Source of the DNA: Arenicellales bacterium
GTDB lineage: Bacteria > Pseudomonadota > Gammaproteobacteria > Arenicellales > CBDCFT01
Assembly (NCBI GenBank): GCA_965216365.1
Contig: CBDCFT010000015.1
Location: 185,106 to 249,105 of the forward strand
Direction: 5' to 3'
Length of the DNA stretch: 64,000 nt
Shown here: one piece after another, positions 1 through 64,000 of the stretch
Numbering within the stretch: the first letter of the stretch is position 1
Layout of the letters: each line of letters begins with the position of its first letter
Made by a program: the position numbers and the translations under genes
Notes under the pieces: model-generated
What the model was told of the DNA's origin: nothing
Databases searched by the model: none
Seen by the model: the letters and a program-made list of their open reading frames with translations, nothing else

Positions 1-963
1 TGCTAGTGCCGCAGGCAATCCAAAACGGGTAATCAAACGACTAGTCACGAATAACTGCAATATGATGGTGAGTGCATTGACCGCGAGATCGATGGTGGCA
101 AACACGGCTGTGCGACGTTCTGAATTTTCGAAGGCATCACGTACCAACTCAGCCTGCATAAAATACAAAAACGTTGAAAGTGTCGTGAACAAAAAAATAT
201 ACACACAAATGCCCAACAGGTAGGGCGACTTCAAAACATTTTGCAAACCCTCCCAGGCTTTGCCACCGAGTGCAGCAACTTGTGACTCACCATTTGTCGC
301 TTCACGCCCAAGTGTCATCACACAAACTGTTGCTACTAACAAAAAACCGGCTGAGATAAACAAAAGATTTCCGATACCAAGACGTTGTGCGAGGAAAGCC
401 GTAAGCAACGGCCCGCAAATGGCACCGGCACTGCCACCGGCGGCGATGACAGCGAACAAACGCTTGGCCTGTTGACTGGAAAAAATATCCGCCATGAAAC
501 TCCAGAACACCGACACCACGAATAAATTGAACACACTAACCCATATAAAAAATGCATAGGGTACAGCAGAAACCGATGGTGCAATTTTTATTAGAGCAGC
601 AAATAGCAGAATATTGAAAACGAAAAACAAATAAACGCCCGGTAACAAAGTGCGTCGCGGAAATTTTGCAACTGCTGCGCCGAATATCGGGACTACCACC
701 AGCATCACAATAAATGTTCCGGTAAACAGCCACTGCAGATTTTCAATGCCACCGAGCACACCCATCTCGTCGCGCACGGGCCGCAGAATGTAGTAACCGC
801 ACAACAGGCAAAAGAAGTAAACGAAAGACAACACCACAGCAACGACTTCCTGCGGTCTTACGTTGACCGCTTTTTGAATTTTTTCGATGGTGGGATGTTT
901 CAACTTAATGTATTCGTTGTCCGCTCTTTGGATTCCGTCCTTAAGTCCGCCAAGCTCGTGCAT
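1..963 (-). CDS. NTT/TLC-family (ATP:ADP antiporter-like) membrane transporter, N-terminal part; C-terminus lies beyond the window edge
   Basis: The minus-strand frame is open from ATG at 963 to position 1. The translation (MHELGGLKDG...YYILRPVRDEMGV...FWSFMADIFSSQQAKRLFAVIAAGGSAGAICGPL) has the hydrophobic helices and the FWSF..QAKR motif typical of TLC/NTT carriers. A GAGGAG Shine-Dalgarno lies upstream. It is not in the ORF track because it runs off the edge. Confidence 0.55.
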   Translation of the reverse strand, partial: MHELGGLKDGIQRADNEYIKLKHPTIEKIQKAVNVRPQEVVAVVLSFVYFFCLLCGYYILRPVRDEMGVLGGIENLQWLFTGTFIVMLVVVPIFGAAVAKFPRRTLLPGVYLFFVFNILLFAALIKIAPSVSAVPYAFFIWVSVFNLFVVSVFWSFMADIFSSQQAKRLFAVIAAGGSAGAICGPLLTAFLAQRLGIGNLLFISAGFLLVATVCVMTLGREATNGESQVAALGGKAWEGLQNVLKSPYLLGICVYIFLFTTLSTFLYFMQAELVRDAFENSERRTAVFATIDLAVNALTIILQLFVTSRLITRFGLPAALA

Positions 964-1292
964 CCTTGCACAGACTCCTCTTCATTTGCTACCGCTCGTA
1001 CAGAATGACTGGACGAAAAATCGCCTCACTGAAATCATATCGTAAGAAACCCTGCGCCTAACATCGGGCAAGGTGAAACTGGGGTTTATTCGTGTCCGGC
1101 GGGGCGTCTGCATCATTTTCCAGTAGGATGACCTTCGTTTATTACCAGACTGTAATATGGTGGGGTGGTTTAGCCCGGAACTCCGCCCGCATGTTACCAG
1201 TCATACTACTAACCAGAGAGCCAGGATTGGCAATCTGCCCCGCTCCCCTCCCTGAGCGGGAGATTCCGCAACCTGCGGAGTCGAAACTTCTT

Positions 1293-1339
1293 GGCCCCGG
1301 TTATTTCTCTTCTCCTTCTTACCGGGGCCATTTTTATTT
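1293..1339. terminator. GC-rich hairpin (ggccccggt...accggggcc) followed by ATTTTTATTT on the plus strand; lies just past the engB stop on the minus strand
   Basis: A 9-bp GC stem with a T-run on the plus strand; the engB stop codon is at 1334 on the opposite strand. Confidence 0.5.
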
Positions 1340-1930
1340 GTTCAGGAAATGAATGACGCATTCGCGCGCCTCGTCAACCCCGGTTCGCTTGCTGGCGGAG
1401 AAGAGTTGCACCGACACCTCGGGCAGTTCGCTTAAGGCCAGTTCAACTTCACGCAATGCCTTGGTCGCGTGTTGCCGTGTCAATTTATCGGCCTTGGTCA
1501 GTAAAATATGCACTGGTATCTGAAAGTGCTGGCACCATTCGAGCATTTGTACATCCAGTGGCGTCAGTGGCCGGCGCGCGTCCATGGGCAGTATTAACGC
1601 TTTCAGGCTAATGCGTTCACTCAAATAGGTTTCCAGGCTTTTACGCCAGTGTTTTTTCAGCGCGTCTGAGACCTTGGCATACCCATAGCCGGGCAAGTCG
1701 ACCAACCGGGTGGTTTCGTCGATATCGAAAAACACGATCTGTTGCGTGCGCCCCGGCGTTTTGCTGGTGCGTGCCAGCCCGTTACGCCCGGTAATGGCGT
1801 TAATCGCGCTGGATTTGCCGACATTCGAGCGTCCGGCGAAAGCCACTTCCCGGCCACTGTCCCTTGGCCACTGGTCGGTGTTGTGGGCGCTGACGACAAA
1901 CTGCGCCGAATTCAGATTTATTGATGACAT
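1334..1930 (-). CDS. engB: Ribosome biogenesis GTP-binding protein YihA/EngB
   Basis: 198 aa with the G1 motif GRSNVGKSSAIN, DLPGYG and TKADK motifs; classic EngB length and motif order. Confidence 0.9.
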   Translation of the reverse strand: MSSINLNSAQFVVSAHNTDQWPRDSGREVAFAGRSNVGKSSAINAITGRNGLARTSKTPGRTQQIVFFDIDETTRLVDLPGYGYAKVSDALKKHWRKSLETYLSERISLKALILPMDARRPLTPLDVQMLEWCQHFQIPVHILLTKADKLTRQHATKALREVELALSELPEVSVQLFSASKRTGVDEARECVIHFLNK

Positions 1931-2121
1931 AAGCGCGAAATAATGTCCTGGATGATGATTTACGCCTTGTTTACATGGACTTGTACTAAGCCGGTTGCCT
2001 ACAATACGCTGTTCTGCGCGGATAACGTATAATGCGGGCGATTCGCCGGAACGCTGTAACGCGAACCCCGCAAAACAACACTAAGTGTACGACTTTAAGT
2101 TTACTAGGAGATCATTTGTAA

Positions 2122-2727
2122 ATGAGTATTACTCGCATTATTTGCGCGATTTTTGTGCTGGCGCTGACGAATACAACCGCGAATGCCGCTGGCGATGTAA
2201 AAGCGGGCGAGCAGAAAGCGGCAGCCTGTGCGGCTTGCCACGGCCCCATTGGGGCCAGCCCCAATGCCCAATTTCCCAATCTCGCCGGGCAGGTGCCGGG
2301 TTATATCGCTAAACAACTGGAGATGTTCAAATCGGGCGAACGCGATAATGCCATCATGAAAGGTCTGGCCGATCCGTTATCCGAACAGGATATGGCGGAT
2401 TTAGACGCGTATTATGCGGCACAAAAACCCGCCATGCGCAGCGTTTCGGAAGACCAGGCGGAAATCGCGTTGCTGGGACAGGACATTTATCGTGGCGGCT
2501 ACAAGGAACTCGGCATTGCGCCCTGTATCAGTTGTCACGGGCCGGCTGGACACGGCATTCCGCCGCAATTTCCGCGGGTGTCGGGTCAATACGCCGAATA
2601 TCTCGAGCAACAGTTGCTGGCCTTCAAAGCAGGCGAGCGTGAAAACGACATTATGAATCCCATCGCGTTTCGTTTGTCCATACCGCAAATCAAACAACTG
2701 GCTTTGTATATGTCAGGATTGCAATAA
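2122..2727 (+). CDS. Dihaem cytochrome c4
   Basis: 201 aa with a signal peptide and two CxxCH haem-binding motifs (CAACH, CISCH) in two ~90-aa halves. A taggaga SD sits 8 nt upstream. It is divergent from engB, as in Pseudomonas-type gene order. Confidence 0.9.
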   Translation: MSITRIICAIFVLALTNTTANAAGDVKAGEQKAAACAACHGPIGASPNAQFPNLAGQVPGYIAKQLEMFKSGERDNAIMKGLADPLSEQDMADLDAYYAAQKPAMRSVSEDQAEIALLGQDIYRGGYKELGIAPCISCHGPAGHGIPPQFPRVSGQYAEYLEQQLLAFKAGERENDIMNPIAFRLSIPQIKQLALYMSGLQ

Positions 2728-2754
2728 ATCAACCGGGATTTTTGAACTTATCTG

Positions 2755-2788
2755 AAAGGCGGCTTTTAAGCCGCCTTTTTTGTTTTTG
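2755..2788 (+). terminator. Rho-independent terminator after cytochrome c4
   Basis: aaaggcggcttttaagccgcctttttttgtttttg: a perfect hairpin followed by a T-run. Confidence 0.8.
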
Positions 2789-2885
2789 TCGATCAATCAG
2801 GCCTTGTCAGACGCACCGTAACACCCCATGATTTTAAGATATGAAAAATCGCTTTTTTAACGCAGGCAAAGTACGGAACGTGTAG

Positions 2886-3374
2886 ATGGGATTTCGTTTT
2901 CTGTTTGCGCTGTTCGCGGTGATCGGTTTGATGTGGTTTTTCGGCTGGTACGGCAAAGCGTCTCCGGAGCAACGCAGTCGTTCGCTGAAAATGATCATGT
3001 TGTACGGCATTGCCAGCGCGTTGTTGCTGCTGGTGCTGACCGGCCGTATTCATTGGTTGTTCTCGGCATTCGCGCTGGTGGTGCCCATTGTGCAACGTAT
3101 CATCATGGCAAAACGTGCGTGGAACACATTTCAATCCGCTAAAGACGCATTCGGGCAACAGCACTGGAATAATACAAACTCACCGCGACGCGACGGTGCG
3201 ATGACAACGGACGAAGCCTACGACATTCTGGGCCTGCAACCTGGTGCATCGAAAGAGGAAATCATCGAAGCGCATCGCCGTTTAATGCAAAAAAATCACC
3301 CCGATCGTGGTGGCAACGATTACCTTGCCTCACGAATCAATAAGGCAAAAGATATGTTGTTGGGTGACCACTAA
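2886..3374 (+). CDS. Membrane-anchored J-domain (DnaJ-like) protein
   Basis: The N-terminus has two hydrophobic helices. The C-terminal segment TDEAYDILGLQPGASKEEIIEAHRRLMQKNHPDRGG is a canonical J domain with an HPD motif. Confidence 0.75.
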   Translation: MGFRFLFALFAVIGLMWFFGWYGKASPEQRSRSLKMIMLYGIASALLLLVLTGRIHWLFSAFALVVPIVQRIIMAKRAWNTFQSAKDAFGQQHWNNTNSPRRDGAMTTDEAYDILGLQPGASKEEIIEAHRRLMQKNHPDRGGNDYLASRINKAKDMLLGDH

Positions 3375-3456
3375 CGTGATGATTGTCATGCTGAGCGCAG
3401 CGAAGCATCCAGTCAATTCGCGTCGTGGCCAGTGATCTCACCGCGGGTCGTTTACT

Positions 3457-4311
3457 GTGGCAACGACAATGTTTTATCGCGTCGTTTTCTTAAAGCATTT
3501 AATTGAATTGCAAGTCAAAATAGCGGGCGTATTGTTGCCCGGTTTTGGCTCGTTGAATATCCGGGAAAATCACATTCCTGTGGCCAACAAAACTGGTGAT
3601 TCGATCGTACAAATCCTTCTCGGCACGGAAATTCCCGTGCGCCACACCGAAAAAAGCCCATGGTCAAACGACATACAACAATTTCTCCACTCGTGTGAGC
3701 CGGATATCATATTTTCCGTTTGTTTTCCCCACTCTATCCCTGAAAATATAAGAACTATCGCTAAAAGCGACAGCCTGAATTTTCACAGCTCGCTGTTACC
3801 CAAATACCGCGGCCCCGCGCCGGTTTTTTGGCAGTTGTATTATGGTGAAACCAATACTGGATTCAGTATTCACCGGCTTAGCGATAACATCGATGCCGGT
3901 GATATTGTTTGCCAATATCCTTTGTCGTGGCCGACAGGTGTCACCATCGATGAAATCGACAAGTTTCTAGCGTTCGAGGGAGCAAAACAATTTTGTATAC
4001 TTTTGCAAGATTTTAACCCCGGCACCGCCGCCAGCAAGGTTCAGGATGAAACGTCAGCAACGTATTTCCCAAGCCCTAGCGACAGGGATTGTATCGTTCC
4101 GACAACGTGGTCTGCGCAGCGCGCATTTAATTTTTTGCGTGGCATGGCTTGCCGCCGGGCATTGAGCATCCGCACGACTCAGGGTGATATTCCTGTTGAA
4201 CAGATTGTTGCTGTTCAGCGAGGAGAGGATCGAGCGTTCCCACCCAAACGAAATGAGATAGATATCGAATTCGATCTCAGGTGTTTTGCGTGTTCGCAGA
4301 CGGTAATATAA
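3457..4311 (+). CDS. Formyltransferase-family protein (Fmt-like)
   Basis: The HSSLLPKYRGPAPVFWQLYYGETNTGFSIHRLSDNIDAGDI segment matches the formyl-transferase catalytic core (HxSLLPxxRG ... D). The N-terminus is atypical, so the start is uncertain. Confidence 0.65.
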   Translation: MATTMFYRVVFLKHLIELQVKIAGVLLPGFGSLNIRENHIPVANKTGDSIVQILLGTEIPVRHTEKSPWSNDIQQFLHSCEPDIIFSVCFPHSIPENIRTIAKSDSLNFHSSLLPKYRGPAPVFWQLYYGETNTGFSIHRLSDNIDAGDIVCQYPLSWPTGVTIDEIDKFLAFEGAKQFCILLQDFNPGTAASKVQDETSATYFPSPSDRDCIVPTTWSAQRAFNFLRGMACRRALSIRTTQGDIPVEQIVAVQRGEDRAFPPKRNEIDIEFDLRCFACSQTVI

Positions 4312-4529
4312 TCCGTTGGAGAAATACGCTAAAATCATCGTCCGGGATAAACAACGCTGTCAATCATGTTCAAACGTAACGCCGCGCCCATGGCGCGACG
4401 CCGTAAAGCGATATTTCGGGCTGACAAGTCATCGGGTAAGGTGCGGGTCAAACTCGAGCCATCCCTCACACCGGCTAAACCTGCGCCAAAACCAACACGC
4501 GCTCGCCGCCGCACGCGTCAAGACAACCC

Positions 4530-5802
4530 GTGCGCGTGACAGGCCGGTCTCCAGTATCGACACCGCGGAAAACAAACACGGTTCACAAAACCAGGCCGGT
4601 CAAACCCTGGCGCTGGTTACTTTCATTAGCGGCGCTGACAACCAGTGTTGCGTGGCCGGTCAGTCTGAGCGGTCTTGAATACTCGCGCGAGCAAATCTGG
4701 GGTGTCAATCAGGCTCTGATTGCGCAGGCGCTGGATCAGCACGTGCGCGCCGGGTCATTGCCGACCGGTATCGAATTATCCGCTGGAAATAAATTCTACG
4801 ACGCAAAAATTCAATACAGTCTCGACTCTGAGCTGCAAGGCAAGGTACAACGTCTGTTGCGCCAATACGGCCCGGATTACGGTGCGTTTGTCGCCCTGGA
4901 GCCTGAAACCGGTCGCGTGCTCGCGATGGCGAGTTACAACCGTGCCGGCCGTGACATCGGCAACCTTGCGTTGCAAAATACGTTCCCGGCGGCGTCAGTG
5001 TTCAAGGTCGTTACCGCGGCGGCAGTAATCGATCAGGGCAAGGCCGACTACGCAACGGTGCTACCGTTTAACGGCAAGAGCTACCAGCTTGTATAAAACC
5101 AATGTATTGAAACACAAAACCACCAAGTGGACGCGCAAGCCTACGCTGCGATCAGCATTCGCTAAATCGATAAACACCGTATTCGCACGCTTAGGGATTT
5201 ATCATGTGGGCGGCGAGACGCTGCAAGAGTATGCAAGCCGGTTCGGTTTCAATAACGAAATCAACGGCGATATCCCGGTGAATTCGGGTACCACGGCGAT
5301 TGATCATGGCGACGAATGGTCGGTGGCCGAAGCGGCGTCGGGTTATACGCGCAGCAATACCATGAGTCCGTTACAAGGCGCGATGATTGCCGCGACTATC
5401 GTAAACGACGGCAAGATGGTCAAGCCCTATCTGGTTGAGTCGGTCAACAATGAAAACGGTATTTTAATGTACGCGGCGGAGCCGGAAGAAATCGATCAAG
5501 TGATCACATCGCGCACGGCATCGCAGATGCGTATCCTGATGCGCGAAACCGTCAAGAGCGGTTCAGCGCGCAAATCTTTCAGGAAGTTTTTCAAGGGTGA
5601 TATGGCCCAGGTCGATGTCGGCGGAAAAACCGGTACCTTGAACGGTTTTGAACCCAAGGGTACCTACGACTGGTTCGTCGGTTACGGCGAATTGAACGGA
5701 CGCAAAATCGCTTACGCTACCCTGTGTATCAACGTCGAAAAATGGTACGTGAAGTCGTCTAATTTTGCGCGCATGGTTTTAGAGTCGTATTTCGAAGCGT
5801 AA
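4530..5802 (+). pseudogene. Penicillin-binding-protein transpeptidase-domain gene, split by a +1 frameshift near 5089–5096
   Basis: ORF 4530–5096 carries the TM anchor and the SVFK (SxxK) motif. ORF 5089–5802 carries the SIN (SxN) and KTGT (KTG) motifs, so together they form one PBP transpeptidase domain. The frames join across the ataaaacc run. This could be a sequencing error. Confidence 0.6.
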
Positions 5803-7171
5803 CCTATAAAACTAATTTTACAAACTCGGAGTTGATCTTACAAAAATTACAGACTTTAGTTTGGAAATCGTCGGACAGCGAACGGCCGTAGTTTGCCCTA
5901 ACCAGCCAGTTCAAAATTCTTAGGCTGAATAGCAATGGATAACGATTTGCGGAAGTATTGACTAAAGGGAAAGCAGACATAACGTCATCCGAAGGGGCTT
6001 ATAAAACTTGCTCTTAACCCGCTTGTTATCGTTCAATTTATCTAGATTGGTGTAGATTCCTACCCGAGATGACGCGGAGGTTTCACGCATACGATATCGC
6101 TAAGTACTGGCAGGGTACGAAAGCCCTTATCTCTTGGATCTCACTCGCGGCACTGGGATCAGGTCTAGATGCACTCGCTCATGTGTTTCGCTCATTTTAT
6201 ATGGCAATACGTCAAAATCGATACCTACATCTTCAACAAATGACCGGGGTCGATTTTTGCACTCGACCAAGGAAACGAGCCTGTTCCCACCCAAGTCACA
6301 ATCCGTTCCTCGGATTTCATCTTTCTCTGTCAGCCGTCCACGTAAATAAAAGCCCTGAAGTAAACACCGTCGGCTCGGAGGTCGTCTGTTATCGGTGGCG
6401 CACACAAACCAGAGCCAGATTTGAATCCGGGTGCTTCCGAAAACAAAGTAGCCTTCACTTTTTTCGATCTGACGCCATGCTCTAACAGCCAGTGGTTTCG
6501 AAGTCATTAGGGACGAGTCCTGTATTAGGATCTATGTTACTGTTATGACCCTCTTCCGAAACAAAGATCATGTTTCCCCCTTGGTCAATGTATCATCATG
6601 ACCCCTTCGACGCGTCCATAGCCCACGATACAGCAGACCTTCGTAGGATCCATGGACGCGGAACAGCTCGAAGCTGATATCGGTCATTTCCACTTTTCAC
6701 TAAATCATAGTCCGACTTCGCGAGAATATGGCTAAGGTTCGACAGTCTTGATTTTTGTGTTTTCACTTTTAGTTCCTCGTGGTCTGTTCTTTCATTCAGT
6801 GACACTACGATCAATGACCGCATCGAGTATCAATTTGCCATTCAACAATATTCGATGAATGATCCTTTCTGTACGTCTGTGGTCATCTCAGGGGTTACCG
6901 TTGCTATGATTCCACGCTAGACCAAGACACGAAAGGACAATACAACCCACTTCGAATTGCTGGCTTGACTAACTCATCGTGCAAAGCCTATCTCTGGTCA
7001 TTAACTACGCCCTGAACCCGTACGTTATGGTCTGCTGTGGCTAATCGAAGCCTTGAGTCCCAAGTTGATCTTAATTCGACTCGATGCGCCAAAGCAATTG
7101 TCCGATTGACAACGTCATTAGATGTGGCAACAATGATGTTGCTTTCAAAAACCGCAAAGGAGGAGAAGAGT

Positions 7172-8309
7172 ATGACCTTAAACTGTCTAAGGTACCTTGG
7201 TGTCTCGTTTGTTGTTTTGGGTTTGCTCATATCGGTAATCGCTGCGCCCAGGACTTATGCTCAACAAAACTCCGGAAATCAAATTACTTTTACATCATGG
7301 CCGGGACCCTATATGCGCAGCCAGATGCTAGGCTTTGTGCGTCCCTACGAAGAGAAACATGGCGTCCGGGTTCATGTGGCGAGTTACAACGGTGGTATTG
7401 ATGAAATCCGCGATCAGGTCGAATCGGCGAATGTTATCTGGGATGTTGTTGACTTGACCCAGGCGGATTCATTACGCGCCTGCAACGAAGGGTTGCTGGA
7501 GAATATTGAGGATATTAATTTACCCGACGGAGCGGATGGAAGCAGTTACCGAGATGATTTCGTTGGCGGGGCACTGAATCCTTGCGGCGTTGGCGTTATC
7601 GTCTGGGCGACCGCCTTTGCCTACAGTCACAACGCTTATGAGACCGCACAGCCGACATTCAATTTCAGATTTTTTCGACACCGATAAATTCCCTGGCCCG
7701 CGTGCTATCCGCGATGACCCTACGGTAATTATGGAATGGGCGCTGATGGCTGATGGCGTCCCCCGTGAAGATGTCTATCCCACTCTTGAGACCCCCGAGG
7801 GCATCCAACGCGCGTTGGCAAAGATGGATGCGATTAAACCCGGCCTCCAGCTTTGGAGCACCGGGCGAGAACCGGTTAGGCTATTGAACACCGGCGAGTC
7901 ACCCATGGTCATGGTCTGGGCAACTACTGGCGCCGTGGCATCAAGGGAAGAAGGGGCGAATTTCTCCGTTGTATGGGATGGCCGTGTGATTGAACTCGAC
8001 CTATTCGGTATCCCAAAAGGCAGCCGGTACAAGGACGAAGCGATTGAATTCATCCAGTTCGCGAGCAGTTCCAAATCCCTGGCCGATATGGTTACCCTTT
8101 TGCCCAACGGCCCGACCCGAAAGTCCTCGTTTGCTTTCCTAACCGATGAAGTACTGGCTCAGATTCCAAATGGACCAGCTTATGATGAACAACTTTCAAT
8201 TTTGTCCGATGCTGAATGGTGGTCGAAAAACCACACCGCTTTGGAAGAAGCGTTTGATGAGTGGGCCGCAGAAGCTGGACAGAAAGGCGCTTCCGGCACC
8301 GTTCGATAA
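7172..8309 (+). pseudogene. ABC-transporter periplasmic substrate-binding protein (PotD/PotF-like family 1 SBP), frameshifted near 7660–7690
   Basis: A strong SD (aaggaggagaag) precedes ATG at 7172, followed by a signal peptide. The N-terminal half ends at 7687 in a T-rich run. The C-terminal half (...DFFDTDKFPG...) continues in another frame to 8309. The reconstructed protein is a typical SBP_bac_1. Confidence 0.6.
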
Positions 8310-8342
8310 CAAACACATTAGTGTTCGAGGTAGGATATATCA

Positions 8343-9944
8343 ATGAGTAATAAGACTATTACGCGACCAGATGATCTGGTCTCCAAATCCGGGTTATTTT
8401 CCGGAATGAACGCCATTATGGCGATCGCATCCATGGTTATGATCTTAGGGTTTGTGGCCTTTACCATTGTGGATGTCGAATATTCAGGAAAGGTCTTTGC
8501 CGCAGGGAAAGACTTCATTATCGGCACCCTGGATTGGTTCTACGTTTTGGTGGTGAACTTGGTGCTTTTTTTCGTTTTTTGGCTACTGATGAGCCGCTTC
8601 GGTGATGTGAAGCTCGGCAAAGAAGACCAAGAACCGGATTTCTCGACATTCTCGTGGATCTGCATGTTGTTTAGCGCGGGGCTGGGTTCGGGTCTGATCT
8701 ATTGGGGCGTTGCGGAGCCGATGTACCATATTCAGGATAACCCCTTCATAGCGCGTGCCGGAATCGAGGCAGGTGGTGTGGAAGCAGCTACCACCGCCAT
8801 ACGAATCACCAATTTTCATTGGGGACTGCATGGTTGGGCGCTCTATGTGCTGGTGGGTTTAAGCCTTGCCTACTTCCACTACCGAAGGGATTTGCCACTG
8901 ACGTTTCGTACCACTCTGTACCCCATCCTTAAAGAAAAAATCTATGGTCCATGGGGTCACCTGATCGATCTGATCGCTGTGTTCGGAACAATCTTTGGCC
9001 TAGCAACCTCTCTGGGTTTGGGTGTCACACCTATCGCGGCCGGTATGGAAAAGCTGGGCTGGATATCAAATACTCAAACCAACCAATTGATCCTTGTTGC
9101 AATTATTACGGCATTGGGAACAGGCTCCGCCGTCTCTGGTGTGGGCAGGGGTGTACGGATACTGAGCGAGATAAACGTTTGGGCGAGCCTCGGGTTGCTT
9201 TTGCTTTTCCTGGTTTTGGGACCAACCGCCTTTATTCTTGGTATGACGATCACCGGCGCTGGCGACTATCTTTGGAATGTTATCCCCATGGGTTTCTGGA
9301 TTGACGGCGATCCTGAGCGCCAATGGCAGAGCTGGTGGACAATCTTCTATTGGGGTTGGTGGATAGCGTGGTGTCCGTTTGTTGGTTTGTTTATCGCCCG
9401 CGTTTCCAAGGGTCGTACGATCCGTCAGTTCTGCTTGTGTGTGCTTCTCGTCCCGGTTTCGGTAGTTATTCTGTGGATGGGAATATTCGGCAGTGCCGCC
9501 ACCGGCGTCGACCTCTTCTACAATGCAGGTGTGGTCGATGCGGTCAATGCGGATTATGCGTCGGGAGTATTCCAAACGATTGCGGGTTTTGGTTACGACT
9601 CCTTGGTCACGCCGATTACCATACTGGTCACCCTTTTACTGGTGTCATGGTTCGTCACATCGTCGGATTCGGGTACGCTGGTAATGTGTACGATGCTCTC
9701 CATGGGTGATGAGCATCCACCGATCAAGTTCCGTCTTTTCTGGGGTATCACCGCCGGCGTTGTTGCCGGTGTACTCATGCTGGCGGGCGGTTTGACAGCA
9801 CTTCAGACGGCATCAATTGTAGCGGGCCTGCCGATTGCGGTGATCTTGCTATTTATGGGCTATGGGATGGTGAAAACGTTGTATGAAGACTTCCCCGCAC
9901 CCGATGTCGAAGACAAGCGGGAGCTGGAGTACTTGAATCGTTAA
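8343..9944 (+). CDS. BCCT-family transporter (betaine/carnitine/choline)
   Basis: 533 aa with 12 TM helices and the BCCT signature WTIFYWGWWIAWCPFVGLFIARVSKGRTIRQF. Confidence 0.9.
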   Translation: MSNKTITRPDDLVSKSGLFSGMNAIMAIASMVMILGFVAFTIVDVEYSGKVFAAGKDFIIGTLDWFYVLVVNLVLFFVFWLLMSRFGDVKLGKEDQEPDFSTFSWICMLFSAGLGSGLIYWGVAEPMYHIQDNPFIARAGIEAGGVEAATTAIRITNFHWGLHGWALYVLVGLSLAYFHYRRDLPLTFRTTLYPILKEKIYGPWGHLIDLIAVFGTIFGLATSLGLGVTPIAAGMEKLGWISNTQTNQLILVAIITALGTGSAVSGVGRGVRILSEINVWASLGLLLLFLVLGPTAFILGMTITGAGDYLWNVIPMGFWIDGDPERQWQSWWTIFYWGWWIAWCPFVGLFIARVSKGRTIRQFCLCVLLVPVSVVILWMGIFGSAATGVDLFYNAGVVDAVNADYASGVFQTIAGFGYDSLVTPITILVTLLLVSWFVTSSDSGTLVMCTMLSMGDEHPPIKFRLFWGITAGVVAGVLMLAGGLTALQTASIVAGLPIAVILLFMGYGMVKTLYEDFPAPDVEDKRELEYLNR

Positions 9945-10299
9945 TATCGGTTATCTGTCACCTTTCAACTTCACATTGTGGGTGGAAAAATCCGCCCCAA
10001 AAGTCTATGGGGTAAATCCGTGGGACCGGACCGATTTTGGCGCGCCCTGCGGCACGCAGTTCATCCAGCCGCTTTACGGTAGTGCCCTCGAGCCTGGCTG
10101 TGCGTCGCCCGAAGGCGCGAATGATCTGCCTTCGTCAAGAAGTGACATCAGAAGTTGAAACGTGTGAGTTCTCTCCCTAAAAACACGCTCGAACTTACTA
10201 TAAAGAGTATACATGCGCCTAATGCACATCATATTCTTTGATATCGTTGGATAGGCTGCGTCTTCTTCTCGACTTGACGCTGCGGCTGATGCGTGACGG

Positions 10300-10893
10300 T
10301 GCACCGTGGGGACGCGCAACCGGCTTTCGAAGGGATCAAGAGCATCTTGGTGCCGACCGACAGTATCGAACCAAGCAGACAAGGCGGTGAACTCGCGAGC
10401 GACATGTTGCGCTAAATATGGTGCGAAGCTGGTACTCCTGTACGTAATGTGGCGCGGTCCGTCGCTCGAATTCTCCGTGTCTCGGTCGACCTGGATCAAC
10501 CATGCGAGAGTGCCCGTGATGAACTGGACCCGGTGCAACACCCGATCGCCGACATGTTAGTAGCACCTTCTACCGCCGATTGTGTCGAAGGACGCGTCCA
10601 AGGAAATCGGCGAACAAGTTCTCGCACGCGGGGGCGACAAACCGCATGAGGCAAAAGGCGTTTGGACTCCGAAACTAGTGCTGCTGGACGGAGACCCGGC
10701 GCGCGCAATTGTCGGGACCACCCGGCGTGAGCAAGCGGACTTGATTGCATGGGCAGTGGCGGTCTCGGGGGAGTTGAAGGACTACTCACAGGCAGCGTAT
10801 CGTACAATGTGTCGCACGGTTCCCTGCAGTTGCATGATCGTTTACTGACGCCACGGGTGCGCCCGAGCGGACCCTTCTTGGGAAACCTAGCCC
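10300..10893 (+). repeat. Copy A of a ~600-bp direct repeat unit; a degenerate universal-stress-protein (UspA-family) gene
   Basis: Aligns with 11428–12068 at high identity with indels. The frames encode ...ILVPTD..NQADKAV..AKYGAKLVLLYV... and ...LLDGDPARAIVGTTRREQADLIAWAV..., which are the USP N- and C-terminal motifs, interrupted by frameshifts. Confidence 0.6.
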
Positions 10894-11119
10894 GGATATT
10901 GCATGAGTAGTGCCGAGTGTCAGGAGGAAAAGGCCTTGTTATGCAGGTTGAGTCGTTGAAAGACCTATCAGTATTTTCAGAATAGAGGTGTGAATTGGCA
11001 TTTGTTCCACTGCAATGTGATCGATTTTCAGGGGTGAATCGAGCATTTTCTTTGTCCCAGGGCGAGCGATGTCCTGGCGTGATGCATCACGCCGTTGAAA
11101 TGGACCGATAACGGTCGAC

Positions 11120-11425
11120 TTATCCGGGTGCGAGTCGGTGGGCGACGAGGAAGAATAAATGCTGATAGGGATAACGACTCGATAACAGAAAACGGACACG
11201 GCGGGTATTGCGCAGGATCACTGCACTGATCTTGAGCAGTTTCAATCGTAATGTGCCGCATAGGCGCGGGCCAGTTCGGTGCCCTTGAGTGCCAACCGTC
11301 GAATGGCCTCCAACAAGGTGTAGGCCATCGAGGAGAGCGTAAGCGAAACTGGTTCGGCCACACGGTGAACCACTGGTGCGATCGGCAAACATATCCAGTT
11401 GTTGCTCCTTGATCCGGTTCTCCAT
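11120..11425 (-). other. Possible IS5/IS1182-like transposase N-terminal remnant between the two USP repeat copies
   Basis: The minus-strand frame MENRIKEQQLDMFADRT... resembles the QxxLFxD start of the InsH-type N-terminal domain, but the rest is not conserved. Weak evidence. Confidence 0.2.
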
Positions 11426-11427
11426 GT

Positions 11428-12068
11428 CACCACGGGACGCGCAACCGGCTTTCGAAGGGATCAAGAGCATCTTGGTGCCGACCGACGGTTCGAACCAAGC
11501 AGACAAGGCGGTCGAACTCGCGAGCAGCGACATTGCCGCTAAATATGGGGCGAAGCTGGTACTCCTGTACGTAATGTGGCGCGGCCCGTCGCTCGAAGCG
11601 CTCCGTGCATTCGGTCGACCTGGACCCCAACTCAGCGAGAGTGCCCGTGATGAACTGGACCCGGTGCAACACCCGATCGCCGAGCATGTTAGTAGCACCT
11701 TCATACCGCCGATTGTCTCGAAGGACGCGTCCAAGGAAATCGGCGAACAAGTTCTCGCACGCGGGCGACAAACCGCAGAGGCAAAAGCACTAAACGTTCG
11801 GCGCGCGGACTCCGAAACTGGTGCTGCTGGACGGAGACCCGGCGCGCGCAATTGTCGGGACCGCCCGGCGTGAGCAAGCGGACTTGATCGCAAATGGGCA
11901 GTACCCCAGCGGTCTATACCCGGGGGAGTTGAAGGACTACTCACAGGCAGCGTCACCGCTTCGTACAACCCGGTGAGTCACCACGGTTCCCTGCCTCAGC
12001 CTGCATGATCGTTCGCTGACGCCACGGGTGCGCCCGAGCGGACTTCGCCTTCTTGGGAAACCTAGCCC
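11428..12068 (+). repeat. Copy B of the ~600-bp repeat unit; a degenerate UspA-family gene
   Basis: ...FEGIKSILVPTDGSNQADKAVELASSDIAAKYGAKLVLLYV... then a frameshift, then ...GDPARAIVGTARREQADLI... Same unit as copy A. Confidence 0.6.
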
Positions 12069-12631
12069 ATCTCTGTGATCCAACGTGCCATAAAGAGTTG
12101 AATTACGCCACCATACGCGCGGAAGGCCGTGTCAAATTATCGATTATGCGGCAAGCGGCAGCTGGACCAACCCACCCGCCGCGCTAATAAAACTCCACAG
12201 GTTCTTCACATGCCCAGTGTTCGGACTCGCTCTGTTTAAATCGAACTCGAACGGCGGCTTGAAGTTCTAATCCGCCTCGTTTTGAAATCGGCCAATAGTC
12301 CGCTTGGAGTATTCTACAGTCTACGCTTACTTGTTGCCCGAAAAGGATAATTGGTGGAAGTAATGATTAAATGCTTTCTTGTCCGTAGTCACTTGATTCT
12401 TACGAAATAAAAGACGTAGCCCGAATCCAATAAGAATAGTACCAGTCAAACTTAAGACTTTTATCCCGCTCGCAGTGTTAGGAAATTGGGTTGTTGAATA
12501 GAGTTATCTGTCTATCGTTGTAAAAATAGCTCAAGATTTGTTACGTCACAGAAAATTGGTTTCTTTATGATGCTGTCAACACAAAACAGCTCAAAAAATT
12601 GTTACAACGATGATGAGGCTGCCCAATATCA

Positions 12632-14245
12632 CTAAGCGTAGCGCTTAAATTCCAGCGTCCCGTCGCGCTCCATTTGTTCCACTAACGCCACTTCCCAATC
12701 CAGGTAGTCCTGCATGCGTTTTCGCGCGGCGTCGGGATGATCGTAGGGCTTGTACCAGACATCGTCCGCATCGGGATTAACGTCGGTATCGCCGGCGTCC
12801 TTAAAACCGCTGTCCCAGGCAAATCCCGCGTCCAGCCACGCATTGTTACCGCCTGCCAGAACACGCACTAATTGATTCGGTCGCAGCTCGGCAATATCCT
12901 TGGCTGCGTAACGGGCCAAGGTTCCGTCAGGCGATGTGATGACCAACAACCCGGCAGGTGGCATCAAAGTAAGTGTTGCATCGAGATCCGGACGCGTGAC
13001 CCACTGTGCGTCTGGAATATGAGCTTTGCGAAACGTCAGACTGTCGGCGAAATCGAGTACACGCACCGACTCGCCCGAATCCAGCGCGGCTTTGAGTTCG
13101 GATGCACTTAAGGTTTCTGCTTGCGCATCGCTTAGCAAGGGTGGCTGGTAATGTTCGGTCGTAAGGTCTTGTCCTTCGAACGCATCCTGCAAAACATAAA
13201 CCTCGGGCCAACTCATTTGTATTAACCAGGACGCGGTCATGGTGGCACGCACCAGCGTGTCGTCAATTAACACGACCGTCGCGTTTCGTACCGCCATGTA
13301 TTCATCCGTCGCCTGCACAAGCTGCCCGCCGGGCGCGGAACGCGAACCGGGTAAGTGCGACGCAGCGAATTCCTCCAGTGAACGCACGTCAAGTAGATAG
13401 ACGGTTTTATCTGCGTAGCGATTTAACGCATCCAGTTCTTCGTGACCGATATAACGCACGCCAAAACGCGCGGCGACATTTCTCGCGCGTTGTTGTGCAT
13501 GATCTAAACCTTTGGACGATGGATTTGGTGCACATTCCTGTGCGCCACGATCCACATCGAACCCTGCGAGTTGCCAACCCATCGTGCCATCTTTCAAAGC
13601 CATCACTCGGTTAGGAATACCGGCGTTTATCAATGATTGGGAACCGATAATACTGCGCGTGCGGCCTGCGCAATTAACCACGACATCAGTTTTCGGATTG
13701 GGCGCAAGATCATGCACACGGTAAACCAGTTCTGCACCCGGCGTGCTGACGCCGCCCGGAATACTCATGCGATGATATTCACTGAACGGTCGGCTGTCTA
13801 AGATCACGAAGTCATCACCCGACGCCTGCCGCGCATGCAAGTCATCGGCAGTGATATGCGGTGTGTCATAGTTGATCTCGACGAACTCGCCAAAAGCCTT
13901 GCTCGGCACGTTGATGCCGCTAAACAATTCAAAGCCCGCATTTTTCCAGCCATCAATTCCGCCGTCGAGGATTGAAACATCGGTATAACCAAAACCTGCA
14001 AGCCGTTCCACTGCGCGCCGTGCAAGATTCTCTTTGCCTGATGGTCCGGCATCGCACAATACAACGGTGGTGTTTTTGCGCGGTACTGATTCCGCGAAAC
14101 GCAATTCAAGGCGGCTGAAGGGAATGCAGGTAGCAAGCAGTAAATGACTTTTAGCGAACACACCTTGCTCGCGCACATCGATTAACGCTATTTCGGCAGG
14201 TTCGCGTAGTTTTTGTTTTAGTTCTGCTGGGGAAACAAATTTCAT
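12632..14245 (-). CDS. Multi-domain rhodanese-family sulfurtransferase
   Basis: 537 aa with several rhodanese-like modules, including an active-site Cys loop CAGRTRS. It lies in an operon with the CDO-family gene at 14257–14850. Confidence 0.8.
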   Translation of the reverse strand: MKFVSPAELKQKLREPAEIALIDVREQGVFAKSHLLLATCIPFSRLELRFAESVPRKNTTVVLCDAGPSGKENLARRAVERLAGFGYTDVSILDGGIDGWKNAGFELFSGINVPSKAFGEFVEINYDTPHITADDLHARQASGDDFVILDSRPFSEYHRMSIPGGVSTPGAELVYRVHDLAPNPKTDVVVNCAGRTRSIIGSQSLINAGIPNRVMALKDGTMGWQLAGFDVDRGAQECAPNPSSKGLDHAQQRARNVAARFGVRYIGHEELDALNRYADKTVYLLDVRSLEEFAASHLPGSRSAPGGQLVQATDEYMAVRNATVVLIDDTLVRATMTASWLIQMSWPEVYVLQDAFEGQDLTTEHYQPPLLSDAQAETLSASELKAALDSGESVRVLDFADSLTFRKAHIPDAQWVTRPDLDATLTLMPPAGLLVITSPDGTLARYAAKDIAELRPNQLVRVLAGGNNAWLDAGFAWDSGFKDAGDTDVNPDADDVWYKPYDHPDAARKRMQDYLDWEVALVEQMERDGTLEFKRYA

Positions 14246-14256
14246 AATATTACTGC

Positions 14257-14850
14257 TTACTTTCCGCGTGCATCACGAATATCGTCGTGCGGTTTGAAAT
14301 AGCGCCACTCCCTGGTTTTCGAGTCCAGGTATTCGCGTTTAGTCAGTTGTTCAAGCCCCAGGCCGTACATGTGAAAGTTGACCACAGGTGCGCCCGCGTC
14401 AATATGGATGGAATGTAGATCATCCGGCAACATGGCAACGCCGGAGCCGGGTTCGACAGGTTGACGGTCCACTTCCTCGACATCACCATCGGACTGGCGA
14501 TTGTAAAAACGGTTTAACTCACGTCCCTGAATACCGGTAATCACCGCCCAGGTGGTGTGATTGTGCGGTGGGGTGCTGACAGCCCCGTCGCTCACCTGTA
14601 AATAAAGGGCAAAACGATGATCGTCATCTTCCGACAAACGATAAAGACAGGAGGTGTCGTCATCGTCGGCGCCTGGCGCGGGAAAATCGTCGAGGCCAAA
14701 CAATTCCGCATGCGTTGCCAGTGAAATTAACTCGGATTTTATCTCCACCAGCGACTCGCGATTGACGCCGGACGATTGTTCTATTCGACGGATCTTATCG
14801 ACCGTTTCTTTCACTGCATTGTTACGTGTTTGCGCTTGGGACATGTTCAT
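14257..14850 (-). CDS. Cysteine dioxygenase type I family thiol dioxygenase (3-mercaptopropionate/cysteine dioxygenase-like cupin)
   Basis: 197 aa cupin with a PPHNHTTWAVITGIQG HxH metal-binding motif. Its pairing with a rhodanese gene matches the known 3MDO–rhodanese arrangement. Confidence 0.7.
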   Translation of the reverse strand: MNMSQAQTRNNAVKETVDKIRRIEQSSGVNRESLVEIKSELISLATHAELFGLDDFPAPGADDDDTSCLYRLSEDDDHRFALYLQVSDGAVSTPPHNHTTWAVITGIQGRELNRFYNRQSDGDVEEVDRQPVEPGSGVAMLPDDLHSIHIDAGAPVVNFHMYGLGLEQLTKREYLDSKTREWRYFKPHDDIRDARGK

Positions 14851-14964
14851 CCTCCTAAAGATGTGTGGATAACAATGTATCCTGTCACAGACGTTTGCGC
14901 CAGAGGTGCTTGTTGATAAACTTACGAGCCGATTTTCTTAGCCCAAAAACCGAACCGAAAACGC

Positions 14965-15843
14965 GTGAAACAATATCTGGATACCGTCCGCGAGGCGCTG
15001 GACAAAGGCACTCGCAAGGAAAACCGCACCGGCGTTGATACCTTATCGACTTTTAACATCAACTACGAAATCGATTTATGCGAAGGTTTTCCGCTGCTTA
15101 CGACCAAGGAAATCTCCTGGAAAAATATCGTTATCGAAAACCTGTGGTTTTTATCCGGCGACACGCATATCGGCTTGCTCAAAAAACACAATTGTAAATT
15201 CTGGGATCCGTGGGCGGACGAGGACGGCAAGGTGCCCAGCGCCTATGGTAATTTCTGGCGTCATTTCCCGGTGCATCAGGACGGACAAGCCGCGTTTAAC
15301 GATCAGGTTGCGTGGGTAATCGATGAGTTAAAGCGTAATCCCATGAGCCGGCGTCTGTTAATCAGTGCCTGGGCGCCGGGTAATGCGCAAACCAGCGCGT
15401 TGCCGCCGTGTCACGCATTGTGGATATTGAATGTGCAGTTGGACGAAAACAGCGAACCTTATTTATGTTTGCATTTGACCCAACGTAGTTGCGATATCGC
15501 GCTGGGCATTCCCTACAACATCGCCGGTTATTCTTTTTTGCTCGAAATGATCGGACACTTTACCGGTATTCGTCCGGGCATTTTCGCGCACACCCTGGTG
15601 GATGCGCATATCTACACCGCCAAGGCGGACGGTTCCATGGCCGAGTATGATCACATCCCTGGTTTGCAGGAACAACTCACCCGCGAACCGCGGGCGTTGC
15701 CTCGTTTAACCATCGACCCTTCGATTAAATCGCTGGACGATATCAGAGGATTACTGGATGCGGATACTGATGAAATCATGTCAAAGTTTCCGCTCGAAGG
15801 TTACGACCCGCATCCGTTTATCAAATTTAAAGTGGCGGTTTAA
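14965..15843 (+). CDS. thyA: Thymidylate synthase
   Basis: MKQYLDTVREALDKGTRKENRTGVDTLS..., the catalytic Cys region PPCHALWILNV, and RSCDIALGIPYNIAGY. GTG start. Confidence 0.9.
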   Translation: MKQYLDTVREALDKGTRKENRTGVDTLSTFNINYEIDLCEGFPLLTTKEISWKNIVIENLWFLSGDTHIGLLKKHNCKFWDPWADEDGKVPSAYGNFWRHFPVHQDGQAAFNDQVAWVIDELKRNPMSRRLLISAWAPGNAQTSALPPCHALWILNVQLDENSEPYLCLHLTQRSCDIALGIPYNIAGYSFLLEMIGHFTGIRPGIFAHTLVDAHIYTAKADGSMAEYDHIPGLQEQLTREPRALPRLTIDPSIKSLDDIRGLLDADTDEIMSKFPLEGYDPHPFIKFKVAV

Positions 15844-15860
15844 CAATTGCGAGTTAAACA

Positions 15861-16337
15861 ATGATCGGCGCCATTGTCGCCATGACCGACGACGGGGTCA
15901 TCGGTAAGGACGGCACATTGCCGTGGCATTATTCCGCGGATCTAAAACGATTTAAAAAACTGACCATGGGTTCGACCATAGTCATGGGCCGCAAAACATG
16001 GGAGTCGTTGCCAAAAAAAAAACCGCTACCCGGTCGGCGCAACATCGTTATTACGCGCAGCAACATTCCAGATGTTGACTGTTTTAGAAACATCGAGGAT
16101 GCGCTAAACGATTGTACCGGTGACGTGTGGCTCATAGGCGGTGCACGATTATTTGAACAAGGTCTGGCTTACTGCGACATCATCGACATAACTTATGTGC
16201 CCGATAAAGTCGAAGGTGAAAACATTGTTCGACTGGACAACATCGCCTGGGAAGAATGGGATGCAGGCCCGGTCAACCTTCATGAAGATGATGAACGATT
16301 AAAACACCAAATATTCACACGAAGATCGAAAACGTAA
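15861..16337 (+). CDS. folA: Dihydrofolate reductase
   Basis: 158 aa with MIGAIVAMTDDGVIGKDGTLPWH...IVMGRKTWESLP. It sits immediately downstream of thyA. Confidence 0.9.
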   Translation: MIGAIVAMTDDGVIGKDGTLPWHYSADLKRFKKLTMGSTIVMGRKTWESLPKKKPLPGRRNIVITRSNIPDVDCFRNIEDALNDCTGDVWLIGGARLFEQGLAYCDIIDITYVPDKVEGENIVRLDNIAWEEWDAGPVNLHEDDERLKHQIFTRRSKT

Positions 16338-16424
16338 TAAAAAATCACCTGTCTAGGGGAAGAAACAAGGTTGAAAAATTGCCACACTAAGGCCTCGTAA
16401 ATCACCAAGGAAGAGGTATCAAGG

Positions 16425-16781
16425 ATGAAAAAATGTCACTTAATATGGACAATTCTGTTTTCAATTTTACTGAGCATTAACTGGGTAACAGCGAACGCGC
16501 AAGGCCTTGACGATGTAAAACTATCGTTACCCGATTCGGCTATTGCCGTTGATGTCGTCACTACATTTTCATGTCCTGGGCCAAAGCCGAAAAATATCGG
16601 CTGCACAACGGTATGTAAGCCATGTAAGACCTACGTTTGCGTCAACGGTGCTTGGGTGCCGACCGATCTCGATTGGCCGGATCGATTGTGTGAATCACGT
16701 CCCGGCACTGGCGGTGGCGGAAATGTTTGCGTCGGAACGGATACTGGGTTTTGTCCCGCCGAATGTTCGTCATGCATGTAA
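16425..16781 (+). CDS. Secreted small cysteine-rich protein of unknown function
   Basis: 118 aa with a good SD (aggaagagg) and a signal peptide ending ANAQG. It has 10 Cys in CxxC/CxC patterns and a GTGGGGN tract. No recognisable domain. Confidence 0.5.
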   Translation: MKKCHLIWTILFSILLSINWVTANAQGLDDVKLSLPDSAIAVDVVTTFSCPGPKPKNIGCTTVCKPCKTYVCVNGAWVPTDLDWPDRLCESRPGTGGGGNVCVGTDTGFCPAECSSCM

Positions 16782-17087
16782 CTTGTAATTGATCTGGCCC
16801 GGTGATTCGCCGGGTCAGTCACTTCACCAAAATGTTAAGGGTCAACTTGAAATCGGGTTGGGCGTGTTAGTGCAGTGTAATCCGCTGGACATTTCATCCA
16901 CTTTGCTGACTCAGAATAGCAAAGGTAACAAACCCCGTGGGGCATAGGGTATATAGTGGTAAGGCGACGGGATTGAACTTAACACCTAGATCTTTCATTA
17001 GCGCAACAGTTTGCGGTTTGTCGATCAAGTTGAAACCTCCACACATGGCAGCGATTGTAACCACACATTCTGTTCCCTCCAATTAAT

Positions 17088-20000
17088 CTAATGAAAATCA
17101 CGTGAACGTACACGCAAAGTGCTAAGCCATGCACTGTAATCATCCAGTTTTCTGGCGACGACATGAATAACATTACTTTCAATTTGAACAGCGCCATTCA
17201 CAACCAGCAAGCGGGCATTGATCAGGTTACGCCGTTGCGCCTCAACAATTTTAGGCCAGACGACAATGTTGGCGTGTCCGGTTTCGTCTTCCAGCGTAAC
17301 AAAAATGACACCGGATGCCGTCATGGGTCGTTGGCGGTTGATGACCAGCCCGGCAACACTGGCCACGCAACCATTAGATAAATGCTCTAATTCACACGCC
17401 GGATGAATGCCTATGTCGTTCAGGCGTTTGCGATACAATGCGACGGGATGACGGCCCAGGGTCAGACCGATGCTGGCATAGTCGGCGATGATATTTTCTT
17501 CTTCCTGCGGTTTGTACAACATGGCTTCGCCCTCGTTGAACTGCGGTGAGGGCAAAATTTTTGTAGCGGACTCTGCGCCGGATACTTCCCAATATGCCTT
17601 ATGGCGATGATCGGCGATGTTAACCAATGCGTTGGCCGCGGCCAGTGCCTCTAAATCCGTTTTATTGAGTCGCGCCCTTTGGGCCAGATCCTGCACGTTA
17701 CGATAACGGCCATCATGTCGTTGATACACGATGTTTTCACCACTGGTCTGCGATAGACCCTTAATCATACGCAAGCCTAAACGCAGGGCAGGTTGTCTGG
17801 TGCGTGATGGTTCAAGGGTGCAGTGCCAATGACTGATTTGCACATCTACAGGTCGTATCTCGACACCATGCTGGCGTGCATCGTTGACTAATTGTGGAGG
17901 ACGATAAAATCCCATGGGCTGACTATTCAATAACGCGCAGGTAAACGCCGCAGGTTCATAATATTTTAACCACGACGAGATATACGCCAGCAAGGCAAAA
18001 CTGGCGGAATGGGACTCAGGGAAACCGTACTCACCAAAACCTTTGATTTGCCGGTAGATACGCTCAGCAAATTCCAATGGATAACCATTAGCTGTCATTC
18101 CATTGATTAATTTTTCCTCATAGGGTCCCAGATCGCCTCGACTCTGCCACGCTGCCATGCTGCGCCGCAACTGGTCGGCTTCACCGGGTGAAAATCCTGC
18201 CGCAACGATGGCAATTTGCATTACCTGTTCTTGAAAAATAGGCACACCCAATGTGCGTTGTAAAATCTGCTCGACCGCATCGCTGGGATAATCGACAGGC
18301 TCTATTTTGTCCCGGCGTCGCAGATAAGGGTGCACCATGTCACCTTGTATAGGCCCGGGACGAACAATCGCAATTTGAATAACAAGATCATAGTAATTTT
18401 TCGGTCTAAACCGCGGCAACATGGACATTTGCGCCCGCGACTCGATTTGAAAAACGCCAACGGTGTCCGCTTTTTGCATCATGGCATAAACCTTCGTGTC
18501 TTTTTTAGGAATACTTTCCATGCTCCAGCGTTTACCACTGTAACCTTCGATCAGATCAAAACACTTGCGGATCGCAGTCAACATACCGAGGCTCAGCACA
18601 TCGACCTTAAGCAGTCCTAAGGATTCGAGATCGTTCTTTTCCCATTGTATGACTGTGCGATCCGGCATGGCCGCGTTTTCGATGGGGGCTAACTCGGACA
18701 GGTTGCCTTGCGTAATGACGAAGCCACCTACATGTTGCGAAAGATGACGAGGAAAATGAAAGATTTCACCAACCAGGGTAAACAGTTTTCCAATTTTGGG
18801 GTTTTTGTGGTCAAAACCGTTTTCTTCTAATTGCGATATGAGTTGTTGTGTACTGTCCCACCATTGTATGGACTTCGACAAACGGTCAACCTGCTCCAGG
18901 CTAAATCCCAATGCTTTACCCACGTCACGAATCGCGCTGCGCAATTTATAAGTAACTACGGTGGCAGCTAGCGCTGTGCGTTCACGTCCGTAACGTCGGT
19001 AAATATATTGAATGACTTCTTCACGTCGTTCATGTTCAAAATCGACGTCGATGTCAGGTGGCTCGTCGCGTTCTCTGGAGATAAATCTCTCGAACAACAA
19101 TTCCACCATTGATGGATTAACCTCGGTAATGCCAAGGCAATAACACACTGCTGAATTTGCAGCCGATCCACGCCCCTGACATAAGATATTCTGGCTACGA
19201 GCAAATCGAACTACATCGTAAATGGTTAAGAAATAGGGTTCATATTTCAGCTCAGTAATGAGCTTGAGTTCATGTTCGATTTGTTTTTTAATCTTGTCGC
19301 TTGCACCATCCGGCCAGCGTCGTTGCATGCCTTGTTCAGTTAATCGCCGGAGCCATGATGCGGGAGTGTATCCGGACGGAACGATCTCCCTGGGATATTC
19401 ATAACGCAGTTCATCCAAATTGAAATTGCACAGCGATGCAATATACACACTTTGTTCCAGCAACTCAGGTGAATAGAGTTTTGACAACCGTTGCCGGGAC
19501 TTTAGATAACGTTCGCCGTTGGGAAACAGATCAAAACCGAGTTCATTGAGTGGTTTGTTAAGACGGATAGCGGTGAGCGTATCCTGCAACGCACGCCGCC
19601 CCGGATGATGCAGATGTACACTGCCACAGGCAACGCGGGGCAGGTTGCATGCCGTGCTTAATTTTTCGGTGTGTTCTAAATAATTTTTTTCATTGCCGAG
19701 CAACAAACGGGTTACTGCAATCCAAACATGTTGTGGAAACAGTCTGGCAAGCCATACGCCATCCTCAATTTGTGAACTCTCATTAACCAGCCAGAGTACA
19801 ATGCACCCTTCAGGGCACAGAGCCTCGAATTCCATACGGTTTAATTTATAAGTCCCTTTATCGGCATTACGCCGTGCATGGGTAATCAAACGCGACAGAC
19901 GGCCATAACTTCCCCGATCGGTGGTTAACACAACACAACGCAATCCGTCTGCTAACGTGAACTCGCTACCGACGATTAACTTGATGCCGCATGCTTTAGC

Positions 20001-20171
20001 CGCTACATGCGCCCGCACCACACCGGACAACGAACATTCATCGGTGATAGCGATGGCGCAATAACCGAACTCGTGCGCCTGTTTGACTAACTCTTCGGGA
20101 TGGGAGGCGCCGCGTAAAAAAGTAAAGTTGCTGATGACATGCAACTCGGCATAGTCAGGCAAACAGTCCAT
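17088..20171 (-). CDS. dnaE2: Error-prone DNA polymerase III alpha-like (DnaE2/ImuC)
   Basis: 1027 aa with a PHP domain at the N-terminus (HVISNFTFLRGAS...) and a Pol III alpha core. It is the last gene of the imuA-imuB-dnaE2 cassette. Confidence 0.9.
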   Translation of the reverse strand: MDCLPDYAELHVISNFTFLRGASHPEELVKQAHEFGYCAIAITDECSLSGVVRAHVAAKACGIKLIVGSEFTLADGLRCVVLTTDRGSYGRLSRLITHARRNADKGTYKLNRMEFEALCPEGCIVLWLVNESSQIEDGVWLARLFPQHVWIAVTRLLLGNEKNYLEHTEKLSTACNLPRVACGSVHLHHPGRRALQDTLTAIRLNKPLNELGFDLFPNGERYLKSRQRLSKLYSPELLEQSVYIASLCNFNLDELRYEYPREIVPSGYTPASWLRRLTEQGMQRRWPDGASDKIKKQIEHELKLITELKYEPYFLTIYDVVRFARSQNILCQGRGSAANSAVCYCLGITEVNPSMVELLFERFISRERDEPPDIDVDFEHERREEVIQYIYRRYGRERTALAATVVTYKLRSAIRDVGKALGFSLEQVDRLSKSIQWWDSTQQLISQLEENGFDHKNPKIGKLFTLVGEIFHFPRHLSQHVGGFVITQGNLSELAPIENAAMPDRTVIQWEKNDLESLGLLKVDVLSLGMLTAIRKCFDLIEGYSGKRWSMESIPKKDTKVYAMMQKADTVGVFQIESRAQMSMLPRFRPKNYYDLVIQIAIVRPGPIQGDMVHPYLRRRDKIEPVDYPSDAVEQILQRTLGVPIFQEQVMQIAIVAAGFSPGEADQLRRSMAAWQSRGDLGPYEEKLINGMTANGYPLEFAERIYRQIKGFGEYGFPESHSASFALLAYISSWLKYYEPAAFTCALLNSQPMGFYRPPQLVNDARQHGVEIRPVDVQISHWHCTLEPSRTRQPALRLGLRMIKGLSQTSGENIVYQRHDGRYRNVQDLAQRARLNKTDLEALAAANALVNIADHRHKAYWEVSGAESATKILPSPQFNEGEAMLYKPQEEENIIADYASIGLTLGRHPVALYRKRLNDIGIHPACELEHLSNGCVASVAGLVINRQRPMTASGVIFVTLEDETGHANIVVWPKIVEAQRRNLINARLLVVNGAVQIESNVIHVVARKLDDYSAWLSTLRVRSRDFH

Positions 20172-21672
20172 GTAAATACCACTCCCGGCCCTGTTTCAGA
20201 TCTCGGTAAACCCACCAGCGTACCCCCTTTTTTGATATAGCAACGTAGTAATCGCGCCCGATATCATCATCGTCCCACCAGCCGTTTTCGATACGCTCGG
20301 ACTGGGTTATAAATTTCGTTCCATTCAACACAACAGGCAGTGCCTGCGGCAGTAGATAAACGGGTCTGCGCAGATTTTTTATCCATGCCAGCGTGTCGCT
20401 ATTATCATGGATTTTACCAATGCAACAACGCTGCCAGGCATGTTCAGGCCGGTGGTCGGCCGCCGTTTGCATGCAATACACTTTGTCATCGCCAACACGA
20501 GCTTTGATCAGATCCGTCAGTTGTTGCCAGTCCTGTTCGTCACTCGCGCGTTTGTCGAACAAGTCGGCATGGGATGCGGCATAAGGCAATACCTGATCGA
20601 TATGCAGCGATACACGTTCGACCTCATCCGGTAAGGTTAAATGTTCAAGTCGTTCGTTAATAAGCGTTAAAAACCGTTGTGATTGCCGCGAGGCTTTTTG
20701 TAACCGAATGGGTAAGGGCGTGTGAGTCTTGTGGTCATGCCAGAACTTGATGAGCAGGGCATCGGTCATGGCATCGTGCCGGCGCAAAAAGTTTTCTGCC
20801 TTACCCAGCAACTTCTCAAGCGCGATCATTAATAAGTCAACGCTGTCACTGTGCACCGGCAGTTCCAGTTCGGCGTTAAAACGCACACTGGGCATAAAGA
20901 CACGGCGTAAATCGGGTTGCATGGCGCTGGCATGATCCAAAAATGTCAACAGGGACACGCCAAAACGTCGCGTCAAACCCGCACGCGGTAAACGCCATAA
21001 ATCACGCAAAGTGTATAACCCGCATTTCGATAAACTCTCGACCAGCTTGGTCGAAAGCCCGGTATCGACCAGTGCTATTTCGCCTAATGCAGATTTCAAA
21101 CCGGCTTTATCGGTTATATTTTTTTCCATGCCGTTATGCGCCAACAGCCATGCTGACGTGGGTGTGGGAGTCACTGCTAGAAAAAAGGTTTGTTTATGTT
21201 TTGTAAACATGTCGCGTACATGACTCCGCAGTTTTTTCATGCCGCCGAATAATTTAAGACTGCCGGATACTTCCATTAACAACGCATCGGATTCCTGCAG
21301 AGCGATATGGGGTGTAAAACGAGCTGCTTGCCGGGCCAGTTGTTCCAGTTTTTTACGTTCAAACGCGACATCGCGCATACACACCTTGAGATGGCGGCAC
21401 AATGCATAAGCAGCATTCAATGGCATGCCCGGCGTGATGCCCCGGGACTGCGCAATGCCGCAGGCAGCATAAATCACATGGCGATTTTTTTGTTGCTCGA
21501 TAATCGCGCAAGGCATGTCTTGCTCACGCGCCGGGGTTTGCAAAGCCAGTTCAGGAAAACAGATGCACAACCAGAGGTGTTGGCTGGTGGATAAATTTTC
21601 AGCGACCGGTTCGGCGAAAGACTCAAACGCTGCCGGCGTAATTTTTGGTGCGATGTTTAAGCTGGCATTCAT
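20155..21672 (-). CDS. imuB: Y-family polymerase-like ImuB
   Basis: 505 aa sitting between imuA and dnaE2, overlapping the dnaE2 start. It has UmuC/DinB-like N-terminal similarity. Confidence 0.75.
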   Translation of the reverse strand: MNASLNIAPKITPAAFESFAEPVAENLSTSQHLWLCICFPELALQTPAREQDMPCAIIEQQKNRHVIYAACGIAQSRGITPGMPLNAAYALCRHLKVCMRDVAFERKKLEQLARQAARFTPHIALQESDALLMEVSGSLKLFGGMKKLRSHVRDMFTKHKQTFFLAVTPTPTSAWLLAHNGMEKNITDKAGLKSALGEIALVDTGLSTKLVESLSKCGLYTLRDLWRLPRAGLTRRFGVSLLTFLDHASAMQPDLRRVFMPSVRFNAELELPVHSDSVDLLMIALEKLLGKAENFLRRHDAMTDALLIKFWHDHKTHTPLPIRLQKASRQSQRFLTLINERLEHLTLPDEVERVSLHIDQVLPYAASHADLFDKRASDEQDWQQLTDLIKARVGDDKVYCMQTAADHRPEHAWQRCCIGKIHDNSDTLAWIKNLRRPVYLLPQALPVVLNGTKFITQSERIENGWWDDDDIGRDYYVAISKKGVRWWVYRDLKQGREWYLHGLFA

Positions 21673-21676
21673 TGCA

Positions 21677-22294
21677 TTAAATATCCAATATCACCGACTG
21701 TTGTTGCCAACTGCCACGTGCTTTAATTATTTTTATGTTTAAACCTCGCTGGTGGGCGCGAAGATGCAAACGCAAAGGTGCGGGCGAACCAGTACAATGT
21801 TGACGATGAAACAACACGCCGATGCTGTCACCGGCGCTGGCCGCGAGTTGCAAACGGCGTATGCCGCGCGGATCGGCTTGTGGCAGCCACACCAGCACCA
21901 TGGCGCTGGTCTGGGCGCGCAGGGTTTTGTCCGCGCTCCACCAGATGTCCCGTGCACTCGCCGCCGCATCGATAATGAGTAAACGATTCAGTCGAACACC
22001 GGCATTGATCAGGGCCGGTGCATAGGGCACATAAGGCGGTGCGATGATGCTCAACCATTTATCCTGTTGACTGAGGCGGGCCATGAGCGGCAACCACAGT
22101 TGTAACTCGCCGATGCCCCAGTCATGCAGCATGTTTTCGACGACAGTGCTATTCGGCCAGCCACCACCCGGCAGCAAGGCGTCCAGTGCCGCAAAACCAC
22201 TGCTGATATTCTCGCTGCACTGTTCAAGACGCGCCGCACCCTGCCATAGCAGCGGATTACTGCTGATCAAGTCATCCAGCGATGGATTCATCAT
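21677..22294 (-). CDS. imuA: SOS cell-division-inhibitor-like ImuA
   Basis: 205 aa RecA/SulA-like fold protein (ALDALLPGGGWP...). It is the first gene of the cassette and sits directly downstream of a LexA box. Confidence 0.7.
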   Translation of the reverse strand: MMNPSLDDLISSNPLLWQGAARLEQCSENISSGFAALDALLPGGGWPNSTVVENMLHDWGIGELQLWLPLMARLSQQDKWLSIIAPPYVPYAPALINAGVRLNRLLIIDAAASARDIWWSADKTLRAQTSAMVLVWLPQADPRGIRRLQLAASAGDSIGVLFHRQHCTGSPAPLRLHLRAHQRGLNIKIIKARGSWQQQSVILDI

Positions 22295-22333
22295 GGTGAA
22301 ATTACGGCACTACCCTGGTGTTTGTTCGTTATG

Positions 22334-22349
22334 CTGTAATTATATACAG
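22334..22349. promoter_or_regulatory. LexA (SOS) box CTGTAATTATATACAG upstream of imuA
   Basis: A perfect CTGT-N8-ACAG gammaproteobacterial LexA consensus located 40 bp upstream of the imuA start codon. Confidence 0.8.
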
Positions 22350-22720
22350 TATATCGTATAACACAGCAACTGTTCGTGCTGTGATACTGCGAAATGGCCG
22401 CATGGAGCAAAAAGACGAGGATTAAACGTGCTGTGGTCGCTCGTGGGTTTTACCGGTCTGCTTTGCGTTTACCGCGCAAGGCCACTGCTAATGAGCAATT
22501 CCACGTTCTGACCAACCGTGGCCGACATACAAATAAAGCCGAGAATATGCTGAATGAGCGAACTTGACCCAAAAATCCGCCAGGGAAAACTCGCACTTCC
22601 CGCATTATATTGTCATAATATTTGCAACCTGGAGGATCAGGCTCAATATTGCCTGTTCCGAAGTGGCAATTTACGTGCACTGCATTAACAAATAAAACGC
22701 TCTAAACAGGAGAAGACACT

Positions 22721-23908
22721 ATGAGAACAATTGTATTCGCAACTTTTGCATCCGCGCTTTTATCAACCGCAGCCTGGGCGCAGGATGTTGTCAAAATCGG
22801 CATGTTACAAGGCTTTACCGGCCCGACTGAATCGCTGGTAGCACCCATGGCCAAAGGCGGTGAAATGGCGATACAAGAAGTATCCGACAGCGGCATTTTT
22901 CTGGGCGGGAAAAAAGTCGAATCGGTGCGCGGCGACAGCACCTGTATCGATGCGGCGGCAGCCACTGCGGCGGCGGAAAGACTGGTTACCTCCGACGGTG
23001 TAGCAGCTATCAACGGTGCAACCTGTTCCGGTGCGACCACGGCGGTGTTAAACAATGTCGTTGTACCCAATGGTATCGTGATGATTTCACCATCCGCGAC
23101 TTCACCAGCACTTTCGACAATTGAAGATAACGGATTATTTTTTCGCACCGCGCCATCCGATGCACGCCAGGGTCAGATCATGGCCGATGTGCTGGGTACA
23201 CGCGGGGTGAAATCAGTCGCTCTAACCCACACTAACAACGACTACGGTAAAGGACTTGCTGATAGTTTCAAGGCTGCCTTCGAGGAAGCGGGTGGTTCTG
23301 TAACCATCACCGCGGCCCATGAAGACGGTAAAGCGGACTACTCGGCGGAAATTGGTGCGTTATCCTCAGCCGGTGGTGACATATTAGTCGTCGCGGGTTA
23401 TCTCGACCAGGGTGGTAAAGGCATCATCCAGGCTTCGCTTGACAGCGGCGCCTTCGATACCTTTATGTTGCCGGATGGCATGGTCGGCGATTCCCTGACG
23501 GGTAACTTTGGCGAGGGAATCAATGGTTCTTTTGGCACCGTTCCTGGAACGGACAGTCCCGGTGCGACCATGATGGGCGATATTACCGAGGGCGCGGATT
23601 TCAGTGGCACCGATCCCTATGTCCCTGAGTGCTACGACGCATCTGCTTTGATTTTGCTGGCCATGCAATCCGCCGGTTCCAGCAACAGTGCTGACTTCAA
23701 AGATCACATCATGAAAGTCGCCAACGCACCGGGCGAAAAAATCTTCCCGGGTGAACTGGCCAAAGGCCTGCAGATCCTGGCCGATGGCGGTGAGATCGAT
23801 TACGTTGGTGGTTCGGCAGTGGAGCTGATTGGCTCCGGCGAATCGGCGGGTTCGTTCCGCGAAGTGGAAGTGAAAGCGGGCAAGTTTGAAACCGTAACTT
23901 ATCACTAA
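22721..23908 (+). CDS. Branched-chain amino-acid ABC transporter substrate-binding protein (LivJ/K-like, Peripla_BP_6)
   Basis: 395 aa with a signal peptide and KIGMLQGFTGPTE...; the first gene of an ABC operon. Confidence 0.85.
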   Translation: MRTIVFATFASALLSTAAWAQDVVKIGMLQGFTGPTESLVAPMAKGGEMAIQEVSDSGIFLGGKKVESVRGDSTCIDAAAATAAAERLVTSDGVAAINGATCSGATTAVLNNVVVPNGIVMISPSATSPALSTIEDNGLFFRTAPSDARQGQIMADVLGTRGVKSVALTHTNNDYGKGLADSFKAAFEEAGGSVTITAAHEDGKADYSAEIGALSSAGGDILVVAGYLDQGGKGIIQASLDSGAFDTFMLPDGMVGDSLTGNFGEGINGSFGTVPGTDSPGATMMGDITEGADFSGTDPYVPECYDASALILLAMQSAGSSNSADFKDHIMKVANAPGEKIFPGELAKGLQILADGGEIDYVGGSAVELIGSGESAGSFREVEVKAGKFETVTYH

Positions 23909-23963
23909 GCATTTGCGGTAGAAGACAGGGAACGGTCAGGACGATAGTTCTGGCCGTTTCTTT

Positions 23964-24761
23964 TTGCGGGGTGGAATAATGCTAAGGGTCGAAGATATCC
24001 ACATGCACTTTGGTGGTATTCGTGCAGTGGATGGTACATCTCTCAGCATAGAGAAAGGTTCCATAACGGGGTTAATCGGACCGAATGGCGCCGGTAAAAC
24101 AACCCTGTTCAACGTTATCGCGGGCGCGTACAAGCCAACATCCGGGCGGGTTTTTCTGGATGACGAAGAAATCACAGGACTGCCGCCTCATGAGTTGTTT
24201 AAAAAAGGTGTGTTGCGCACCTTTCAAATCGCCCACGAGTTTTCAACCCTGACCGTATTGGAAAACCTGATGGTAGTGCCGGGCGAACAACCGGGCGAAC
24301 AGCTTTGGTCTGCATGGTTTCATAAAAAACGCGTGCAATTACACGAGGAAAATGTCAGGGAAAAAGCACGTGAAGTGATCGAATTCCTGGAAATCTCCCA
24401 TCTCGAACAGGAGTTAGCGGGCAACCTGTCCGGTGGTCAGAAAAAATTGCTGGAACTTGGGCGCACCATGATGGTGGATGCCAAGATCGTATTTCTCGAT
24501 GAAGTGGGGGCAGGGGTCAATCGTACCCTACTCAAAACCATTGGCACATCCATACAACGTCTGAACACCGAACGTGGCTACACGTTTTGCATGATTGAAC
24601 ACGATATGGATTTCATCAGCCGTCTTTGCAATCCGGTTATCGTAATGGCGGAAGGCCGGCTGCTGACTCAAGGTACGGCCGAAGAAGTGAAAGCGAACGA
24701 AGAGGTGATAGAAGCTTATCTCGGAACGGGCCGAAAACATAACAAAGAGTCCGCCACATGA
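23964..24761 (+). CDS. ABC ATP-binding protein (LivG-like)
   Basis: Walker A GPNGAGKTT, signature LSGGQKK and Walker B FLDEVG. The true start is probably ATG at 23979. Confidence 0.85.
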   Translation: MRGGIMLRVEDIHMHFGGIRAVDGTSLSIEKGSITGLIGPNGAGKTTLFNVIAGAYKPTSGRVFLDDEEITGLPPHELFKKGVLRTFQIAHEFSTLTVLENLMVVPGEQPGEQLWSAWFHKKRVQLHEENVREKAREVIEFLEISHLEQELAGNLSGGQKKLLELGRTMMVDAKIVFLDEVGAGVNRTLLKTIGTSIQRLNTERGYTFCMIEHDMDFISRLCNPVIVMAEGRLLTQGTAEEVKANEEVIEAYLGTGRKHNKESAT

Positions 24762-25465
24762 AATTTCTTAGCGCGTTAAACATGACCGGCGGCTATGGCA
24801 TGGGTGCCGATATCATCCACGGTTGCGACATCACGGTTGAAAAAGGCGAGATTGCAGTGGTCGTGGGGCCGAACGGCGCGGGTAAATCCACCGCCATGAA
24901 AGCGGTCTTTGGCATGTTGAATCTGCGTGAAGGCTCGGTTGTGTTGGACGGTCAGGACATTACTCATCTCGCGCCCCAAGAGCGTGTCGGCATCGGTATG
25001 GGCTTCGTTCCGCAAAACAACAATATTTTTGTCTCCATGACGGTGCAGGAAAATCTGGAAATGGGTGCGTTCATTCGCGATGACGACATCACGGACACCA
25101 TGAACCAGGTGTTCAGTCTGTTTCCCATTCTTAAAGATAAACGCAGTCAACCGGCGGGTGAATTGTCCGGTGGTCAGCGACAGCAGGTGGCAGTAGGCCG
25201 TGCACTGATGACAAAACCGAAGTTACTCATGCTGGACGAACCGACTGCCGGTGTGTCGCCTATCGTCATGGACGATCTGTTCGACAAGATCCTGGAGATC
25301 GCCAAAACCGGCATCGCCATCTTGATGGTGGAACAAAATGCACGTCAGGCATTGGAAATCGCGGATCACGGCTTTGTCTTGGTACAGGGGGAAAATCGTT
25401 TTACCGATACCGGCCAGGCGCTACTCGCTGACCCCGAAGTGCGGCGTTCGTTTCTGGGAGGCTGA
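24758..25465 (+). CDS. ABC ATP-binding protein (LivF-like)
   Basis: GPNGAGKST, LSGGQRQ and LMLDEPT motifs, with a 4-nt overlap with the upstream gene. Confidence 0.85.
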   Translation: MKFLSALNMTGGYGMGADIIHGCDITVEKGEIAVVVGPNGAGKSTAMKAVFGMLNLREGSVVLDGQDITHLAPQERVGIGMGFVPQNNNIFVSMTVQENLEMGAFIRDDDITDTMNQVFSLFPILKDKRSQPAGELSGGQRQQVAVGRALMTKPKLLMLDEPTAGVSPIVMDDLFDKILEIAKTGIAILMVEQNARQALEIADHGFVLVQGENRFTDTGQALLADPEVRRSFLGG

Positions 25466-26476
25466 GTGGACATTCTCAACGCACTGATATTGTTCGCTAA
25501 TTTTGTCGTCATTCCGGCGACAGTTTATGGCGCGCAACTGGCGCTCGGTGCGCTGGGTGTGACACTGATTTTTGGCATATTACGCTTCGCTAATTTCGCT
25601 CATGGCGAGTTGATGGCTTTCGGCGCCATGATCACAATTCTCGCTACGTGGTATTTGCAGGGCATTGGCGTCGGACTCGGGCCGCTGCCGACCGCGCTAC
25701 TGGCCTTACCCGTCGGTATCATTGGTGCACTTATCATGGTCTTGTTGACGGATCGCATAGTTTATCGATTTTACCGGCGCACGCGTGCCGACCCGATTAT
25801 CATGGCCATCCTGTCGGTGGGTGTCATGTTTGTGATGGCGGGGTTGGTGCGATTTATTATCGGGCCGAACGACCAGAACTTCGCCGATGGCCTGCGTTTT
25901 CTCATTCGCGCACGGGAATTTAAGGAAATGACCGGGTTGAACGAAGGACTCGCGATCAAACTGACCCAGGTGATAACAGTAGTGATTGCCGTCGTCGTCG
26001 TCGGTATTTTATTCTGGTTTTTGCAAAAGACCCGGGCGGGTAAAGCCATGCGCGCATATTCCGACAATGAAGATCTCGCGTTGTTGTCCGGCATCGATCC
26101 GGACCGTGTAGTGATGATTGCCTGGGTGATTACCGCTGTGCTTGCGACGATTGCTGGTGTTTTATACGGCCTGGACAAGACCTTTAAACCGTTTATCTAC
26201 ATGCAATTATTGCTGCCTGTTTTTGCCTCGGCCATCGTGGGTGGAATCGGTCAACCGGTTGGAGCAATCCTGGGCGGTTTTGTGGTGGCGTTTTCCGAAG
26301 TGATGATTACCTATGCTTATAAAAAGTTTTTAAACTATCTCGCACCGGAGAGCTGGGCGCCTGATGGACTGGTACAATTATTATCCACGGATTATAAATT
26401 CGCGGTGTCGTTTATCATCCTTGTCGCTGTGTTATTGATCAGACCGACAGGCATTATCCGGGGTAAAGTAATATGA
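25466..26476 (+). CDS. Branched-chain amino-acid ABC permease (LivH-like)
   Basis: 336 aa polytopic membrane protein of the BPD_transp_2 type. Confidence 0.8.
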   Translation: MDILNALILFANFVVIPATVYGAQLALGALGVTLIFGILRFANFAHGELMAFGAMITILATWYLQGIGVGLGPLPTALLALPVGIIGALIMVLLTDRIVYRFYRRTRADPIIMAILSVGVMFVMAGLVRFIIGPNDQNFADGLRFLIRAREFKEMTGLNEGLAIKLTQVITVVIAVVVVGILFWFLQKTRAGKAMRAYSDNEDLALLSGIDPDRVVMIAWVITAVLATIAGVLYGLDKTFKPFIYMQLLLPVFASAIVGGIGQPVGAILGGFVVAFSEVMITYAYKKFLNYLAPESWAPDGLVQLLSTDYKFAVSFIILVAVLLIRPTGIIRGKVI

Positions 26477-27768
26477 CGCGTCAGGGGTATCTTTACTTTG
26501 CAATCATGGCCGCGCTCTTGCTGGCCGTTGGTTTCGGTCAGAGCTGGAACGTGGCGCTGGGCATACTCAATCTGTGTCTGATCTCCGCCATAATGTCATT
26601 GGGTGTCAACATTCAATGGGGTTATGCCGGACTGTTTAATGTTGGTGTGATGGGTTTCGCGGCGCTGGGCGGGCTTGCCGCCGTACTCGTTTCCATGCCA
26701 CCGGTCAAAGAAGCCTGGGCGGCTGGCGGCGTGGGCATCGGTTTTTCACTGTTGGCGCTGATCGCAACAGTGATTGCCGTCATCCTGGTGCGGCGCATTA
26801 CGCCTGCGTTCGCGAGGCTTTGGGTAACCATAATCACTATTATCATTGGCTTGTTCATCATTCGCAGCGTGTATGGCCCCGCGGTGGATCGCATTGAAGC
26901 AATCAATCCGGCTCACACCGGTTATCTCGGCGGTTTGCATTTACCCATACTTTTATCGTGGGTCGTCGGCGGCTTCGTGGCCGCGGGTGCGGCCTGGATT
27001 ATCGGAAAGATTTCCCTTGGTCTGCGCGCGGACTATCTTGCGATTGCTACGCTCGGTATTTCCGAGATAATTATTGCCATATTGAAGTACGAAGAATGGC
27101 TAAGCCGTGGCGTAAAAAATGTCACCGGGCTGCCGCGACCCGTACCCTACGAAGTGAATCTTGTACAGTCGGACTGGTTTGTAAAATTCGCTGACTGGTT
27201 TGGCACGGACACTGTCGATACCGCCAGCGTATTCGTGAAACTGTGTTATGCCATTTTGTTTTTAATCGTTCTCGGGTTAATAATGTGGTTTTCCGAAAGC
27301 GCGTTGAAGTCACCCTGGGGGCGCATGATGCGCGCCATCCGTGATAACAGAGATGCCGCCAACGCGATGGGCAAAGATGTCACGCGCAGACATCTGCAAG
27401 TATTCATCTTAGGTTGTGCAGTGTGCGGCATCGCCGGCGCCATGATGACCACACTCGACGGACAACTCACACCTTCGAGTTATATTCCACTGCGTTACAC
27501 ATTTTTAATCTGGGTAATGGTCATCATTGGTGGTTCTGGTAATAACTGGGGCGCCGTGCTCGGTGGATTTGTCATCTGGTTTTTGTGGATTGAGGCCGAA
27601 CCGTTGGGTAACTGGCTGATGCAAATCGTTACCGCGCCCATGGACGACGGCAACTGGCTCAAAGATCACCTCATTGCCAGCGCCGCGTACACGCGCCTAA
27701 TCATGATGGGCGCCATCCTGCTACTAGTCATGCGCTTCGCTCCAAGAGGATTGATTCCGGAACGCTAA
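26473..27768 (+). CDS. Branched-chain amino-acid ABC permease (LivM-like)
   Basis: 431 aa polytopic membrane protein, overlapping livH by 4 nt. Confidence 0.8.
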   Translation: MTRQGYLYFAIMAALLLAVGFGQSWNVALGILNLCLISAIMSLGVNIQWGYAGLFNVGVMGFAALGGLAAVLVSMPPVKEAWAAGGVGIGFSLLALIATVIAVILVRRITPAFARLWVTIITIIIGLFIIRSVYGPAVDRIEAINPAHTGYLGGLHLPILLSWVVGGFVAAGAAWIIGKISLGLRADYLAIATLGISEIIIAILKYEEWLSRGVKNVTGLPRPVPYEVNLVQSDWFVKFADWFGTDTVDTASVFVKLCYAILFLIVLGLIMWFSESALKSPWGRMMRAIRDNRDAANAMGKDVTRRHLQVFILGCAVCGIAGAMMTTLDGQLTPSSYIPLRYTFLIWVMVIIGGSGNNWGAVLGGFVIWFLWIEAEPLGNWLMQIVTAPMDDGNWLKDHLIASAAYTRLIMMGAILLLVMRFAPRGLIPER

Positions 27769-28181
27769 TAAAACTTGGCTTATAGAATCTCTATTAGTAC
27801 AAGAACATTGTAACTACGTGTTGATTTTGGGTACGTCGTACATCGAATAACTTTTCTGATCGACCCATAGCAGTCCGTTTTCCAAAGCTTTGGTGGAGTC
27901 CGCTATCGATCGCATAGCTGCCCTCCCTTTTTCTTTCTTTTGCATTAGGCATTACAGAATTCCAAAGTAGCAACCAAACAATGCATCGTTGCTCAATAAC
28001 CATTGGATCAATCTATAGTGAACACCTGTTATTGTTCAAGCGTTTATGGATAATCACACCCTTTAAGGAATCGAAACCACTCTCATACAAACTCAGAACG
28101 CGTTGTTTGGACACAGCGATGCGGTATTTTTTGATGCTAGGCGCAGTTTAAACTCTTGATACTAGGTAAATTCAAATCTCG

Positions 28182-29957
28182 ATGGAAAAACTCACGGACT
28201 TTAAACCAATCCATAAACTTACACTTCCCGACTTAGGGGAACTAACTTGTTCCGGTCTTACCATCATAGTTGGCCCAAATTCGCCAGGTAAGAGCCAACT
28301 ACTTAAAGACATCAACGAAAAAATAGCTGGCGACCCGCGAGAGTTAGTTGTCGCTGAATCAATTGAGTTGACAAATATCGATTACACAACTTTCTTAAAG
28401 TGCTTAATAACCGAGGGATATTTATCTTCTTTCTGGGACGATAATGATCAAGAGCAGTATATGCCGATGACTACTGCTATAGGTACCGGTCAAGGCGCTC
28501 AACAGGTGGGAACTCAACAACTTGAACAATGGAAAAGTCAGTCTCCAACAGCACATAAACGCAAAAAGAAAGATCAATACTTTGGATGGTTCAGCCGTTT
28601 CCTTGTAACCGCACTATTCTTAGAAAATCGACTCACAAGTATGTCTACCGCAAACACAATAGACTTTGAAACACAGCCTCCTACACACGATTTACATGCC
28701 TTGCACTTACACGACGAGGCTAGAAACGCCCTCACGGAAGAAATACAGCGAGCATTTTCAAAAGCTATTTGGTCCGACATATCTAAAGGTAATCAAATCT
28801 GTCTACGGATCGCTGAAACAGGAAAAGTTCCAAGTGCCGAAGACCGCCTTTCCGTTAAAGAAATGGCGAAGTACAGAACGTTAGCTTCCGAAGGCGATGG
28901 AATGAAATCTTATGTGGCTACCGTCATTTCGCTTCTACTCGGAAGACGCCCGATAAGTGTAATGGACGAACCGGAAATGTGTTTGCATCCACCGCAGGCT
29001 TACAACCTCGGACAATTTATAGGAAAGTCTGCGACTAGCAAGCAAACAAGAACTTTCGTCGCCACGCACAGTAGCCAAATTTTACGCGGCGTCTTACAAA
29101 CGGCTGAAGAGCTTCAAATAGTTCGATTAACAAGAAATCCAACTGGTTTTTCCGCAAAACATGTAGATTCAAAACTGTTAAATGAAGCGTTAAGAAAACC
29201 GACAGTACGAGCTGAAACTGTGCTTGATGGTATATTTGCTCAAGCTGTAGCAGTAGTTGAGGCGGATGGTGATCGGATCGTATATCAGGCAACGTGGGAA
29301 GTCGTTGGACAATCGCGTAATTTCGATATTCATTTTGCGACTACGGGTGGGACAGGCGGGATTTCCGATACATGCAAATTGTACAAAATGTTGGGCATTC
29401 CCGTAGCAGTGATCGCGGATTTAGATCTGATAACTGACTTAGGAAAAATCAAGGTGATCTTGCAGAGCTTAATCGATGACGCTGAAATAGTTGATGAGCT
29501 TGTGAGTACAGGTCATGAATTAGCCGATAAATTACAAAAACTTCCCCCAACTATTTCGGAAGCAGACCTCCACGATAGACTCAAGGAACTAGTACAGGAG
29601 AACTTTATTTGGGTTCAAGGAGATGATCATAAACTCAGACGTGAACTTTCGGGTCTAAGTAACAAACTAAACGGAATGCGGGGATTAAAAGGTGGCGGAC
29701 TTTCCGTACTTCCACTAGATGTTTCAAAACCATTGCTAGAATTGCTAGAGAAATTTCAACGTATCGGGCTATTCTTAGTACCCGTTGGAGAACTTGAATA
29801 TTGGCTACAGGATCATAGTATATCCGCCTCAAAAAAGAAAAAATGGGCCTGGGCTAATGAAGCAGCAGAATTTATAAGAATGAATCAACGACAACAGAAT
29901 GATATCTGGAAATTCATGGAAGATGTGGGAGCCTATTTAACAGGGCAATTCGTTTGA
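28182..29957 (+). CDS. OLD-family ATP-dependent endonuclease-like protein (ABC-type ATPase + TOPRIM)
   Basis: 591 aa. Walker A GPNSPGKSQLL, signature-like GMKS, Walker B ISVMDEPE and H-loop ATHSS. The C-terminal TOPRIM-like region has VAVVEADGDRIVY (E, DxD) and VAVIADLDLITD. The gene is low-GC relative to its flanks. Confidence 0.7.
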   Translation: MEKLTDFKPIHKLTLPDLGELTCSGLTIIVGPNSPGKSQLLKDINEKIAGDPRELVVAESIELTNIDYTTFLKCLITEGYLSSFWDDNDQEQYMPMTTAIGTGQGAQQVGTQQLEQWKSQSPTAHKRKKKDQYFGWFSRFLVTALFLENRLTSMSTANTIDFETQPPTHDLHALHLHDEARNALTEEIQRAFSKAIWSDISKGNQICLRIAETGKVPSAEDRLSVKEMAKYRTLASEGDGMKSYVATVISLLLGRRPISVMDEPEMCLHPPQAYNLGQFIGKSATSKQTRTFVATHSSQILRGVLQTAEELQIVRLTRNPTGFSAKHVDSKLLNEALRKPTVRAETVLDGIFAQAVAVVEADGDRIVYQATWEVVGQSRNFDIHFATTGGTGGISDTCKLYKMLGIPVAVIADLDLITDLGKIKVILQSLIDDAEIVDELVSTGHELADKLQKLPPTISEADLHDRLKELVQENFIWVQGDDHKLRRELSGLSNKLNGMRGLKGGGLSVLPLDVSKPLLELLEKFQRIGLFLVPVGELEYWLQDHSISASKKKKWAWANEAAEFIRMNQRQQNDIWKFMEDVGAYLTGQFV

Positions 29958-30221
29958 TATTTAAATGAAGCGCAATCAGATTAATTCATTATCTTGGTTT
30001 GCCTCTCGTGAATTTTGCTTGCCGATAGATGCCTACTTTTGTATACACACCTGACTCTGTAAAAAGCTACACAAAACGTCAGCTTTTGGCCGCACTGAGC
30101 GCGTCGTAGTCAAAATATGTTTCATTGATAGGTGGATGAATAGGAGAAACACAAACAATCTATGGGCGTGGATGCACTTCCCGAATAGTGAAATCTGACG
30201 TCGGTCGGTATTGCCAATGCT

Positions 30222-30416
30222 TCAGTTATCTTTGGAATAATTATCGGTGACTGATTTCTGTTCGGGTTCGATTACGTTTCTTTCAGAGAAATAGTCGTCA
30301 ATCTCATCTTGTAGTGATTGATTGGCGTTGAATCGTTGTCCGGAACGCGAACGCACGTGAGCACCGCCCTTGCGCATGATGGGCGCCCAGGTGTAGGGGT
30401 TTCTTGGTGCAGGCAT
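30222..30416 (-). CDS. Possible small (64 aa) ORF co-oriented 10 nt downstream of the 313-aa gene
   Basis: MPAPRNPYTW...; a GGAA motif lies 10 nt upstream. No similarity to anything I recognise. Confidence 0.25.
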   Translation of the reverse strand: MPAPRNPYTWAPIMRKGGAHVRSRSGQRFNANQSLQDEIDDYFSERNVIEPEQKSVTDNYSKDN

Positions 30417-30426
30417 TTTCTATTTC

Positions 30427-31368
30427 CTAAAGTGCTAACCGATACCAGTTATGTTGCTTTAATTCACGTTTGCGTTTACGCCCGGCCAGCAAAAATTCTG
30501 GTGGTCGCGAAGTAAGCTGAAAACAGAACTTCTTTGGTAATTGGCTATAAATGGATTTCGGTGGTTTAGCATTGTCGATGCGTTTCAGCGCCGCACCGGA
30601 TTCGTTCGTGTGGTAGTAAATGTTACGAATTCCTATTTCGTCACGAATAAATCGAATCGCAGCGGTAAGCATAGCTTCTGGCCACATCGTTCGATAAGGT
30701 TGCAACACCTGTTCAATATAGGTTTTGATATCTTCTATGTTTCCGTCAATTTTCTTGCGTTGCCAGTACTTTTCCGGTTTGCGGGCGTTTAATAATGGCT
30801 TTAAGTACCAGTCGGCATAACGTAGCCAATCCGATTGAATTTCTTCAATTAGCGCTTCGTCCATGTCAAACTCCAGGTCAATTCGCGCCCAGGCCAGAGT
30901 GTCGCGGTAAAAACCACTACGTTTACGCGTGGCAACCGGATGATACCTATTGTTTAGAAATCCATCGCTCTTGGGTTTGACCAATTGATAGTACTGCTCC
31001 TGATGTTTATTGCTGAAATTGAGTTGCAACACCAGATTGACTCCTTTTCTGGATAACTGATCGTAACGCCAATACTTAGGTCCACCCCATATCGATAGTC
31101 CCAGAAAAAACGATTCACTAGGTTCCTGCCAGTGGTTCAGCAGATCTTCACGCTTTATCTTGCTGCCACCGTAACGCGCGAACGCTTGCTTGACTGTTGG
31201 TTTTTCCAGCAGTTGTGCGAAATCGGTTTTCTTCAGGTCGCTCACACGACTCCCATCGCCCACAGCTTGCGCTAACAACGAAAATGCATAACCATCTTTG
31301 AAATAAAGGAATGGTGTTTTGCCTTTCGGCAGGCAATATCTGATTGCTTTTGCCGTTCGTAGTTTCAT
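30427..31368 (-). CDS. Hypothetical lysine-rich 313-aa protein with no recognisable domain
   Basis: Long low-GC ORF with coding-like composition, convergent with the OLD-like gene. Confidence 0.5.
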   Translation of the reverse strand: MKLRTAKAIRYCLPKGKTPFLYFKDGYAFSLLAQAVGDGSRVSDLKKTDFAQLLEKPTVKQAFARYGGSKIKREDLLNHWQEPSESFFLGLSIWGGPKYWRYDQLSRKGVNLVLQLNFSNKHQEQYYQLVKPKSDGFLNNRYHPVATRKRSGFYRDTLAWARIDLEFDMDEALIEEIQSDWLRYADWYLKPLLNARKPEKYWQRKKIDGNIEDIKTYIEQVLQPYRTMWPEAMLTAAIRFIRDEIGIRNIYYHTNESGAALKRIDNAKPPKSIYSQLPKKFCFQLTSRPPEFLLAGRKRKRELKQHNWYRLAL

Positions 31369-31451
31369 GATTTGTTCGGATTCACTGTCGGCCCGGGCAC
31401 CATTGCCCCGGGCCTCGTCTTTTTCTTATTGTGTCGATCAGTGCTCTTCCC

Positions 31452-32549
31452 TTATTCAGGACGAACATTGATCTTCACAACGTCTTGCATCACACCGTCG
31501 AGACCACCGAAGACTGTTAGACGGTCAACTTTTTCAGTCACCTTTTCCAGCACTTCCAGCTCTTTCAGGCGTAACAATGTCGGGTTGTCATCCATCAGGC
31601 GCGCGGTGTTTAACGCTGACCGTGTGGCCGCGGTTTCCTCGCGTCGTTTGATGACATTCGCCTGGGCGATTTTTTCAGCCTCAACCACCTGGTTGAGAAT
31701 GGCTTTCATTTCACCCGGCAAAATTACGTCCTTGATACCGACACCGTTAACGTCGACGCCGATCTCCACTACTTTGGCACGAACGTTCTCGTATACATTA
31801 CGATCCAGTTCATCCTTGTTGCCCAGCAATGCATCGAGAGTGCGCGCGGCGATGGCCTGACGCACCGCGAATTGCAACTCGCGGTACATGTAGTCCATAA
31901 AACTCGCGACCTGGGTTCGTGCTTTGATGACATCGACCACTTTGTACGACGCTGCCATGTTGACACGCAGACTGACCTTGTCCTTGGTCAGCATTTCCTG
32001 ACCCGAAACTTCCAGGGTTTGTAAACGTGTGTCGATTTGTTCCACCACAATACGTCGGTTGAACTTCCAGAACACATACAAACCCGGTTGCAGTGTTTTG
32101 ATCAATTCGCCGTCCACTAACAGCAAGCCGGTGAACTGATCTGCCACTTCCGCGACATAGGTAAATTCTTTAACTCGTGCTGATAACGCACCGGGTCGTT
32201 GGCGTGCTAACAGTGCAGCAATTTCGCGTGGTACAACGAAATCCTCTGCGATATCGAGTACGTCAACGCGCACGTCAACCGGACCTTTCCAGTACAGTTG
32301 GCGAGTCGCGGGCGGTAATACATCGGTCAATTTGTTGTCCTTGAACACCAGACCCACTTCACGGTCACCGAGCTCAATCACATCAAAGTGTTGCTGCGCT
32401 AGTTGCGGTACTTCTTTGACCAAGAAATCCGCTAACCGGTGTTCAAATTCCGGTACCAGCAAGTCGTACACTTCAATTTGTGTGCGGTTTCCGAAAACCC
32501 AGTAAACACCCGGGCCAACGATATCCTGCACACTTCGATTTTTAATCAA
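31452..32549 (-). CDS. SPFH/band-7 (slipin/flotillin-like) domain protein
   Basis: 365 aa; the C-terminal half ...KDVILPGEMKAILNQVVEAEKIAQANVIKRREETAATR... is a typical SPFH domain. Confidence 0.8.
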   Translation of the reverse strand: MIKNRSVQDIVGPGVYWVFGNRTQIEVYDLLVPEFEHRLADFLVKEVPQLAQQHFDVIELGDREVGLVFKDNKLTDVLPPATRQLYWKGPVDVRVDVLDIAEDFVVPREIAALLARQRPGALSARVKEFTYVAEVADQFTGLLLVDGELIKTLQPGLYVFWKFNRRIVVEQIDTRLQTLEVSGQEMLTKDKVSLRVNMAASYKVVDVIKARTQVASFMDYMYRELQFAVRQAIAARTLDALLGNKDELDRNVYENVRAKVVEIGVDVNGVGIKDVILPGEMKAILNQVVEAEKIAQANVIKRREETAATRSALNTARLMDDNPTLLRLKELEVLEKVTEKVDRLTVFGGLDGVMQDVVKINVRPE

Positions 32550-32682
32550 CAGGCCACGCTCGTTTTACGCAACCACAATTCGTTTGATTCCAAACATTTT
32601 CTTTTCCTGTTTTGGTTGCTAGTTAATATTTTTACGCGGCGATTTCTGACTCGGTGCCCGCAGGCTGCCACTACCGATGTAC

Positions 32683-32955
32683 TTAACTCTTCATTTCTCT
32701 TTCCTCGCGATTACATTTACTAAATTTGCCAAAATTCATTTCAAAGCTCGTCCCACGGTTGCACAGCGGAACACCATGGTCATCAGGGTTGTCAGGCATG
32801 TTGTCTTTTCGTTGTCTTACTTCCCTGTAACGCTTGGCGAATCGAATTCGCTGACAACAATCGGCATTCATGTCTGGCATCGCCTGGCGAGTGCATAGCG
32901 CCCGGGCTACACAACCGTTGTGATTGTCACAATCCCTTGTACGCATCAAGTCCAT
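32683..32955 (-). CDS. Possible 90-aa cysteine-rich hypothetical protein
   Basis: The ORF has a GGTGA SD and 7 Cys. It lies just 3' of the tRNA-like fragments. Weak evidence. Confidence 0.2.
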   Translation of the reverse strand: MDLMRTRDCDNHNGCVARALCTRQAMPDMNADCCQRIRFAKRYREVRQRKDNMPDNPDDHGVPLCNRGTSFEMNFGKFSKCNREEREMKS

Positions 32956-32984
32956 TTGCCAATCACCGGGACTCGCTTACTTTT

Positions 32985-33040
32985 CTTCAATGTGGAGTCG
33001 AACCACAGGCTTGCGCCTTTACCATTGGCGTTTACGGCCA
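32985..33040 (-). other. tRNA 3'-fragment-like sequence (T-arm GTGG-TTCGACT-CCAC plus following bases)
   Basis: GGTTCGACTCC, the reverse complement of the T-loop consensus, is on the minus strand. No matching D-arm, anticodon arm or 5' acceptor strand was found. Confidence 0.3.
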
Positions 33041-33113
33041 AGTTGAGAGCAGGACTCGAACCTGCTACACACCGATTAAACGTCGGTTGCTCTACCCAAT
33101 GAGCTATCTCAGT
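33041..33113 (-). tRNA. tRNA-Lys(UUU)-like sequence, probably a pseudo-tRNA
   Basis: The minus strand reads ACTGAGA-TA-GCTC-ATTGGGTA-GAGC-A-ACCGA-CGTTTAA-TCGGT-GTGTA-GCAGG-TTCGAGT-CCTGC-TCTCAAC-T. The D, anticodon (UUU) and T arms are canonical. Position 33 is G instead of U, the outer two acceptor pairs are mismatched, and there is no CCA. Confidence 0.45.
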
Positions 33114-33255
33114 GGCGTTTGAAACACCGTCATCTGCTCGGTACACGCCGTGCAATTACCCGCTTTAGCGCGTCAGACCGGCATACAGAGCCGGAACCGC
33201 TGAACAGTCACGTTATTTGCAAACACTGTCGTTTGCCCGCTAAAACGCGGGCATA

Positions 33256-33292
33256 AAAAAACCCTGGTGACAGCCGTCTACCAGGGTTTTCA
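33256..33292 (-). terminator. Bidirectional intrinsic terminator (ccctggtgacagccgtctaccaggg flanked by A6/T4; a strong T7 run on the minus strand)
   Basis: A perfect 7-bp stem. Read on the minus strand, a TTTTTTT run follows the hairpin, which would terminate the Rieske oxygenase transcript. Confidence 0.6.
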
Positions 33293-33600
33293 CACTGGAA
33301 GGCGACTCAATACACCTTCCAGAAATATTTTTCGGAAGGTTATGTCATGCCGTCGAACAAGGATTCAATGCGATAAAGCGCATTGCCCATCACTTTGGCT
33401 ATGCTGGCGCTTATGACCGCATTGGGTACTTGTGCTGTTTTGAGGACGCACGCGTCCACCCGCGTCAGTCTGTGGCCGGCGCGATAAACGGACATCAAAT
33501 TTTGTTTTGTTAACCTCATGGGGCGCGGCATTGTAGTGATATAAAAAACGATGTCAACTGCTTTTTTAGCGTTTCTAATGATGGTCGAAAATAAAAAATA

Positions 33601-34800
33601 CTATTGTGCGAGTAATTTTTCAGCGTACCAACACGCAAAGTTAGCCACACTGGGTTCCAGATAACAAAACCGTCCTTGCTGTGCGAGCGGCGAATTCAAC
33701 CCGGTTTGTTGATTTATTAACGCGGGAATATCTTCCTGTAACGACTCGTCTAAGCGCGTGTAGTAATTTTGTACGCGTTGTTCGAAATCCTTTTGCTCGA
33801 TGGTTTCCGTGGGAAAACAGACAGACATGCCTGCTCGTGTTAGATCTGGGGCGAGCGGATACACATCATACGCCCAGATACAATCATTGCTGGCGGCGAA
33901 TGTGACATTGGGGAATAACCAGGTGTAACGAATACCGTTACGTTCACGTCCCCGCAGTCGTTGCATTGTGGGTAACGCCTGATCTTGCGCATTTTCCAGT
34001 ACGCCCGCTGATCCCTGGGTCGTACCAAACTGGGTTGTGTACTGACCGGTGACTTCGTCAGTGTCCTGTGGTGTGTCGTAATAGTGATCGAGTGTTTTCG
34101 GATGCACGTAGGGTAAATGATAATACTCGTTAAACACTTCGATAAATGTTTTCCAGTTACAGGCGATTTCGATCTCCAGCCGACGTGTCGTGTGCAGATC
34201 GTGTAACCCCCAGGGTGCGTGTAAATTTTCAAAATCCCCAAGCCATTGATCGAGTGCAGGTGCAGATTCGTCAAAACAAACGAACGCAAAGCCGCATTTC
34301 GTTGCAACTCGAACTGGAATCAATCCGTACTCCGAGTTGTCAAAATCCGGTGTCTTGTCCATGCTTGGGCCGAGTAACAACCGACCATCCAACGCATAAG
34401 TCCACCGATGAAACGGACAACGCACGGCATCGCAGTTACCCTCGCCTTGCAAAAGCTTCGCACCACGATGGCGACAAGTATTGGCAAATGCGCGCAACTC
34501 TCCTTCGCGGTCACGCACAACAATGATTGGGACACCCGCTATATCAATAGCACTGTAATTACCGTTTTCTTTCCAACGATCAATCCGGCCGACCCCCACC
34601 CATGCACGGCCAAACAATTCCTGTTGTTCCCACTTGAAAATATCATCTCTGGTATAGCATTGGGGCGGTAGTGTCGACGCGGTTTCGATAGGCTTTTTGA
34701 CTGCAGACAATTGTTGTCTAAAGTTAGCGTCAAGCAATATATTATTTAAAACTGGATTTGCCGTCATTGGATAGTGTAAAGATTTCAGATTCGTGTACAT
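33601..34800 (-). CDS. Rieske [2Fe-2S] non-haem iron oxygenase alpha subunit (GbcA/CntA-like)
   Basis: Rieske motif CRHRG...CPFHRW and a mononuclear-iron catalytic domain, about 400 aa. Confidence 0.85.
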   Translation of the reverse strand: MYTNLKSLHYPMTANPVLNNILLDANFRQQLSAVKKPIETASTLPPQCYTRDDIFKWEQQELFGRAWVGVGRIDRWKENGNYSAIDIAGVPIIVVRDREGELRAFANTCRHRGAKLLQGEGNCDAVRCPFHRWTYALDGRLLLGPSMDKTPDFDNSEYGLIPVRVATKCGFAFVCFDESAPALDQWLGDFENLHAPWGLHDLHTTRRLEIEIACNWKTFIEVFNEYYHLPYVHPKTLDHYYDTPQDTDEVTGQYTTQFGTTQGSAGVLENAQDQALPTMQRLRGRERNGIRYTWLFPNVTFAASNDCIWAYDVYPLAPDLTRAGMSVCFPTETIEQKDFEQRVQNYYTRLDESLQEDIPALINQQTGLNSPLAQQGRFCYLEPSVANFACWYAEKLLAQ

Positions 34801-34855
34801 TTTATACCTGAATTCTCACTGAGACCTATAAATTGTAGCGGGAAGTAAACGCAAA

Positions 34856-35272
34856 ATGACGACAACCCATGAAGGTGGCTGCCAATGTGGCGCCGCGCGT
34901 TTTCGTACAACCGATCAGCCACAACGCGTGATCGCGTGTCATTGTACGACGTGTAAGCAACGCACCGGCGCAGCTTACGGTATTGGACTGTATTTCAACG
35001 AATCGGACATCGAATTTTTACAAGGCAAGATGCGGACATTCGAGTTTTATTCCGACGAGAGCAACCGTTGGTTGCGCAACGAGTTTTGTGAACGATGCGG
35101 GACAGCCGTGACCTGGACGCTGGAGTTACGGCCCGGCTTGCGCGCAATCGCTGGTGGCGCCTATGACGATCCGGATTGGTTTGATATTACCGCGCATATC
35201 TGGACACGTTCCGCGCGCAGCGACATGTGTTACCCCGATCACGTTAAGCTATACGAAAAAGCGATGACGTAA
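34856..35272 (+). CDS. GFA-family protein (glutathione-dependent formaldehyde-activating enzyme-like, CENP-V fold)
   Basis: GGCQCGAARF...CHCTTCKQ zinc-cysteine motifs; 138 aa. Confidence 0.85.
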   Translation: MTTTHEGGCQCGAARFRTTDQPQRVIACHCTTCKQRTGAAYGIGLYFNESDIEFLQGKMRTFEFYSDESNRWLRNEFCERCGTAVTWTLELRPGLRAIAGGAYDDPDWFDITAHIWTRSARSDMCYPDHVKLYEKAMT

Positions 35273-35333
35273 ACTTGGATTTGTAATCAATTTACCGCAG
35301 GTCAACGCCTGAGGTTTTAAGTTCGGCCAGTAG
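35261..35333. repeat. Direct repeat DR1 (last 23 nt of the GFA CDS plus ~50 nt downstream), ~85% identical to 39908–39990
   Basis: tacgaaaaagcgatgacgtaaac...ggatttgtaatcaattt.ccg...cctgaggtt.taagttcggc is shared by both copies. Confidence 0.6.
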
Positions 35334-35399
35334 GGGACAGTTTGTCAACAACAAAAATCAGCCGGTTCACCGGCACATAGCGGACTGTGGTCTACCAGA

Positions 35400-36233
35400 T
35401 CAAGTCCGTTTCCTACAAATAACTTCGATTGGGGCAATATAATCTCTTGAGATATTATCAATCATATTCCCAATTTTTTTCGTAGTGGCTTCCTGCATCA
35501 AAGTGTGAAGGCCAAGAGGCGGTGGGCCTCCGCTCGCTTTTGTTTTTGCCTGCAGTCGCTTAAAGAAGTCGAGTGCGAAGTCACGACGATTGTTTACTTT
35601 GAGGACTTCAAAGCCTGCATCCTTTAGGGCTTCCATGTATTGTTCAGGTGTCGATAATTTACTGATACTACTGTCTGTTGCCCATGGAACCGGGTAAGTC
35701 AACTCACCTTCCTTGTTGCGCATGACGTCATAAACACCAAATGAAGCTTCTGGCCGTAGCGCTCGATGTATCTCAGAAAACAGTTCAGCTTTGTTTTCAA
35801 TATTCATCCCCACATGCATCATGTAAGCACCATCGAAAGTTTCATCCTGAAAAGGCAGCGACAGCGCACTGCCTTGTTGAAGCGTAACTCTCTCCTCCAA
35901 TCCCACCCAGGCACACAATGCATTTCCCGTTTCGATATACTCGTGCGTTAAATCAATGCCGGTAACCCGATTGTTGTACTTGTCAGCGACAAAGCGTGAA
36001 GCGCCTCCCAATCCACAACCCACATCAAGCACATGTTCTTTTGTAGAAAAGTCGAGTTGTGCGAGAAAACTTTCAGTCGCTTGTCGCCCGCCAATGTGGA
36101 ACTCATCGACGGCAGCAAGGTCTTCAATAGTTACGCTATCAACCGTCTTGCCCAACTGAGCAATTGCAGCTTGAATCGCTTGAAGTAAACTTCCATGGGC
36201 GTAATGTTCTGAAATATCGCTCTCATTTGGCAT
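35400..36233 (-). CDS. Class I SAM-dependent methyltransferase
   Basis: VLDVGCGLGG motif I. The likely start is ATG at 36233 with a GGGAG SD; the ORF track's TTG start at 36257 is an upstream extension. Confidence 0.8.
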   Translation of the reverse strand: MPNESDISEHYAHGSLLQAIQAAIAQLGKTVDSVTIEDLAAVDEFHIGGRQATESFLAQLDFSTKEHVLDVGCGLGGASRFVADKYNNRVTGIDLTHEYIETGNALCAWVGLEERVTLQQGSALSLPFQDETFDGAYMMHVGMNIENKAELFSEIHRALRPEASFGVYDVMRNKEGELTYPVPWATDSSISKLSTPEQYMEALKDAGFEVLKVNNRRDFALDFFKRLQAKTKASGGPPPLGLHTLMQEATTKKIGNMIDNISRDYIAPIEVICRKRT

Positions 36234-36385
36234 GACTTGAACTCCCAATAGGATCAATCAGGGATTGTTCTTGCTCAACTCGACAACGTTTGCTCGATGG
36301 AAAACCACGGAAGATTGTGCTGTCTATGCTCTACGCCATTACGATTACATTTTTTGAATACGATGGCTAGAAAAATCCTACAAAC

Positions 36386-36874
36386 TTAGACCTCTCGATT
36401 TGTCTCTATGTCCCAGCCGCGACTGACAGGAGGTGTTGGGGTACCCGCCTGGTCTATTGGTCTATACTCAACTGTTACCTTTCGATAACGAAATGTGACT
36501 GCTTCGGACGGTCGCTCCTGTGAAGAGTCCGTGCCGTCATCATTAACGGAGCTGACCATACAGTCATTGAGCACATACTTAACGAAGGTGTGTCTTTCCC
36601 CGCCGGTGCGGACGCCTTCGAGTTCAACAGTCGGAATTCGCTTACCGTTGGCACAGTGAATCATCAAATCAGGAGTTGCTCTATCGACGCTTTTTAATAT
36701 TCCCAGGTCAATAAAGTTTACTTTTCCAGAAGTTCGATCTCTCGGAGCGCTTGAGTCTAGGGCTGGAGTTTCAACACCCCAGCTGTAACTGTGTACATCG
36801 ATCCACTTGTTGTGATCAGCGTCCGTGCTTTCACCTTCAATGCCGTCTATACGAAGAAAATAGTCTACCGCCAC
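36386..36874 (-). CDS. hcp: Type VI secretion system tube protein Hcp (orphan)
   Basis: 162 aa with MAVDYFLRIDGIEGESTD...SYSWGV...VEYRP, hallmark Hcp1-family motifs, and an AAGGAGG SD. No other T6SS genes are in the window. Confidence 0.85.
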   Translation of the reverse strand: MAVDYFLRIDGIEGESTDADHNKWIDVHSYSWGVETPALDSSAPRDRTSGKVNFIDLGILKSVDRATPDLMIHCANGKRIPTVELEGVRTGGERHTFVKYVLNDCMVSSVNDDGTDSSQERPSEAVTFRYRKVTVEYRPIDQAGTPTPPVSRGWDIETNREV

Positions 36875-37304
36875 GTTTTGCCTCCTTGTTTATAAACGAT
36901 CCACAACGATACGGCATTGATAACACATTACAGTAACTTGTCGCCTCACCCGAATGGGTGATATTTAGACTACTAATGCGAACTATGGGTGTCGAAAATC
37001 ACAGCTTGATTCGTTGTTCATGTATCCACACGTTAAGATAATACTTATCTACGACCAACAAGAGACTATGGAGGTAGATTGAAATTACGTTCGTTTGTTT
37101 GGCTATAGCGGTCGAAGCTGTTTGAATATTCCATGAAGCAACAAATACAGCAATTGCTGGATAATCTCATATAGAGTGGGAAATTAATCAACAAATCAGT
37201 AGCGACCACGTAATTCGACGCGACAATACCCCCCTTTCCTCGACCGAATCGAATCCTGTCTAACGAATGCCCTGTTTGTTATTTTCTTTCAGTCGTGTCT
37301 ATTG

Positions 37305-37499
37305 TTAATAAACTGCGAAATAAATCGCCGCGAGAAGCAATACGACCACTACCGCGTGCAACCCAATACGCGTGAACATCATTTCATGACTATGCTGTTG
37401 ATCGAATTGCCCGCCTCGCGCCATGGATACTATACCCATGAGTAGAACTGCGACGGTAGCAACGAGCGCAATGACTAAAATCACGGTTAGCACGTTCAT
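37305..37499 (-). CDS. Small two-TM membrane protein (64 aa)
   Basis: A GAGGTGA SD and two hydrophobic helices flanking ARGGQFDQQH. Confidence 0.5.
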   Translation of the reverse strand: MNVLTVILVIALVATVAVLLMGIVSMARGGQFDQQHSHEMMFTRIGLHAVVVVLLLAAIYFAVY

Positions 37500-37755
37500 T
37501 CTTCATCACCTCACGTTTAGGAATTATGTGCAACTGACAAAGCTAACACATCAAATACGATTCACACTGATCTGAATCAATAATTCGGCAACCAATGTTT
37601 GTTAGATTACGAATGCGTGATAGAAACGATATTGTGCGAATGCACAATATCGTTTTCACAATACGTATTGTTTTGCCGCTAAGTAGATTTAGAGGAAGGC
37701 ATGCGTTGGTAGCGTAACCATATCAACGCCACGTCTCCCGAGGAGGTAGTTACTT

Positions 37756-38184
37756 ATGAAAACCGTCAAACAGCTTCTCGATGAAAAAGGACACGATGTC
37801 GCATCGATTCATCCCGATGACTCTGTTCTTGATGCCATTCAAAAGATGGCGGATATGGAAATAGGGGCATTGCTGGTGATGGATAATGACAAACCCGTCG
37901 GGATCGTTACCGAGCGACTTTATGCGCGTGGCGTCATTCTCAAAGGAAAGTCATCCCCCAAAACCAAGGTAAGGGAGATCATGACACGTTCGGTCATCTG
38001 TGCCCGACCCGAACAAACGGTCGAAGAATGCATGGCCGTGATGACAGAAAAGCGTGTGCGCCATCTTCCGGTGATTGACGAGAAGAAAATCGTGGGTATT
38101 GTCTCGATTGGCGATCTGGTCAAAAGCATTATCGAGGATCAGAAATTCGTCATCGAACAATTCGAACATTATGTTCATGGGTGA
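37756..38184 (+). CDS. CBS-domain pair protein
   Basis: 142 aa with two CBS motifs (GALLVMDNDKPVGIVTERL; HLPVIDEKKIVGIVSIGDLV) and a GGAGG SD. Confidence 0.85.
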   Translation: MKTVKQLLDEKGHDVASIHPDDSVLDAIQKMADMEIGALLVMDNDKPVGIVTERLYARGVILKGKSSPKTKVREIMTRSVICARPEQTVEECMAVMTEKRVRHLPVIDEKKIVGIVSIGDLVKSIIEDQKFVIEQFEHYVHG

Positions 38185-38311
38185 CGAGTTTCCAATATCT
38201 CGGAGATGACGACACAGGATAAAGAGGCGCATTCCAGACTATTCAACTGCGTCTATGGGTTTCGTAGTATCGTCCACTACTGTTCAATCGCAGTTGTTTG
38301 CGATGCACTAA

Positions 38312-38393
38312 CGGCCAACTACGGACTCTTTGCTATGTCACTAAAAAGGTCTGTTAGACACTTGAGACCAGGCTCTATTGACCGCGCTTTGCC
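38312..38393. repeat. Copy R1 of a small (~80–100 bp) intergenic repeat family
   Basis: cggccaactacggactctttgctatgtcac...ggtctgttagacacttgagacc...attgaccgcgctttgcc aligns with 45105–45187, 40009–40071 and 43789–43840. Confidence 0.6.
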
Positions 38394-38924
38394 TGATAGT
38401 GTCATACGGATATTAGTGCCCATGTATTCAATCCGTTGTTGTTAGTTAGAAGTGTTTCTGGATTATGTTTGACTATTGCCAATTGTTTTGCCTCCCGGTA
38501 TAGATGGAAATATTACAGCTTGCTTTGGAAGCTCTTTCTTCAAACGCTAATACTTACGCGAGCATCATTGTTGAACGAAATGTATATCCTTGTGATCGAT
38601 TGATAAAGTACCGATCAATGGGTCCTGATTTGCCCTGATCTAGTATTTATGCCATTTTGTTTGACTTGCGCGCTACGGCCAGACTCGGTTGTAGAGCCAC
38701 CAATTTGAAAAGGCGACTGTCAGGAGCAGTCTAGTTCACAAACTTTTAACTGAATATCGAGAGGTTTGCTATCGGTGGCATCGGTGTTTCGGTAAATAGG
38801 TTCTGCTCCAACAAAGGTACGTAAACACTCATAGGGCGCGATGCTGGATGCGAAATTATCGTGCGCTAAGCCTCGGTTAAGTCCGATTTGGCCCGTGAGA
38901 GCGAACTATGCTGCCAAAGAACAA

Positions 38925-39739
38925 TCAATCCGATCCTTCAGACGTGATCACGAGCCACTTCGGTCGCTCTAGAGTCAGCAGAAAGACTCCGGCCAAGACA
39001 AACGTGCCACCCGTTATGCGGTTAAATATCTGCAGGCTGCCAATAGATTTCGTATAGCTGGCGACCTTTGTTGCGAAACCTGCAAGAAGCATTTCCAGCA
39101 CAACCTCTACGGCCACGAATGTTCCCGCCAAAACTATAAACTGCGACCAAAATGTAGCTTCGATGACGTAGAACTGCGGCAAGAACGTGGTAAAGAAAAT
39201 CAGTACCTTTGGATTCATTGCGACGATCATGAATCCCTGAACAAAAAGATTTAGATTAGAGCGACCTTTGATCTCGTCGCGGTGACTCTTCTCGTCTATG
39301 CGGTCGAAGACAGAGCAGCACGGGTTTACCCGTGGGTGAATGAGCTACGTTGTTGCTCATCGTGGCCCGTAGTTGAAGTGATGAGCAGCAACGGCAGCCC
39401 GAAGGGCTGTGACAGTAAGCACCCCGGCTTTAGCCGGGGGAATCTATGGTCGATGCTTTCGACCGAAAGAGGGAAATGCCCAGGTAAATCAAGTACCCAG
39501 CCGTTAGCCACTTAATCATCATAAATGCGACTACGGAAGCGGATAAGACTAGCCCCAGTCCCGACAACGAGAGTCCGATAAGCACAGTCAGACCGCTGGC
39601 GCATCCCAATGTTAGGGAATAACGTTTTTCTTACACCGTACCGTAGACCGTTTGTCATCGACAAGAGGCTGTTCGGTCCTGGCGTTAGGCATCGCAAAAC
39701 CACCGCCGATGCATATATGCCCCAAAATTTCGCGCTCAT
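38925..39739 (-). pseudogene. LysE/RhtB-family amino-acid exporter gene, disrupted by frameshifts and a ~170-nt hairpin-rich insertion
   Basis: The N-terminus MSAKFWGIYASAVVLRCLTPGPNSLLSMTNGLRYG (39739 downward) and the C-terminus ...NPKVLIFFTTFLPQF... (down to 38925) match RhtB. The middle (39231–39520) shifts frame twice and is about 170 nt longer than expected. Confidence 0.6.
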
Positions 39740-39907
39740 CTGCTATCTCTTTAATACTGTTGAAAAACTCGTTGTCTTGAAAAGTTATTCTCAAAACCGA
39801 AAAGATTTGGCGTGTTCGGCGACCTGAAATCGTTTTTCTCGCGTCGAATTCCAAAGCACGACATTCTGCGCTCCGTCATATTCGTGAAAATGTGAGAGAT
39901 TAAACAA

Positions 39908-39990
39908 TACGAAAAAGCGATGACGTAAACATAAACTAGGATTTACAATCAATTTGCCGGCAGATCGAAGCCTGAGGTTATAAGTTCGGC
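39908..39990. repeat. Direct repeat DR2 (a copy of the GFA 3' end region)
   Basis: See DR1. It includes a duplicated ...tacgaaaaagcgatgacgtaaac, which is the GFA C-terminal codons plus stop. Confidence 0.6.
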
Positions 39991-40008
39991 TATTTTCGGG
40001 TCCTTTGC

Positions 40009-40071
40009 AACGTGATGAAATTTAGTCTGTTAGACACTTAAACGCAGGTTTTTTTGACCGCACTTTGCTCA
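40009..40071. repeat. Copy R2 (partial) of the small repeat family, abutting DR2
   Basis: gggtcctttgcaacgtgatgaaatttagtctgttagacacttaaacgcagg...gaccgcactttgc. Confidence 0.5.
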
Positions 40072-40297
40072 GAGCGAGCATTCACAGAGCTAATCCCTTG
40101 TCATGTCTGATGGTATAGCGAACTTGATATGATTACGTGAATTGAGATGACAAACTAAGGCTACAGAAACTAGTTGAGTAGTTAGCTAATTGCTCTCGAA
40201 CATCAAAAATATTGAGATCGCTCAGTTCAATACTCCTGTACAATAGTCTTCCATATATATTTTCTGTACTGATCTGCGGAGGATCATAGTAAATTAC

Positions 40298-41176
40298 ATG
40301 CTGAAACCGAAAATTTTATACATTTTGATTGTTTCCGGCATGGCAGCGGCAATAGTTTCCATTGAATCCTCATTCAGTGCACAGCCATTTTTTAAAGATG
40401 CAAAATCCGTCGAATTCTCGAGCTACTTCTACGTTTATCCCCCAACACCTTTCGCGGTCAAAAGAGCTCAAAAGTTGGGAACTGAAGTAGAAGAGAAAAC
40501 GGAACCTAGCGTTCCGTTAACTGGTTATCTGATAAGACCAGAGAGCGAGAAACCTCACCCCGCTGTGGTTCTTCTGCATACTTGTTCTGGAATCACAGAT
40601 CACGAAGAGTACTGGACTGCTCAACTTGTTAGCTGGGGCTACGTCGTTTTGGTCGTGGATTCACTAACTCCCCGCGGTCAGAAGTACATCTGCGACGGCA
40701 GAGTAGGCTCAGTATCACCCTGGAACCGAGCCCTTGACGCCTTTGGCGCTAAAAAATACTTATCGAATCTTCCATTTGTCGATCCAAACCGCATCGCCGT
40801 AGTCGGAGCATCGCATGGCGGAATGGCCGTACTGGAGATAATCAAGCAATCGACCTCGGAGAATATACCAATTAGTCCATTTCGAGCCGCAGTTGCTTTT
40901 TACCCGCTGTGTGGTGAACCAGAATTGTTAAATGCCCCCACATTGGTGATGATTGGAGGCGCGGACAAGTGGACCCCAGCGGAACAATGCATCCAATACC
41001 TACAGAAACTGGAACAACCTCACGAAATGACTTTGAGAGTGTTCCCGGATGCTCACCATTTGTTTGATCATCCCGGGATTGATACTGAGGAACTCGGCTT
41101 TATTATTCGTTCTAACGTTGATGCTGCTCAACAAGCTATCCAGATGACTCGCGAGTTCTTGAGAGAGCAGTTGTAG
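40298..41176 (+). CDS. Dienelactone-hydrolase-family alpha/beta hydrolase (secreted)
   Basis: A signal peptide, the nucleophile elbow VVGASHGG, and a conserved DAHHLF C-terminal His; 292 aa. Confidence 0.75.
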   Translation: MLKPKILYILIVSGMAAAIVSIESSFSAQPFFKDAKSVEFSSYFYVYPPTPFAVKRAQKLGTEVEEKTEPSVPLTGYLIRPESEKPHPAVVLLHTCSGITDHEEYWTAQLVSWGYVVLVVDSLTPRGQKYICDGRVGSVSPWNRALDAFGAKKYLSNLPFVDPNRIAVVGASHGGMAVLEIIKQSTSENIPISPFRAAVAFYPLCGEPELLNAPTLVMIGGADKWTPAEQCIQYLQKLEQPHEMTLRVFPDAHHLFDHPGIDTEELGFIIRSNVDAAQQAIQMTREFLREQL

Positions 41177-41876
41177 TCCACGCTACACGAAATAGTAGCT
41201 CGCGTTTGGTGCATTCCGTTTAAGGACTCTTGCCCCACCTAAAAAACGGAGCTAAAAGCAAGTCAGCCATTTTGATGGAAGTGACAGATCACGTTGCGAA
41301 CAACATAGTCATCAAGAGTACCGCTTGTATTCAATGGATTTTCTACTGTACCGACTCTCAGTTCATTCCCGTTTTCTCCATCGGTTAGGTTCCTCCAGTC
41401 ATAGACACAGTTTGGGGATGCCAGTGATTTCGGTTTCCGTCGTTGTTGTTGAATAAATAACCGTTAGCGCCACGTCAAGGACGCCGTTAATTGATCGGGG
41501 AATAATGGCTGGTAAGCTTACGCCTTGAGCCATGACACGGCTCTTGCATTTGCTTGATCTTTTAGAATCTTCGGGATTTGTAGATGCTCACTGAATCAAG
41601 CTAGAAGCCCCCGCAGTTGATGATGCTCTACGACAGATAAGTCGCCATAGCCTCGCAAGTTATGAGTCGCGACGAGCATGCCAGTTTTACGCTTGGAGTT
41701 TGGGTCTATATCCAGAAGCGTAAAGCGAACATATGAAATTTGTTTCAGATAGAGCACACCTAACACCGCGCTAATCGGAAGATGCTGAGCAGCCTTCCGC
41801 ATTTTTTCGCCGTCTTGTTATCAGCGACAATAGCCCCGCCACTTTGAGTAGCACAAGCGGAATCAGTTGAAAACTA

Positions 41877-41915
41877 AGGGGTCGGAGTGATTTTTTCATC
41901 ACTCCGACTCCTTTA
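41877..41915. terminator. Perfect 11-bp inverted repeat (gtcggagtgat / atcactccgac) between convergent hydrolase and esterase genes
   Basis: A hairpin with loop ttttttc lying 3' of both convergent genes. Confidence 0.45.
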
Positions 41916-41919
41916 GGTA

Positions 41920-43365
41920 CTAATTGGTGTTACCGACGGACCACTGGAAAAAACGCCACATGATGTCCATGGGTTCATTACCGCCCGTGCTGGGATCCGT
42001 TCCTCCGCTCCAGTCATAAAACGCATAAGGGAAATGGGTGTCGCCAACATCGTCGCCAGGCGCTTCAGTATCCCACAGGCAGATCGCAAGCTTTTCACAG
42101 GTGCCGCCCTCCGCGTCCTTTGTAAAACAGTTGAATTTCTCCTGTCCGGCACCTTCCAGTGCTTCAAGCCTGCGGTATCCTTCGGGAACCACGCCACCTG
42201 GCTCCAATGCTCCATTCCGATCACCGGTATCTTCCGGTGCAAATCCGCAATCAGCATAACCGGAGTTGTTTTCCGCGTATTCTGCAAAGATCTGCAACAC
42301 GGCCGGATAGATCCAAATCGGATTCCATCCGCCACCGGCTGCGCCAGCAAAATCAGTGTAGGGCACACCATCATAGGGTTCGAACCGGTCGAATATTTCA
42401 TTGGCGTGTAATACCCAGGGCGAATCGCCTTCTTTTGGTGCTTGTATCCAACGGAGGTGATCTTCCTTTCCGGCCTGGTCCACACCATCCACAGGCAACA
42501 GAGCCTTAAACAAACCCGAAGTATCGGGATGCCGGGCCAACAGATGTGACATCAATCCACCATTCGAATAACCCGTCGCGAAAATCTGCCCCGGATCTAC
42601 ACATTGATTATCCATGGACCATTTAATGATCGCTCGAGTAAAATCAATCTCACGTTGCGTCGAAACTGCATCGTCTTCGTTGATATCGCCGCACCAGTCG
42701 CACGGAATGCCGTCTTCAAGCAGGCAACCGTCATCTGGAACCTGACAGGAGGGCACCGCCCAGTTATTCGCCGGACCAAATGCATAGTTGGTAGGGGTGT
42801 TATCGCCGGTTGGATAGAGACTGATAAAACCGACTGCCTCGCCTTTGGGTTCGAGCTTCCATTGCCACGAATCCGGGCCATTTCCACCAAATCCGTGGTA
42901 GCCCACAACGATCGGGCACGGCGTGCAGTCTTCTCCATCACAAGCACACTGACTTGGAACACTAATGTCAAGTTTGCGTCCACCGTAATTATTGCCATCA
43001 CCAACATCGAAGGGCAATGGTGGCTGCAATCCGGAATCGCCCACCATACAACCCAGTGACATCTGCTCACAGGGTAATTCTTCATTACCGGTGAGGCGCT
43101 GATAGTTGGATTTGATCCGGGTGCAGGCATTTTCCGACGCCGTGGGATCCCAGTCACAATCCATGGCTTCACAATAGGCATTGCACAATCCGAACGCTCT
43201 GCCTTTTTCAGAGTCACACACACTTGGATTAGAATTTTTGCTCTTACTTAGAGCAGGCGTTGACCATGGTATTGAGACCATTAAACAACATACTGCAATC
43301 AGACACACTTCCCGATTGAGGTCAGACAACGCGCGAGAAAAACTCAATTTAACGAAAGTCTTCAT
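41920..43365 (-). CDS. Secreted esterase of the PHB-depolymerase/feruloyl-esterase family with an N-terminal Cys-rich region
   Basis: 481 aa with a signal peptide, a GYSNGG nucleophile motif and many Cys in the first 150 aa. Confidence 0.65.
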   Translation of the reverse strand: MKTFVKLSFSRALSDLNREVCLIAVCCLMVSIPWSTPALSKSKNSNPSVCDSEKGRAFGLCNAYCEAMDCDWDPTASENACTRIKSNYQRLTGNEELPCEQMSLGCMVGDSGLQPPLPFDVGDGNNYGGRKLDISVPSQCACDGEDCTPCPIVVGYHGFGGNGPDSWQWKLEPKGEAVGFISLYPTGDNTPTNYAFGPANNWAVPSCQVPDDGCLLEDGIPCDWCGDINEDDAVSTQREIDFTRAIIKWSMDNQCVDPGQIFATGYSNGGLMSHLLARHPDTSGLFKALLPVDGVDQAGKEDHLRWIQAPKEGDSPWVLHANEIFDRFEPYDGVPYTDFAGAAGGGWNPIWIYPAVLQIFAEYAENNSGYADCGFAPEDTGDRNGALEPGGVVPEGYRRLEALEGAGQEKFNCFTKDAEGGTCEKLAICLWDTEAPGDDVGDTHFPYAFYDWSGGTDPSTGGNEPMDIMWRFFQWSVGNTN

Positions 43366-43788
43366 CTTAGTAGTCCTGATCTATTTGTAAGTGGAGGCGC
43401 CCTTGCAGTTTACCAGAGAACATCAGCGATATCCGAACCCTCTAATCTCTGATTCAACTCTATCTCTCTAATATTCCAGCAGCGAAAGGTAATTTTCGAG
43501 GGCCGGCCGGTCCAGGATTAAAGTAAAGTACATCATCCCTTATTTCATTCACCGGTGTGTGAGATTGTCAAAAAAAGAAAATGTCAAACCCCTCCTCAGT
43601 TTCGACTTCGAACTCGTCTGTATTGTGAATAAGGAAGAAGTATTTTCAGCTCTCGGTTTGTGCTGAAGTTCAACGAACACAACATCGTTGTCAACGCTGT
43701 GCTGCTTTTCGTTATCGCGAACAAAACGGAACCGGTAACAATCGTGAACAAGAGATAGTGCCGACGGACTTTAGATCAGGGCAGCAAG

Positions 43789-43840
43789 CGGCCAACTACG
43801 GACGGTATTCAGGTTTAAATTAACGGTCTGTTCTTAGGGC
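43789..43840. repeat. Copy R4 (partial) of the small repeat family
   Basis: cggccaactacggacggtattcagg...ggtctgttcttagggc. Confidence 0.45.
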
Positions 43841-44095
43841 ATTAGCAGTCATAGTCGTGTGCCCATTGAATCGATGAAATCATAGTTGATTTCATGAGTG
43901 AAGCATTGTGAGGCATTTAATAAAATGATCGATACGATATCTTCTGGGTTATAGACAGTTATGGATTTCGGTGGAATTGTGACTGAGGAGTTCCGGAAAC
44001 CCATTACGGTGTTTTTGTCCTTTTAAAAACTAAGCGCAATCCTAAGAACCTCCGTGACAGCGAAAATCAATCCAAAGCTCGCGTTCATCCATCAA

Positions 44096-44563
44096 CTATC
44101 GAAAAATCTGCGGCCGTGTTTTGAATAATCCGATAGCCATAAGAATGCAAAAGCCCCAAGGCATGATCAACATGGGTGCACCGGTTTCTAAGAAAAATCT
44201 TGTCACGCCATATGCATCATTTAAACCAACCCAAACGAAACTGAATAGCAAATACCACCAAGCCCACTTATAGCCATACCGAAGCGCGAAAAAAGAGACA
44301 AGAATGACCGCAAGTGCCGCTGAAACTATATTGATGCTTGCAAGGTCCGCCAACAACACAACAAGTGGACCCGCCTGTGGATCTACAGCGGCTAGATCGC
44401 CAAAACTAAAATTCAGATTGTGAATTAAAAACGTCCAAACGGAATCATGATTTGCGAAAGAAATTTTTGATGTCAACAGCATGAATAGTCCCGCCGTGAG
44501 CGGGATAAATCCCGCCGCCATTGTCCATTTCCAGCCAGTGATTTCATTGGATGTCGTGTTCAT
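44096..44563 (-). CDS. Hypothetical integral membrane protein (155 aa)
   Basis: Four predicted TM helices; no recognisable family. Confidence 0.5.
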   Translation of the reverse strand: MNTTSNEITGWKWTMAAGFIPLTAGLFMLLTSKISFANHDSVWTFLIHNLNFSFGDLAAVDPQAGPLVVLLADLASINIVSAALAVILVSFFALRYGYKWAWWYLLFSFVWVGLNDAYGVTRFFLETGAPMLIMPWGFCILMAIGLFKTRPQIFR

Positions 44564-44778
44564 GGCGCATCTTCCTCCTTCTCATTGACAAATGGTCTAA
44601 ATTCTACGGGGTACAGCCTGGAAGTTATCGAAACCAGGTGGTTTTTGATCGCATAACGTCCGCCTCCTATTCAATCCATTTTTGTTCAACTTTCCCTGAC
44701 GGGGTACAATCAACTTCCGATAGTTGCGTGAGTAATAATTCGCAACGGACACGTCGGAGTCCTACAGGAGAATCTACA

Positions 44779-44937
44779 TGACTGTTTGTCCAATTGCTAT
44801 TATGGCCGGCTGCAAAAAATGCCCGGCAGTCTCAGTGTGCCCTTTGAAGAGTGTCCTCGGCGACTACATGAAAGACAGTAGTGGCGAGCAGAGACCTCAG
44901 TCGAAGCCAATGAACTCAGATCAGGATAAGGACTAAG
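44779..44937 (+). CDS. Possible 52-aa CxxC-containing small protein
   Basis: caggagaatctacATG SD. Translation MTVCPIAIMAGCKKCPAVSVCPLKS... has 5 Cys. It is below the 60-aa cutoff of the ORF track. Confidence 0.3.
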
Positions 44938-45104
44938 CGCAATCCTACGGATCGCTGGGCTCGGTAGCGTACTGTTGAGGGGAGCGGGATTTGTACAGGA
45001 ATCATTAAGGTTGCTGTGTGTTCCAATCCAGACCCCATTTCGGCATGATGCATTAGACCGCTACAGTGGCTCGACCACGATCGTTTACGGTGACTCGTCA
45101 CTAT

Positions 45105-45187
45105 CGGCCAATTACGGACCCTTTGCTATGTAACTGAATAGGTCCGTTAGACACTCAAGAACAGACTCCATTGATCGCACTTAGCCC
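45105..45187. repeat. Copy R3 of the small repeat family
   Basis: cggccaattacggaccctttgctatgtaac...ggtccgttagacactcaagaac...attgatcgcacttagcc. Confidence 0.6.
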
Positions 45188-45255
45188 TAAGCGGACAAGA
45201 TACGTAGCGCGCAGTAGCTGTTGGGCATTAGCGCCTTGTTAGGCGGTGAATTTCT

Positions 45256-45627
45256 TTAGAGCGAACCATCCGCATCATGGACTTCGTGCCCAGTAAGTGC
45301 CGGATAAAAAGTACAAATCAATCGCATCTGCGTCTTAGCTCTGATTCGGTGTCGATCATGATTATTCATCGCATAAAGTGTACCTGGCCTTATCTCGTGT
45401 ACTGTCCCTGAATCCACTTCCTCAACGGTTCCCTCACCTTCCAAGCAATAACAGGCTTCCAAATGATTCTTTTGCCATAACTGCATCTCAAATCCAGCCT
45501 CTAGAATCGAATCGGTTAAAGTGACCTGCATGCCATCTTCTTCATGGAGTAACCGAAAACTATGCCAGCGTTCTCCACTTGAATCACCTTTTGTACCAAC
45601 GATGTCGTCTTTTGTTCTAATAATCAT
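45256..45627 (-). CDS. Ectoine-synthase-like cupin (EctC family), orphan
   Basis: 123 aa with ...EACYCLEGEGTVEEVDSGTVHEIRPGTLYAMNNHDRHRIRAKTQMRLICTFYPALTGHEVHDADGS, collinear with EctC. No ectAB nearby. Confidence 0.75.
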   Translation of the reverse strand: MIIRTKDDIVGTKGDSSGERWHSFRLLHEEDGMQVTLTDSILEAGFEMQLWQKNHLEACYCLEGEGTVEEVDSGTVHEIRPGTLYAMNNHDRHRIRAKTQMRLICTFYPALTGHEVHDADGSL

Positions 45628-45805
45628 GATGGTGAACCTCGCTCTTTATTGGAAAATCTGAGAGGTATTTTGGCCGAATAGCAGTTGTATATGAGGGCTC
45701 CCCGGTTTGTTTTTATGGTCCTATTATACAATTTCCGATATGTCTATTCTCAAAGCTTCAATGCTTAGTCACCGCATCATATGACAAAATATCGTTATTT
45801 CTTTC

Positions 45806-47563
45806 GTGTGCCTTGAAATTTACAAAATGAAGCGAAAACTCGCCGCAATATTGTATGCCGACGTAGCCGGATATAGCAGGCTTACTGATGCAGACGAAGA
45901 AGCGACTCATATGCGACTAGATGCAGGGCTTGATCGCCTCACCGAACTGGTCGAAGCAAGCGGAGGGAAAAAAGTACATGAAGCGGGTGATGCCATACTC
46001 GCTGAATTCGAGAGCGTTATAGCCGCCGTGCAATCAGCCATCAATTTTCAGATTCAGATGTCTGAAGTAAATGCAGAGCTCGATGATGAAGATCGATTTG
46101 AATTCAGAATTGGCATTAATCTCGGAGAGGTCATGCATGACCGGGATGATATTTATGGGGATGGTGTAAACCTTGCCGCTCGTATTCAGGATATCGCAGA
46201 TCCCGGTGGCATTTGCATTTCCGGTAAGGTTTTCGACGAGGTAAATAACAAAGTCAAATGCGGATTCGACGACTTGGGCGAGAAACAGGTCAAAAATATT
46301 AAGAATCCCGTTAGGCTATACCGGGTCGTGTTCGATAACACGCCTGTTCGAACTATTAAAGAAGCGAAGCTTTTTAAGAAGCCCGCAGTGGCTGTGTTGC
46401 CGTTCGACAACCTTTCCGGAGACCCCGAACAGGAATATTTCAGCGACGGATTAAGTGAAGATATCATAACGTTGTTATCGGCCTGGCGTTCATTTCCCGT
46501 CGTTGCGCGCAACTCTAGTTTTGTCTTCAAGGGCCAGCATCGAGACGTAAGGCAAATCGGTCTTGAACTCTCGGCTCGCTATGTTATTGAAGGGAGCGTG
46601 CGCAAAAGCGGTGATCGCGTGCGTGTAACCGCACAATTAATTGATGCCGAGACGGGCCATCATTTATGGGCTGAGAAATTTGACGGATTACTCGATGATA
46701 TTTTTGAAATTCAAGACAATATAACTTTGCAAATTGTCTCATTAGTTGAACCACAATTAGAGGAAGCTGAGCGCAACAAGACGGCAACGTTACGATCTTC
46801 CAACTTAAGCGCATGGAACTACTATTTACAAGGCAGGGCTCTTCTGCACAAGCTGACCGCTGAGGGAACTGTTGAAGCGCGCCAACTCTTTGAGAAAGCT
46901 ATTCAACTAGACCCTCAATACAGTGACGCCTATGCTGGTCTTTCGTATACCTATCAGCGAGAGATCTTACTAGAAGTTACTGATGATCGGATCGGCTGGG
47001 AGAAAAAAGCACTTGAAGCAGCACAACGAGCCGTTGAGCTCGATAATGGGTCTTCTTTAGCGCATTTGGCATTGGGCGGAGCCTATATCTGGTCAAATCA
47101 ACATGAATTGTCCGTAGCGGAGACTCGGACTGCAGTAGAGCGCAATCCAAGTAATGTATTGGCTCGACTGGCGTTAGGCAACCGGTTAGACATCGTGGGT
47201 AAGTCTGATGAGGGAATACCGCTTTTGAAGAAATCCCTTGAACTCAACCCTCTCGATCCGCACGGCCATATCTATTTTACACAGCTGGCGCGCGCCTACA
47301 TTAATGCACGAGACTACCAGAACGCTTTATTCTACTTGCAAGAATCAATTCGACGAAAACCCGAATATCCGCACACCTATCATGTGTTGGCAATTTGCTT
47401 GGGCCATCTTGATCGTATTGAAGAGGCAAGAGATGCTGCTGCTAAGTGTGAGCAATTACACTTGGGTTTTATCAATAAGCGAGCACACTGGAATATTTAT
47501 TTGGATGCAAAAGCAAACGAGCACCTTACTGACGGCCTGCGAAAAGCTGGCTTGGTTGAATGA
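45806..47563 (+). CDS. Class III adenylate/guanylate cyclase (CHD) fused to TPR repeats
   Basis: N-terminal AILYADVAGYSRL...GDAILAEF...RIGINLGEV...GDGVNLAARIQ cyclase core with a C-terminal TPR array. The start may be ATG at 45827. Confidence 0.85.
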   Translation: MCLEIYKMKRKLAAILYADVAGYSRLTDADEEATHMRLDAGLDRLTELVEASGGKKVHEAGDAILAEFESVIAAVQSAINFQIQMSEVNAELDDEDRFEFRIGINLGEVMHDRDDIYGDGVNLAARIQDIADPGGICISGKVFDEVNNKVKCGFDDLGEKQVKNIKNPVRLYRVVFDNTPVRTIKEAKLFKKPAVAVLPFDNLSGDPEQEYFSDGLSEDIITLLSAWRSFPVVARNSSFVFKGQHRDVRQIGLELSARYVIEGSVRKSGDRVRVTAQLIDAETGHHLWAEKFDGLLDDIFEIQDNITLQIVSLVEPQLEEAERNKTATLRSSNLSAWNYYLQGRALLHKLTAEGTVEARQLFEKAIQLDPQYSDAYAGLSYTYQREILLEVTDDRIGWEKKALEAAQRAVELDNGSSLAHLALGGAYIWSNQHELSVAETRTAVERNPSNVLARLALGNRLDIVGKSDEGIPLLKKSLELNPLDPHGHIYFTQLARAYINARDYQNALFYLQESIRRKPEYPHTYHVLAICLGHLDRIEEARDAAAKCEQLHLGFINKRAHWNIYLDAKANEHLTDGLRKAGLVE

Positions 47564-47913
47564 CAGCGAGACCGATAATTAATAACGATGCTTTGTCTGA
47601 TCATTTGAAGATGGCTAAGAGTAGTGCTTTCAATATTGACTATTTTGATGCTTGATTCGCAGCCATTCGGCTGACAGTCTACCTTCGAGTAACAAAAAAA
47701 CAACGTCTCAAAGTTGCCCACTTCAGCCATTAACTAACCTGCCAAATGAAGTCATATTAGCCAAGGACAAATATTTGCAAATCACCGGAAAGGCGACCTC
47801 AATTGCGTCTATGGTGTATTGTTTTACTCCCTTTTGCCTTGGGAACTTGCTATCCTGCTTTCGGATAGATGACAGAAACATTATCCCATGTTTGGGAGAG
47901 GAGGATAACCAAA

Positions 47914-48474
47914 ATGGCCAATTCATACTCTTTTCTACAGTATGTCAGTGACTTGAAAAAGATTACTAAGGAAACCACCGATGAGGCGGAAATTATTAGT
48001 CGGGTTGCTCCACTGGCCGAGCGCTTGGTAACTGACAAATCATGGCTGCAACAAAAATATTATGAAACCGATGAAGAACAGGGATTTGGTGTACACCTAT
48101 TGCATGAGGAACCGGACCATACGCTCGCCATTTTGATGGTTAGCTGGTTACCAGGTCGAGGCACGCCTCCGCACGATCATGGAACTTGGGCCGTGGTTGC
48201 GGGTGTCGAAGGCACGGAGAGAAATATCCGATATAAGAGGTTGGATGATGGCAGTCGGCCAGGCTACGCCGAGCTAGAAGTAAAACATGACTTTAACGCC
48301 GATGAAGGGGATGTGGTTTCTATAAAAAATAGTGGAATCCATGCAGTTATCAATGAAACCGATAGCATAACCTTGTCATTACATACATATGGAAAGCACA
48401 TAAACTATACAAACCGATCACAGTTTAACGTCGAAACCAATGAACAAAAGGAATATATTGTTAGGGTAGAGTAA
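47914..48474 (+). CDS. Second cysteine-dioxygenase type I family cupin (thiol dioxygenase-like)
   Basis: PPHDHGTWAVVAGVEGTE HxH motif. A strong SD (ggagaggagg) precedes ATG at 47914; the ORF track starts earlier, at 47869. Confidence 0.7.
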   Translation: MANSYSFLQYVSDLKKITKETTDEAEIISRVAPLAERLVTDKSWLQQKYYETDEEQGFGVHLLHEEPDHTLAILMVSWLPGRGTPPHDHGTWAVVAGVEGTERNIRYKRLDDGSRPGYAELEVKHDFNADEGDVVSIKNSGIHAVINETDSITLSLHTYGKHINYTNRSQFNVETNEQKEYIVRVE

Positions 48475-48619
48475 GTAGAAGAACGACCGTATCGAGTATA
48501 CAACGGAAGCTTTGGGAAGTTACTAGAAAGGTTCGTTACGGGTCGTTTTTACCAGTTCGCTGACAACGGATTCTTGTTCGATGAATTCGTTTGGACGACA
48601 GAGTACTTACGGCCAATAT

Positions 48620-49964
48620 GAGACCCTGACCCTGTAAATAATTCTGTGTAACCGCCCATAGATGGGTTTACAGGTGTTGAGTGATTCGATCACCAAACTC
48701 AATACTAAATCGGTTTAACGCAAGCTTCCAGTTCTGAATCGGCATGGTCCATTTCTTGGATGCTTGGTTGATTGCCAGATAGACAACTTTCAAAGCAGAA
48801 TCATCTGTCGGGAACAGCTTTCGTTTCTTCGTCGCTTTACGAATCACACTGTTCAATGACTCGATTGCATTCGTCGTGTAGATCGCTTTGCGGATCTGTG
48901 GGGGATAATCGAAGATCGTGATCAGGTTCAGCCAGTGATCGCGCCAGGACTTGCTGATCTGCGGATATTTGTCATCCCAAGTATCTGCAAAGTTCTCCAG
49001 CGCCGCACTGGCTTCAGCTTCTGAAGCCGACTGATAAATCTTCTTGAGATCAGCCGTTACCCCTTTGTAATCTTTCCAAGGCACTAGCTTCAGGGAATTC
49101 CGAATCATGTGGACGATACACAGTTGCACCTTGGTGTTCGGATATTCCGCCGCTATCGCATCGGGAAAGCCTTTCAGGCCATCCACGCTGGCAATCAGGA
49201 TGTCCTCCAATCCTCGTGTCTTCAGCTCGGTCAGAACAGACAGCCAGAACTTGGCGCCCTCCGTTTCCGCTAGCCACATACCCAGTAATTCCTTATGCCC
49301 TTGCAAATTGATACCGAGAGCCAGATACAGAGACTTGTTGATCACCTGCTTGTCCTGGCGGATTTTCAGTACGATACAGTCCAGGTAAACCACAGGATAA
49401 ATGGCATCCAGAGGCCGGTGCTGCCACTCGACGACCTGATCCAGAACACGATCCGTGACCTTAGAGATCAGCGTTGGCGAGACATCGGCGTCATACAATT
49501 CCTTGAAGCTATCGACGATTTCACGGGGGGTCAAACCCTTAGCGTAAAGAAACAGAATCTGCTCATCCATCTGAGTGAGGCGGGTTTGACCTTTCTTGAT
49601 AAATTCGGGTTCAAACGTCCCGTTACGATCTCTGGGTGTGTCGATCTCGACTTCACCGTGATCGCCCTTGAGGAGCTTAGGGGTGACGCCATTGCGGCTA
49701 TTCCCGCTGCCACGGCCCTTGAGATCGTGTTTAGCGTAACCAAGGTGTTCTTCCATCTCAGCGCCTAGGGCCGTCTCTACAGTGAGTTTGAGAAGCTGTG
49801 AGCTCAGAGCGCTCAGGTCTTTCTCGGATTTGATGTCTTTGGCTAATTCAGCAGCCAGCTCCTTGAGTCTTTTCTCGTCCAAAACAATACTCATGATGTT
49901 TGTCTCCAGTGTAAGATAAGTTAATCATGAGCGGTTACACAATTTAATTTACAGGGTCGAGACC
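48620..49964 (-). mobile_element. IS256-family insertion sequence (~1345 bp) with imperfect terminal inverted repeats
   Basis: IRL gagaccctgaccctgtaaataattctgtgtaaccgc (48620–48655) pairs with the reverse complement of IRR gcggttacacaatttaatttacagggtcgagaccc (49930–49964). It encloses one transposase ORF. Confidence 0.8.
48668..49894 (-). CDS. IS256-family (mutator-type) transposase
   Basis: 408 aa with ...DAIYPVVYLDCIVLKIR... and ...ASVDGLKGFPDAI...CIVHMIRNS..., the IS256 DDE signature regions. Confidence 0.9.
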   Translation of the reverse strand: MSIVLDEKRLKELAAELAKDIKSEKDLSALSSQLLKLTVETALGAEMEEHLGYAKHDLKGRGSGNSRNGVTPKLLKGDHGEVEIDTPRDRNGTFEPEFIKKGQTRLTQMDEQILFLYAKGLTPREIVDSFKELYDADVSPTLISKVTDRVLDQVVEWQHRPLDAIYPVVYLDCIVLKIRQDKQVINKSLYLALGINLQGHKELLGMWLAETEGAKFWLSVLTELKTRGLEDILIASVDGLKGFPDAIAAEYPNTKVQLCIVHMIRNSLKLVPWKDYKGVTADLKKIYQSASEAEASAALENFADTWDDKYPQISKSWRDHWLNLITIFDYPPQIRKAIYTTNAIESLNSVIRKATKKRKLFPTDDSALKVVYLAINQASKKWTMPIQNWKLALNRFSIEFGDRITQHL

Positions 49965-50151
49965 CTTTTTATCAATCTAATCTACGTCTGCTTTCTGTTG
50001 TATAGCAGCCACACATTTCCGCAGCCATATTTTACTTCCTCCATGGCGTTCGATTTTACAATTGACATGGCGGTGAAAGTACTCAAGGCGGGCAATGTGC
50101 CATTCCCCATGTAGTGTCTTACGGGATACCGTGAGGTTTTGTAACCATTGT

Positions 50152-51765
50152 CTAACATGAATCAAAGTCCTCCCCGACAAGACACTTCGGATCGTTCCGC
50201 CCCTCTTCCTCGCAAATCTTTTCCAAATACTGATCGATACCACACAGACCATTATCGATCTCAGCATTCAATAGAAAACTCTTTAACATCTCTTCCATGT
50301 GATGAAAGACCTCATCGCTGAACAACTCATGTGCGTCGAGCATCTCGCCCTCGGGCGGCTGATGTTCGATGAACCGAATCTGGGAATTGGGCATCAGACC
50401 TAGCACCAGTTTCATATTGGGAAGCGGTTCGAATGGAGCCGTTTGCGTAATCGGGATGGGAAAATGCCAACCATGGTTACTGCCCTCACAACCGCCAATT
50501 GGTCCTGAGAATTCAATACCCGCTTGTAAAAAGTTTTGGTTGCCAAAGTCAGGATTGAGATGAATGTCTGCCACATCAGGTACGTGATTGAACGGGGGTG
50601 TATCGATGATTTGCTCGCCCACCTGCCAGCTAATGCTGCCGAGGTTTTTGATGTTCATCCCGCAAAAAGTGTCGGGAAATACAAGATCCTGGCCGTCGTT
50701 CTTCCTTGGCAGGAAGTCCGGTAATGCGCCGGTTGGTTTCGTAGGGATGGTCATAAGTGGTACCTCGTGACCATTCTCGGTTTCGATCATGATCCCGAAA
50801 TCGATGACGACATGAGGATTGCTACTGAGCTGAATCCAAGGTGGTAAGTCGGGAAGCCCGGCATCGGTGGCCCCGGGAGCGGAAGGACCTTGAGGATCGT
50901 CGTCACCATCGTCAGGTGCCGCGGCCACCACAAACATTTCCATATCGCGTGTACGAAACCCATTCTGCGCTTGTGCCGATCCAAAGGTCAAAAAGTTATT
51001 GAGGTTGCGCGGCCTCGACAGTCTGCTCTCACCATCGCCTGATGAGAACACACCGACAAAACGCTGATTTCCGGGTCGCCCAATGCGTTCCACGTCGACT
51101 AACTCCAGTCCATCGGCTACCATTTGGTCTCTGAGTTCGCGAAAGGCAACCGGTCTCCGCGGAGTCGTGAATAGATTACTGCCGGTACCGTCACGCCATA
51201 GCCCGGTATAAACCAACTGACCATTGATGCGTTCCACCTCCACATCGATCAAGCGCAATCCTTGTTGGGTTAGCGAGGTGCCGCGCGAGAGAAACGCATC
51301 CTCCTCTAGTGGGCGAGTAACTAGATCGCGTCCCGTGCCGGATCGCCAAAGCCCGACATATCGCCGACCACCATTAGCTCTGCGAAAGATTTCAATATCG
51401 ATTAGCCGTAATCCTTGTGCTGTGCGTGCTTCGCGCTCCTCGCGCAGTTCGATGGGACTCATTGGGCCTACGATAATGTTGCCACCGCTTCCAGCTACCC
51501 AAACTCCCGAATAGACACGACGATTATCGACAATAGCCGTTTCTACATCGATCAGACGTAGACCCTGGTCAACCAACTCAGTACCGCGATCAAGAAAATC
51601 GCTGAACGGTTCGGGCGCCGTGAAGATGTTAGTGCCAGATCCTGAATGCCAAACGGCCTGGAAGCGTAACTCGTCTGAGGACACAATCGTAGCGAATGAA
51701 AATGTAACTATGCATACGATTGCGGTGCTGGAAATCCGTAATATGCGAAATAGTTTGGTACTCAT
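50152..51765 (-). CDS. Secreted protein with five ~50-aa tandem repeats plus a ~280-aa C-terminal domain, function unknown
   Basis: A signal peptide, then repeats with the core LRLIDVE-x5-G-x2-RY-x-G-[VL]-W-R-x-G-[TS]-G. No recognised catalytic motif. Confidence 0.55.
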   Translation of the reverse strand: MSTKLFRILRISSTAIVCIVTFSFATIVSSDELRFQAVWHSGSGTNIFTAPEPFSDFLDRGTELVDQGLRLIDVETAIVDNRRVYSGVWVAGSGGNIIVGPMSPIELREEREARTAQGLRLIDIEIFRRANGGRRYVGLWRSGTGRDLVTRPLEEDAFLSRGTSLTQQGLRLIDVEVERINGQLVYTGLWRDGTGSNLFTTPRRPVAFRELRDQMVADGLELVDVERIGRPGNQRFVGVFSSGDGESRLSRPRNLNNFLTFGSAQAQNGFRTRDMEMFVVAAAPDDGDDDPQGPSAPGATDAGLPDLPPWIQLSSNPHVVIDFGIMIETENGHEVPLMTIPTKPTGALPDFLPRKNDGQDLVFPDTFCGMNIKNLGSISWQVGEQIIDTPPFNHVPDVADIHLNPDFGNQNFLQAGIEFSGPIGGCEGSNHGWHFPIPITQTAPFEPLPNMKLVLGLMPNSQIRFIEHQPPEGEMLDAHELFSDEVFHHMEEMLKSFLLNAEIDNGLCGIDQYLEKICEEEGRNDPKCLVGEDFDSC

Positions 51766-51945
51766 CTTATACCTCCTTGTCGTCGCAAGTCGCGACTAGA
51801 CGTCCTTATCTACCGATATTAAACAGTGTTCTCGATGGTATTTCGTCACTCAAATGGGTGAGATTTGAGTACAAATCTCGACAGTGAATGGATTACAAAA
51901 TGTAAAGTGTAGTCTGCTGCTTTGAATTTACCCAATGAAGCGTGA

Positions 51946-52866
51946 TCAGTTGGTAATACCCGACACGGCCGTGCTAAGTGCGCGTCGGGGCTTTATAACC
52001 GCAACATCAAAACGATGGCCTTGTCCAACACCATAACCCGTCAGATAGCGCACGTAGCGTCCTGAATCCGACATTTCATCACCCAAGTCAGCTACTTGCG
52101 GACCACCGATATTGGCCCAGGTTTTATTGGGTTTAGACACTTTGCGCCAGATGGCGGAAAAACGCGGTAACTGTCCCTGATCATGGGTGTAAGCATCCAT
52201 GAATACCAGTCGCCATCCATCGGATTTGCGCTGTGCATCCTGTTGGTCTAGCTGATCCCGCGTGAGAAATGATTTCAATGCGGTACCACCTGGTCGTTTC
52301 TCATAAAAAGCGGCATAGCGTCTTTGACCATTGATAGACACCACGGAGACATTAACAGGGTCCCATCCCTTTGCCGTCAAATCATCGAACTTCGCCTGGT
52401 GCTGCGCTGCATTCAGCCCATGATAAGCCGTCTGCGGTTTGCACCTCGCCTTCTTGAATACCGCGGCATACCGGGGTGAATTACCTTGCCGGTACACATC
52501 CAGCGATCGCAAGCATCTGCCCGCTTGAAACTGATTGTCGAAATACTTCTGATACGAACTTCCGGTCAGGCCGAACTTGGCTGTCCATGAACTGCTGGTG
52601 CGGGTTCGAAATACAAAGTTGAAATAGACTTTACCCCCTACGTCGTAGCCATCCAGTCGTGTCATTTCGTAACCATCGGCGGTGTGTAGATCAAACGCCT
52701 TTTGCATATCTGACGCCGGGATACCGAGACCGACAGCCTCGTAGGATTTGCCTTTTTGCGTCTCCCAGTACGTACCGAAGAAATTAAACGCGTGCGCGGC
52801 AGGTACTAAATACAGTCCAATGAGTAGTGTAATTGCCGTTGATTTCGCTCGTACTGATACAGTCAT
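51946..52866 (-). CDS. Secreted protein with five related ~50-aa repeats (paralogous repeat architecture to 50152–51765)
   Basis: A signal peptide, then repeats with the core [RW]-x-[LV]-x-[MV]-D-x-Y-x6-RY/F-[AS]-A-[VIF]-[WFY]-[RK]-K. Confidence 0.55.
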   Translation of the reverse strand: MTVSVRAKSTAITLLIGLYLVPAAHAFNFFGTYWETQKGKSYEAVGLGIPASDMQKAFDLHTADGYEMTRLDGYDVGGKVYFNFVFRTRTSSSWTAKFGLTGSSYQKYFDNQFQAGRCLRSLDVYRQGNSPRYAAVFKKARCKPQTAYHGLNAAQHQAKFDDLTAKGWDPVNVSVVSINGQRRYAAFYEKRPGGTALKSFLTRDQLDQQDAQRKSDGWRLVFMDAYTHDQGQLPRFSAIWRKVSKPNKTWANIGGPQVADLGDEMSDSGRYVRYLTGYGVGQGHRFDVAVIKPRRALSTAVSGITN

Positions 52867-53301
52867 GGTCCCTCTCCGTAGAAAAATCCTTTTCCAGAGT
52901 AAACCGTACCAAACTCATTCGATTTTTTCTGTGATGCAATTCACATTCCATGACAATCACCTATATCCGATTGCGTTGCTTTGATATTCAATGTAAATGC
53001 GTATCATCGGCCATGAAGAGACTAAATCAGAACTCGGAAATACGGTCCGCTCTAACACCAAGAACCGACCTTTGTATTGTAATCGTTTAGATGCGCCCAC
53101 GCTGAAAGTTACCTGTTATTCGAAGACTCCTTGTCAATGAGAGGTGAATGGCCACTTAATAGAAGTGACAACTATGCAATGCTAGCATCCGGTGATTCGT
53201 GTGCGTCGTCACTACAGCCAACATTATTCACAGTGCCATCGGTAGCGAGTGAAGGATTCGACCCAGGAATGTGTTTCAGATATTAGATCTCATCATGGAA
53301 C

Positions 53302-54045
53302 TTACGCTAATTGTCTTGCACAATTCCTAGCGATACCTGAAAAATGACGACTGAACTGATCGATACCACGCACCGATGATTTACTAATACGGTAAATTGT
53401 CGTTGGGTTTGAAAAACCCTTGAGTACCTTTACCCCGTACATCTCCATTGCGATATCAGTGTTCTCCGCAAGCATATCGCTGATATGTTGATCAACGAGT
53501 ACTTCACCGGATTCAGCCAACTGTTCCAGCCGCTGCGCCTTAATAATTGATTCTCCTGTAACGGTATCGTTCCCAACGATAATCTGACCCGCACTAATCC
53601 CGACACGAAGCTGGGGTTCAATTGGTCCCACTCGAGTCGCATTCAACAATGAGTTTGTATGTTGCAGGGTCAATGCAGCACACACTGCGTCGTAGGCAGT
53701 AGAAAATGCAATCACGGCGGCATCGCCCCGTAATTCGAGTGTGTTGCCGTTATGCAGTGCCGTTATATTTTTTATTCGGTAGTACAAATATTGTATTCGC
53801 TCGTGTGCGAGCACCATATCCTTTCTAACAAGATCGGTAGAGCCTGCAATATCAATGTGCAAGATAATTGCCGACATCGTTGTTGCAAGCGATTTGTCCA
53901 ATGGATTTTTATTGGACGGGTTCATCCGCTTTATGAACCGTATTGTATTGGAAAGAATGCTCATTTTTTCTTCCGTCAAAGTATTGTCTTCTGTATTAAC
54001 AGTGTCACTAAAAGACAAGACGAAAGAGTCATGAAATGGTTCCAA
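53302..54045 (-). CDS. Class III nucleotidyl cyclase catalytic-domain protein
   Basis: ILHIDIAGSTDL...LELRGDAAVIAFS...RVGISAGQIIVG cyclase homology-domain motifs. Confidence 0.65.
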   Translation of the reverse strand: MEPFHDSFVLSFSDTVNTEDNTLTEEKMSILSNTIRFIKRMNPSNKNPLDKSLATTMSAIILHIDIAGSTDLVRKDMVLAHERIQYLYYRIKNITALHNGNTLELRGDAAVIAFSTAYDAVCAALTLQHTNSLLNATRVGPIEPQLRVGISAGQIIVGNDTVTGESIIKAQRLEQLAESGEVLVDQHISDMLAENTDIAMEMYGVKVLKGFSNPTTIYRISKSSVRGIDQFSRHFSGIARNCARQLA

Positions 54046-54208
54046 CGAATATCTAAAACTTCAGATTTGACTATTCAAATAAGATTTTTTTGAAAATTTG
54101 GAACTAATTTAAATTCACGTGCGTCATTGGCGGTGCGGTTGTTGTGATAGCCAATCAATACGCGCTAATTAAATTTTAACTATTGTTGATTATCCAAGGA
54201 GATAAAAG

Positions 54209-54565
54209 ATGACTGATAAATATCTTGTTAATTGTGCCTACGGTCCCGAGGAACCCGAAAAAGCGACTATTGCATTCATCGTCGCTTTTACCAGTTCAAA
54301 GACGAATGAAACTGTCCTGTTTGCTACTTCCGGGGCAAGCGATCTTTTGTTGAATGACGACCATCCTATCGTTCAAGCCGATGGCTATGACCCAGTAGAC
54401 AATCTGATTGATGGGTTTATCGAAAACGGCGGGAAAATCTGGTTGTGTCCGGCGTGCGCGAAAGCGAAAGGTATCACCCAAGATGATTTGATTGACGGTG
54501 TTGAGATCGCTGGCGCACCAAAAACAATGGCGTTTCTCGCCGATGGTGCAAAAACACTAATTTAA
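54209..54565 (+). CDS. DsrE/DsrF-like (YchN-like) family protein
   Basis: 118 aa with ...ATIAFIVAFTS...LFATSGASDLL...KIWLCPACAKAKGI...; an ATG with an AGGAGA SD. Confidence 0.7.
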   Translation: MTDKYLVNCAYGPEEPEKATIAFIVAFTSSKTNETVLFATSGASDLLLNDDHPIVQADGYDPVDNLIDGFIENGGKIWLCPACAKAKGITQDDLIDGVEIAGAPKTMAFLADGAKTLI

Positions 54566-54590
54566 CCCATTATGAATAAGGAGTGAGATC

Positions 54591-55466
54591 ATGTCGCAAG
54601 CACAAGCAATTCAGTACGAGCAGAGTGAGTTCGTTCGATTTTGGAACGAAGTACTGAGCGAAAAATTCAATCGCTATCAAAACATACTTATGAATGGTCT
54701 TTCGTATCATGGCAAGGATGCAATCGATAGCTTGAATTATTCTAATATCAACAGGATCTTGGATGTGGGTTGTGGCTGGGGAGACACAGCTATTGAAATG
54801 GCCGTAAACACTGGATCTGACGGTAGTGTTTTAGGAATTGATTGTGTCGATGCGTTTCTGGCATTCGGTCGCAAACAAGCGCAAACGAGAAATATCGATA
54901 ACGTCGAATTTGTCGCCGCTGACGTTCAGACTTATCCCTTCCAACCCGAGTTCGACTTATGTTTTTCTCGGTTTGGAATGATGTTCTTCGAGAACCCAGT
55001 CTTCGCACTACGTAATGTTCGCAAAGCCTTAAAACCAGGTGGTCAGCTGGTATTCATTACTTGGCGGACAATAGAAGATAACCCTTGGTTTGGGCTACCC
55101 AAAAAAATCGTTCTGAATCATTTGCCTCCGCCAGCGGAAGGCGGGCAAACGTGCGGTCCCGGCCCATTTTCGATGTCAAACCAAGAAGTTGTGACGGCAC
55201 AACTAGCCGCGGCAGGATTTGAAGATATTTCAATCGAAAGAACGGATGGAACTGTCATGGTAGGGCGCGATGTTGAACAGGCCATTGCTTTTCAACTCGC
55301 TTTGGGTCCAGCGGGTGAGATTTTCCGTGAATCCGGCGAACTCGGGATAGAACGAGAGACAGAAATCAAACAAGAAATGTCGCTGGAGCTCACCCCTTAT
55401 TTGACGAATTCCGGGGTAATAATGGATTCCAGTTCCTGGACCATTTCCGCCTACAATCCGACATAA
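54591..55466 (+). CDS. Class I SAM-dependent methyltransferase
   Basis: ILDVGCGWGDT motif I and a ...LKPGGQLVF post-I motif; 26 nt downstream of the DsrE-like gene. Confidence 0.8.
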   Translation: MSQAQAIQYEQSEFVRFWNEVLSEKFNRYQNILMNGLSYHGKDAIDSLNYSNINRILDVGCGWGDTAIEMAVNTGSDGSVLGIDCVDAFLAFGRKQAQTRNIDNVEFVAADVQTYPFQPEFDLCFSRFGMMFFENPVFALRNVRKALKPGGQLVFITWRTIEDNPWFGLPKKIVLNHLPPPAEGGQTCGPGPFSMSNQEVVTAQLAAAGFEDISIERTDGTVMVGRDVEQAIAFQLALGPAGEIFRESGELGIERETEIKQEMSLELTPYLTNSGVIMDSSSWTISAYNPT

Positions 55467-55631
55467 TGGTTAACAGTCCTGAACAATACGCCCGTAGCAC
55501 CTGAGGGCGTATTGTTTGGAATTAATACGTAATATCAATGAAATACATCTCCCATTTTATAATTGGAACCATTTTGGCAACTGAAGCGTCATTGAGACTA
55601 AGGACAATGTTGGAGAGATGCCAAAAATCTG

Positions 55632-56327
55632 ATGGCGACAGCAGAAACAACAATATTGGGCAGTAAGATTAAGAGTGATTTACCGATTGGGCGATCAACA
55701 AATTTTTGGTTATTTAATCCTATGGCTAAGATGACTTCCGAAGCCGATCAGAGAACGCTTTTTGAATCCGCAGTGGCACGATTAATGGACCGTCTCTACG
55801 GCGTTGCTCTGCGCTTCACGAAGAACCCAGCAAATGCCGAAGATTTGCTCGCTGACACCCTTATTAAGGCTTGGAAAAACATTGACAGTTTGGATAACTT
55901 CGACAGTTTCGATGGCTGGATCATGCGCATTCTGTCAAATACTTATATTAGCCAGTGGCGACGAGAAAAAACTGCAGAAGGAATATTTGAAGCTGATGTT
56001 GACGTCGATGATCTTGATGATTCACAGTCATTGTACGCCCGGTTGCACCAACCGTTTTTATTGTGGTGGGGAACGCCGGAACAGACTTTTGTCAACAATC
56101 TGTTGGTTAAGGATATTGAAAAAGCGGTGGATGAATTACCCGACGCCTATCGCGTAGTCGTAATCATGGTAGAGGTACTCGGGTTTACTTATGAAGAAGT
56201 TTCCTCGTCAATCGAAGTGCCGGTAGGCACCGTGAGGTCAAGACTCAATCGTGGACGTCGAAAACTTCAAGATGCACTCTGGCAAAATGCTAAAGATGCG
56301 GGTTTGGTTGCGAATCAGGATGCTTGA
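55632..56327 (+). CDS. ECF-type RNA polymerase sigma-70 family factor
   Basis: Region 2 (...DLLADTLIKAWKNIDSLDN...ISQWRRE) and region 4 (...VVIMVEVLGFTYEEVSSSIEVPVGTVRSRLNRGRRKL). The true start is probably an internal Met near 55722. Confidence 0.8.
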   Translation: MATAETTILGSKIKSDLPIGRSTNFWLFNPMAKMTSEADQRTLFESAVARLMDRLYGVALRFTKNPANAEDLLADTLIKAWKNIDSLDNFDSFDGWIMRILSNTYISQWRREKTAEGIFEADVDVDDLDDSQSLYARLHQPFLLWWGTPEQTFVNNLLVKDIEKAVDELPDAYRVVVIMVEVLGFTYEEVSSSIEVPVGTVRSRLNRGRRKLQDALWQNAKDAGLVANQDA

Positions 56328-56339
56328 GAGAGAATAGCT

Positions 56340-56573
56340 ATGGTAAAGAAAATATCTTGTGAAGAAGTCATGTCCAAACTGTATGCCTATTTAGACCGTG
56401 AGATCGACGGTCCCACCGAAGAAGAGATTGATCATCATCTAGGGCATTGCCGTGAATGCTTCAGTCGAGCCGAGTTTGAAAAATTGCTTCGAAGTAAAGT
56501 TTCCACTGTCGGATCAAAGCAAACACCGGAAGATGTTCAGCAGCGCCTTACATCTTTGATCAAACGTTTTTGA
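56340..56573 (+). CDS. Zinc-binding anti-sigma factor (ZAS, zf-HC2 family)
   Basis: 77 aa with an HHLGHCRECF (H-x3-C-x2-C) motif, immediately downstream of the ECF sigma gene. Confidence 0.7.
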   Translation: MVKKISCEEVMSKLYAYLDREIDGPTEEEIDHHLGHCRECFSRAEFEKLLRSKVSTVGSKQTPEDVQQRLTSLIKRF

Positions 56574-56602
56574 TCTGTTTATTGTACATATAGGATCAAG
56601 AC

Positions 56603-57874
56603 ATGGTTGCCGTACTCGGTTTTTCTAAAGAACAGATTCGTGCCGCCGTTAAAGACATGTACACCATGGTGGCTAAAAACCCCAAGGCACCACTCCACTT
56701 CCCCGTAGGAAAAGAGGCCTGCAAATTAGCCGGATACAGCGAAGAGCAAACTGCACAACTTCCGAAAGAAACACTTGAATCGTTTGCCGGCGTAGGTTGT
56801 CCGTTTCGGGCCAACGTTATTAAACCTGGTCAAACGATTCTCGATGTGGGCTCCGGTTCCGGTACCGACGTATTGATTAGTTCGAAGTTAGTTGGGGAAT
56901 GCGGGAAAGTTTGGGCACTGGATTTGACACCCGCTATGCGTGAAAAACTTAAAACCACGATTTCTACGAACGGCATCGAAAACATCGGGATTTTGGCTGG
57001 CGACGCAGAAGACATACCGTTACCCGATGAAAGCGTCGATGTAGTGACGAGCAACGGTGTATTGAATCTGGTAGCCGATAAGCGAAAAGCAATCTCGGAA
57101 ATATTTCGGGTATTGAAACCCGGTGGGCAAGTTCAAATTGCAGACATTGTTATCGCGAACCCAGTAACTCCGGACTGTGAAGATGATCCTAAATTGTGGG
57201 CGGAATGTGTTGTTGGTGCGACAGTTGACGAAAGTTACTTGAACATGTTCCGTGACGCAGGGTTCGAAGACCTTGAGATCTTAAGGGATTATGACTACTT
57301 TGCTTATAGCCCAAGCAAAGACACACAGGAGGTGGCTAAGCAATTTGGCGCCCATGGCATCGAATTAAGTATGCGCCGGGGCGAACAGGCACCTCATACT
57401 CTTGTGCAATGGGCGAAACGTCTTGATCCAAGGCGTACGATAAGGAACATACAACGAAGAGGCCTATGGGGTACAGTGACATTTATCGTTGCACTGATTA
57501 CTTGTTACGGTACGCTGGGCGCAATAGCATTAATGTCCGCGCTAGGTGTATCCATGGCACTTAATAATGATGTTTGGGCGGGCACAATCATTTTGTTCGC
57601 CACGGTTACGACCATCATTATCGCAATGGGTATAAAAAAACATCGTTCACTTATCCCAATGCTCATAGCAGTTGTTGGAACCTGTGTACTGATTTACACG
57701 ATGTATATTCAATACAATTTTGCCATTGAGATTGTTGGGTTTTTTCTCCTGGCCATAGCAACGTACACCGACTTCGATCATCGGCGATGGTCCAATGTGC
57801 CTGGAGGAAAGCGTAATTTCTTAAAAAACGATCGCCCCAAAGAATTTCCTTACAAGACGAGTACTGAAAGTTAA
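56603..57874 (+). CDS. ArsM-like SAM methyltransferase fused to a C-terminal 4-TM membrane domain
   Basis: N-terminal ...DMYTMVAKNP...SFAGVGCPF...ILDVGSGSGTD...LKPGGQVQIADIV resembles arsenite/thiol methyltransferases. Residues ~290–400 form four hydrophobic helices. Confidence 0.7.
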   Translation: MVAVLGFSKEQIRAAVKDMYTMVAKNPKAPLHFPVGKEACKLAGYSEEQTAQLPKETLESFAGVGCPFRANVIKPGQTILDVGSGSGTDVLISSKLVGECGKVWALDLTPAMREKLKTTISTNGIENIGILAGDAEDIPLPDESVDVVTSNGVLNLVADKRKAISEIFRVLKPGGQVQIADIVIANPVTPDCEDDPKLWAECVVGATVDESYLNMFRDAGFEDLEILRDYDYFAYSPSKDTQEVAKQFGAHGIELSMRRGEQAPHTLVQWAKRLDPRRTIRNIQRRGLWGTVTFIVALITCYGTLGAIALMSALGVSMALNNDVWAGTIILFATVTTIIIAMGIKKHRSLIPMLIAVVGTCVLIYTMYIQYNFAIEIVGFFLLAIATYTDFDHRRWSNVPGGKRNFLKNDRPKEFPYKTSTES

Positions 57875-58073
57875 GAAAACTTCAAATAAGCAAATATTTT
57901 CGTTGACGCACTGGCAGTTTATTCCGCTTAGTGCTCGTTTAGGGACATTTTTAAGACGCAGAAAAAACATCCGCTTTGGGTCGATTTCGGAACTTGACGT
58001 TTCGACTTGATTTAATCTGATCTATAGACCAAGTATCGATTTTTTCGGGCAAGGCCTTGCTAATGGATTCTTC

Positions 58074-59279
58074 TTACACCACTTCGAGCGCAATGGCGAT
58101 ACCCTGGCCGACGCCGATACACATTGTCGCCAGTGCCAGTTTGACCTGACGTTGTTTAAGCTCAAGTGCTGCGCTTCCGGTAATGCGGGCGCCGGACATG
58201 CCTAACGGATGACCCAAAGCAATAGCGCCGCCATTTGGGTTAATGTGTTCAGCGTTGTCGGCGAAGCCCAGATCGCGCATGACCGCCAGAGACTGACTGG
58301 CAAAAGCCTCGTTTAGTTCGATCACATCGAAATCAGATGGCGTGATTTTTAGTCGCTCGCACAGCTTGCGGGTTGCGGGGGCAGGGCCGAAACCCATGAT
58401 TCGCGGTGCTAACCCAGCGACGGCGCCGCCTAACACCCTTGCTATCGGTGTTAGTGCAAATCTTTCGCAGGCGGATTCCGATGCCAGTATCAAAGCCGCT
58501 GCGCCGTCGTTAACGCCACTGGCATTGCCCGCGGTAACCGTTCCATTCTCGCGAAACGGTGTGGACAGCGCCGCCAGTTTTTCCAGCGTCGTATCAAAAC
58601 GCGGATGTTCATCCATATCGACTAGCACGTCCTCGCCTTTGTTCTGAGGTATAGAAATCGGCGTGATCTCGCTAGCAAAGCGTCCATTCCTTTGTGCACG
58701 ATGTGCACGTTGTTGCGATTCAAATGCAAACGCGTCCTGATCTTCACGCGAAATATTAAATTCTTCGGCTACGTTCTCCGCCGTTTCCGGCATGGAATCG
58801 ACACCGTATTGTTTTTTCATCAGTGGATTGATAAATCGCCAGCCTATCGTCGAGTCATGAATTTCATTATTGCGGGAAAATGCAGTTTGCGCTTTGGGCA
58901 TCACAAACGGCGCGCGTGACATGCTTTCAACACCACCGGCAATGATCAAATCCGCTTCGCCGGTTTTGATAGCCCTGGCGCCGGTCAACACGGCGTCCAT
59001 ACCTGAACCGCACAATCGATTAACGGTTGCACCGGGCACCGTTTCGGGCAAGCCGGCCAGCAACGCAGCCATGCGTGCGACATTACGGTTGTCTTCGCCC
59101 GCCTGGTTCGCGCAACCGTAAATGACATCGTCTACGGCGGCCCAATCGAGAGCTGGATACCGCTGCATCAACGCTTTTATGGGTACGGCGGCAAGATCGT
59201 CCGTGCGCACGGACGACAAACTACCGCCGAAACGACCGATTGGTGTACGCACAAAATCGCATATGAACGCTTCAGTCAT
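58074..59279 (-). CDS. Acetyl-CoA C-acyltransferase / 3-oxoadipyl-CoA thiolase family (PcaF/PaaJ-like)
   Basis: 401 aa with ...NRLCGSGMDAV... (active-site Cys) and C-terminal ...NPNGGAIALGHPLGMSGAR...; a typical thiolase II. Confidence 0.9.
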   Translation of the reverse strand: MTEAFICDFVRTPIGRFGGSLSSVRTDDLAAVPIKALMQRYPALDWAAVDDVIYGCANQAGEDNRNVARMAALLAGLPETVPGATVNRLCGSGMDAVLTGARAIKTGEADLIIAGGVESMSRAPFVMPKAQTAFSRNNEIHDSTIGWRFINPLMKKQYGVDSMPETAENVAEEFNISREDQDAFAFESQQRAHRAQRNGRFASEITPISIPQNKGEDVLVDMDEHPRFDTTLEKLAALSTPFRENGTVTAGNASGVNDGAAALILASESACERFALTPIARVLGGAVAGLAPRIMGFGPAPATRKLCERLKITPSDFDVIELNEAFASQSLAVMRDLGFADNAEHINPNGGAIALGHPLGMSGARITGSAALELKQRQVKLALATMCIGVGQGIAIALEVV

Positions 59280-59291
59280 ATTGTTACTGTA

Positions 59292-60002
59292 TCAAACCCC
59301 CAGCCAGGTGTGTTTTATCTCCGGTTGTTGTTCCAGTTCACTCGTTGTGCCGTGCCAACGTATACGGCCTTTGCCTAACACGTAGACTTCATCCGCCAGC
59401 GCGGTAGCGAATCGATAGTTTTGCTCCACCAGGAGTACGGATGTGCCGGCTTGCTTTAACGCCGCCAGCGTGGAGCCGATTTCCGTGACGATGGTTGGAG
59501 CAAGGCCTTCAGTAGGTTCATCCAGCACCAACAAGCGGGGCTCGGTCAACAACGCGCGTGCAATGGACAACATCTGTTGCTCGCCGCCACTGAGTTGCGT
59601 ACCCCCATGACTTTTGCGTTCGGCCAAACGCGGAAACATGGTAAAAACTTTTTCCAACGTCCAGTTTCTCTTGGCGCCGTTGTGAGGTTTGGCCAAAGTC
59701 AAATGTTCCAATACAGACAGCGATGGAAAAATACCACGTGTCTCCGGTACAAAACCAATCCCAAGCCGGGCGATTTCATAGGCGGGCAGCTTAGTGGTGT
59801 CGTGTTCGGCGAATATGATTTTCCCGCTGCGCGGTTTGATCAAACCCATGATGGAATGCAGCGTCGTCGTTTTTCCAGCGCCGTTACGACCAAGAATCGC
59901 AACGGCTCGACCCTGCGCGATATGCATGGAAACACCTTGCAGGATATGGCTGTGACCATAATAAGTGTTGATGTCCTGCACCGAAAGCAGCGCGTCACTC
60001 AT
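59292..60002 (-). CDS. ABC ATP-binding protein (LivF-like)
   Basis: GRNGAGKTT, LSGGEQQ and LVLDEPT motifs. Confidence 0.85.
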   Translation of the reverse strand: MSDALLSVQDINTYYGHSHILQGVSMHIAQGRAVAILGRNGAGKTTTLHSIMGLIKPRSGKIIFAEHDTTKLPAYEIARLGIGFVPETRGIFPSLSVLEHLTLAKPHNGAKRNWTLEKVFTMFPRLAERKSHGGTQLSGGEQQMLSIARALLTEPRLLVLDEPTEGLAPTIVTEIGSTLAALKQAGTSVLLVEQNYRFATALADEVYVLGKGRIRWHGTTSELEQQPEIKHTWLGV

Positions 60003-60739
60003 TGCATGGCCTCACCGAAATAACGATCACGCACGATTTGCGAATTACGAATTTCGTTCGGCGTACCTTCCAGCAACACGCGGCCGTAATCCAGCACAGT
60101 GATGCGGTCGGCCAAATCGAACACCACGTCCATGTCATGTTCAATAATTAAAATGGTCAATCCGGCGTCCAGTTGCGCGATCAATTCGCGCATGGCTGTG
60201 GTTTCTTCGGGACTCATACCGGATGTCGGTTCGTCCAGCATTAGCACTTTAGGTTGCAGGGCCAGCGCCAGTGCTATCTCTACTTGCCGACTATTGCCGT
60301 AAGACAGGGCATGTACATCTTCATCGAGCAACTCGCTTAAACCAATCTGTTGCGCCAATCGCTCAACGGACTGGTTGATGTCTTGATAGCTGGAAAAATT
60401 TTTCCAGAAAATCTTTCCGATACCGGCATGCAGCGCGCAGGCGATGGACAGGTTTTCGCGTACGCTCAGATGCTCGAATAAATTATTTTTTTGAAAACTG
60501 CGGCCAAGTCCTGCGCGTGCACGTGCATCCGGGCGCAGGTGTGAAATGTTCCGCTCTTCGAGAAAAACACTGCCGCTATCAGCGGGTAATTCACCGGTTA
60601 ACAGATTAAAAAATGTGGTTTTGCCCGCACCATTAGGGCCGATAACGGCATGACGGCTGCCGGGTTGCAGATCGAGCGAGACGTTGTCGGTTACGGTTAA
60701 ACCGGAAAAAGATTTATTCAAATTGGTAACGCGTAACAT
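59999..60739 (-). CDS. ABC ATP-binding protein (LivG-like)
   Basis: GPNGAGKTT, YGNSRQ signature-like and LMLDEPT motifs. Confidence 0.85.
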   Translation of the reverse strand: MLRVTNLNKSFSGLTVTDNVSLDLQPGSRHAVIGPNGAGKTTFFNLLTGELPADSGSVFLEERNISHLRPDARARAGLGRSFQKNNLFEHLSVRENLSIACALHAGIGKIFWKNFSSYQDINQSVERLAQQIGLSELLDEDVHALSYGNSRQVEIALALALQPKVLMLDEPTSGMSPEETTAMRELIAQLDAGLTILIIEHDMDVVFDLADRITVLDYGRVLLEGTPNEIRNSQIVRDRYFGEAMQ

Positions 60740-60745
60740 GGTCTG

Positions 60746-61732
60746 TCAGTTCTTCTCTCCGACAACGACAGTTCTTTTGTCCGGTGGAAACAACAAGTGG
60801 CGTATGCGAACCAGTAATCCGTACAACCCACCCTCAGCAAACAGCACGATGACGACAAAAAATAGCCCCATGACAAACAACCAGTACTCGGTCATGGACG
60901 ACAGTTCGTGTTTTAGCGAAATTACTACAGCGGTACCGACGATGGGCCCGATGAATGTGCCCATGCCACCGACTATCACAATAATAAGCAACTCGCCGGA
61001 CACGGTCCAAAATGAAAGTTCAGGCGAGATGAACCCCGAGAGTTGAGCGACTAGCGAACCGGCGAGACCCGCGACCGCGCCACTGGCGGTAAACGCTGCG
61101 AGTTTGTAACGCCGCACGGAACAACCTAGGGCGCGCATGCGGTTTTCGTTTTGATGAATGCCGATCAGTGCATGTCCATAAGGTGAACGCGACACTACGA
61201 TAAAAACCAAGTACACAACGACGGCAAATACGATGGTCATCATCGAAAAAACAACCGGGTCGTCTGTATTTAGATTGAACCAGGACAAATCGAGTCGCGG
61301 TGTACCCGACATGCCATCGTCGCCACCGAAAGTTCGGTTCTTGAACAAGTAGGAGTACACCATCTGACCGATGGCGAGCGTAACCATAATAAAGAACACA
61401 CCGGTTAAGCGCACGACAACAATGCCGGTGATAAATGCGAGCAGCGCCGCACCGAAGATGGCCATCGGCATCGCCGCGACGACCGGCCAGTCAAAAAACA
61501 CCGTTAATGCGGCGGTGACATAAGCTCCTATTGCGAAGAAAGCGGCATGGCCCAGTGAAATCATACCTGCGTAGCCCGCGACCAGATCCAGCGCCATAGC
61601 AAGGATGGCGTAAATAGCAATTTCCGCAAGAATTTCGTTACCGTAATAACCGGTCGTGTTGCCGTAAATTATTCCGCCCAGCAATAGCATGATAAATACA
61701 TATGGCCGCAATTTTGTATCGGTGTATTTCAT
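60746..61732 (-). CDS. Branched-chain amino-acid ABC permease (LivM-like)
   Basis: The start is taken as ATG at 61732 (MKYTDTKLRPYVFIML...), which overlaps the livH stop in ATGA. The ORF track's longer N-terminal extension overlaps livH and is rejected. Confidence 0.75.
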   Translation of the reverse strand: MKYTDTKLRPYVFIMLLLGGIIYGNTTGYYGNEILAEIAIYAILAMALDLVAGYAGMISLGHAAFFAIGAYVTAALTVFFDWPVVAAMPMAIFGAALLAFITGIVVVRLTGVFFIMVTLAIGQMVYSYLFKNRTFGGDDGMSGTPRLDLSWFNLNTDDPVVFSMMTIVFAVVVYLVFIVVSRSPYGHALIGIHQNENRMRALGCSVRRYKLAAFTASGAVAGLAGSLVAQLSGFISPELSFWTVSGELLIIVIVGGMGTFIGPIVGTAVVISLKHELSSMTEYWLFVMGLFFVVIVLFAEGGLYGLLVRIRHLLFPPDKRTVVVGEKN

Positions 61733-62604
61733 GCGCTGGAGCGAACCGGGATAAGACCATGTGGCCGGGTTAACAATATAAGAGCCATCAACGCGTAGAT
61801 AATGACGCTGGCAAAACCCGGGATGAGTACCTGGCCGAATGTGTCCACCATGCCGATGATAAGCGAACCCAGCGCGGCACCTTTCAAACTGCCCGGTCCA
61901 CCGACAACCACAACAATCAAGGCCAGGATCAGTGTCGCCATGTCCATGCCGGGAAAGACGGAAAATACCGGTGCCGCTACGACACCCGCCAGCCCGGCCA
62001 GATAACAACCCAGACAAAATACCCAAAAGAATACCCGGCGCACGTTGATACCCAGCGTCGCAACCGTGTCCGGGTCGTCTACACCGGCCCGAACGATCGC
62101 GCCTATGCGAGTGCGTTCGAGTCCGACATACAACAACAGCATCACGGTCAGACCGAGACCAATAATGAATAGTCGATAGACCGGATAAGTTTCGCCAAAT
62201 AGGGTTGTGCTGCCGCTGAATAAATCCGGAGTCGGAACGACTTCGGGGAAATTACCCCAGATCATTCGCACTGTATCAAAGCCGATAAAAATCATGGCGA
62301 ATGTGACCAGTACCTGCTTCATCGGCTTGTCCTGTTGCATGCGTACCAGGATAGTTTTGTAAAAAATCGCACCGATAATCGCGACACCGATAGGTGCGAG
62401 TAAAAACGCGCCCCAATAACTCCCGCTTATCTTAGCTGCACTCACGGCGAAGTACGCACCCAACATGTACAGCGTTCCATGAGCAAGATTGATGAAATTC
62501 ATCAAACCAAAAACTACGGACAAGCCGACCGCAAGCAAGAACAACAGCATGGACAGTTGCAGGCCGTTTAACAACTGCACGATCAGGAATTGCAAATCAA
62601 ACAT
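61729..62604 (-). CDS. Branched-chain amino-acid ABC permease (LivH-like)
   Basis: 291 aa polytopic membrane protein of the BPD_transp_2 type. Confidence 0.85.
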   Translation of the reverse strand: MFDLQFLIVQLLNGLQLSMLLFLLAVGLSVVFGLMNFINLAHGTLYMLGAYFAVSAAKISGSYWGAFLLAPIGVAIIGAIFYKTILVRMQQDKPMKQVLVTFAMIFIGFDTVRMIWGNFPEVVPTPDLFSGSTTLFGETYPVYRLFIIGLGLTVMLLLYVGLERTRIGAIVRAGVDDPDTVATLGINVRRVFFWVFCLGCYLAGLAGVVAAPVFSVFPGMDMATLILALIVVVVGGPGSLKGAALGSLIIGMVDTFGQVLIPGFASVIIYALMALILLTRPHGLIPVRSSA

Positions 62605-62681
62605 TCGGGGAATGTACCAGAAGGGAAAAGGCTAAACGAATAGCGAGAGGCCGGTACAACCTCCCGCTATCATTAGATATC

Positions 62682-63863
62682 TTACATTACGCAACCCTTC
62701 GGTTCGTCCTGCACATCTTTGATGACATCCATAATCACGGGTTTGACGCCGTCGCCATCTTTTTGAATTTCGTAAATATAAACATCCTGGATGACGTTGT
62801 TAGTCTTGGCATCGATTTTTAACGGGCCACGCGGGCCAACGAATGAAACACTGCGCAATGCATCGGCCAATGCTTTTTTGTCATCGGTTTTGCCACCGGT
62901 CGCTTTCAATCCTTCGATGATGAGATGAATACTGTCATAGGCCTGGACAGCAAACTCGGAAGCGCCACGTTCGTATTTAGCTTTGAACGCATCTTGAAAG
63001 GCCTTGTTCTCCGGTGTGTCGATCGACGGCACATAATTCAGCGATAGTTGCGTACCCAGCGCCGCATCACCTTGCTTGGCCAGATACAATGCCGAGGTTA
63101 ACCAACCGGGGCCTGCCAATGGAATGTTTCCGCGCAGTCCGAATGCATCATATTCGGTAACGAATTTAATCGCGGGGCCACCGGCAAAAAACACGTAGGC
63201 AACATCCGGTTCGGCTGCTTTGAGCTTGGCAAGATACGGCCCAAAATCTTTGGTTTCACCGAGCGGCGGATATTCTTCACCAACAATTTCGCCACCGGCG
63301 GCAACGAAGGTTTCGCGAAAAGCATCCATCATTTGATGACCAGCAGCATAGTCAAATGCCATCAAAAACGCTTTTTTCTTGCCCTGCTCGGCAAGGATCG
63401 GACCCATCACGCTGTTGATTTGCGAATTGGAAAAAGATGCGCGGATAACCCAGGGGGTACAGTTTTCACCGGTTAATAAATCGTTACCCGCATTGGCGAT
63501 AACCAATGGGACTTCCGATTTATGCATGAAATCACGCACGGCACCGGCAACGCCCGAAGAAACGATGCCGACGACGACATCAACTTTATCCTCGAAGACC
63601 AGTTTCTTTGCCTTGGCAAGCCCGATATTGGGTTTGGTTTCAGTGTCTTCCCGTACGATTTCGATCGCTCGCCCGCCAGCTTCCGTTCCGAAGGTTTCCA
63701 GCGCGAGATCGACTGCGTTATCCATTTCCTTACCGAGTCCGGCGAAGACGCCCGAGTAAGGTAACAACACACCGATTTTGATTGGCCCGTCTTGTGCCTG
63801 AACATTCACATTAAACGTCAACAGCGTCAGCGCCGCGAAAAAACTTACAACTCTCAATTTCAT
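62682..63863 (-). CDS. Liv-type ABC transporter substrate-binding protein (Peripla_BP_6)
   Basis: A GGAGCAATAAAATG SD and start at 63863 (MKLRVVSFFAALTLL... signal peptide). The ORF-track start at 63932 is an upstream extension. Confidence 0.85.
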   Translation of the reverse strand: MKLRVVSFFAALTLLTFNVNVQAQDGPIKIGVLLPYSGVFAGLGKEMDNAVDLALETFGTEAGGRAIEIVREDTETKPNIGLAKAKKLVFEDKVDVVVGIVSSGVAGAVRDFMHKSEVPLVIANAGNDLLTGENCTPWVIRASFSNSQINSVMGPILAEQGKKKAFLMAFDYAAGHQMMDAFRETFVAAGGEIVGEEYPPLGETKDFGPYLAKLKAAEPDVAYVFFAGGPAIKFVTEYDAFGLRGNIPLAGPGWLTSALYLAKQGDAALGTQLSLNYVPSIDTPENKAFQDAFKAKYERGASEFAVQAYDSIHLIIEGLKATGGKTDDKKALADALRSVSFVGPRGPLKIDAKTNNVIQDVYIYEIQKDGDGVKPVIMDVIKDVQDEPKGCVM

Positions 63864-64000
63864 TTTATTGCTCCAAATATATATTTTTGTTTTTAAAACC
63901 TTTGCCTTCTCACATTGTGTTTCACTGGGCATCCAGACATCATCATACTGCTACCGGCAGGTGTTTATCTTAGTATGGGTTGGATTGCTGCTACCCTTGT

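Follow-up and report, generated by a model that had tools for sequence, protein, structure and literature searches.

Two frameshifted copies of a universal stress protein domain around an IS1380-family remnant: a probable rearrangement scar within a 6.8-kb lineage-specific insertion

What occupies the tract between the stop codon of a BCCT transporter gene (9944) and that of a rhodanese gene (12632), where no intact gene is found? We addressed this question in a 64-kb window, meaning the whole stretch of DNA that was analyzed. As an earlier reading made from the letters of this DNA (the sequence-only reading) had reported, the tract contains only short overlapping ORFs. We consider it, with a probability of about 0.6, to be a nonfunctional rearrangement scar that arose within a 6.8-kb lineage-specific insertion by way of an IS1380-family element and a tandem duplication. 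The tract divides into seven features, listed here in order.

9945 to 9999, plus strand: 3′ flank native to the BCCT transporter gene, where a conserved solute-binding-protein and BCCT cassette ends
10000 to 10287, no strand assigned: 288-nt segment from the BCCT cassette to the usp fragment
10288 to 10893, plus strand: universal stress protein (USP) copy A, a pseudogene of the C-terminal USP domain, delimited by homology to intact genes
10886 to 11433, minus strand: IS1380-family remnant, comprising a terminal inverted repeat, ~235 nt of 3′ UTR, and the last ~105 transposase codons
11434 to 12068, plus strand: USP copy B, the same C-terminal domain from its codon 6, with its stop codon at 12017 to 12019
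12069 to 12270, plus strand: usp 3′ flank, native and present once, continuous with copy B, delimited by collinearity with the related locus L086
12271 to 12631, no strand assigned: AT-rich (~40% GC) segment forming the right end of the 6.8-kb insertion, delimited by its composition and by the boundary with the related genome L087

Copies A and B form a direct repeat whose core measures 585 nt in copy A (10309 to 10893) and 635 nt in copy B (11434 to 12068). Indels widen the start-to-start spacing over the length of the repeat, from 1124 nt to 1175 nt, in agreement with the ~600-bp repeat of ~1130-bp period noticed earlier. The copies are ~95% identical (30 mismatches in ~580 aligned columns), which is far above chance, and they differ by ~21 small indels.

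In both copies the USP sequence is spread over three frames and broken by indels, and the view of the region as two tandem degenerate USP copies in a state of decay was upheld: no intact gene is present, and each copy is frameshifted. A translation stitched by hand, to which copy B contributed most and copy A a C-terminal piece, matched the USP profile PF00582 end to end (positions 2 to 141 of 141, E = 2e-25, 90.4 bits, cut-off 24), which bears out the USP assignment. The single-frame pieces alone scored 13.7 to 15.6 bits, under the same cut-off. The stitched translation is 66 to 76% identical to intact homologues, and an intact 343-aa relative shows 82 to 85% DNA identity to the copies. The closest intact homologues, of 301 to 343 aa, each have two USP domains; from residue ~117 onward they align with the repeat. 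By these alignments, each copy represents the C-terminal one of the two domains of a universal stress protein. A whole usp gene in each copy, as had been supposed, is not what the repeat contains, since its unit comprises the C-terminal domain only, with no N-terminal domain. Tblastn with five two-domain homologues found no N-terminal USP domain in the window, and the Smith-Waterman score of 9945 to 10292 against the N-terminal domain of L086 was no better than that of shuffled sequence.

The ATP-binding motif of the UspFG/MJ0577 class is G-x2-G-x9-G-(S/T). In copy A, GSGGLGGVEGLLTGS reads as G-x2-G-x9-G-S, in a frame that is disconnected from the rest of the gene, and in copy B the motif is broken by ACCCC and ATACC insertions. 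The full-profile PF00582 match and the degree of identity to homologues are what the copies have in common with the two-domain UspFG/MJ0577 class, but here there is the second domain only, present twice and frameshifted 10 to 11 times in each case. No polypeptide with two PF00582 domains is encoded in the tract, nor is there an intact ORF for one domain; the longest in-frame piece is 149 to 165 aa long and ends in the wrong frame. Both copies are relics and not functioning members of the USP family. Each lacks an intact frame, a first domain, and a native promoter; they would be decaying neutrally and have no function. A publicly called protein of 149 aa (P0010) is 100% identical to an ORF of copy B that is opened by a fortuitous ATG at 11421, within the IS. 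This “USP” ORF joins antisense IS sequence to a gene fragment that is frameshifted, and it calls for caution in annotation.

The spacer between the copies does hold an IS remnant, as had been suspected, and it is the 3′ quarter of an IS1380-family element. The spacer matched PF13701 (DDE_Tnp_1_4), the profile borne by annotated IS1380 transposases, at profile positions 328 to 431 of 435 (E = 1.5e-17, 63 bits, cut-off 34.7). Blastn of the spacer matched the ISPa33 and ISMaq4 transposase genes; all 16 annotated plasmid matches were IS1380 elements, and a 17th lay under no listed gene. By tblastn with two IS1380 transposases and the protein P0074, the remnant was matched in three frames, and its coding part shares ~50% identity with ISPa33-type proteins and 92% with P0074. 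The outer end of the element, CTAGCCCGGATATTGCATGAG, lies at 10887 (the C at 10886 is ambiguous), and this terminal inverted repeat aligns with the ends of four relatives (L089, L090, L083, and L084). On the strength of the PF13701 match, the blastn matches, and the terminal inverted repeat, we rejected the IS5/IS1182 affiliation proposed in the sequence-only reading in favor of IS1380; PF13701 was the sole transposase family found in a Pfam scan of both minus-strand frames. The minus-strand frame that had suggested a transposase start, MENRIKEQQLDMFAD, exists and is read downward from ~11425. It is no start, since MENRIK is internal, at residues ~333 to 347 of the 433- to 434-aa IS1380 transposases.

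The transposase part of the remnant spans 11123 to 11437 and carries three 1-nt deletions, and the catalytic core, which would lie upstream of the remnant, is absent. With the IS1380 family, whose best-studied member is ISEcp1, the remnant has in common the C-terminal DDE_Tnp_1_4 part and the terminal inverted repeat CTAGCCCGGAT...CATGAG, but only 548 nt of roughly 1.7 kb are left here, without the other inverted repeat and without three-quarters of the transposase gene. A search of the 64-kb window that allowed ≤3 mismatches found no second copy of the inverted repeat. The IS remnant cannot transpose, and the ORFs of the spacer are not genes.

We compared the ends of each copy with intact genes. 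The frame equivalent of copy A runs from a GTG at 10293 (MTVHRGD...) to a TGA at 10846 to 10848 and is followed by 37 to 45 nt of native 3′ flank. Homology to the intact genes of L086, L085, L081, L082, and L012 begins at 10290, with the L086 alignment reaching back to 10288, and copy A alone has 19 to 21 nt of extra 5′ gene sequence, which reaches into the linker between the domains (CVTVH). In copy B alone the sequence runs on, as it does in L086, through ~200 nt of native 3′ flank. Positions 12071 to 12260 are ~83% identical to the sequence downstream of the intact L086 usp gene, which lies next to a pheA-like gene (190 nt aligned, one 2-nt gap), and a 23-nt exact match after a ~13-nt L086-specific segment extends the homology of the flank to ~12270. 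Because copy A extends natively at the 5′ side and copy B natively at the 3′ side, the sole nonnative joint between the copies is that at 11433/11434, where the interior of the IS (codon ~330) meets usp codon 6. This single joint is the signature of a tandem duplication with the end of its unit inside the IS: native sequence lies at both outer sides, and the joint connects unit end to unit start. A complication for assignment to this class is that the second unit is without its IS part. The first 7 to 8 nt of the IS remnant overlap the repeat unit. Here CTAGCCC belongs to the IS terminus and to the native flank alike; L086 has CTAACCC at this position.

We infer the order and mechanism of the events from these joints. 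The ancestor would have had a two-domain universal stress protein gene of ~340 aa, with an IS1380-family element lying ~40 nt downstream of the usp stop codon in the opposite orientation, its right-hand inverted repeat beside the gene. A tandem duplication whose unit began at codon 6 of the second USP domain and ended at transposase codon ~330 would have created the joint at 11433/11434, leaving the IS 3′ fragment with copy A on one side and copy B on the other. The full IS expected after copy B would then have been lost, leaving copy B to run directly into the native 3′ flank, possibly by recombination across the 7 to 8 nt (CTAGCCC) common to the IS terminus and that flank. As an alternative to IS loss, the whole structure may have formed in one replication event with two template switches. 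The first USP domain would have been lost separately, with a breakpoint near 10288. The weakness of this model is that it needs three events, or an IS that chanced to lie beside a 7-nt copy of its own terminus. The sequence-only reading had proposed an IS-mediated tandem duplication followed by decay; duplication and decay both stood, but “IS-mediated” is too strong. The joint of copy B is probably illegitimate (microhomology) and not transposase-made, because it lies inside the transposase gene. That 7 to 8 nt are identical between IS terminus and flank gives a minor hint as to how IS1380-family elements may choose targets or be excised.

We considered three other routes to the same arrangement. 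Insertion of the IS at a preexisting joint of copies A and B with a later internal deletion is less parsimonious, since the deletion must end exactly at the start of copy B. We rejected a local hop by which an IS-plus-usp transposition unit would have re-entered the same gene, since it predicted a complete IS left end beside copy B and a second IS behind it, and neither was seen. The third route follows ISEcp1 of the IS1380 family, for which one-ended mobilization of flanking DNA is established and the term “transposition unit” is used in the literature. An IS using its left end and a surrogate right end could have moved itself and ~600 nt of usp (10290 to 10885) as one unit, with copy B and its flank being a separate piece or the resident gene. 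Copy A does adjoin the right-hand inverted repeat exactly, its other end (10288 to 10290) is an abrupt mid-gene breakpoint with unrelated DNA beyond it, and the region lies within a mosaic 6.8-kb insertion. However, such mobilization leaves the start of copy B at an IS-interior position unexplained, and the uninterrupted passage from copy B into the native 3′ flank would need a second independent capture or extra deletions. Moreover, no left inverted repeat is present, nor a target-site duplication of the 4 to 5 bp expected in the IS1380 family, and 10288 to 10310, compared by eye, resembles the IS end only weakly. We judge this route very improbable.

The whole tract lies within the insertion (5817 to 12631), which is absent from the related genome L087, where the gap between the PBP and rhodanese genes is 10 nt versus 6.8 kb in the window. 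No convincing terminal inverted repeats of the insertion were found. On the left of the tract, blastn homology with L024 (“Marine bacterium B5-7”) spans 7106 to 9999 and ends there. A terminator-like hairpin lies at 9995 to 10012; counts of promoters and terminators in the tract were no higher than in shuffled sequence. The ORFs of 10000 to 10287 had no Pfam match and nothing meaningful among the ORFs of 90 related loci, and a comparison of this segment with the USP N-terminal domain of L086 or its upstream region was no better than with shuffled sequence. The segment from 12271 to 12631 contains short direct repeats at 60- to 70-nt spacing, and no ORF, Rfam, or tRNA matches were found in it. 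Both segments gave only noise in Pfam searches of their ORFs and in tblastn with ~11,000 ORFs of related loci. No structured RNA or tRNA was found in the tract, the single match in the window being a tRNA-Lys at 33041. An exact protein look-up of the BCCT, rhodanese, P0010, and P0074 proteins returned no record or one contig only. P0010 was on a single contig, and the sequence is known from one assembly only. Further broken genes in the window (PBP, solute-binding protein, and LysE) and an intact IS256-family transposase show ongoing IS activity and pseudogene formation in this genome.

We polarized the indels and substitutions of the copies against outgroups. Copy A has 4 insertions and 6 deletions of 1 to 2 nt, none a multiple of 3, and 21 derived substitutions, 16 of them GC-to-AT, distributed 6:6:9 over the codon positions. 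Copy A decays neutrally; a recent duplication that was still intact, with copy A under purifying selection, was rejected on the even spread of changes over codon positions. Copy B has 11 insertions that range from 1 to 13 nt and add up to 44 nt; 8 of the 11 shift the frame. It has 0 deletions and at most 6 derived substitutions. Copy A and the IS fragment together have 4 insertions, 9 deletions, and at least 21 substitutions, and copy B differs from them in insertions versus deletions (Fisher p = 6e-4) and in substitutions (binomial p = 0.006). The ratio of indels to substitutions in the duplicated part is ~24 times that in the adjacent unduplicated flank, measured against L086 (p = 3e-5). About half of the inserted bases of copy B are not tandem copies of their neighbors and are C/A-rich, and no template for the 13-nt insertion was found in the window. 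The mutation pattern of A and B does not look like that of two copies ageing together, and we know of no description of an insertion-only copy (11:0) with few substitutions as a normal decay pattern.

A simple collapse or expansion artifact is unlikely, because the flanks, junctions, and mutation spectra of A and B differ. A subtler artifact would leave the arrangement of copy A, IS, and copy B real and put many, or even all, frameshift indels down to consensus errors, with the insertions of copy B as chief suspects. Noisy long reads, or poor polishing of 95%-identical copies and a multicopy IS, could produce such errors, and copy B, perhaps copy A as well, could then be an intact single-domain USP gene; single-domain relatives of 185 aa that begin MTVNR... 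exist. The indels are limited to the repeated part (10290 to 12068), with a single gap in 190 nt of the unique flank (12069 to 12260), and the profile of copy B is insertion-only and nearly free of mismatches. With the indels removed, the translations of both copies are free of stop codons, and copy B becomes a well-conserved USP domain. The IS fragment, too, differs from the 92%-identical P0074 mainly by its three 1-nt deletions. However, long genes elsewhere in the window are intact (1027, 591, 585, 537, and 533 aa), and the ~9.5 kb common to L087 shows non-3n indels in the PBP gene only. Insertions of 5, 5, 6, and 13 nt at nonhomopolymer sites are atypical of the consensus error of any common platform, a single error process would not give opposite indel spectra in A and B, and unique genes (PBP and solute-binding protein) also have +1 insertions at nonhomopolymer sites. 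Finally, the substitutions of copy A show a natural GC-to-AT bias and no codon-position bias, as in a genuine pseudogene. The uneven mutation pattern, the indel excess, and the inserted bases fit consensus errors about as well as biology. We give this explanation of the frameshifts as a whole an appreciable chance that falls well short of even.

The alternative that the indels are real and come from a localized mutational process on the duplicated segment, to which an ImuA-ImuB-DnaE2 mutasome could contribute, seems to us highly improbable. Error-prone repair or break-induced synthesis would be the candidate, leaving short, partly untemplated C/A-rich insertions in one copy and making substitutions rare. 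To our knowledge, repeat-associated, insertion-biased mutagenesis has not been described in bacteria. The indel spectrum reflects either unusual mutation or a fault in the local consensus, which makes the tract a good site for an assembly check.

Apart from this excess of small indels, which is its sole oddity, the scar is of an ordinary kind. The head-to-tail duplicate with one novel joint at short microhomology, the decay mostly by small indels, and the nearby IS elements and other pseudogenes are features in common with bacteria whose genomes are eroding, such as the Burkholderia leaf-nodule symbionts (PMC6054270). Reductive Burkholderia genomes showed 396 deletions and 300 insertions in 151 multi-indel pseudogenes, which is nearly balanced (PMC6054270), whereas copy B has insertions only and few substitutions, and the spectra of A and B differ significantly. 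The biological weight of the tract is small: an IS1380 element and a microhomology-joined duplication would have scrambled a stress gene in a strain-specific islet. An ImuA-ImuB-DnaE2 mutasome is encoded 5 kb from the tract.

Between the stop codon of a BCCT transporter gene and that of a convergent rhodanese gene, we confirmed the gene-poor character noted in the sequence-only reading: the 2.7-kb tract holds no intact gene, and both strands carry nothing but short, overlapping ORFs. A repeat finder returned 13 gap-free families, 11 of which are blocks of one direct repeat, copy A and copy B. The block spacing climbs from 1124 to 1175 nt, a sign of numerous indels between the copies, which show 30 mismatches in ~580 aligned columns (~95% identity). 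The features referred to below are as follows.

4366-5802, plus strand: PBP-type transpeptidase gene, lying in three frames
7106-8309, plus strand: solute-binding-protein gene immediately 5' of the BCCT gene, split
8343-9944: BCCT transporter gene, whose stop bounds the tract
10309-10893 (585 nt): usp copy A, direct repeat
10886/7-11433, minus strand: IS1380-family remnant
11434-12068 (635 nt): usp copy B, direct repeat
12632-14245: gene with four rhodanese domains, convergent, whose stop bounds the tract
38925-39739, minus strand: LysE-family translocator gene in at least three frame pieces
48668-49894, minus strand: IS256-family (Transposase_mut) transposase gene, intact, 408 aa (Pfam E = 6e-115)

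When both copies were translated in three frames, universal stress protein (USP)-like peptides lay scattered across the frames, and a hand-stitched translation matched PF00582 over the whole profile (E = 2e-25, 90 bits), the hit that the proposal of two tandem degenerate usp copies called for. The nearest intact relatives are 66 to 76% identical, and most are proteins of 301 to 343 aa with two USP domains, to the second of which the repeat aligns, from the interdomain linker onward. In L086, a metagenome contig, an intact two-domain usp gene (343 aa) is 82 to 85% identical in DNA to both copies. The first USP domain has left no trace, either upstream of copy A or in the rest of the 64-kb window. 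What is repeated is half of a two-domain usp gene; the USP content proposed earlier therefore holds, but a whole gene does not, since only the second domain is present. Homologue matches to copy A all begin at 10288-10290, 19 to 21 nt left of the repeat boundary, so copy A keeps slightly more of the usp 5' side. To the right of copy B only, ~200 nt (12069-12270) run collinear with what follows the intact gene in L086 (~83% identity; a single 2-nt gap across 190 nt).

The minus-strand frame between the copies, which contains MENRIKEQQLDMFAD, matched PF13701 (DDE_Tnp_1_4) at profile positions 328-431 of 435 (E = 1.5e-17). Of the 17 plasmid matches to this part, 16 fall in genes annotated as IS1380-family transposases, among them ISPa33 and ISMaq4, and the remaining one overlaps no listed gene. 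The spacer is thus an IS remnant, as had been suggested, but of the IS1380 family; the IS5/IS1182 assignment was unsupported. Nor is the frame a transposase start: the window aligns only to residues ~328-433 of two IS1380 transposases of 433 to 434 aa, so that MENRIK is internal and the frame encodes the tail of the element. Read against P0074, a 143-aa relative on a 180-kb contig that is 92% identical, the fragment runs through three frames, implying three 1-nt deletions. Downstream of the transposase stop, a terminal inverted repeat ending at 10887 (CTAGCCCGGATATTGCATGAG) matches the ends of four relatives, and it is the only IS1380-type end in the 64-kb window. Because of this repeat and the C-terminal transposase matches, we assign the remnant to the 3' quarter of an IS1380-family element. 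Metagenome assemblies very often carry this subgroup in broken or truncated form: every one of the 120 best database matches to the fragment is a short ORF (101 to 189 aa), and in locus L090 (3161-4480) the IS1380 transposase gene is split into ORFs of 88, 89, and 159 aa. Either real decay or the assembly of repeats lies behind these copies.

In order, the parts are unrelated DNA, copy A, the IS end inward to about codon 330, copy B from codon 6, and the native usp 3' flank. Apart from native joints and true IS ends, there is one joint, between 11433 and 11434, as a tandem duplication would yield if its unit began at usp codon 6 and ended inside an IS located shortly downstream of the gene. 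Such a duplication would leave a whole IS after copy B, and none is there. Copy B ends in native sequence (...GGGAAACCTAGCCC followed by ATCTC; in L086, GGGGAACCTAACCC followed by ACCTC), and the CTAGCCC at this end (7 to 8 nt) also begins the IS terminus. The second IS may have been lost by recombination across this short repeat, giving the observed structure. Alternatively, a single replication event could have switched template twice, at CTAGCCC and at a short CACC..G similarity at 11433. A transposition unit of the ISEcp1 type could explain copy A with its abrupt left end, but would leave the copy B joint and the uninterrupted native flank without explanation. The duplication joint is illegitimate and not transposase made. 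Of the IS-mediated duplication followed by decay envisaged earlier, the tandem duplicate, the intervening IS remnant, and the decay stand, but "IS-mediated" overstates the case. We regard the tract as an ordinary genomic scar, of kinds already known.

We polarized the differences against L086 and four further comparison loci (L085, L081, L082, and L012).

Derived changes in the parts of the scar
Copy A: 4 insertions (1-2 nt), 6 deletions (1-2 nt), 21 substitutions
IS fragment: 0 insertions, 3 deletions (1 nt), ~4 amino acid changes versus P0074
Copy B: 11 insertions (1-13 nt, 44 nt in total), 0 deletions, at most 6 substitutions

Copy B differs significantly from copy A plus the IS fragment in insertions versus deletions (P = 6e-4), and copies A and B differ significantly in substitutions (P = 0.006). 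The copy A substitutions (16 of 21 GC to AT; codon positions 6:6:9) are spread as expected for neutral decay, and several in copy B adjoin insertions and may be alignment artifacts. The bases inserted in copy B are C and A rich, and about half are not copies of their neighbors. Both translations are free of stop codons once the indels are removed. Multi-indel pseudogenes in which insertions and deletions nearly balance have been described, one study counting 396 deletions and 300 insertions in 151 pseudogenes (PMC6054270). A copy with insertions alone and hardly any substitutions, such as copy B, would not be expected. A repeat left unpolished or poorly resolved by the assembly fits the confinement of the indels to repeated sequence, where the indel-to-substitution ratio is ~24-fold above that of the adjacent unique flank (P = 3e-5). 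However, consensus error does not typically insert 5 to 13 nt at nonhomopolymer sites, the spectra of the two copies are opposite, the copy A substitutions look natural, and long unique genes in the window are intact. Protein look-ups found no independent assembly of the tract. The indel spectrum points either to a problem of local assembly or to a minor mutational curiosity.

Breakage also affects further genes of the window. The transpeptidase gene, which is one 477-aa ORF in L087, has a +1 insertion (T) at 5082, a nonhomopolymer site, and three small indels at 4501-4541, and its protein sequence is otherwise 76 to 89% conserved. The solute-binding-protein gene is disrupted by a +1 insertion at 7657, lacks 9 nt in frame at 7274, and is intact (403 aa) in L024, "Marine bacterium B5-7." The middle of the LysE-family gene is ~100 to 120 nt longer than expected; it is a further pseudogene, with a net insertion. 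The intact IS256-family transposase shows that a second IS family is present.

In a related genome (L087/L088), ThyA is 96% identical in protein and ~80% in DNA, and gene order on both sides of the tract is the same, but the gap between the transpeptidase and rhodanese genes is 10 nt, compared to 6.8 kb (5817-12631) in the window. This comparison indicates a lineage-specific insertion in a 10-nt spacer between the convergent genes. It comprises 1.3 kb without assigned identity, the solute-binding-protein and BCCT cassette (83% identity with "Marine bacterium B5-7" and ~70% with many alphaproteobacteria), 288 nt without assigned identity, the usp/IS scar, and an AT-rich 360-nt end. Neither terminal repeats nor an integrase was found for the insertion. 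The AT-rich end contains short direct repeats (AAAAYAGCTCAA...TTGTTAC) spaced 60 to 70 nt apart (12480-12611) and a 14-nt inverted repeat (12514-12527/12598-12611). In Pseudohalocynthiibacter aestuariivivens (L012), the BCCT orthologue is followed directly, on the opposite strand, by a 65% identical USP homologue (11758-12320), which makes BCCT and USP genes neighbors in at least one other genome.

Elsewhere in the window, an error-prone polymerase cassette (17088-22294, minus strand) of ImuA-like, ImuB (Y-family-like), and DnaE2 proteins, the last matching NF004225 with 1470 bits, lies ~5 kb from the indel-rich tract, with no sign of a link to it. An ectoine synthase (EctC) gene (45256-45627, minus strand) apparently stands alone, without adjacent ectA or ectB, amid gene-poor gaps of 600 to 700 nt. 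A 591-aa protein (28182-29957, plus strand) with AAA_21/AAA_15 ATPase and OLD-like TOPRIM domains is an OLD-family nuclease, a class associated with antiphage defense.

Follow-up and report, generated by a model that had tools for sequence, protein, structure and literature searches.

The 3.7-kb segment that lies between the 3' end of a LivM-like permease gene (PF02653 by Pfam; stop at 27768) and the 3' end of an SPFH/Band-7 gene (31452) is not one defence island but the meeting point of two unrelated units, which are convergent. It was analysed within a 64-kb window, the whole 64,000-nucleotide stretch of Arenicellales DNA under study. We consider it likely that the first of these units is a stand-alone class 1 OLD insertion and that the second is the 3' end of an RtcB-less, minimal RNA-repair and ribosome-rescue module.

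Gene order and base composition

The OLD-family nuclease gene (591 aa) occupies positions 28182–29957 on the plus strand. It is preceded by an AT-rich non-coding spacer (27769–28181; GC 0.397) and followed by a convergent intergenic region that runs from its stop to that of a 64-aa gene (29958–30221; GC 0.417), where the two units meet. The second unit is read on the minus strand from 33125 to 30222 and consists of a tRNA-like ncRNA of the 'b7a-tRNA' type (32985–33125), the SPFH gene (31452–32597), the gene of a 313-aa protein (G313; 30427–31368) and, as its terminal gene, that of the 64-aa basic small protein (30222–30416). The livM stop and the SPFH position at 31452 given in a first, sequence-only reading of this DNA were confirmed, as were its ORFs of 591, 313 and 64 aa.

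That reading had taken the segment as one accessory island of low GC with AT-rich spacers of ~400 bp on both sides of each gene. The low GC is real and is centred on the OLD gene: the value for 27769–30221 (0.420) is the minimum among 616 windows of 2.45 kb across the 64 kb (mean 0.489, sd 0.029), and the OLD gene itself has a GC of 0.426 and a GC3 of 0.358, compared with 0.53–0.63 in the liv genes. The 313-aa and 64-aa genes are only mildly low (0.449 and 0.482, respectively), and the SPFH gene is normal (0.505). A spacer of the proposed size is present upstream of OLD (413 nt), but the other gaps measure 264 nt (OLD to 64-aa gene), 10 nt (64-aa to 313-aa gene) and 83 nt (313-aa to SPFH gene). 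Given the centring of the low GC on OLD and these gap sizes, the supposed island resolves into two units, the OLD gene and the end of the minus-strand module.

The OLD segment (27769–30221) is compositionally foreign, and its composition identifies it as a putative horizontally acquired, single-gene insertion. No repeats flanking the segment and no empty-site relative were found. The small ORFs of the spacer 27769–28181 (69 aa and 56 aa) have no Pfam match, and in a comparison across OLD-subfamily loci this spacer is unlike the flanks of the other OLD loci; likewise, the region 29958–30221 contains no conserved element in common with them.

The OLD-family protein

Pfam matches AAA_21, AAA_15 (PF13304, PF13175) and OLD-like_TOPRIM (PF20469; 37 bits versus a cutoff of 23.2 bits) in the 591-aa protein, its closest solved sequence relative is the class 1 OLD of Thermus scotoductus (Ts OLD, 6p74), and its best structural matches are all OLD proteins; it is therefore a genuine OLD-family ATPase-TOPRIM protein, as the sequence-only reading had proposed, with a predicted nuclease function. 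In a Foldseek search with the AF2 model (pLDDT 85), the top 13 matches are retron-Eco8 OLD, GajA and Ts OLD (E 4e-9 to 5e-7, probability 1.0); the heads of SMC, RecN and Rad50 come after the OLD proteins, and the first transporter stands at rank 50. A transport-type ABC ATPase was rejected on this ranking. Loss of the TOPRIM residues or a transporter-like model had been named as grounds for abandoning the OLD assignment; the catalytic residues are present and the model is not transporter-like.

The ATPase motifs GPNSPGKS (Walker A, K37), VMDEPE (Walker B, D262/E263) and THS (H-loop, H296) are all present, as are the TOPRIM motifs EADGD and IADLDL, each noted earlier from the translation. In Ts OLD, the ATPase motifs have their aligned counterparts in K34 and the H-loop region. 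In the alignment with 6p74, the TOPRIM residues E360, D364, D413 and D415 fall on E377, D381, D431 and D433, which are metal ligands in Ts OLD (PMC7049728), and these four residues, together with K37, D262/E263 and H296, are invariant in an alignment of 23 OLD-subfamily sequences. The metal-A triad E...DxD of the class 1 OLDs is thus kept. The metal-B ligands of Ts OLD are D381, S478 and E480 (PMC7049728); D364 is conserved and aligns with D381, and in the model an invariant G-E537-L-E539 that follows strand 530–533 is a candidate for the SxE position. The model has more helices than Ts OLD, both between the TOPRIM strands (414–528) and at the C terminus (554–588), so that the DxD strand is predicted to be separated from the next TOPRIM strand by ~115 aa of helices versus ~45 aa in Ts OLD.

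A class 1 OLD is defined as a lone gene with no UvrD/PcrA/Rep-like helicase directly 3' (PMC7049728, PMC10568477). ORFs and Pfam matches reveal no helicase within 5 kb on either side of the window gene, in agreement with the earlier remark that a UvrD-like partner is absent, and no conserved flanking gene was found across the OLD-subfamily loci, whose contexts vary (TA modules, IS elements, a tRNA-Val gene, phage-like genes). Since neither a helicase nor a reverse transcriptase nor AriB accompanies the gene, OLD is stand-alone and is assigned to class 1 by context, the correct one of the two alternatives first offered. The relationship to the class 1 OLDs (P2 Old, Ts OLD, Vc OLD, Escherichia coli YbjD) is very distant (26.5 bits to 6p74; 12–14% identity in structural alignments), and the protein is about equally close to class 2 and class 3 structures.

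The ATPase-TOPRIM architecture is common to Gabija (GajA/GajB) and PARIS (AriA/AriB), and PADLOC returns weak, unspecific matches to its AriA, Old, GajA and retron-type models (E about 1e-12); in contrast to those systems, OLD stands in the window without a partner, be it a UvrD-like GajB, a DUF4435 AriB (separate or fused) or any other protein. Gabija (class 2) was rejected with no GajB helicase ORF and a weak PADLOC match to GajA (6e-12). For PARIS (class 4), also rejected, Pfam gives OLD-like_TOPRIM and not DUF4435, and the PADLOC AriAB model covers residues 260–307 only. A retron-associated class 3 OLD was set aside as well, with 34.8 bits to NCBIfam retron_eff_Eco8 against a cutoff of 250 and no reverse transcriptase ORF.

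By analogy with P2 Old, Ts OLD and Vc OLD, the protein would be a homodimeric ABC-type ATPase, and its two-metal TOPRIM site would, as in class 1 OLDs, nick or degrade DNA. The same comparison suggests a stand-alone anti-phage nuclease, probably of the abortive-infection type. A role outside defence, for example in genome maintenance or in a cell-cycle function like that of the archaeal OLD-family ATPase Cran1, appears improbable: the weak PADLOC matches and the lack of any further defence gene nearby would be compatible with it, as would the non-defence OLD class of archaea described in PMC12796447, but the foreign composition and the patchy, variable and often mobile contexts point the other way, as do the anti-phage phenotypes of the bacterial class 1 OLDs tested so far (PMC13261556 among the sources).

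The minus-strand module

The SPFH gene (Pfam Band_7, 1.5e-27) has an ancestral ATG start at 32597, whereas its longest ORF (31452–32549) starts at a TTG at 32549. Between the two, an in-frame TAA (32565–32567, codon 11) takes the place of a CAA (Gln11) in locus L005, where the N-terminus of the SPFH orthologue reads MFGVKRIVVAQNERGLLIKNRS. The stop may reflect a decaying module or a sequencing error. Close homologues of the SPFH protein are encoded on the same strand in 19 of 80 G313 loci, and the window protein is 41% identical to the Band_7 protein of an rtcR-rtcB locus, L099.

ARAGORN calls a cloverleaf tRNA-Lys(UUU) at 33041–33113 within the tRNA-like gene (Rfam tRNA, 48.8 bits); two hairpins and then a second T-arm-like hairpin (32991–33007) follow 3' of the cloverleaf. 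In the acceptor stem the two uppermost pairs do not match, and the gene does not encode a CCA. Covariation supports the fold, with 96.5% of cells paired versus 77.4% in shuffles (0 of 500 shuffles that high) and compensatory changes at 20 of 29 pairs. In at least 15 loci, SPFH is preceded by such a gene at a distance of 150–520 nt, and the anticodons vary or are aberrant. The tRNA-Lys call at the border of the stretch 27769–33040, together with the below-average GC of OLD and G313, could suggest a single genomic island, from SPFH to OLD, integrated at a genuine tRNA-Lys gene. We regard this as very improbable, as the window contains neither an integrase nor a repeat of the tRNA 3' end, the tRNA-like gene accompanies SPFH elsewhere under changing or aberrant anticodons, its acceptor top is mismatched and it lacks a CCA, and the GC of the SPFH gene is normal.

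The 313-aa protein belongs to a compact, unannotated family of about 310–320 aa and is basic (K 9.9%, R 8%, pI 9.8). It had been described as lysine-rich and devoid of a recognisable domain, and indeed no Pfam, PADLOC, NCBIfam or PHROG family was found for it. The protein contains the GNAT core and has a divergent GNAT-like fold, with no Pfam GNAT match and no significant Foldseek match. In GNAT proteins, acetyl-CoA motif A, Q/R-x-x-G-x-G/A, is positioned at the β4-α3 junction. The corresponding junction of G313, between strand 171–178 and helix 180–194, carries the invariant EEIQSDW, after which comes (L/I/V)R, and contains no glycine; motif A is not found at this position, where the invariant QSDW(L/I/V)R stands instead of the acetyl-CoA loop of the superfamily. 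G313 further differs from the superfamily in having ~190 extra residues, contributed by an N-terminal helical part and inserted helices.

The N-terminal core of the 64-aa peptide, RNPxxxxPxxRKGGxHxxSxxxxR, is conserved and very basic (pI 12); the tail is variable, either acidic or hydrophobic. Its family comprises more than 1,215 clusters, every one labelled 'hypothetical', and has no counterpart in Pfam, PADLOC, NCBIfam or PHROG. A homologue is present in 45 of 80 G313 loci, directly 3' of the 313-aa homologue in 37 of them. None of the 11 loci with PrfH or ArfB-like genes has the peptide (hypergeometric P = 4e-5, 80 loci), and because of this mutual exclusivity we infer a ribosome-rescue-type role for it. 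Like the tails of rescue factors, the peptide is small and highly basic, but it differs from the known factors in that it has no ArfA homology and lacks both a GGQ motif and an internal hairpin in its mRNA. An ArfA homologue was rejected: none of 26 family members matched ArfA (PF03889) at E <= 10, ArfA did not appear in a profile search of the PDB with the family, and the gene has no ArfA-like truncating hairpin (folding z-score −0.43). In function, the peptide may still be analogous to ArfA.

The module is a minus-strand unit of SPFH, tRNA-like, 313-aa and 64-aa genes that belongs to a horizontally spread neighbourhood. Elsewhere the 313/64 pair stands directly downstream of RtcB in 51 of 80 loci, and RbfA-like, HNH and PrfH genes and long tRNA arrays are found near G313. 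RNA-repair systems composed of Band-7, b7a-tRNA and RtcB were predicted by Burroughs & Aravind 2016, as cited in bioRxiv 10.1101/312249. As in those systems, so far as they are described there, SPFH is preceded in the window by a same-strand tRNA-like RNA, and related loci of the module adjoin RtcB (L099 among them). The window differs from that description in having no RtcB, in two further genes of the module, those of a GNAT-fold protein and of a basic peptide, and in the covarying 3' extension with a second T-arm of its tRNA-like RNA; no name for the GNAT-fold protein and its peptide was found in the accessible literature. Also known are ribosome rescue and repair by PrfH-RtcB (PMC9304027) and, from the literature, tRNA L-arrays with HNH and RtcB for which translational stress is the inducer. 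With regard to the PrfH-RtcB2 pair, G313 follows RtcB-PrfH in 7 loci, and an ArfB-like RF-1 domain protein occupies the position of the small peptide in 4. RtcB, RbfA-like, HNH and PrfH genes are all absent from the 64-kb window, which makes a repair function of the minimal module uncertain here.

Co-occurrence of the two units and proposed roles

No OLD-like ORF was found within 10 kb in any of the 80 loci with 313-aa homologues and, reciprocally, none of 10 independent OLD-subfamily loci (the subfamily numbers ~470 clusters) has a 313-aa or 64-aa homologue. These counts refute a partnership of OLD with the 313/64 pair. A new defence system of two or three genes, joining OLD with the 313-aa protein and the 64-aa peptide, had been raised in the sequence-only reading, and the adjacent, convergent arrangement and the lack of annotation for both smaller proteins would fit it. 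Such a system is nonetheless extremely unlikely, and the recurrent 313-aa/OLD adjacency that it implied was not seen. The convergent orientation is not operonic, the GC of the two parts is unlike, and the closest relative of the 313/64 pair, in the 79%-identical locus L005, has the order GFA, Rieske, tRNA-like, Band_7, G313, 64-aa, with no OLD. Nor is the 313-aa gene unrelated cargo, as had been considered: it belongs with the SPFH and tRNA-like genes, and the 313-aa and 64-aa genes are neither cargo of an island nor partners of OLD.

SPFH is absent from the 10 independent OLD-subfamily loci with the sole exception of L099. RNA-repair genes lie within 6 kb of OLD in three of the 10 loci (the window, L093 and L099), in three different arrangements, a proximity to RtcB/Band-7 that would not be expected if the two units were strictly independent.

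The OLD subfamily could be tied functionally to Rtc/Band-7 RNA-repair loci and not to the 313-aa gene specifically, for instance if an OLD-triggered translation or RNA-damage response were buffered or reset by the module, or if regulation by RtcR were shared. We consider such a tie unlikely. The three loci speak for it: the window has the tRNA-like, SPFH and G313 genes, L099 has Band_7, tRNA-likes, RtcB and RtcR with OLD 915 nt downstream of rtcR, and L093 has RtcB 4.3 kb from OLD. The RtcBs of L093 and L099 share only 60% identity and the layouts differ, so that one inherited arrangement does not account for them. In addition, Bregegere 1974, an entry in the references of PMC12392090, bears a title that links tRNA inactivation to P2-lambda interference, a phenomenon attributed to P2 Old. 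However, the three geometries differ (convergent; co-directional after rtcR; about six genes apart), repair genes are missing from the remaining seven OLD loci, OLD occurs in 0 of 80 repair-type loci, and the sample of 10 is small. Both kinds of gene are also horizontally mobile 'conflict' genes, whose hotspots may simply coincide.

In the favoured reading of two independent units, the OLD protein is ordinary, and the greater interest lies in the module next to it. The module would be an RtcB-less, minimal form of the horizontally spread RNA-repair and ribosome-rescue neighbourhood, in which the SPFH protein and the tRNA-like RNA may act as scaffold and cofactor. The GNAT-fold protein is predicted to modify or bind a damaged component of translation, which could be the ribosome or the end of a tRNA or aminoacyl-tRNA, and the basic peptide would fill the slot taken elsewhere by PrfH or ArfB, that is, the release of stalled ribosomes.

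A lone OLD nuclease in a low-GC segment

The gene for the 591-aa ATPase-TOPRIM protein (OLD; 28182–29957, plus strand) lies beyond a LivM-type permease gene (PF02653) ending at 27768, and is followed on the minus strand by ORFs for a 64-aa peptide (30222–30416), a 313-aa protein (G313; 30427–31368) and an SPFH/Band-7 protein (longest ORF 31452–32549). The sequence-only reading had taken 27769–31451 as a single AT-rich island and candidate anti-phage locus, with OLD and an uncharacterized convergent gene as its possible partner. Its ORFs were all found, as was every ATPase and TOPRIM motif it quoted, but its island boundaries are wrong. The low GC content is real for the OLD part: 27769–30221 has a GC content of 0.420, the minimum among 616 overlapping 2.45-kb windows of the 64 kb (mean 0.489, sd 0.029), and GC3 is 0.358 for OLD versus 0.53–0.63 for the liv genes. 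The G313 gene (0.449), the peptide gene (0.482) and the SPFH gene (0.505), by contrast, are much nearer the average. Likewise, the long spacers described around each gene hold upstream of OLD (413 nt) but not elsewhere, the remaining gaps being 264, 10 and 83 nt. ORFs in the spacers around OLD have no Pfam match. No repeats or mobility genes bounding the putative OLD insertion were found in the window, and a search for att-type repeats or the boundaries of a tRNA-integrated island found none.

The OLD-family assignment is upheld at the level of domains, catalytic residues and predicted structure. Pfam identifies AAA_21, AAA_15 and OLD-like_TOPRIM (37 bits; cutoff 23.2), while PADLOC returns weak, unspecific matches to the AriA, Old, GajA and retron-type ATPase-Toprim models, all at about E = 1e-12, and the score against the retron Eco8 effector model is far under its cutoff. 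The sole relative of solved structure found by sequence is the class 1 OLD of Thermus scotoductus (Ts OLD, 6p74), in which the metal ligands are E377, D381, D431 and D433 (PMC7049728). Alignment with 6p74 places E360, D364, D413 and D415 of the window protein at these positions, and all four are invariant in an alignment of 23 subfamily members, as are K37, D262/E263 and H296. The AlphaFold2 model (pLDDT 85) has exclusively OLD proteins as its best PDB matches (retron-Eco8 OLD, GajA and Ts OLD; E 4e-9 to 5e-7), followed by the SMC, RecN and Rad50 heads, with the first ABC transporter at rank 50. Loss of the TOPRIM residues or a transporter-like model had been named as grounds for rejecting the assignment; because the ligands are invariant and the model matches OLD proteins ahead of transporters, neither applies. 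Relative to Ts OLD, the model predicts a longer helical stretch of ~115 aa (residues 414–528; 29421–29765 in the window) separating the DxD strand from the TOPRIM strand that follows, and the modeled C-terminal helices also appear to exceed those of the class 1 structure.

OLD belongs to a tight subfamily of ~590-aa proteins, the best 120 of 470 matches being 50–78% identical to it; annotated phages and plasmids carry only distant relatives (≤29% identity). OLD classes are distinguished by context: a single gene in class 1, association with GajB in class 2, a retron in class 3 and PARIS in class 4. No helicase, reverse transcriptase or AriB gene is present in the window, and the 10 independent subfamily loci compared (L006, L007/8, L089, L093/94, L095, L097, L098, L099, L100 and the window) show no conserved neighbor in their flanks. 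The stand-alone class 1 alternative that had also been put forward is right. The surroundings are variable and often mobile, with toxin-antitoxin modules, IS elements, a tRNA-Val gene, transposases, resolvases and phage depolymerase-like genes. A hidden small partner ORF beside OLD was rejected, the flanks of independent loci having neither blastn nor tblastx similarity.

The proposed partnership of OLD with G313 and the peptide is refuted because G313 homologues never co-occur with OLD, which was the test proposed with the claim itself: an OLD-like ORF within 10 kb was found at 0/80 reference-genome loci of G313 homologues, and a G313 or peptide homologue at 0/10 OLD-subfamily loci. A single three-gene system was discarded on the same counts. 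Two OLD neighbors without Pfam domains at the OLD locus L093 (315 and 308 aa) were also considered as G313 kin and rejected, the HMM being silent even at E ≤ 10. OLD adds a further divergent, stand-alone (class 1) member to its family.

OLD loci beside RNA-repair genes

RNA-repair genes lie near OLD in three of the 10 independent subfamily loci, namely the window, L093 and L099. At L099 (4276–11776; also seen at L096), the OLD homologue is 915 nt downstream of rtcR, and the opposite strand carries RtcB, two tandem tRNA-like genes (anticodons AAA and AUU) with an additional T-arm hairpin, followed by Band_7. At L093, an RtcB gene flanked by HigB/HTH pairs is 4.3 kb from the OLD homologue. This frequency is far above that of random placement, which we infer to be below 1% per locus, and could reflect a functional link between OLD and the Rtc system. 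We regard such a link as improbable: no two of the three arrangements of OLD and repair genes are alike, and the RtcB of L093 shares just 60% identity with that of L099. For these two reasons we favor the explanation that mobile "conflict" genes share hotspots.

G313 and the peptide in an RtcB/Band-7 neighborhood

G313 has 858 homologues at ~45% identity over the full length, all annotated as hypothetical and lacking a Pfam domain. Profile searching across 1.84 billion representatives yielded at least 859 clusters (50% identity), and the best 150 listed of these are all single-domain proteins of ~310–320 aa. A search for sequence kinship to solved structures or remote families found none; nor was there a match to G313 on annotated phages or plasmids, or to OLD or the 313-aa family in an IMG/VR scan. 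The invariant EEIQSDW motif is positioned at the junction of strand 171–178 and helix 180–194. In GNATs, this strand-helix junction carries the Q/RxxGxG/A acetyl-CoA loop, which is absent from G313, with EEIQSDW in its place. We conclude that G313 has a divergent GNAT-like fold from which the GNAT-type acetyl-CoA loop is absent.

For the 80 reference-genome loci, neighboring genes were clustered, their identities confirmed by Pfam and an architecture table built. RtcB is encoded directly upstream of the G313 homologue on the same strand in 51 of the 80, and the peptide is present in 45, directly downstream in 37. An SPFH gene of the window type is found in 19 loci, an RbfA-like gene in 18, an HNH endonuclease gene in 10 and PrfH in 7. 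Upstream tRNA arrays of 4–23 genes on the same strand, similar to the cyanobacterial "L-arrays" spread by horizontal transfer, occur in ~10 of the 80; long arrays preceding the SPFH/RtcB/313-aa module (L015, L023, L028, L031, L059, L063, L069, L085 and L087) are usually followed by an HNH endonuclease gene. The neighborhood agrees with three published lines: the prediction of Band-7 and a "b7a-tRNA" beside RtcB (Burroughs & Aravind 2016, as cited in bioRxiv 10.1101/312249), ribosome rescue and repair by PrfH-RtcB (PMC9304027; accessory genes in PMC6514570), and the horizontally spread tRNA L-arrays with HNH and RtcB, which are induced by translational stress (PMC8421152).

The window lacks RtcB, RbfA-like, HNH and PrfH genes, and its module has the minimal form tRNA-like RNA, SPFH, G313 and peptide (33125–30222, minus strand). 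The same form is found at L005, the locus of a G313 homologue with 79% identity, where the order GFA, Rieske, tRNA-like gene, Band_7, 313-aa homologue and 64-aa homologue reproduces that of the window, with unrelated genes in the place of OLD. The module beside OLD is an under-characterized variant of a computationally predicted RNA-repair/ribosome-rescue system, with two unannotated protein families. Codon 11 of the SPFH gene of the window (31452–32597, minus strand) is an in-frame stop, TAA (32565–32567); in L005, this codon is CAA (Gln). The longest intact ORF restarts at a TTG at 32549, with the loss of ~16 N-terminal residues. The stop could represent an incipient pseudogene, reinitiation or a sequencing error.

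The peptide family comprises >1,215 clusters (90% identity), all unnamed; in its members, a basic core at the N-terminus (pI 12) is followed by a tail that varies. An ArfB-like protein of ~140 aa with an RF-1 domain and GGQ motif occupies the usual place of the peptide, directly downstream of the G313 homologue, in 4 of the 80 loci (L049, L063, L064 and L081), and a PrfH-like protein is encoded between RtcB and the 313-aa gene in 7 others. The peptide is never found together with these genes (0/11, ~6 expected; hypergeometric P = 4e-5, a value that ignores phylogeny), suggesting a functional role equivalent to that of PrfH and the ArfB-like proteins. Identity of the peptide with ArfA was considered and rejected, there being no Pfam or PDB homology and no ArfA-like mRNA hairpin. 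A variant peptide, RNPLHxHPLMRKGGVHEKSxKxKRRxEKQKLKxEW, is encoded in or beside the tRNA arrays instead of after the 313-aa gene (L023 3531–3674; L031 5080–5400; L028 4512–4820; and L026, L027, L040 and L041, upstream of the 313-aa homologue).

The tRNA-like RNA and the meaning of the module

The tRNA-like RNA (32985–33125, minus strand) contains a cloverleaf called as tRNA-Lys(UUU) at 33041–33113 (Rfam tRNA, 48.8 bits), with mismatches at the top two acceptor pairs and no encoded CCA. At least 15 loci have a tRNA-like gene 150–520 nt upstream of SPFH, its anticodon differing among them (Met, Ile, Thr, Lys or aberrant loops). Comparison of the window with L005 shows compensatory substitutions in the anticodon stem and no conservation of the loop. 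On the 3′ side of the cloverleaf, two hairpins and then a second T-arm-like hairpin follow in ~12 of 16 loci, the latter being TGTGGTTCGACTCCACA (32991–33007) in the window. When 13 sequences were aligned with the 3′ extension included, 96.5% of cells paired versus 77.4% in shuffles, 20 of 29 pairs showed compensatory changes, and the covariation score was 0.543 versus 0.157 in shuffles (0/500 as high) and 0.06–0.11 in slid controls. The tRNA-like RNA is an RNA of the module, neither an ordinary decoding tRNA nor an integration site.

The ~490-nt spacer between this RNA and SPFH (32550–33040, minus strand) has ~86% identity to L005, in long blocks. These blocks (e.g. 32918–32932) include the palindromes TTGTGACAATCACAA and GCGAATTCGATTCGC, with another block just before the SPFH start, and may be operators, a leader or an additional ncRNA. 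Ahead of a 63-aa ORF without a Pfam match (33340–33531, minus strand) lies the region's only strong sigma-70-like site (33530–33557; TTGACA-16-TACAAT, 11/12); the ORF is followed, just upstream of the tRNA-like gene, by a strong hairpin and T-run terminator (~33250–33290).

A broader proposal, which we hold to be speculative and on balance doubtful, is that G313 and the peptide would be unannotated core parts of a widespread RtcB-linked system for the rescue and repair of ribotoxin-damaged translation machinery. The peptide would be an alternative ribosome-rescue factor of a new class, exchangeable for PrfH and ArfB; Band-7 and the ~150-nt two-T-arm tRNA-like RNA would provide the scaffold; and the OLD clade would be preferentially recruited beside such repair loci. 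That recruitment, if true, would tie DNA-nuclease defense to RNA repair.

For the discovery of defense systems, the locus is a caution, as an unannotated convergent neighbor of a defense-type nuclease mimicked a new multi-gene system, which two-way neighborhood statistics show it not to be. OLD itself is useful mainly as a distinct clade for probing lone-OLD function. The more valuable outcome lies in its neighbors, two sizeable unannotated families embedded tightly in RtcB, PrfH, Band-7 and tRNA-array surroundings. They provide testable hypotheses for the poorly understood bacterial systems of RNA repair and ribosome rescue: a GNAT-fold enzyme without its acetyl-CoA loop, a peptide that replaces PrfH or ArfB, and a tRNA-like RNA with an extension.

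Follow-up and report, generated by a model that had tools for sequence, protein, structure and literature searches.

Ribosome rescue, by tmRNA, ArfA, ArfB, BrfA, ArfT or PrfH, and the repair of RNA by RtcB are coming to be seen as one "rescue then repair" pathway, of which PrfH-RtcB2 is, to our knowledge, the sole pair studied so far. The basic tails of SmpB, ArfA, ArfB, BrfA and PrfH-CT probe the empty mRNA channel or the decoding centre. ArfB (YaeJ) combines a GGQ hydrolase with a basic tail at its C-terminus. ArfA and BrfA depend on a release factor, occupying the empty mRNA channel and recruiting RF2 or RF1 for peptide release, and are considered mutually unrelated. In genes of this type the ORF carries an RNase III site or an intrinsic terminator ahead of its stop codon, a design that in brfA and arfA leads to expression from a non-stop mRNA and to repression by trans-translation (PMC6881298). 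In the PrfH-RtcB systems rescue by PrfH and repair by RtcB are sequential, and the colicin-E3 cut is the target of RtcB2 (PMC9304027, PMC12829566). These systems are viewed as counter-measures against ribotoxins (PMC6514570, PMC9304027). The accessory genes named by Burroughs and Aravind in 2019 are TPR, Pol-beta NTase, ZnR and charged-helix, and a GNAT-like enzyme is not among them (PMC6514570).

Here we describe a pair of genes, encoding a 313-aa protein (G313) and a 64-aa protein, that lies downstream of an SPFH gene in a 64-kb window, by which we mean the whole stretch of DNA that was analysed. Judged from gene associations and sequence comparisons, the pair is best read as a so far uncharacterised module with an accessory role in rescuing and repairing ribosomes. 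We propose, with a probability of roughly 0.55, that the SPFH, 313-aa and 64-aa genes form a chromosomal module acting on stalled or damaged ribosomes.

The gene pair and its products

The features of the locus are as follows.

30222..30416, minus strand: gene for the 64-aa small protein, with a cationic N-terminal motif and an acidic tail (ATG ORF in the ORF list)
30321..30416, minus strand: codons 1-32 of the small ORF, the conserved motif and putative functional part (alignment and dN/dS)
30417..30429, minus strand: TAG stop of G313, overlapping AGGAAA ribosome-binding site and 10-nt spacer to the small ATG (sequence)
30427..31368, minus strand: gene for the 313-aa basic protein, G313 (ATG ORF in the ORF list)
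30499..31119, minus strand: approximate GNAT-like core of G313, residues about 84-290 (conserved blocks)
31390..31414, minus strand: GC-rich hairpin GGCCCGGGGC-AATG-GTGCCCGGGCC in the 83-nt SPFH-G313 spacer, without a T-tract after it (RNA fold)
31452..32549, minus strand: SPFH/band-7 protein gene, 365 aa, directly upstream of G313 (Pfam Band_7, E=1.5e-27)

A preliminary description, made from the letters alone, had noted a 313-aa ORF followed after 10 nt by a 64-aa ORF on the same strand. Both were found as described and the genes are real; the smaller is already called as a gene in the public annotation of the same 347-kb contig. The larger protein had been termed domain-less, which is correct for sequence profiles. 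Neither protein matched a Pfam, NCBIfam, PADLOC or PHROG profile at E<=1, GNAT profiles (Pfam Acetyltransf_* and NCBIfam) gave no match to G313 at the same threshold, and the G313-family profile retrieved nothing from PDB sequences at E<=10. The motifs that had been reported missing from G313 are indeed absent (Walker A, HxH, HNH-like and PD-(D/E)xK), and its sole DxD, D168-M-D170, is not conserved. The label "lysine-rich" is moderately true, as the protein has 31 Lys (9.9%) but also 25 Arg, with a pI of 9.8 and a net charge of +22; across the family the median pI is 9.3.

The G313 family is compact, with about 850 clusters (858 homologues, 854 representatives at 50% identity), and nearly all its members are 310-330 aa long. 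The conserved blocks of its core are NLVLQLNFSNxH, HPV, TLAWARIDL(D/E)F..ALIEEIQSDW, W.EAML.A.I.FI..E.GI..IYYH and PP(R/K)S(L/I)Y..LP(R/K)KFCF. Compared with L081, a relative at 79% protein identity, G313 has a dN/dS of 0.07; it is a conserved protein of no assigned family and probably an enzyme. AlphaFold2 modelled it with a pLDDT of 89.4 and a pTM of 0.91, and the model contains the GNAT-type mixed beta-sheet/helix fold (beta1-alpha1-alpha2-beta2-4-alpha3-beta5-alpha4-beta6). The fold search that had been suggested as a check was made with this model, and Foldseek comparisons with the PDB and with viral structures both agree with a GNAT-like fold, without a sequence-family match. On the model, then, the fold is that of a divergent GNAT-type acyltransferase.

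We inspected the family alignment against the secondary structure of the model, and the Q/R-x-x-G-x-G/A acyl-CoA pyrophosphate loop (beta4-alpha3) is absent from the G313 family. The equivalent stretch, after the strand ALIEEIQ, reads QSDW(L/V/I)R and has no conserved glycine. Because the canonical loop is absent, the cofactor of G313, and even catalysis, are uncertain. The core strands hold a cluster of some 20 invariant polar residues, among them H122, H143, R107, R162, D164, E175, E176, Q178, D180, H253, Y274 and C282.

The small protein is the representative in this locus of a family of 1307 members. The family HMM located it in 47 of the 80 related loci, always on the strand of G313 and usually 6-12 nt downstream of it. 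In the window the gap is exactly 10 nt (GAAATAGAAA), and an SD-like AGGAAA upstream of the small ORF overlaps the TAG stop of G313; the same overlap of stop and SD is seen again at homologous loci (TAAGGAG, TTTAGGAG). Conservation of the ORF and of its ribosome-binding site in homologous loci had been proposed as a check on the gene, and both were observed, an SD-like motif lying 4-12 nt upstream in 44 of 48 small ORFs against a background of 12% (p=3e-36). This arrangement makes translational coupling of the two genes likely.

The conserved motif of the small protein is MPxPRNPxxxxP(I/L)(M/L)RKGG(A/V)HxxSxSGQR, in which G17, H20 and R28 are invariant and R5, N6, P12, K16 and G18 are conserved at 90% or more. 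Against L081 the dN/dS of the small gene is 0.043 for codons 1-32 and 1.34 for codons 33-64; by these ratios the N-terminal half is under purifying selection and the C-terminal half is neutral. The earlier characterisation of the ORF as basic/acidic was apt, the pI being 12 for residues 1-32 and 4 for residues 33-64. We considered the known small rescue factors as possible relatives. Pfam ArfA (PF03889) matched none of 28 family members, whereas the control, E. coli ArfA, scored 89.5 bits, and hhalign gave a probability of 0.8%, so that homology to ArfA was rejected. The PDB contains both BrfA (6SZS) and ArfA (5U4I) (PMC12829566). When the small-family profile was run against PDB chain sequences at E<=10, it returned three chance-level matches (SSO1, uL30) and no rescue-factor chain, and identification as BrfA by sequence was rejected as well.

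Many members of the small-gene family contain a terminator. One that satisfies strict criteria and ends before the stop codon is present in 14 of 47 small ORFs, compared with 18 of 583 ordinary genes (3%; p=4e-9), and 33 of 42 loci have their most stable hairpin inside the small ORF. These in-ORF terminators comprise at least six unrelated stem sequences, and a second terminator scanner confirmed those at L003, L045 and L069. The small ORF of the window has no internal hairpin or terminator (z=-0.04), its sole hairpin lying 22 nt past the stop, and the regulatory hallmark is therefore missing from this copy.

In 13 G313 clusters a basic, Gly-rich N-terminal tail and a helix are fused to the enzyme. 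All four of the contexts examined for this clade (4/4) stand alone, without a small ORF. The Gly-rich element reads KGG(M/S)GG. Homology of the extension to the small protein is unsupported (best HMM score 6.5 bits, hhalign probability 2%). In the AlphaFold model of the fused form the enzyme domain is ordered and the tail disordered, and docking of the extension onto the enzyme was not seen.

Genomic context across related loci

Context was counted over 80 related loci. The conserved context of the G313 pair is RNA repair and ribosome rescue. An RtcB ligase (Pfam E=1e-131) stands beside G313 in 51 loci, usually 1-100 nt upstream and on the same strand, and an RbfA-like protein (PF02033, 39.9 bits against a cut-off of 34.7) is found in 18. 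PrfH occurs in seven loci (TIGR03072, 216 bits against 167), where G313 directly follows it, and ArfB occurs in four (NF006718, 133-146 bits against 100), where it occupies the exact slot of the small ORF. An SPFH orthologue adjoins G313 in 17 loci, nine of which also have RtcB, and rsmB is linked to G313 in five loci of Hyphomicrobiales. The commonest operon layout is (RbfA-like)-RtcB-G313-small. The RtcB of G313 loci scores below the NCBIfam cut-off of the model for PrfH-associated RtcB (157 bits against 272). G313 is found without the small gene in 33 of the 80 loci, and in 22 there is no rescue-factor-like neighbour within 6 kb.

The small gene, ArfB and PrfH share one genomic slot beside G313, according to lineage, and the type of partner has switched in at least three clades. 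No locus combines the small ORF with PrfH or ArfB. The naive probability of such exclusivity is 1.8e-5, but it amounts to only about three independent clades, and at that level P is about 0.07. G313 is the constant element of these operons, whereas its partner may be PrfH, ArfB or a new cationic peptide.

The G313 family is present in at least 405 genome loci, and with its roughly 850 protein clusters the gene pair defines a much larger, unexamined set of operons. Carriers are mainly sulfur-oxidising and methanotrophic Gammaproteobacteria, Desulfobacterota and Hyphomicrobiales. The family of the pair was not found in 72,556 plasmid and 50,697 phage records.

The window itself contains no RtcB gene anywhere in its 64 kb, and no gene for PrfH, ArfB or an RbfA-like protein. 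RtcB is present at L007 and L012, which belong to the window's own clade. The module described here appears to be a reduced form, without RtcB, of a widespread operon. Its SPFH gene is syntenic in L081. There is a precedent for such a neighbour, as the SPFH protein PaFlo8 sits within the rtcR-rtcB-rtcA locus of P. aeruginosa (PMC13086221). The spacer between the SPFH gene and G313 is predicted to fold at -26.5 kcal/mol (z=-3.3), with one of 200 shuffled sequences as stable. Between positions 29900 and 33200 no sigma-70 promoters or terminators scored above shuffled expectation. In an Rfam scan around the locus only a tRNA scored; a RAGATH-8 match, at 20 bits where the gathering score is 86.7, and a ycf2 match were set aside as chance. 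A genomic island flanked by tRNA-Lys was also considered and rejected, no att-like direct repeat being found.

Proposed working and alternatives

These observations allow us to suggest how the module may work. The small protein would be a ribosome-binding peptide that acts through its strongly constrained, cationic first 30 residues, much as known rescue factors use their basic tails. It would probably either provide peptidyl-tRNA release or recruit a release factor for that purpose. In lineages with an in-ORF terminator the message may, like those of ArfA and BrfA, lack a stop codon, and the peptide would therefore accumulate only when trans-translation is overloaded; the window's copy, with its ordinary stop codon, would stand outside this regulation. 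The peptide could recruit G313 to the same ribosomes, a task that in the fused clade would fall to the tethered cationic tail, and G313 might there catalyse a reaction of the acyl-transfer type on a substrate bound to the ribosome. Candidate substrates are aminoacyl- or peptidyl-tRNA, a small-subunit protein and 16S rRNA. In operons that have them, RtcB and the RbfA-like protein would finally restore cut 16S rRNA by resealing and refolding it, a step suggested because of the PrfH-RtcB2 precedent. The RbfA-like partner points to the 3' domain of the 30S subunit, the site of the colicin-E3 cut that RtcB2 repairs.

More tentatively, the small proteins may be a new and independently evolved family of rescue factors, often made from non-stop messages, with a GNAT-fold enzyme that does a previously unknown rescue or repair step. 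The enzyme would in that case act on the peptidyl- or aminoacyl-tRNA ester, or mark the decoding region for restoration of the 30S subunit by RtcB and the RbfA-like protein. If the rescue-and-repair reading of the pair is right, it would supply a new candidate rescue factor, with the same feedback through a non-stop mRNA as ArfA and BrfA, and the first enzyme that is neither a hydrolase nor a ligase to be implicated in rescue and repair. It would also be a directly testable system of three small proteins and ribosomes.

An alternative within the same pathway, which we regard as unlikely, is that G313 is a factor-maturation enzyme, which would leave the ribosome alone and modify its neighbour, switching the rescue factor on or off. 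Its target could be the invariant Lys16, which would be acylated, or another residue of RKGG(V/A)H in the peptide, or the GGQ-loop region of ArfB and PrfH. The enzyme gene always lies directly beside the factor gene, probably translationally coupled to it, and a Gly-Gly-x-His or GGQ(H/N) element is common to the peptide, ArfB and PrfH, with KGG(M/S)GG in the fused clade. Acetylation of peptides and proteins is known for some GNATs, lasso peptides and ribosomal proteins being among the substrates. The likeness of the Gly-Gly elements is, however, without statistical support, and the Gly-rich motif of the fused form is disordered and undocked in the model. The missing CoA-binding loop and the 22 loci in which the enzyme has no nearby factor gene also argue against maturation.

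The same missing loop speaks for a second alternative, to which we give little credence, that G313 is a non-catalytic ribosome or 30S-assembly factor: the GNAT-like scaffold would bind the small subunit and, with the RbfA-like protein, help to re-fold or re-mature the decoding region, while the peptide would be a placeholder or an anti-association factor. Such a double role in assembly has a parallel in RimJ, G313 is very basic, and linkage to the RbfA paralogue (18 loci) and to rsmB (the five Hyphomicrobiales loci) fits such a role. Against this, the cluster of about 20 invariant polar core residues looks more like an active site than like a scaffold.

TacT, AtaT and ItaT are aminoacyl-tRNA acetyltransferase toxins, and a two-gene cassette of a GNAT-fold protein and a small partner with a translation theme recalls a toxin-antitoxin system, in which the acidic tail of the partner could neutralise a basic, translation-blocking toxin. 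We consider this very unlikely. The small gene lies downstream and lacks a DNA-binding domain, and its conserved part is the basic N-terminus, whereas the acidic tail is neutral and often falls past the internal terminator. In 33 of the 80 loci the supposed toxin comes without a small gene, and it exists as a fused form too; at 313 aa and without a CoA loop it differs from GNAT toxins of roughly 170 aa. PADLOC and the Pfam toxin and antitoxin models gave no match, and the pair does not occur on plasmids or phages.

The preliminary description had placed the pair inside a low-GC island next to an OLD-like nuclease and had on that ground proposed a novel effector or immunity component. An OLD-like ATPase/TOPRIM gene with Pfam and PADLOC matches does lie close by, and the GC of the large gene is slightly low (0.45). 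The low-GC stretch, at about 0.42, is the OLD-bearing segment 27769..30075; the three genes of interest have a GC of 0.45-0.51 against a window mean of 0.49. The placement of the pair inside a low-GC island holds only in part. OLD and the pair are in convergent orientation. In none of the 80 related loci does OLD adjoin the pair, it is absent from the syntenic locus of L081, and collinearity with L081 (80% DNA identity) stops 146 nt beyond the small ORF, between that ORF and OLD. PADLOC models match neither ORF, and the absence of the pair's family from the plasmid and phage records likewise gives the effector or immunity idea no support. By these comparisons the OLD-like nuclease is an unrelated insertion, the pair is most likely not its partner, and the defence-island reading, which we find scarcely credible, is effectively refuted by the missing conserved adjacency. 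This corrects an easy mis-annotation, as proximity to an OLD nuclease does not make a defence system. A confident housekeeping-family match with conserved synteny in related genomes had been named as evidence that would count against a novel effector; in spirit this is what we found, since the pair has synteny with RtcB, the RbfA-like protein, PrfH, ArfB and SPFH, although neither ORF matches a housekeeping family. An "anti-damage" role for the pair, independent of OLD, is plausible because PrfH-RtcB systems are regarded as ribotoxin counter-measures.

A RiPP-like pathway, with the small ORF as precursor peptide and G313 as tailoring enzyme, is equally hard to credit. The conserved neighbours serve RNA repair and translation and include no protease, transporter or cyclase. 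The C-terminal part of the small protein, although variable, evolves neutrally or is not translated at all, unlike a diversifying core, and the small gene is replaced by ArfB or PrfH in other lineages.

Comparison with known systems

We return to the reading of the pair as a rescue and repair module and compare it with described systems. Compared with the GNAT superfamily (RimI/RimJ/RimL, NatD/Naa80, TacT/AtaT), G313 lacks both a sequence-profile match and the CoA loop. It is about twice the size of these proteins, an N-terminal domain of ~80 residues and a helical insertion of ~40 being additional, and the His, Asp, Glu and Cys residues that are invariant in it form a set peculiar to its family. 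Type II GNAT toxin-antitoxin systems (TacAT/AtaRT/KacAT) pair a toxin of about 170 aa with an upstream RHH/DUF1778 antitoxin, the two always co-occurring, which the G313 pair does not resemble. The OLD, Gabija and PARIS partner models in PADLOC gave 0 matches for either ORF, and conserved OLD adjacency is absent.

ArfB offers a closer likeness, being encoded in the slot of the small ORF in four loci. Its design of a catalytic domain with a tethered basic tail is mirrored by the fused clade, in which a cationic tail, a linker and the enzyme domain follow one another. The small peptide, because it has no GGQ domain, would be unable to hydrolyse peptidyl-tRNA as ArfB does, and the resemblance of its RKGG(V/A)H to the GGQH of ArfB is superficial only.

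The PrfH-RtcB2 operon of E. coli ATCC 25922 and Capnocytophaga gingivalis likewise links an RtcB-family ligase to the gene of an A-site or mRNA-channel factor, and in seven G313 loci that factor is PrfH itself. Most G313 operons differ in having the small peptide in the place of PrfH, and the window has neither RtcB nor PrfH. The two-gene rtcB2-prfH operon of E. coli is without a GNAT-like enzyme, whereas all G313 operons have one.

The small protein has no sequence relationship to ArfA (E. coli YhdL) or BrfA (B. subtilis). Its basic segment is N-terminal, whereas in ArfA and BrfA the channel-probing tail is C-terminal, and it is encoded together with a GNAT-like enzyme and usually RtcB, partners that ArfA and BrfA do not have. 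The window's copy departs further from their design, with a normal stop codon and no internal hairpin. The sequence mark of non-stop expression of the ArfA/BrfA type is seen in many other members of the family: a terminator or hairpin, at which transcripts are predicted to end, precedes the small gene's stop codon in 14 loci under strict criteria and in 33 under relaxed ones. Like ArfA and BrfA, the small proteins are about 55-75 aa long and combine a short basic functional segment with a dispensable C-terminus. Because ArfA and BrfA are themselves unrelated to each other, convergence of the small protein on this design would have a precedent.

A conserved pair of genes

Both open reading frames lie on the reverse strand and begin with ATG, as seen in the ORF list and the sequence:

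30427..31368 (-), large gene, encoding 313 aa
30222..30416 (-), small gene, encoding 64 aa

The preliminary description of a 64-aa ORF following the 313-aa ORF on the same strand after 10 nt is thus accurate, and an AGGAAA ribosome-binding motif overlaps the TAG stop codon of the large ORF. The large protein is basic (9.9% Lys, 8% Arg, pI 9.8, net charge +22). The small protein is a charge dipole, with a pI of 12 for residues 1-32 and of 4 for residues 33-64, in keeping with its earlier characterisation as basic/acidic. Neither protein has a match at E<=1 in Pfam, NCBIfam, PADLOC or PHROGs, which, at the level of sequence profiles, bears out the claim that the large one is domain-less. The list of motifs said to be missing from the large protein (Walker box, HxH, HNH, DxD, PD-(D/E)xK) was correct except for one DxD, which is present and non-conserved.

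A word-indexed search returned 858 homologues of the large protein, and an exhaustive profile search 854 representatives of clusters at 50% identity. With few exceptions these are 310-330 aa long and align end to end, every source name is 'hypothetical', and their alignment is invariant at about 40 positions, which fall into sharp blocks (NLVLQLNFSNxH, HPV, TLAWARIDL(D/E)F..ALIEEIQSDW, W.EAML..A..FI..E.GI..IYYH and PP(R/K)S(L/I)Y..LP(R/K)KFCF). The small-protein family has 1307 members, and its alignment has the N-terminal motif MPxPRNPxxxxP(I/L)(M/L)RKGG(A/V)HxxSxSGQR. Of at least 405 loci we studied the best 80; in 47 of these a family HMM located the small gene beside the large gene on the same strand, usually 6-12 nt downstream. 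A Shine-Dalgarno-like motif lies 4-12 nt upstream of the small ORF in 44 of 48 copies against a background of 12% (p=3e-36), so that the conservation and the ribosome-binding site which had been proposed for checking were both found. Measured against a close syntenic relative (L081; large proteins 79% identical), dN/dS was 0.07 for the large gene, and for the small gene 0.043 over codons 1-32 and 1.34 over codons 33-64. These values indicate that the small ORF is translated and that its function resides in the N-terminal motif. Both ORFs are real genes.

The AlphaFold2 model of the large protein (37-sequence alignment; pLDDT 89.4, pTM 0.91) shows a resemblance to GNAT enzymes in fold only. This likeness is invisible to sequence profiles (Pfam, NCBIfam, PDB sequences), and the protein belongs to no GNAT sequence family. 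In place of the acyl-CoA pyrophosphate loop Q/R-x-x-G-x-G/A of GNATs the family alignment has QSDW(L/V/I)R, and two additions set the large protein further apart, an N-terminal domain (~80 residues) and a helical insertion (~40 residues). Given these differences and a likeness at the level of fold, we call the protein GNAT-like and assign it no cofactor. In a BFVD fold search with the same model, the top matches were segments of uncultured-phage 'polyvalent' proteins of ~1000-1400 aa (best match A0A516LVQ9_1, E=1e-4, low TM-score), which outranked ordinary viral GNATs and a FemAB-family protein.

Gene neighbourhood and the OLD-like gene

Every ORF in the 80 loci was assigned to a cluster, and cluster names were taken from Pfam and NCBIfam.

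Recurrent neighbours of the large gene (loci out of 80)
RtcB RNA ligase: 51; mostly directly upstream, same strand, gaps 1-100 nt (PF01139, E=1e-131)
Small peptide: 47 (family HMM)
RbfA-like protein, about 150 aa: 18; upstream of RtcB (PF02033, 39.9 bits vs 34.7)
SPFH protein, orthologous to window 31452..32549: 17, of which 9 also have RtcB
HNH protein: 10 (Pfam HNH_5, E=2e-16)
PrfH: 7; order RtcB-PrfH-large where the contig holds both (TIGR03072, 216 bits vs 167)
rsmB: 5; upstream, Hyphomicrobiales-type loci
ArfB: 4 (L041, L055, L056, L073); directly downstream, in the small-ORF slot (NF006718, 133-146 bits vs 100)

A rescue-factor-type gene adjoins the large gene in 58 of the 80 loci. The small ORF never occurs together with PrfH or ArfB in this set (naive hypergeometric P = 1.8e-5); the loci with these GGQ factors fall in only three clades of a rough neighbour-joining tree of the large protein, and at clade level P is ~0.07.

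The RbfA paralogue (150 aa; L026 4281-4733 and 17 other loci), whose gene immediately precedes RtcB, scores above the PF02033 cut-off and below the NCBIfam RbfA equivalog cut-offs; its position suggests the 30S 3' domain as the repair target. Loci with the ~200-aa HNH protein (L007, L015, L020, L023, L051, L055, L056, L074, L077, L079) often have an SPFH gene along with an XRE-type regulator that is transcribed divergently. In several, a small gene of a distinct subfamily, MKIKI..RNP(L/F)H.HPL(M/L)(R/K)KGGVHEKS, lies upstream and contains long AU-rich in-ORF hairpins. Hyphomicrobiales-type loci (L043, L048, L054, L066, L076) have the order rsmB - large gene - membrane protein - guaA, where rsmB encodes the 16S m5C967 methyltransferase, and contain neither RtcB nor the small gene. 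L076 is labelled Flavobacteriaceae and may be mis-binned.

No RtcB, PrfH, ArfB, RbfA-like or HNH gene is present in the window's 64 kb, and a PrfH-RtcB operon was rejected for this locus, since the first two are absent. The neighbour-joining tree places the window's large protein with an 'SPFH clade', where RtcB is retained in L007 and L012. There is precedent for an SPFH gene in such a setting, as PaFlo8 sits inside the P. aeruginosa rtc locus (PMC13086221).

Other features surround the pair in the window:

28182..29957 (+), OLD-like ATPase/TOPRIM gene (Pfam AAA_21, OLD-like_TOPRIM; PADLOC AriA, Old and GajA models at about 1e-12)
31390-31414 (-), GC-rich hairpin GGCCCGGGGC-AATG-GTGCCCGGGCC, in the 83 nt that separate the SPFH gene from the large gene
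33041-33113 (-), tRNA-Lys(UUU), just upstream of the SPFH gene
36386-36874 (-), apparently orphan type VI secretion Hcp gene (PF05638, 128 bits)

The preliminary description took proximity to the OLD-like nuclease, within a low-GC island, to mark the pair as a candidate effector or immunity component. This reading as an OLD-linked defence component fits poorly. The OLD gene adjoins the pair in 0 of 80 loci. L081 shares the window's order GFA-Rieske-SPFH-large-small and has unrelated genes thereafter; the collinear DNA, 80% identical, extends from 35273 to 30076 in the window, ending 146 nt past the small ORF. Low GC holds for the OLD segment (27769-30075, GC 0.40-0.43), which is missing from the syntenic locus of the close relative, but not for the three genes of interest (0.45-0.51; window mean 0.49). 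The OLD gene is solitary, with no GajB- or AriB-like second defence gene visible beside it, and the family is absent from plasmid and phage collections. Neither an att-like direct repeat joining tRNA-Lys to an island nor a nearby integrase was found, so nothing suggests that an element has integrated at this tRNA. The proximity of the OLD gene is coincidental.

The 83-nt spacer folds with z=-3.3 and has no T-tract after the hairpin, which may serve in processing or attenuation. Beyond the Hcp gene, no T6SS genes were seen in the stretch examined.

Predicted terminators inside many small genes

Small ORFs show an unusual degree of structure in their variable 3' part (median z -2.4, compared with -0.35 for segments of the large gene used as controls). 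Among the 42 loci with a hairpin of -12 kcal/mol or better, the most stable one lies inside the small ORF, ahead of the stop codon, in 33. Using strict terminators predicted from sequence (a GC-rich stem, then at least 6 T in 8 nt), we found 14 small ORFs in which the hairpin ends 7-143 nt before the stop and two in which it follows. For 583 ordinary long genes from the same loci the figures were 18 (3%) before the stop and 37 after or across it (Fisher p=1.3e-4 for terminator-bearing genes; p=4e-9 for 14/47 vs 18/583). The in-ORF terminators comprise at least six unrelated stem sequences, and an independent scanner called the same sites in L003, L045 and L069. Translation of these terminators accounts for the odd hydrophobic C-terminal tails of the small proteins, and a transcript ending there has no stop codon.

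This is exactly the design of brfA, in which a terminator before the stop yields non-stop mRNA; the non-stop messages of arfA arise by RNase III cleavage and/or termination (PMC6881298). Because their messages have no stop codon, ArfA and BrfA, regarded as mutually unrelated, are produced only when trans-translation is saturated (PMC6881298). The window copy and L081 have no in-ORF terminator or hairpin, and both have an ordinary stop codon. At L051 (6958-7143), where RtcB follows the small gene, an in-ORF hairpin of -23.7 kcal/mol without T-tract may, by analogy with E. coli arfA, be an RNase processing site and not a terminator.

A possible ribosome rescue and repair module

From fold similarity and gene neighbourhood, we consider it somewhat better than an even bet (about 0.55) that the gene set is a ribosome rescue and repair module. 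This reading follows from three features: the enzyme is constantly paired with PrfH, ArfB, a cationic peptide or a cationic tail tethered to it; it is frequently linked to RtcB and the RbfA paralogue; and many small genes have the non-stop design. The window locus has neither of the two most suggestive features, RtcB and an internal terminator. The small peptide would be a ribosome-binding factor analogous to ArfA or BrfA, and this half of the model is better supported than the role of the enzyme, which could act on a ribosome-bound acyl ester, a small-subunit component or the factor itself. Membership of the ArfA or BrfA families was ruled out for the small protein by Pfam ArfA, hhalign and a PDB profile search.

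Two variants stay within a rescue pathway, making the large protein either an enzyme that modifies the factor or a non-catalytic assembly factor; both fit poorly. A toxin-antitoxin pair likewise fits poorly, as does a RiPP pathway. We found no description of the pair in the searchable literature, a scope outside which the 2016 RNA-repair survey of Burroughs and Aravind lies. Accessory genes on record for PrfH-RtcB operons encode TPR, Pol-beta NTase, ZnR and charged-helix proteins and unnamed 'RFR' domains (PMC6514570).

PrfH releases peptides from ribosomes cut at 16S A1493/G1494, after which RtcB religates the 30S subunit (PMC9304027, PMC12829566), and every known non-stop rescue factor has a positively charged segment with which it probes the empty mRNA channel (PMC12829566). 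The invariant core of the small peptide, RKGG(A/V)H (residues 15-20; window 30357-30374, reverse strand), has a superficial likeness, without statistical support, to the GGQ(H/N) loop of the ArfB and PrfH proteins that take its place at other loci (L055 5546-5965; L067 4503-5147), and a clade of fused proteins carries KGG(M/S)GG; the likeness may point to a shared recognition element.

This fused clade (13 clusters, 371-430 aa) has an N-terminal extension ahead of the enzyme domain, consisting of a basic Gly-rich motif (e.g. KKQRKGGSGGRLGRSNMSHW), a basic and acidic helix and a Lys-rich linker. The four contexts examined were stand-alone genes with neither RtcB nor the small ORF. Since the extension has no statistically significant similarity to the small protein, we treat it as an analogue and not a homologue. 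AlphaFold predicts a disordered stretch over residues 1-25 (pLDDT about 35), a helix spanning residues 27-53 (pLDDT up to 85) and a confidently modelled enzyme domain. The model thus pictures a flexible cationic tail that would be tethered to the enzyme, a design resembling that of ArfB and PrfH-CT.
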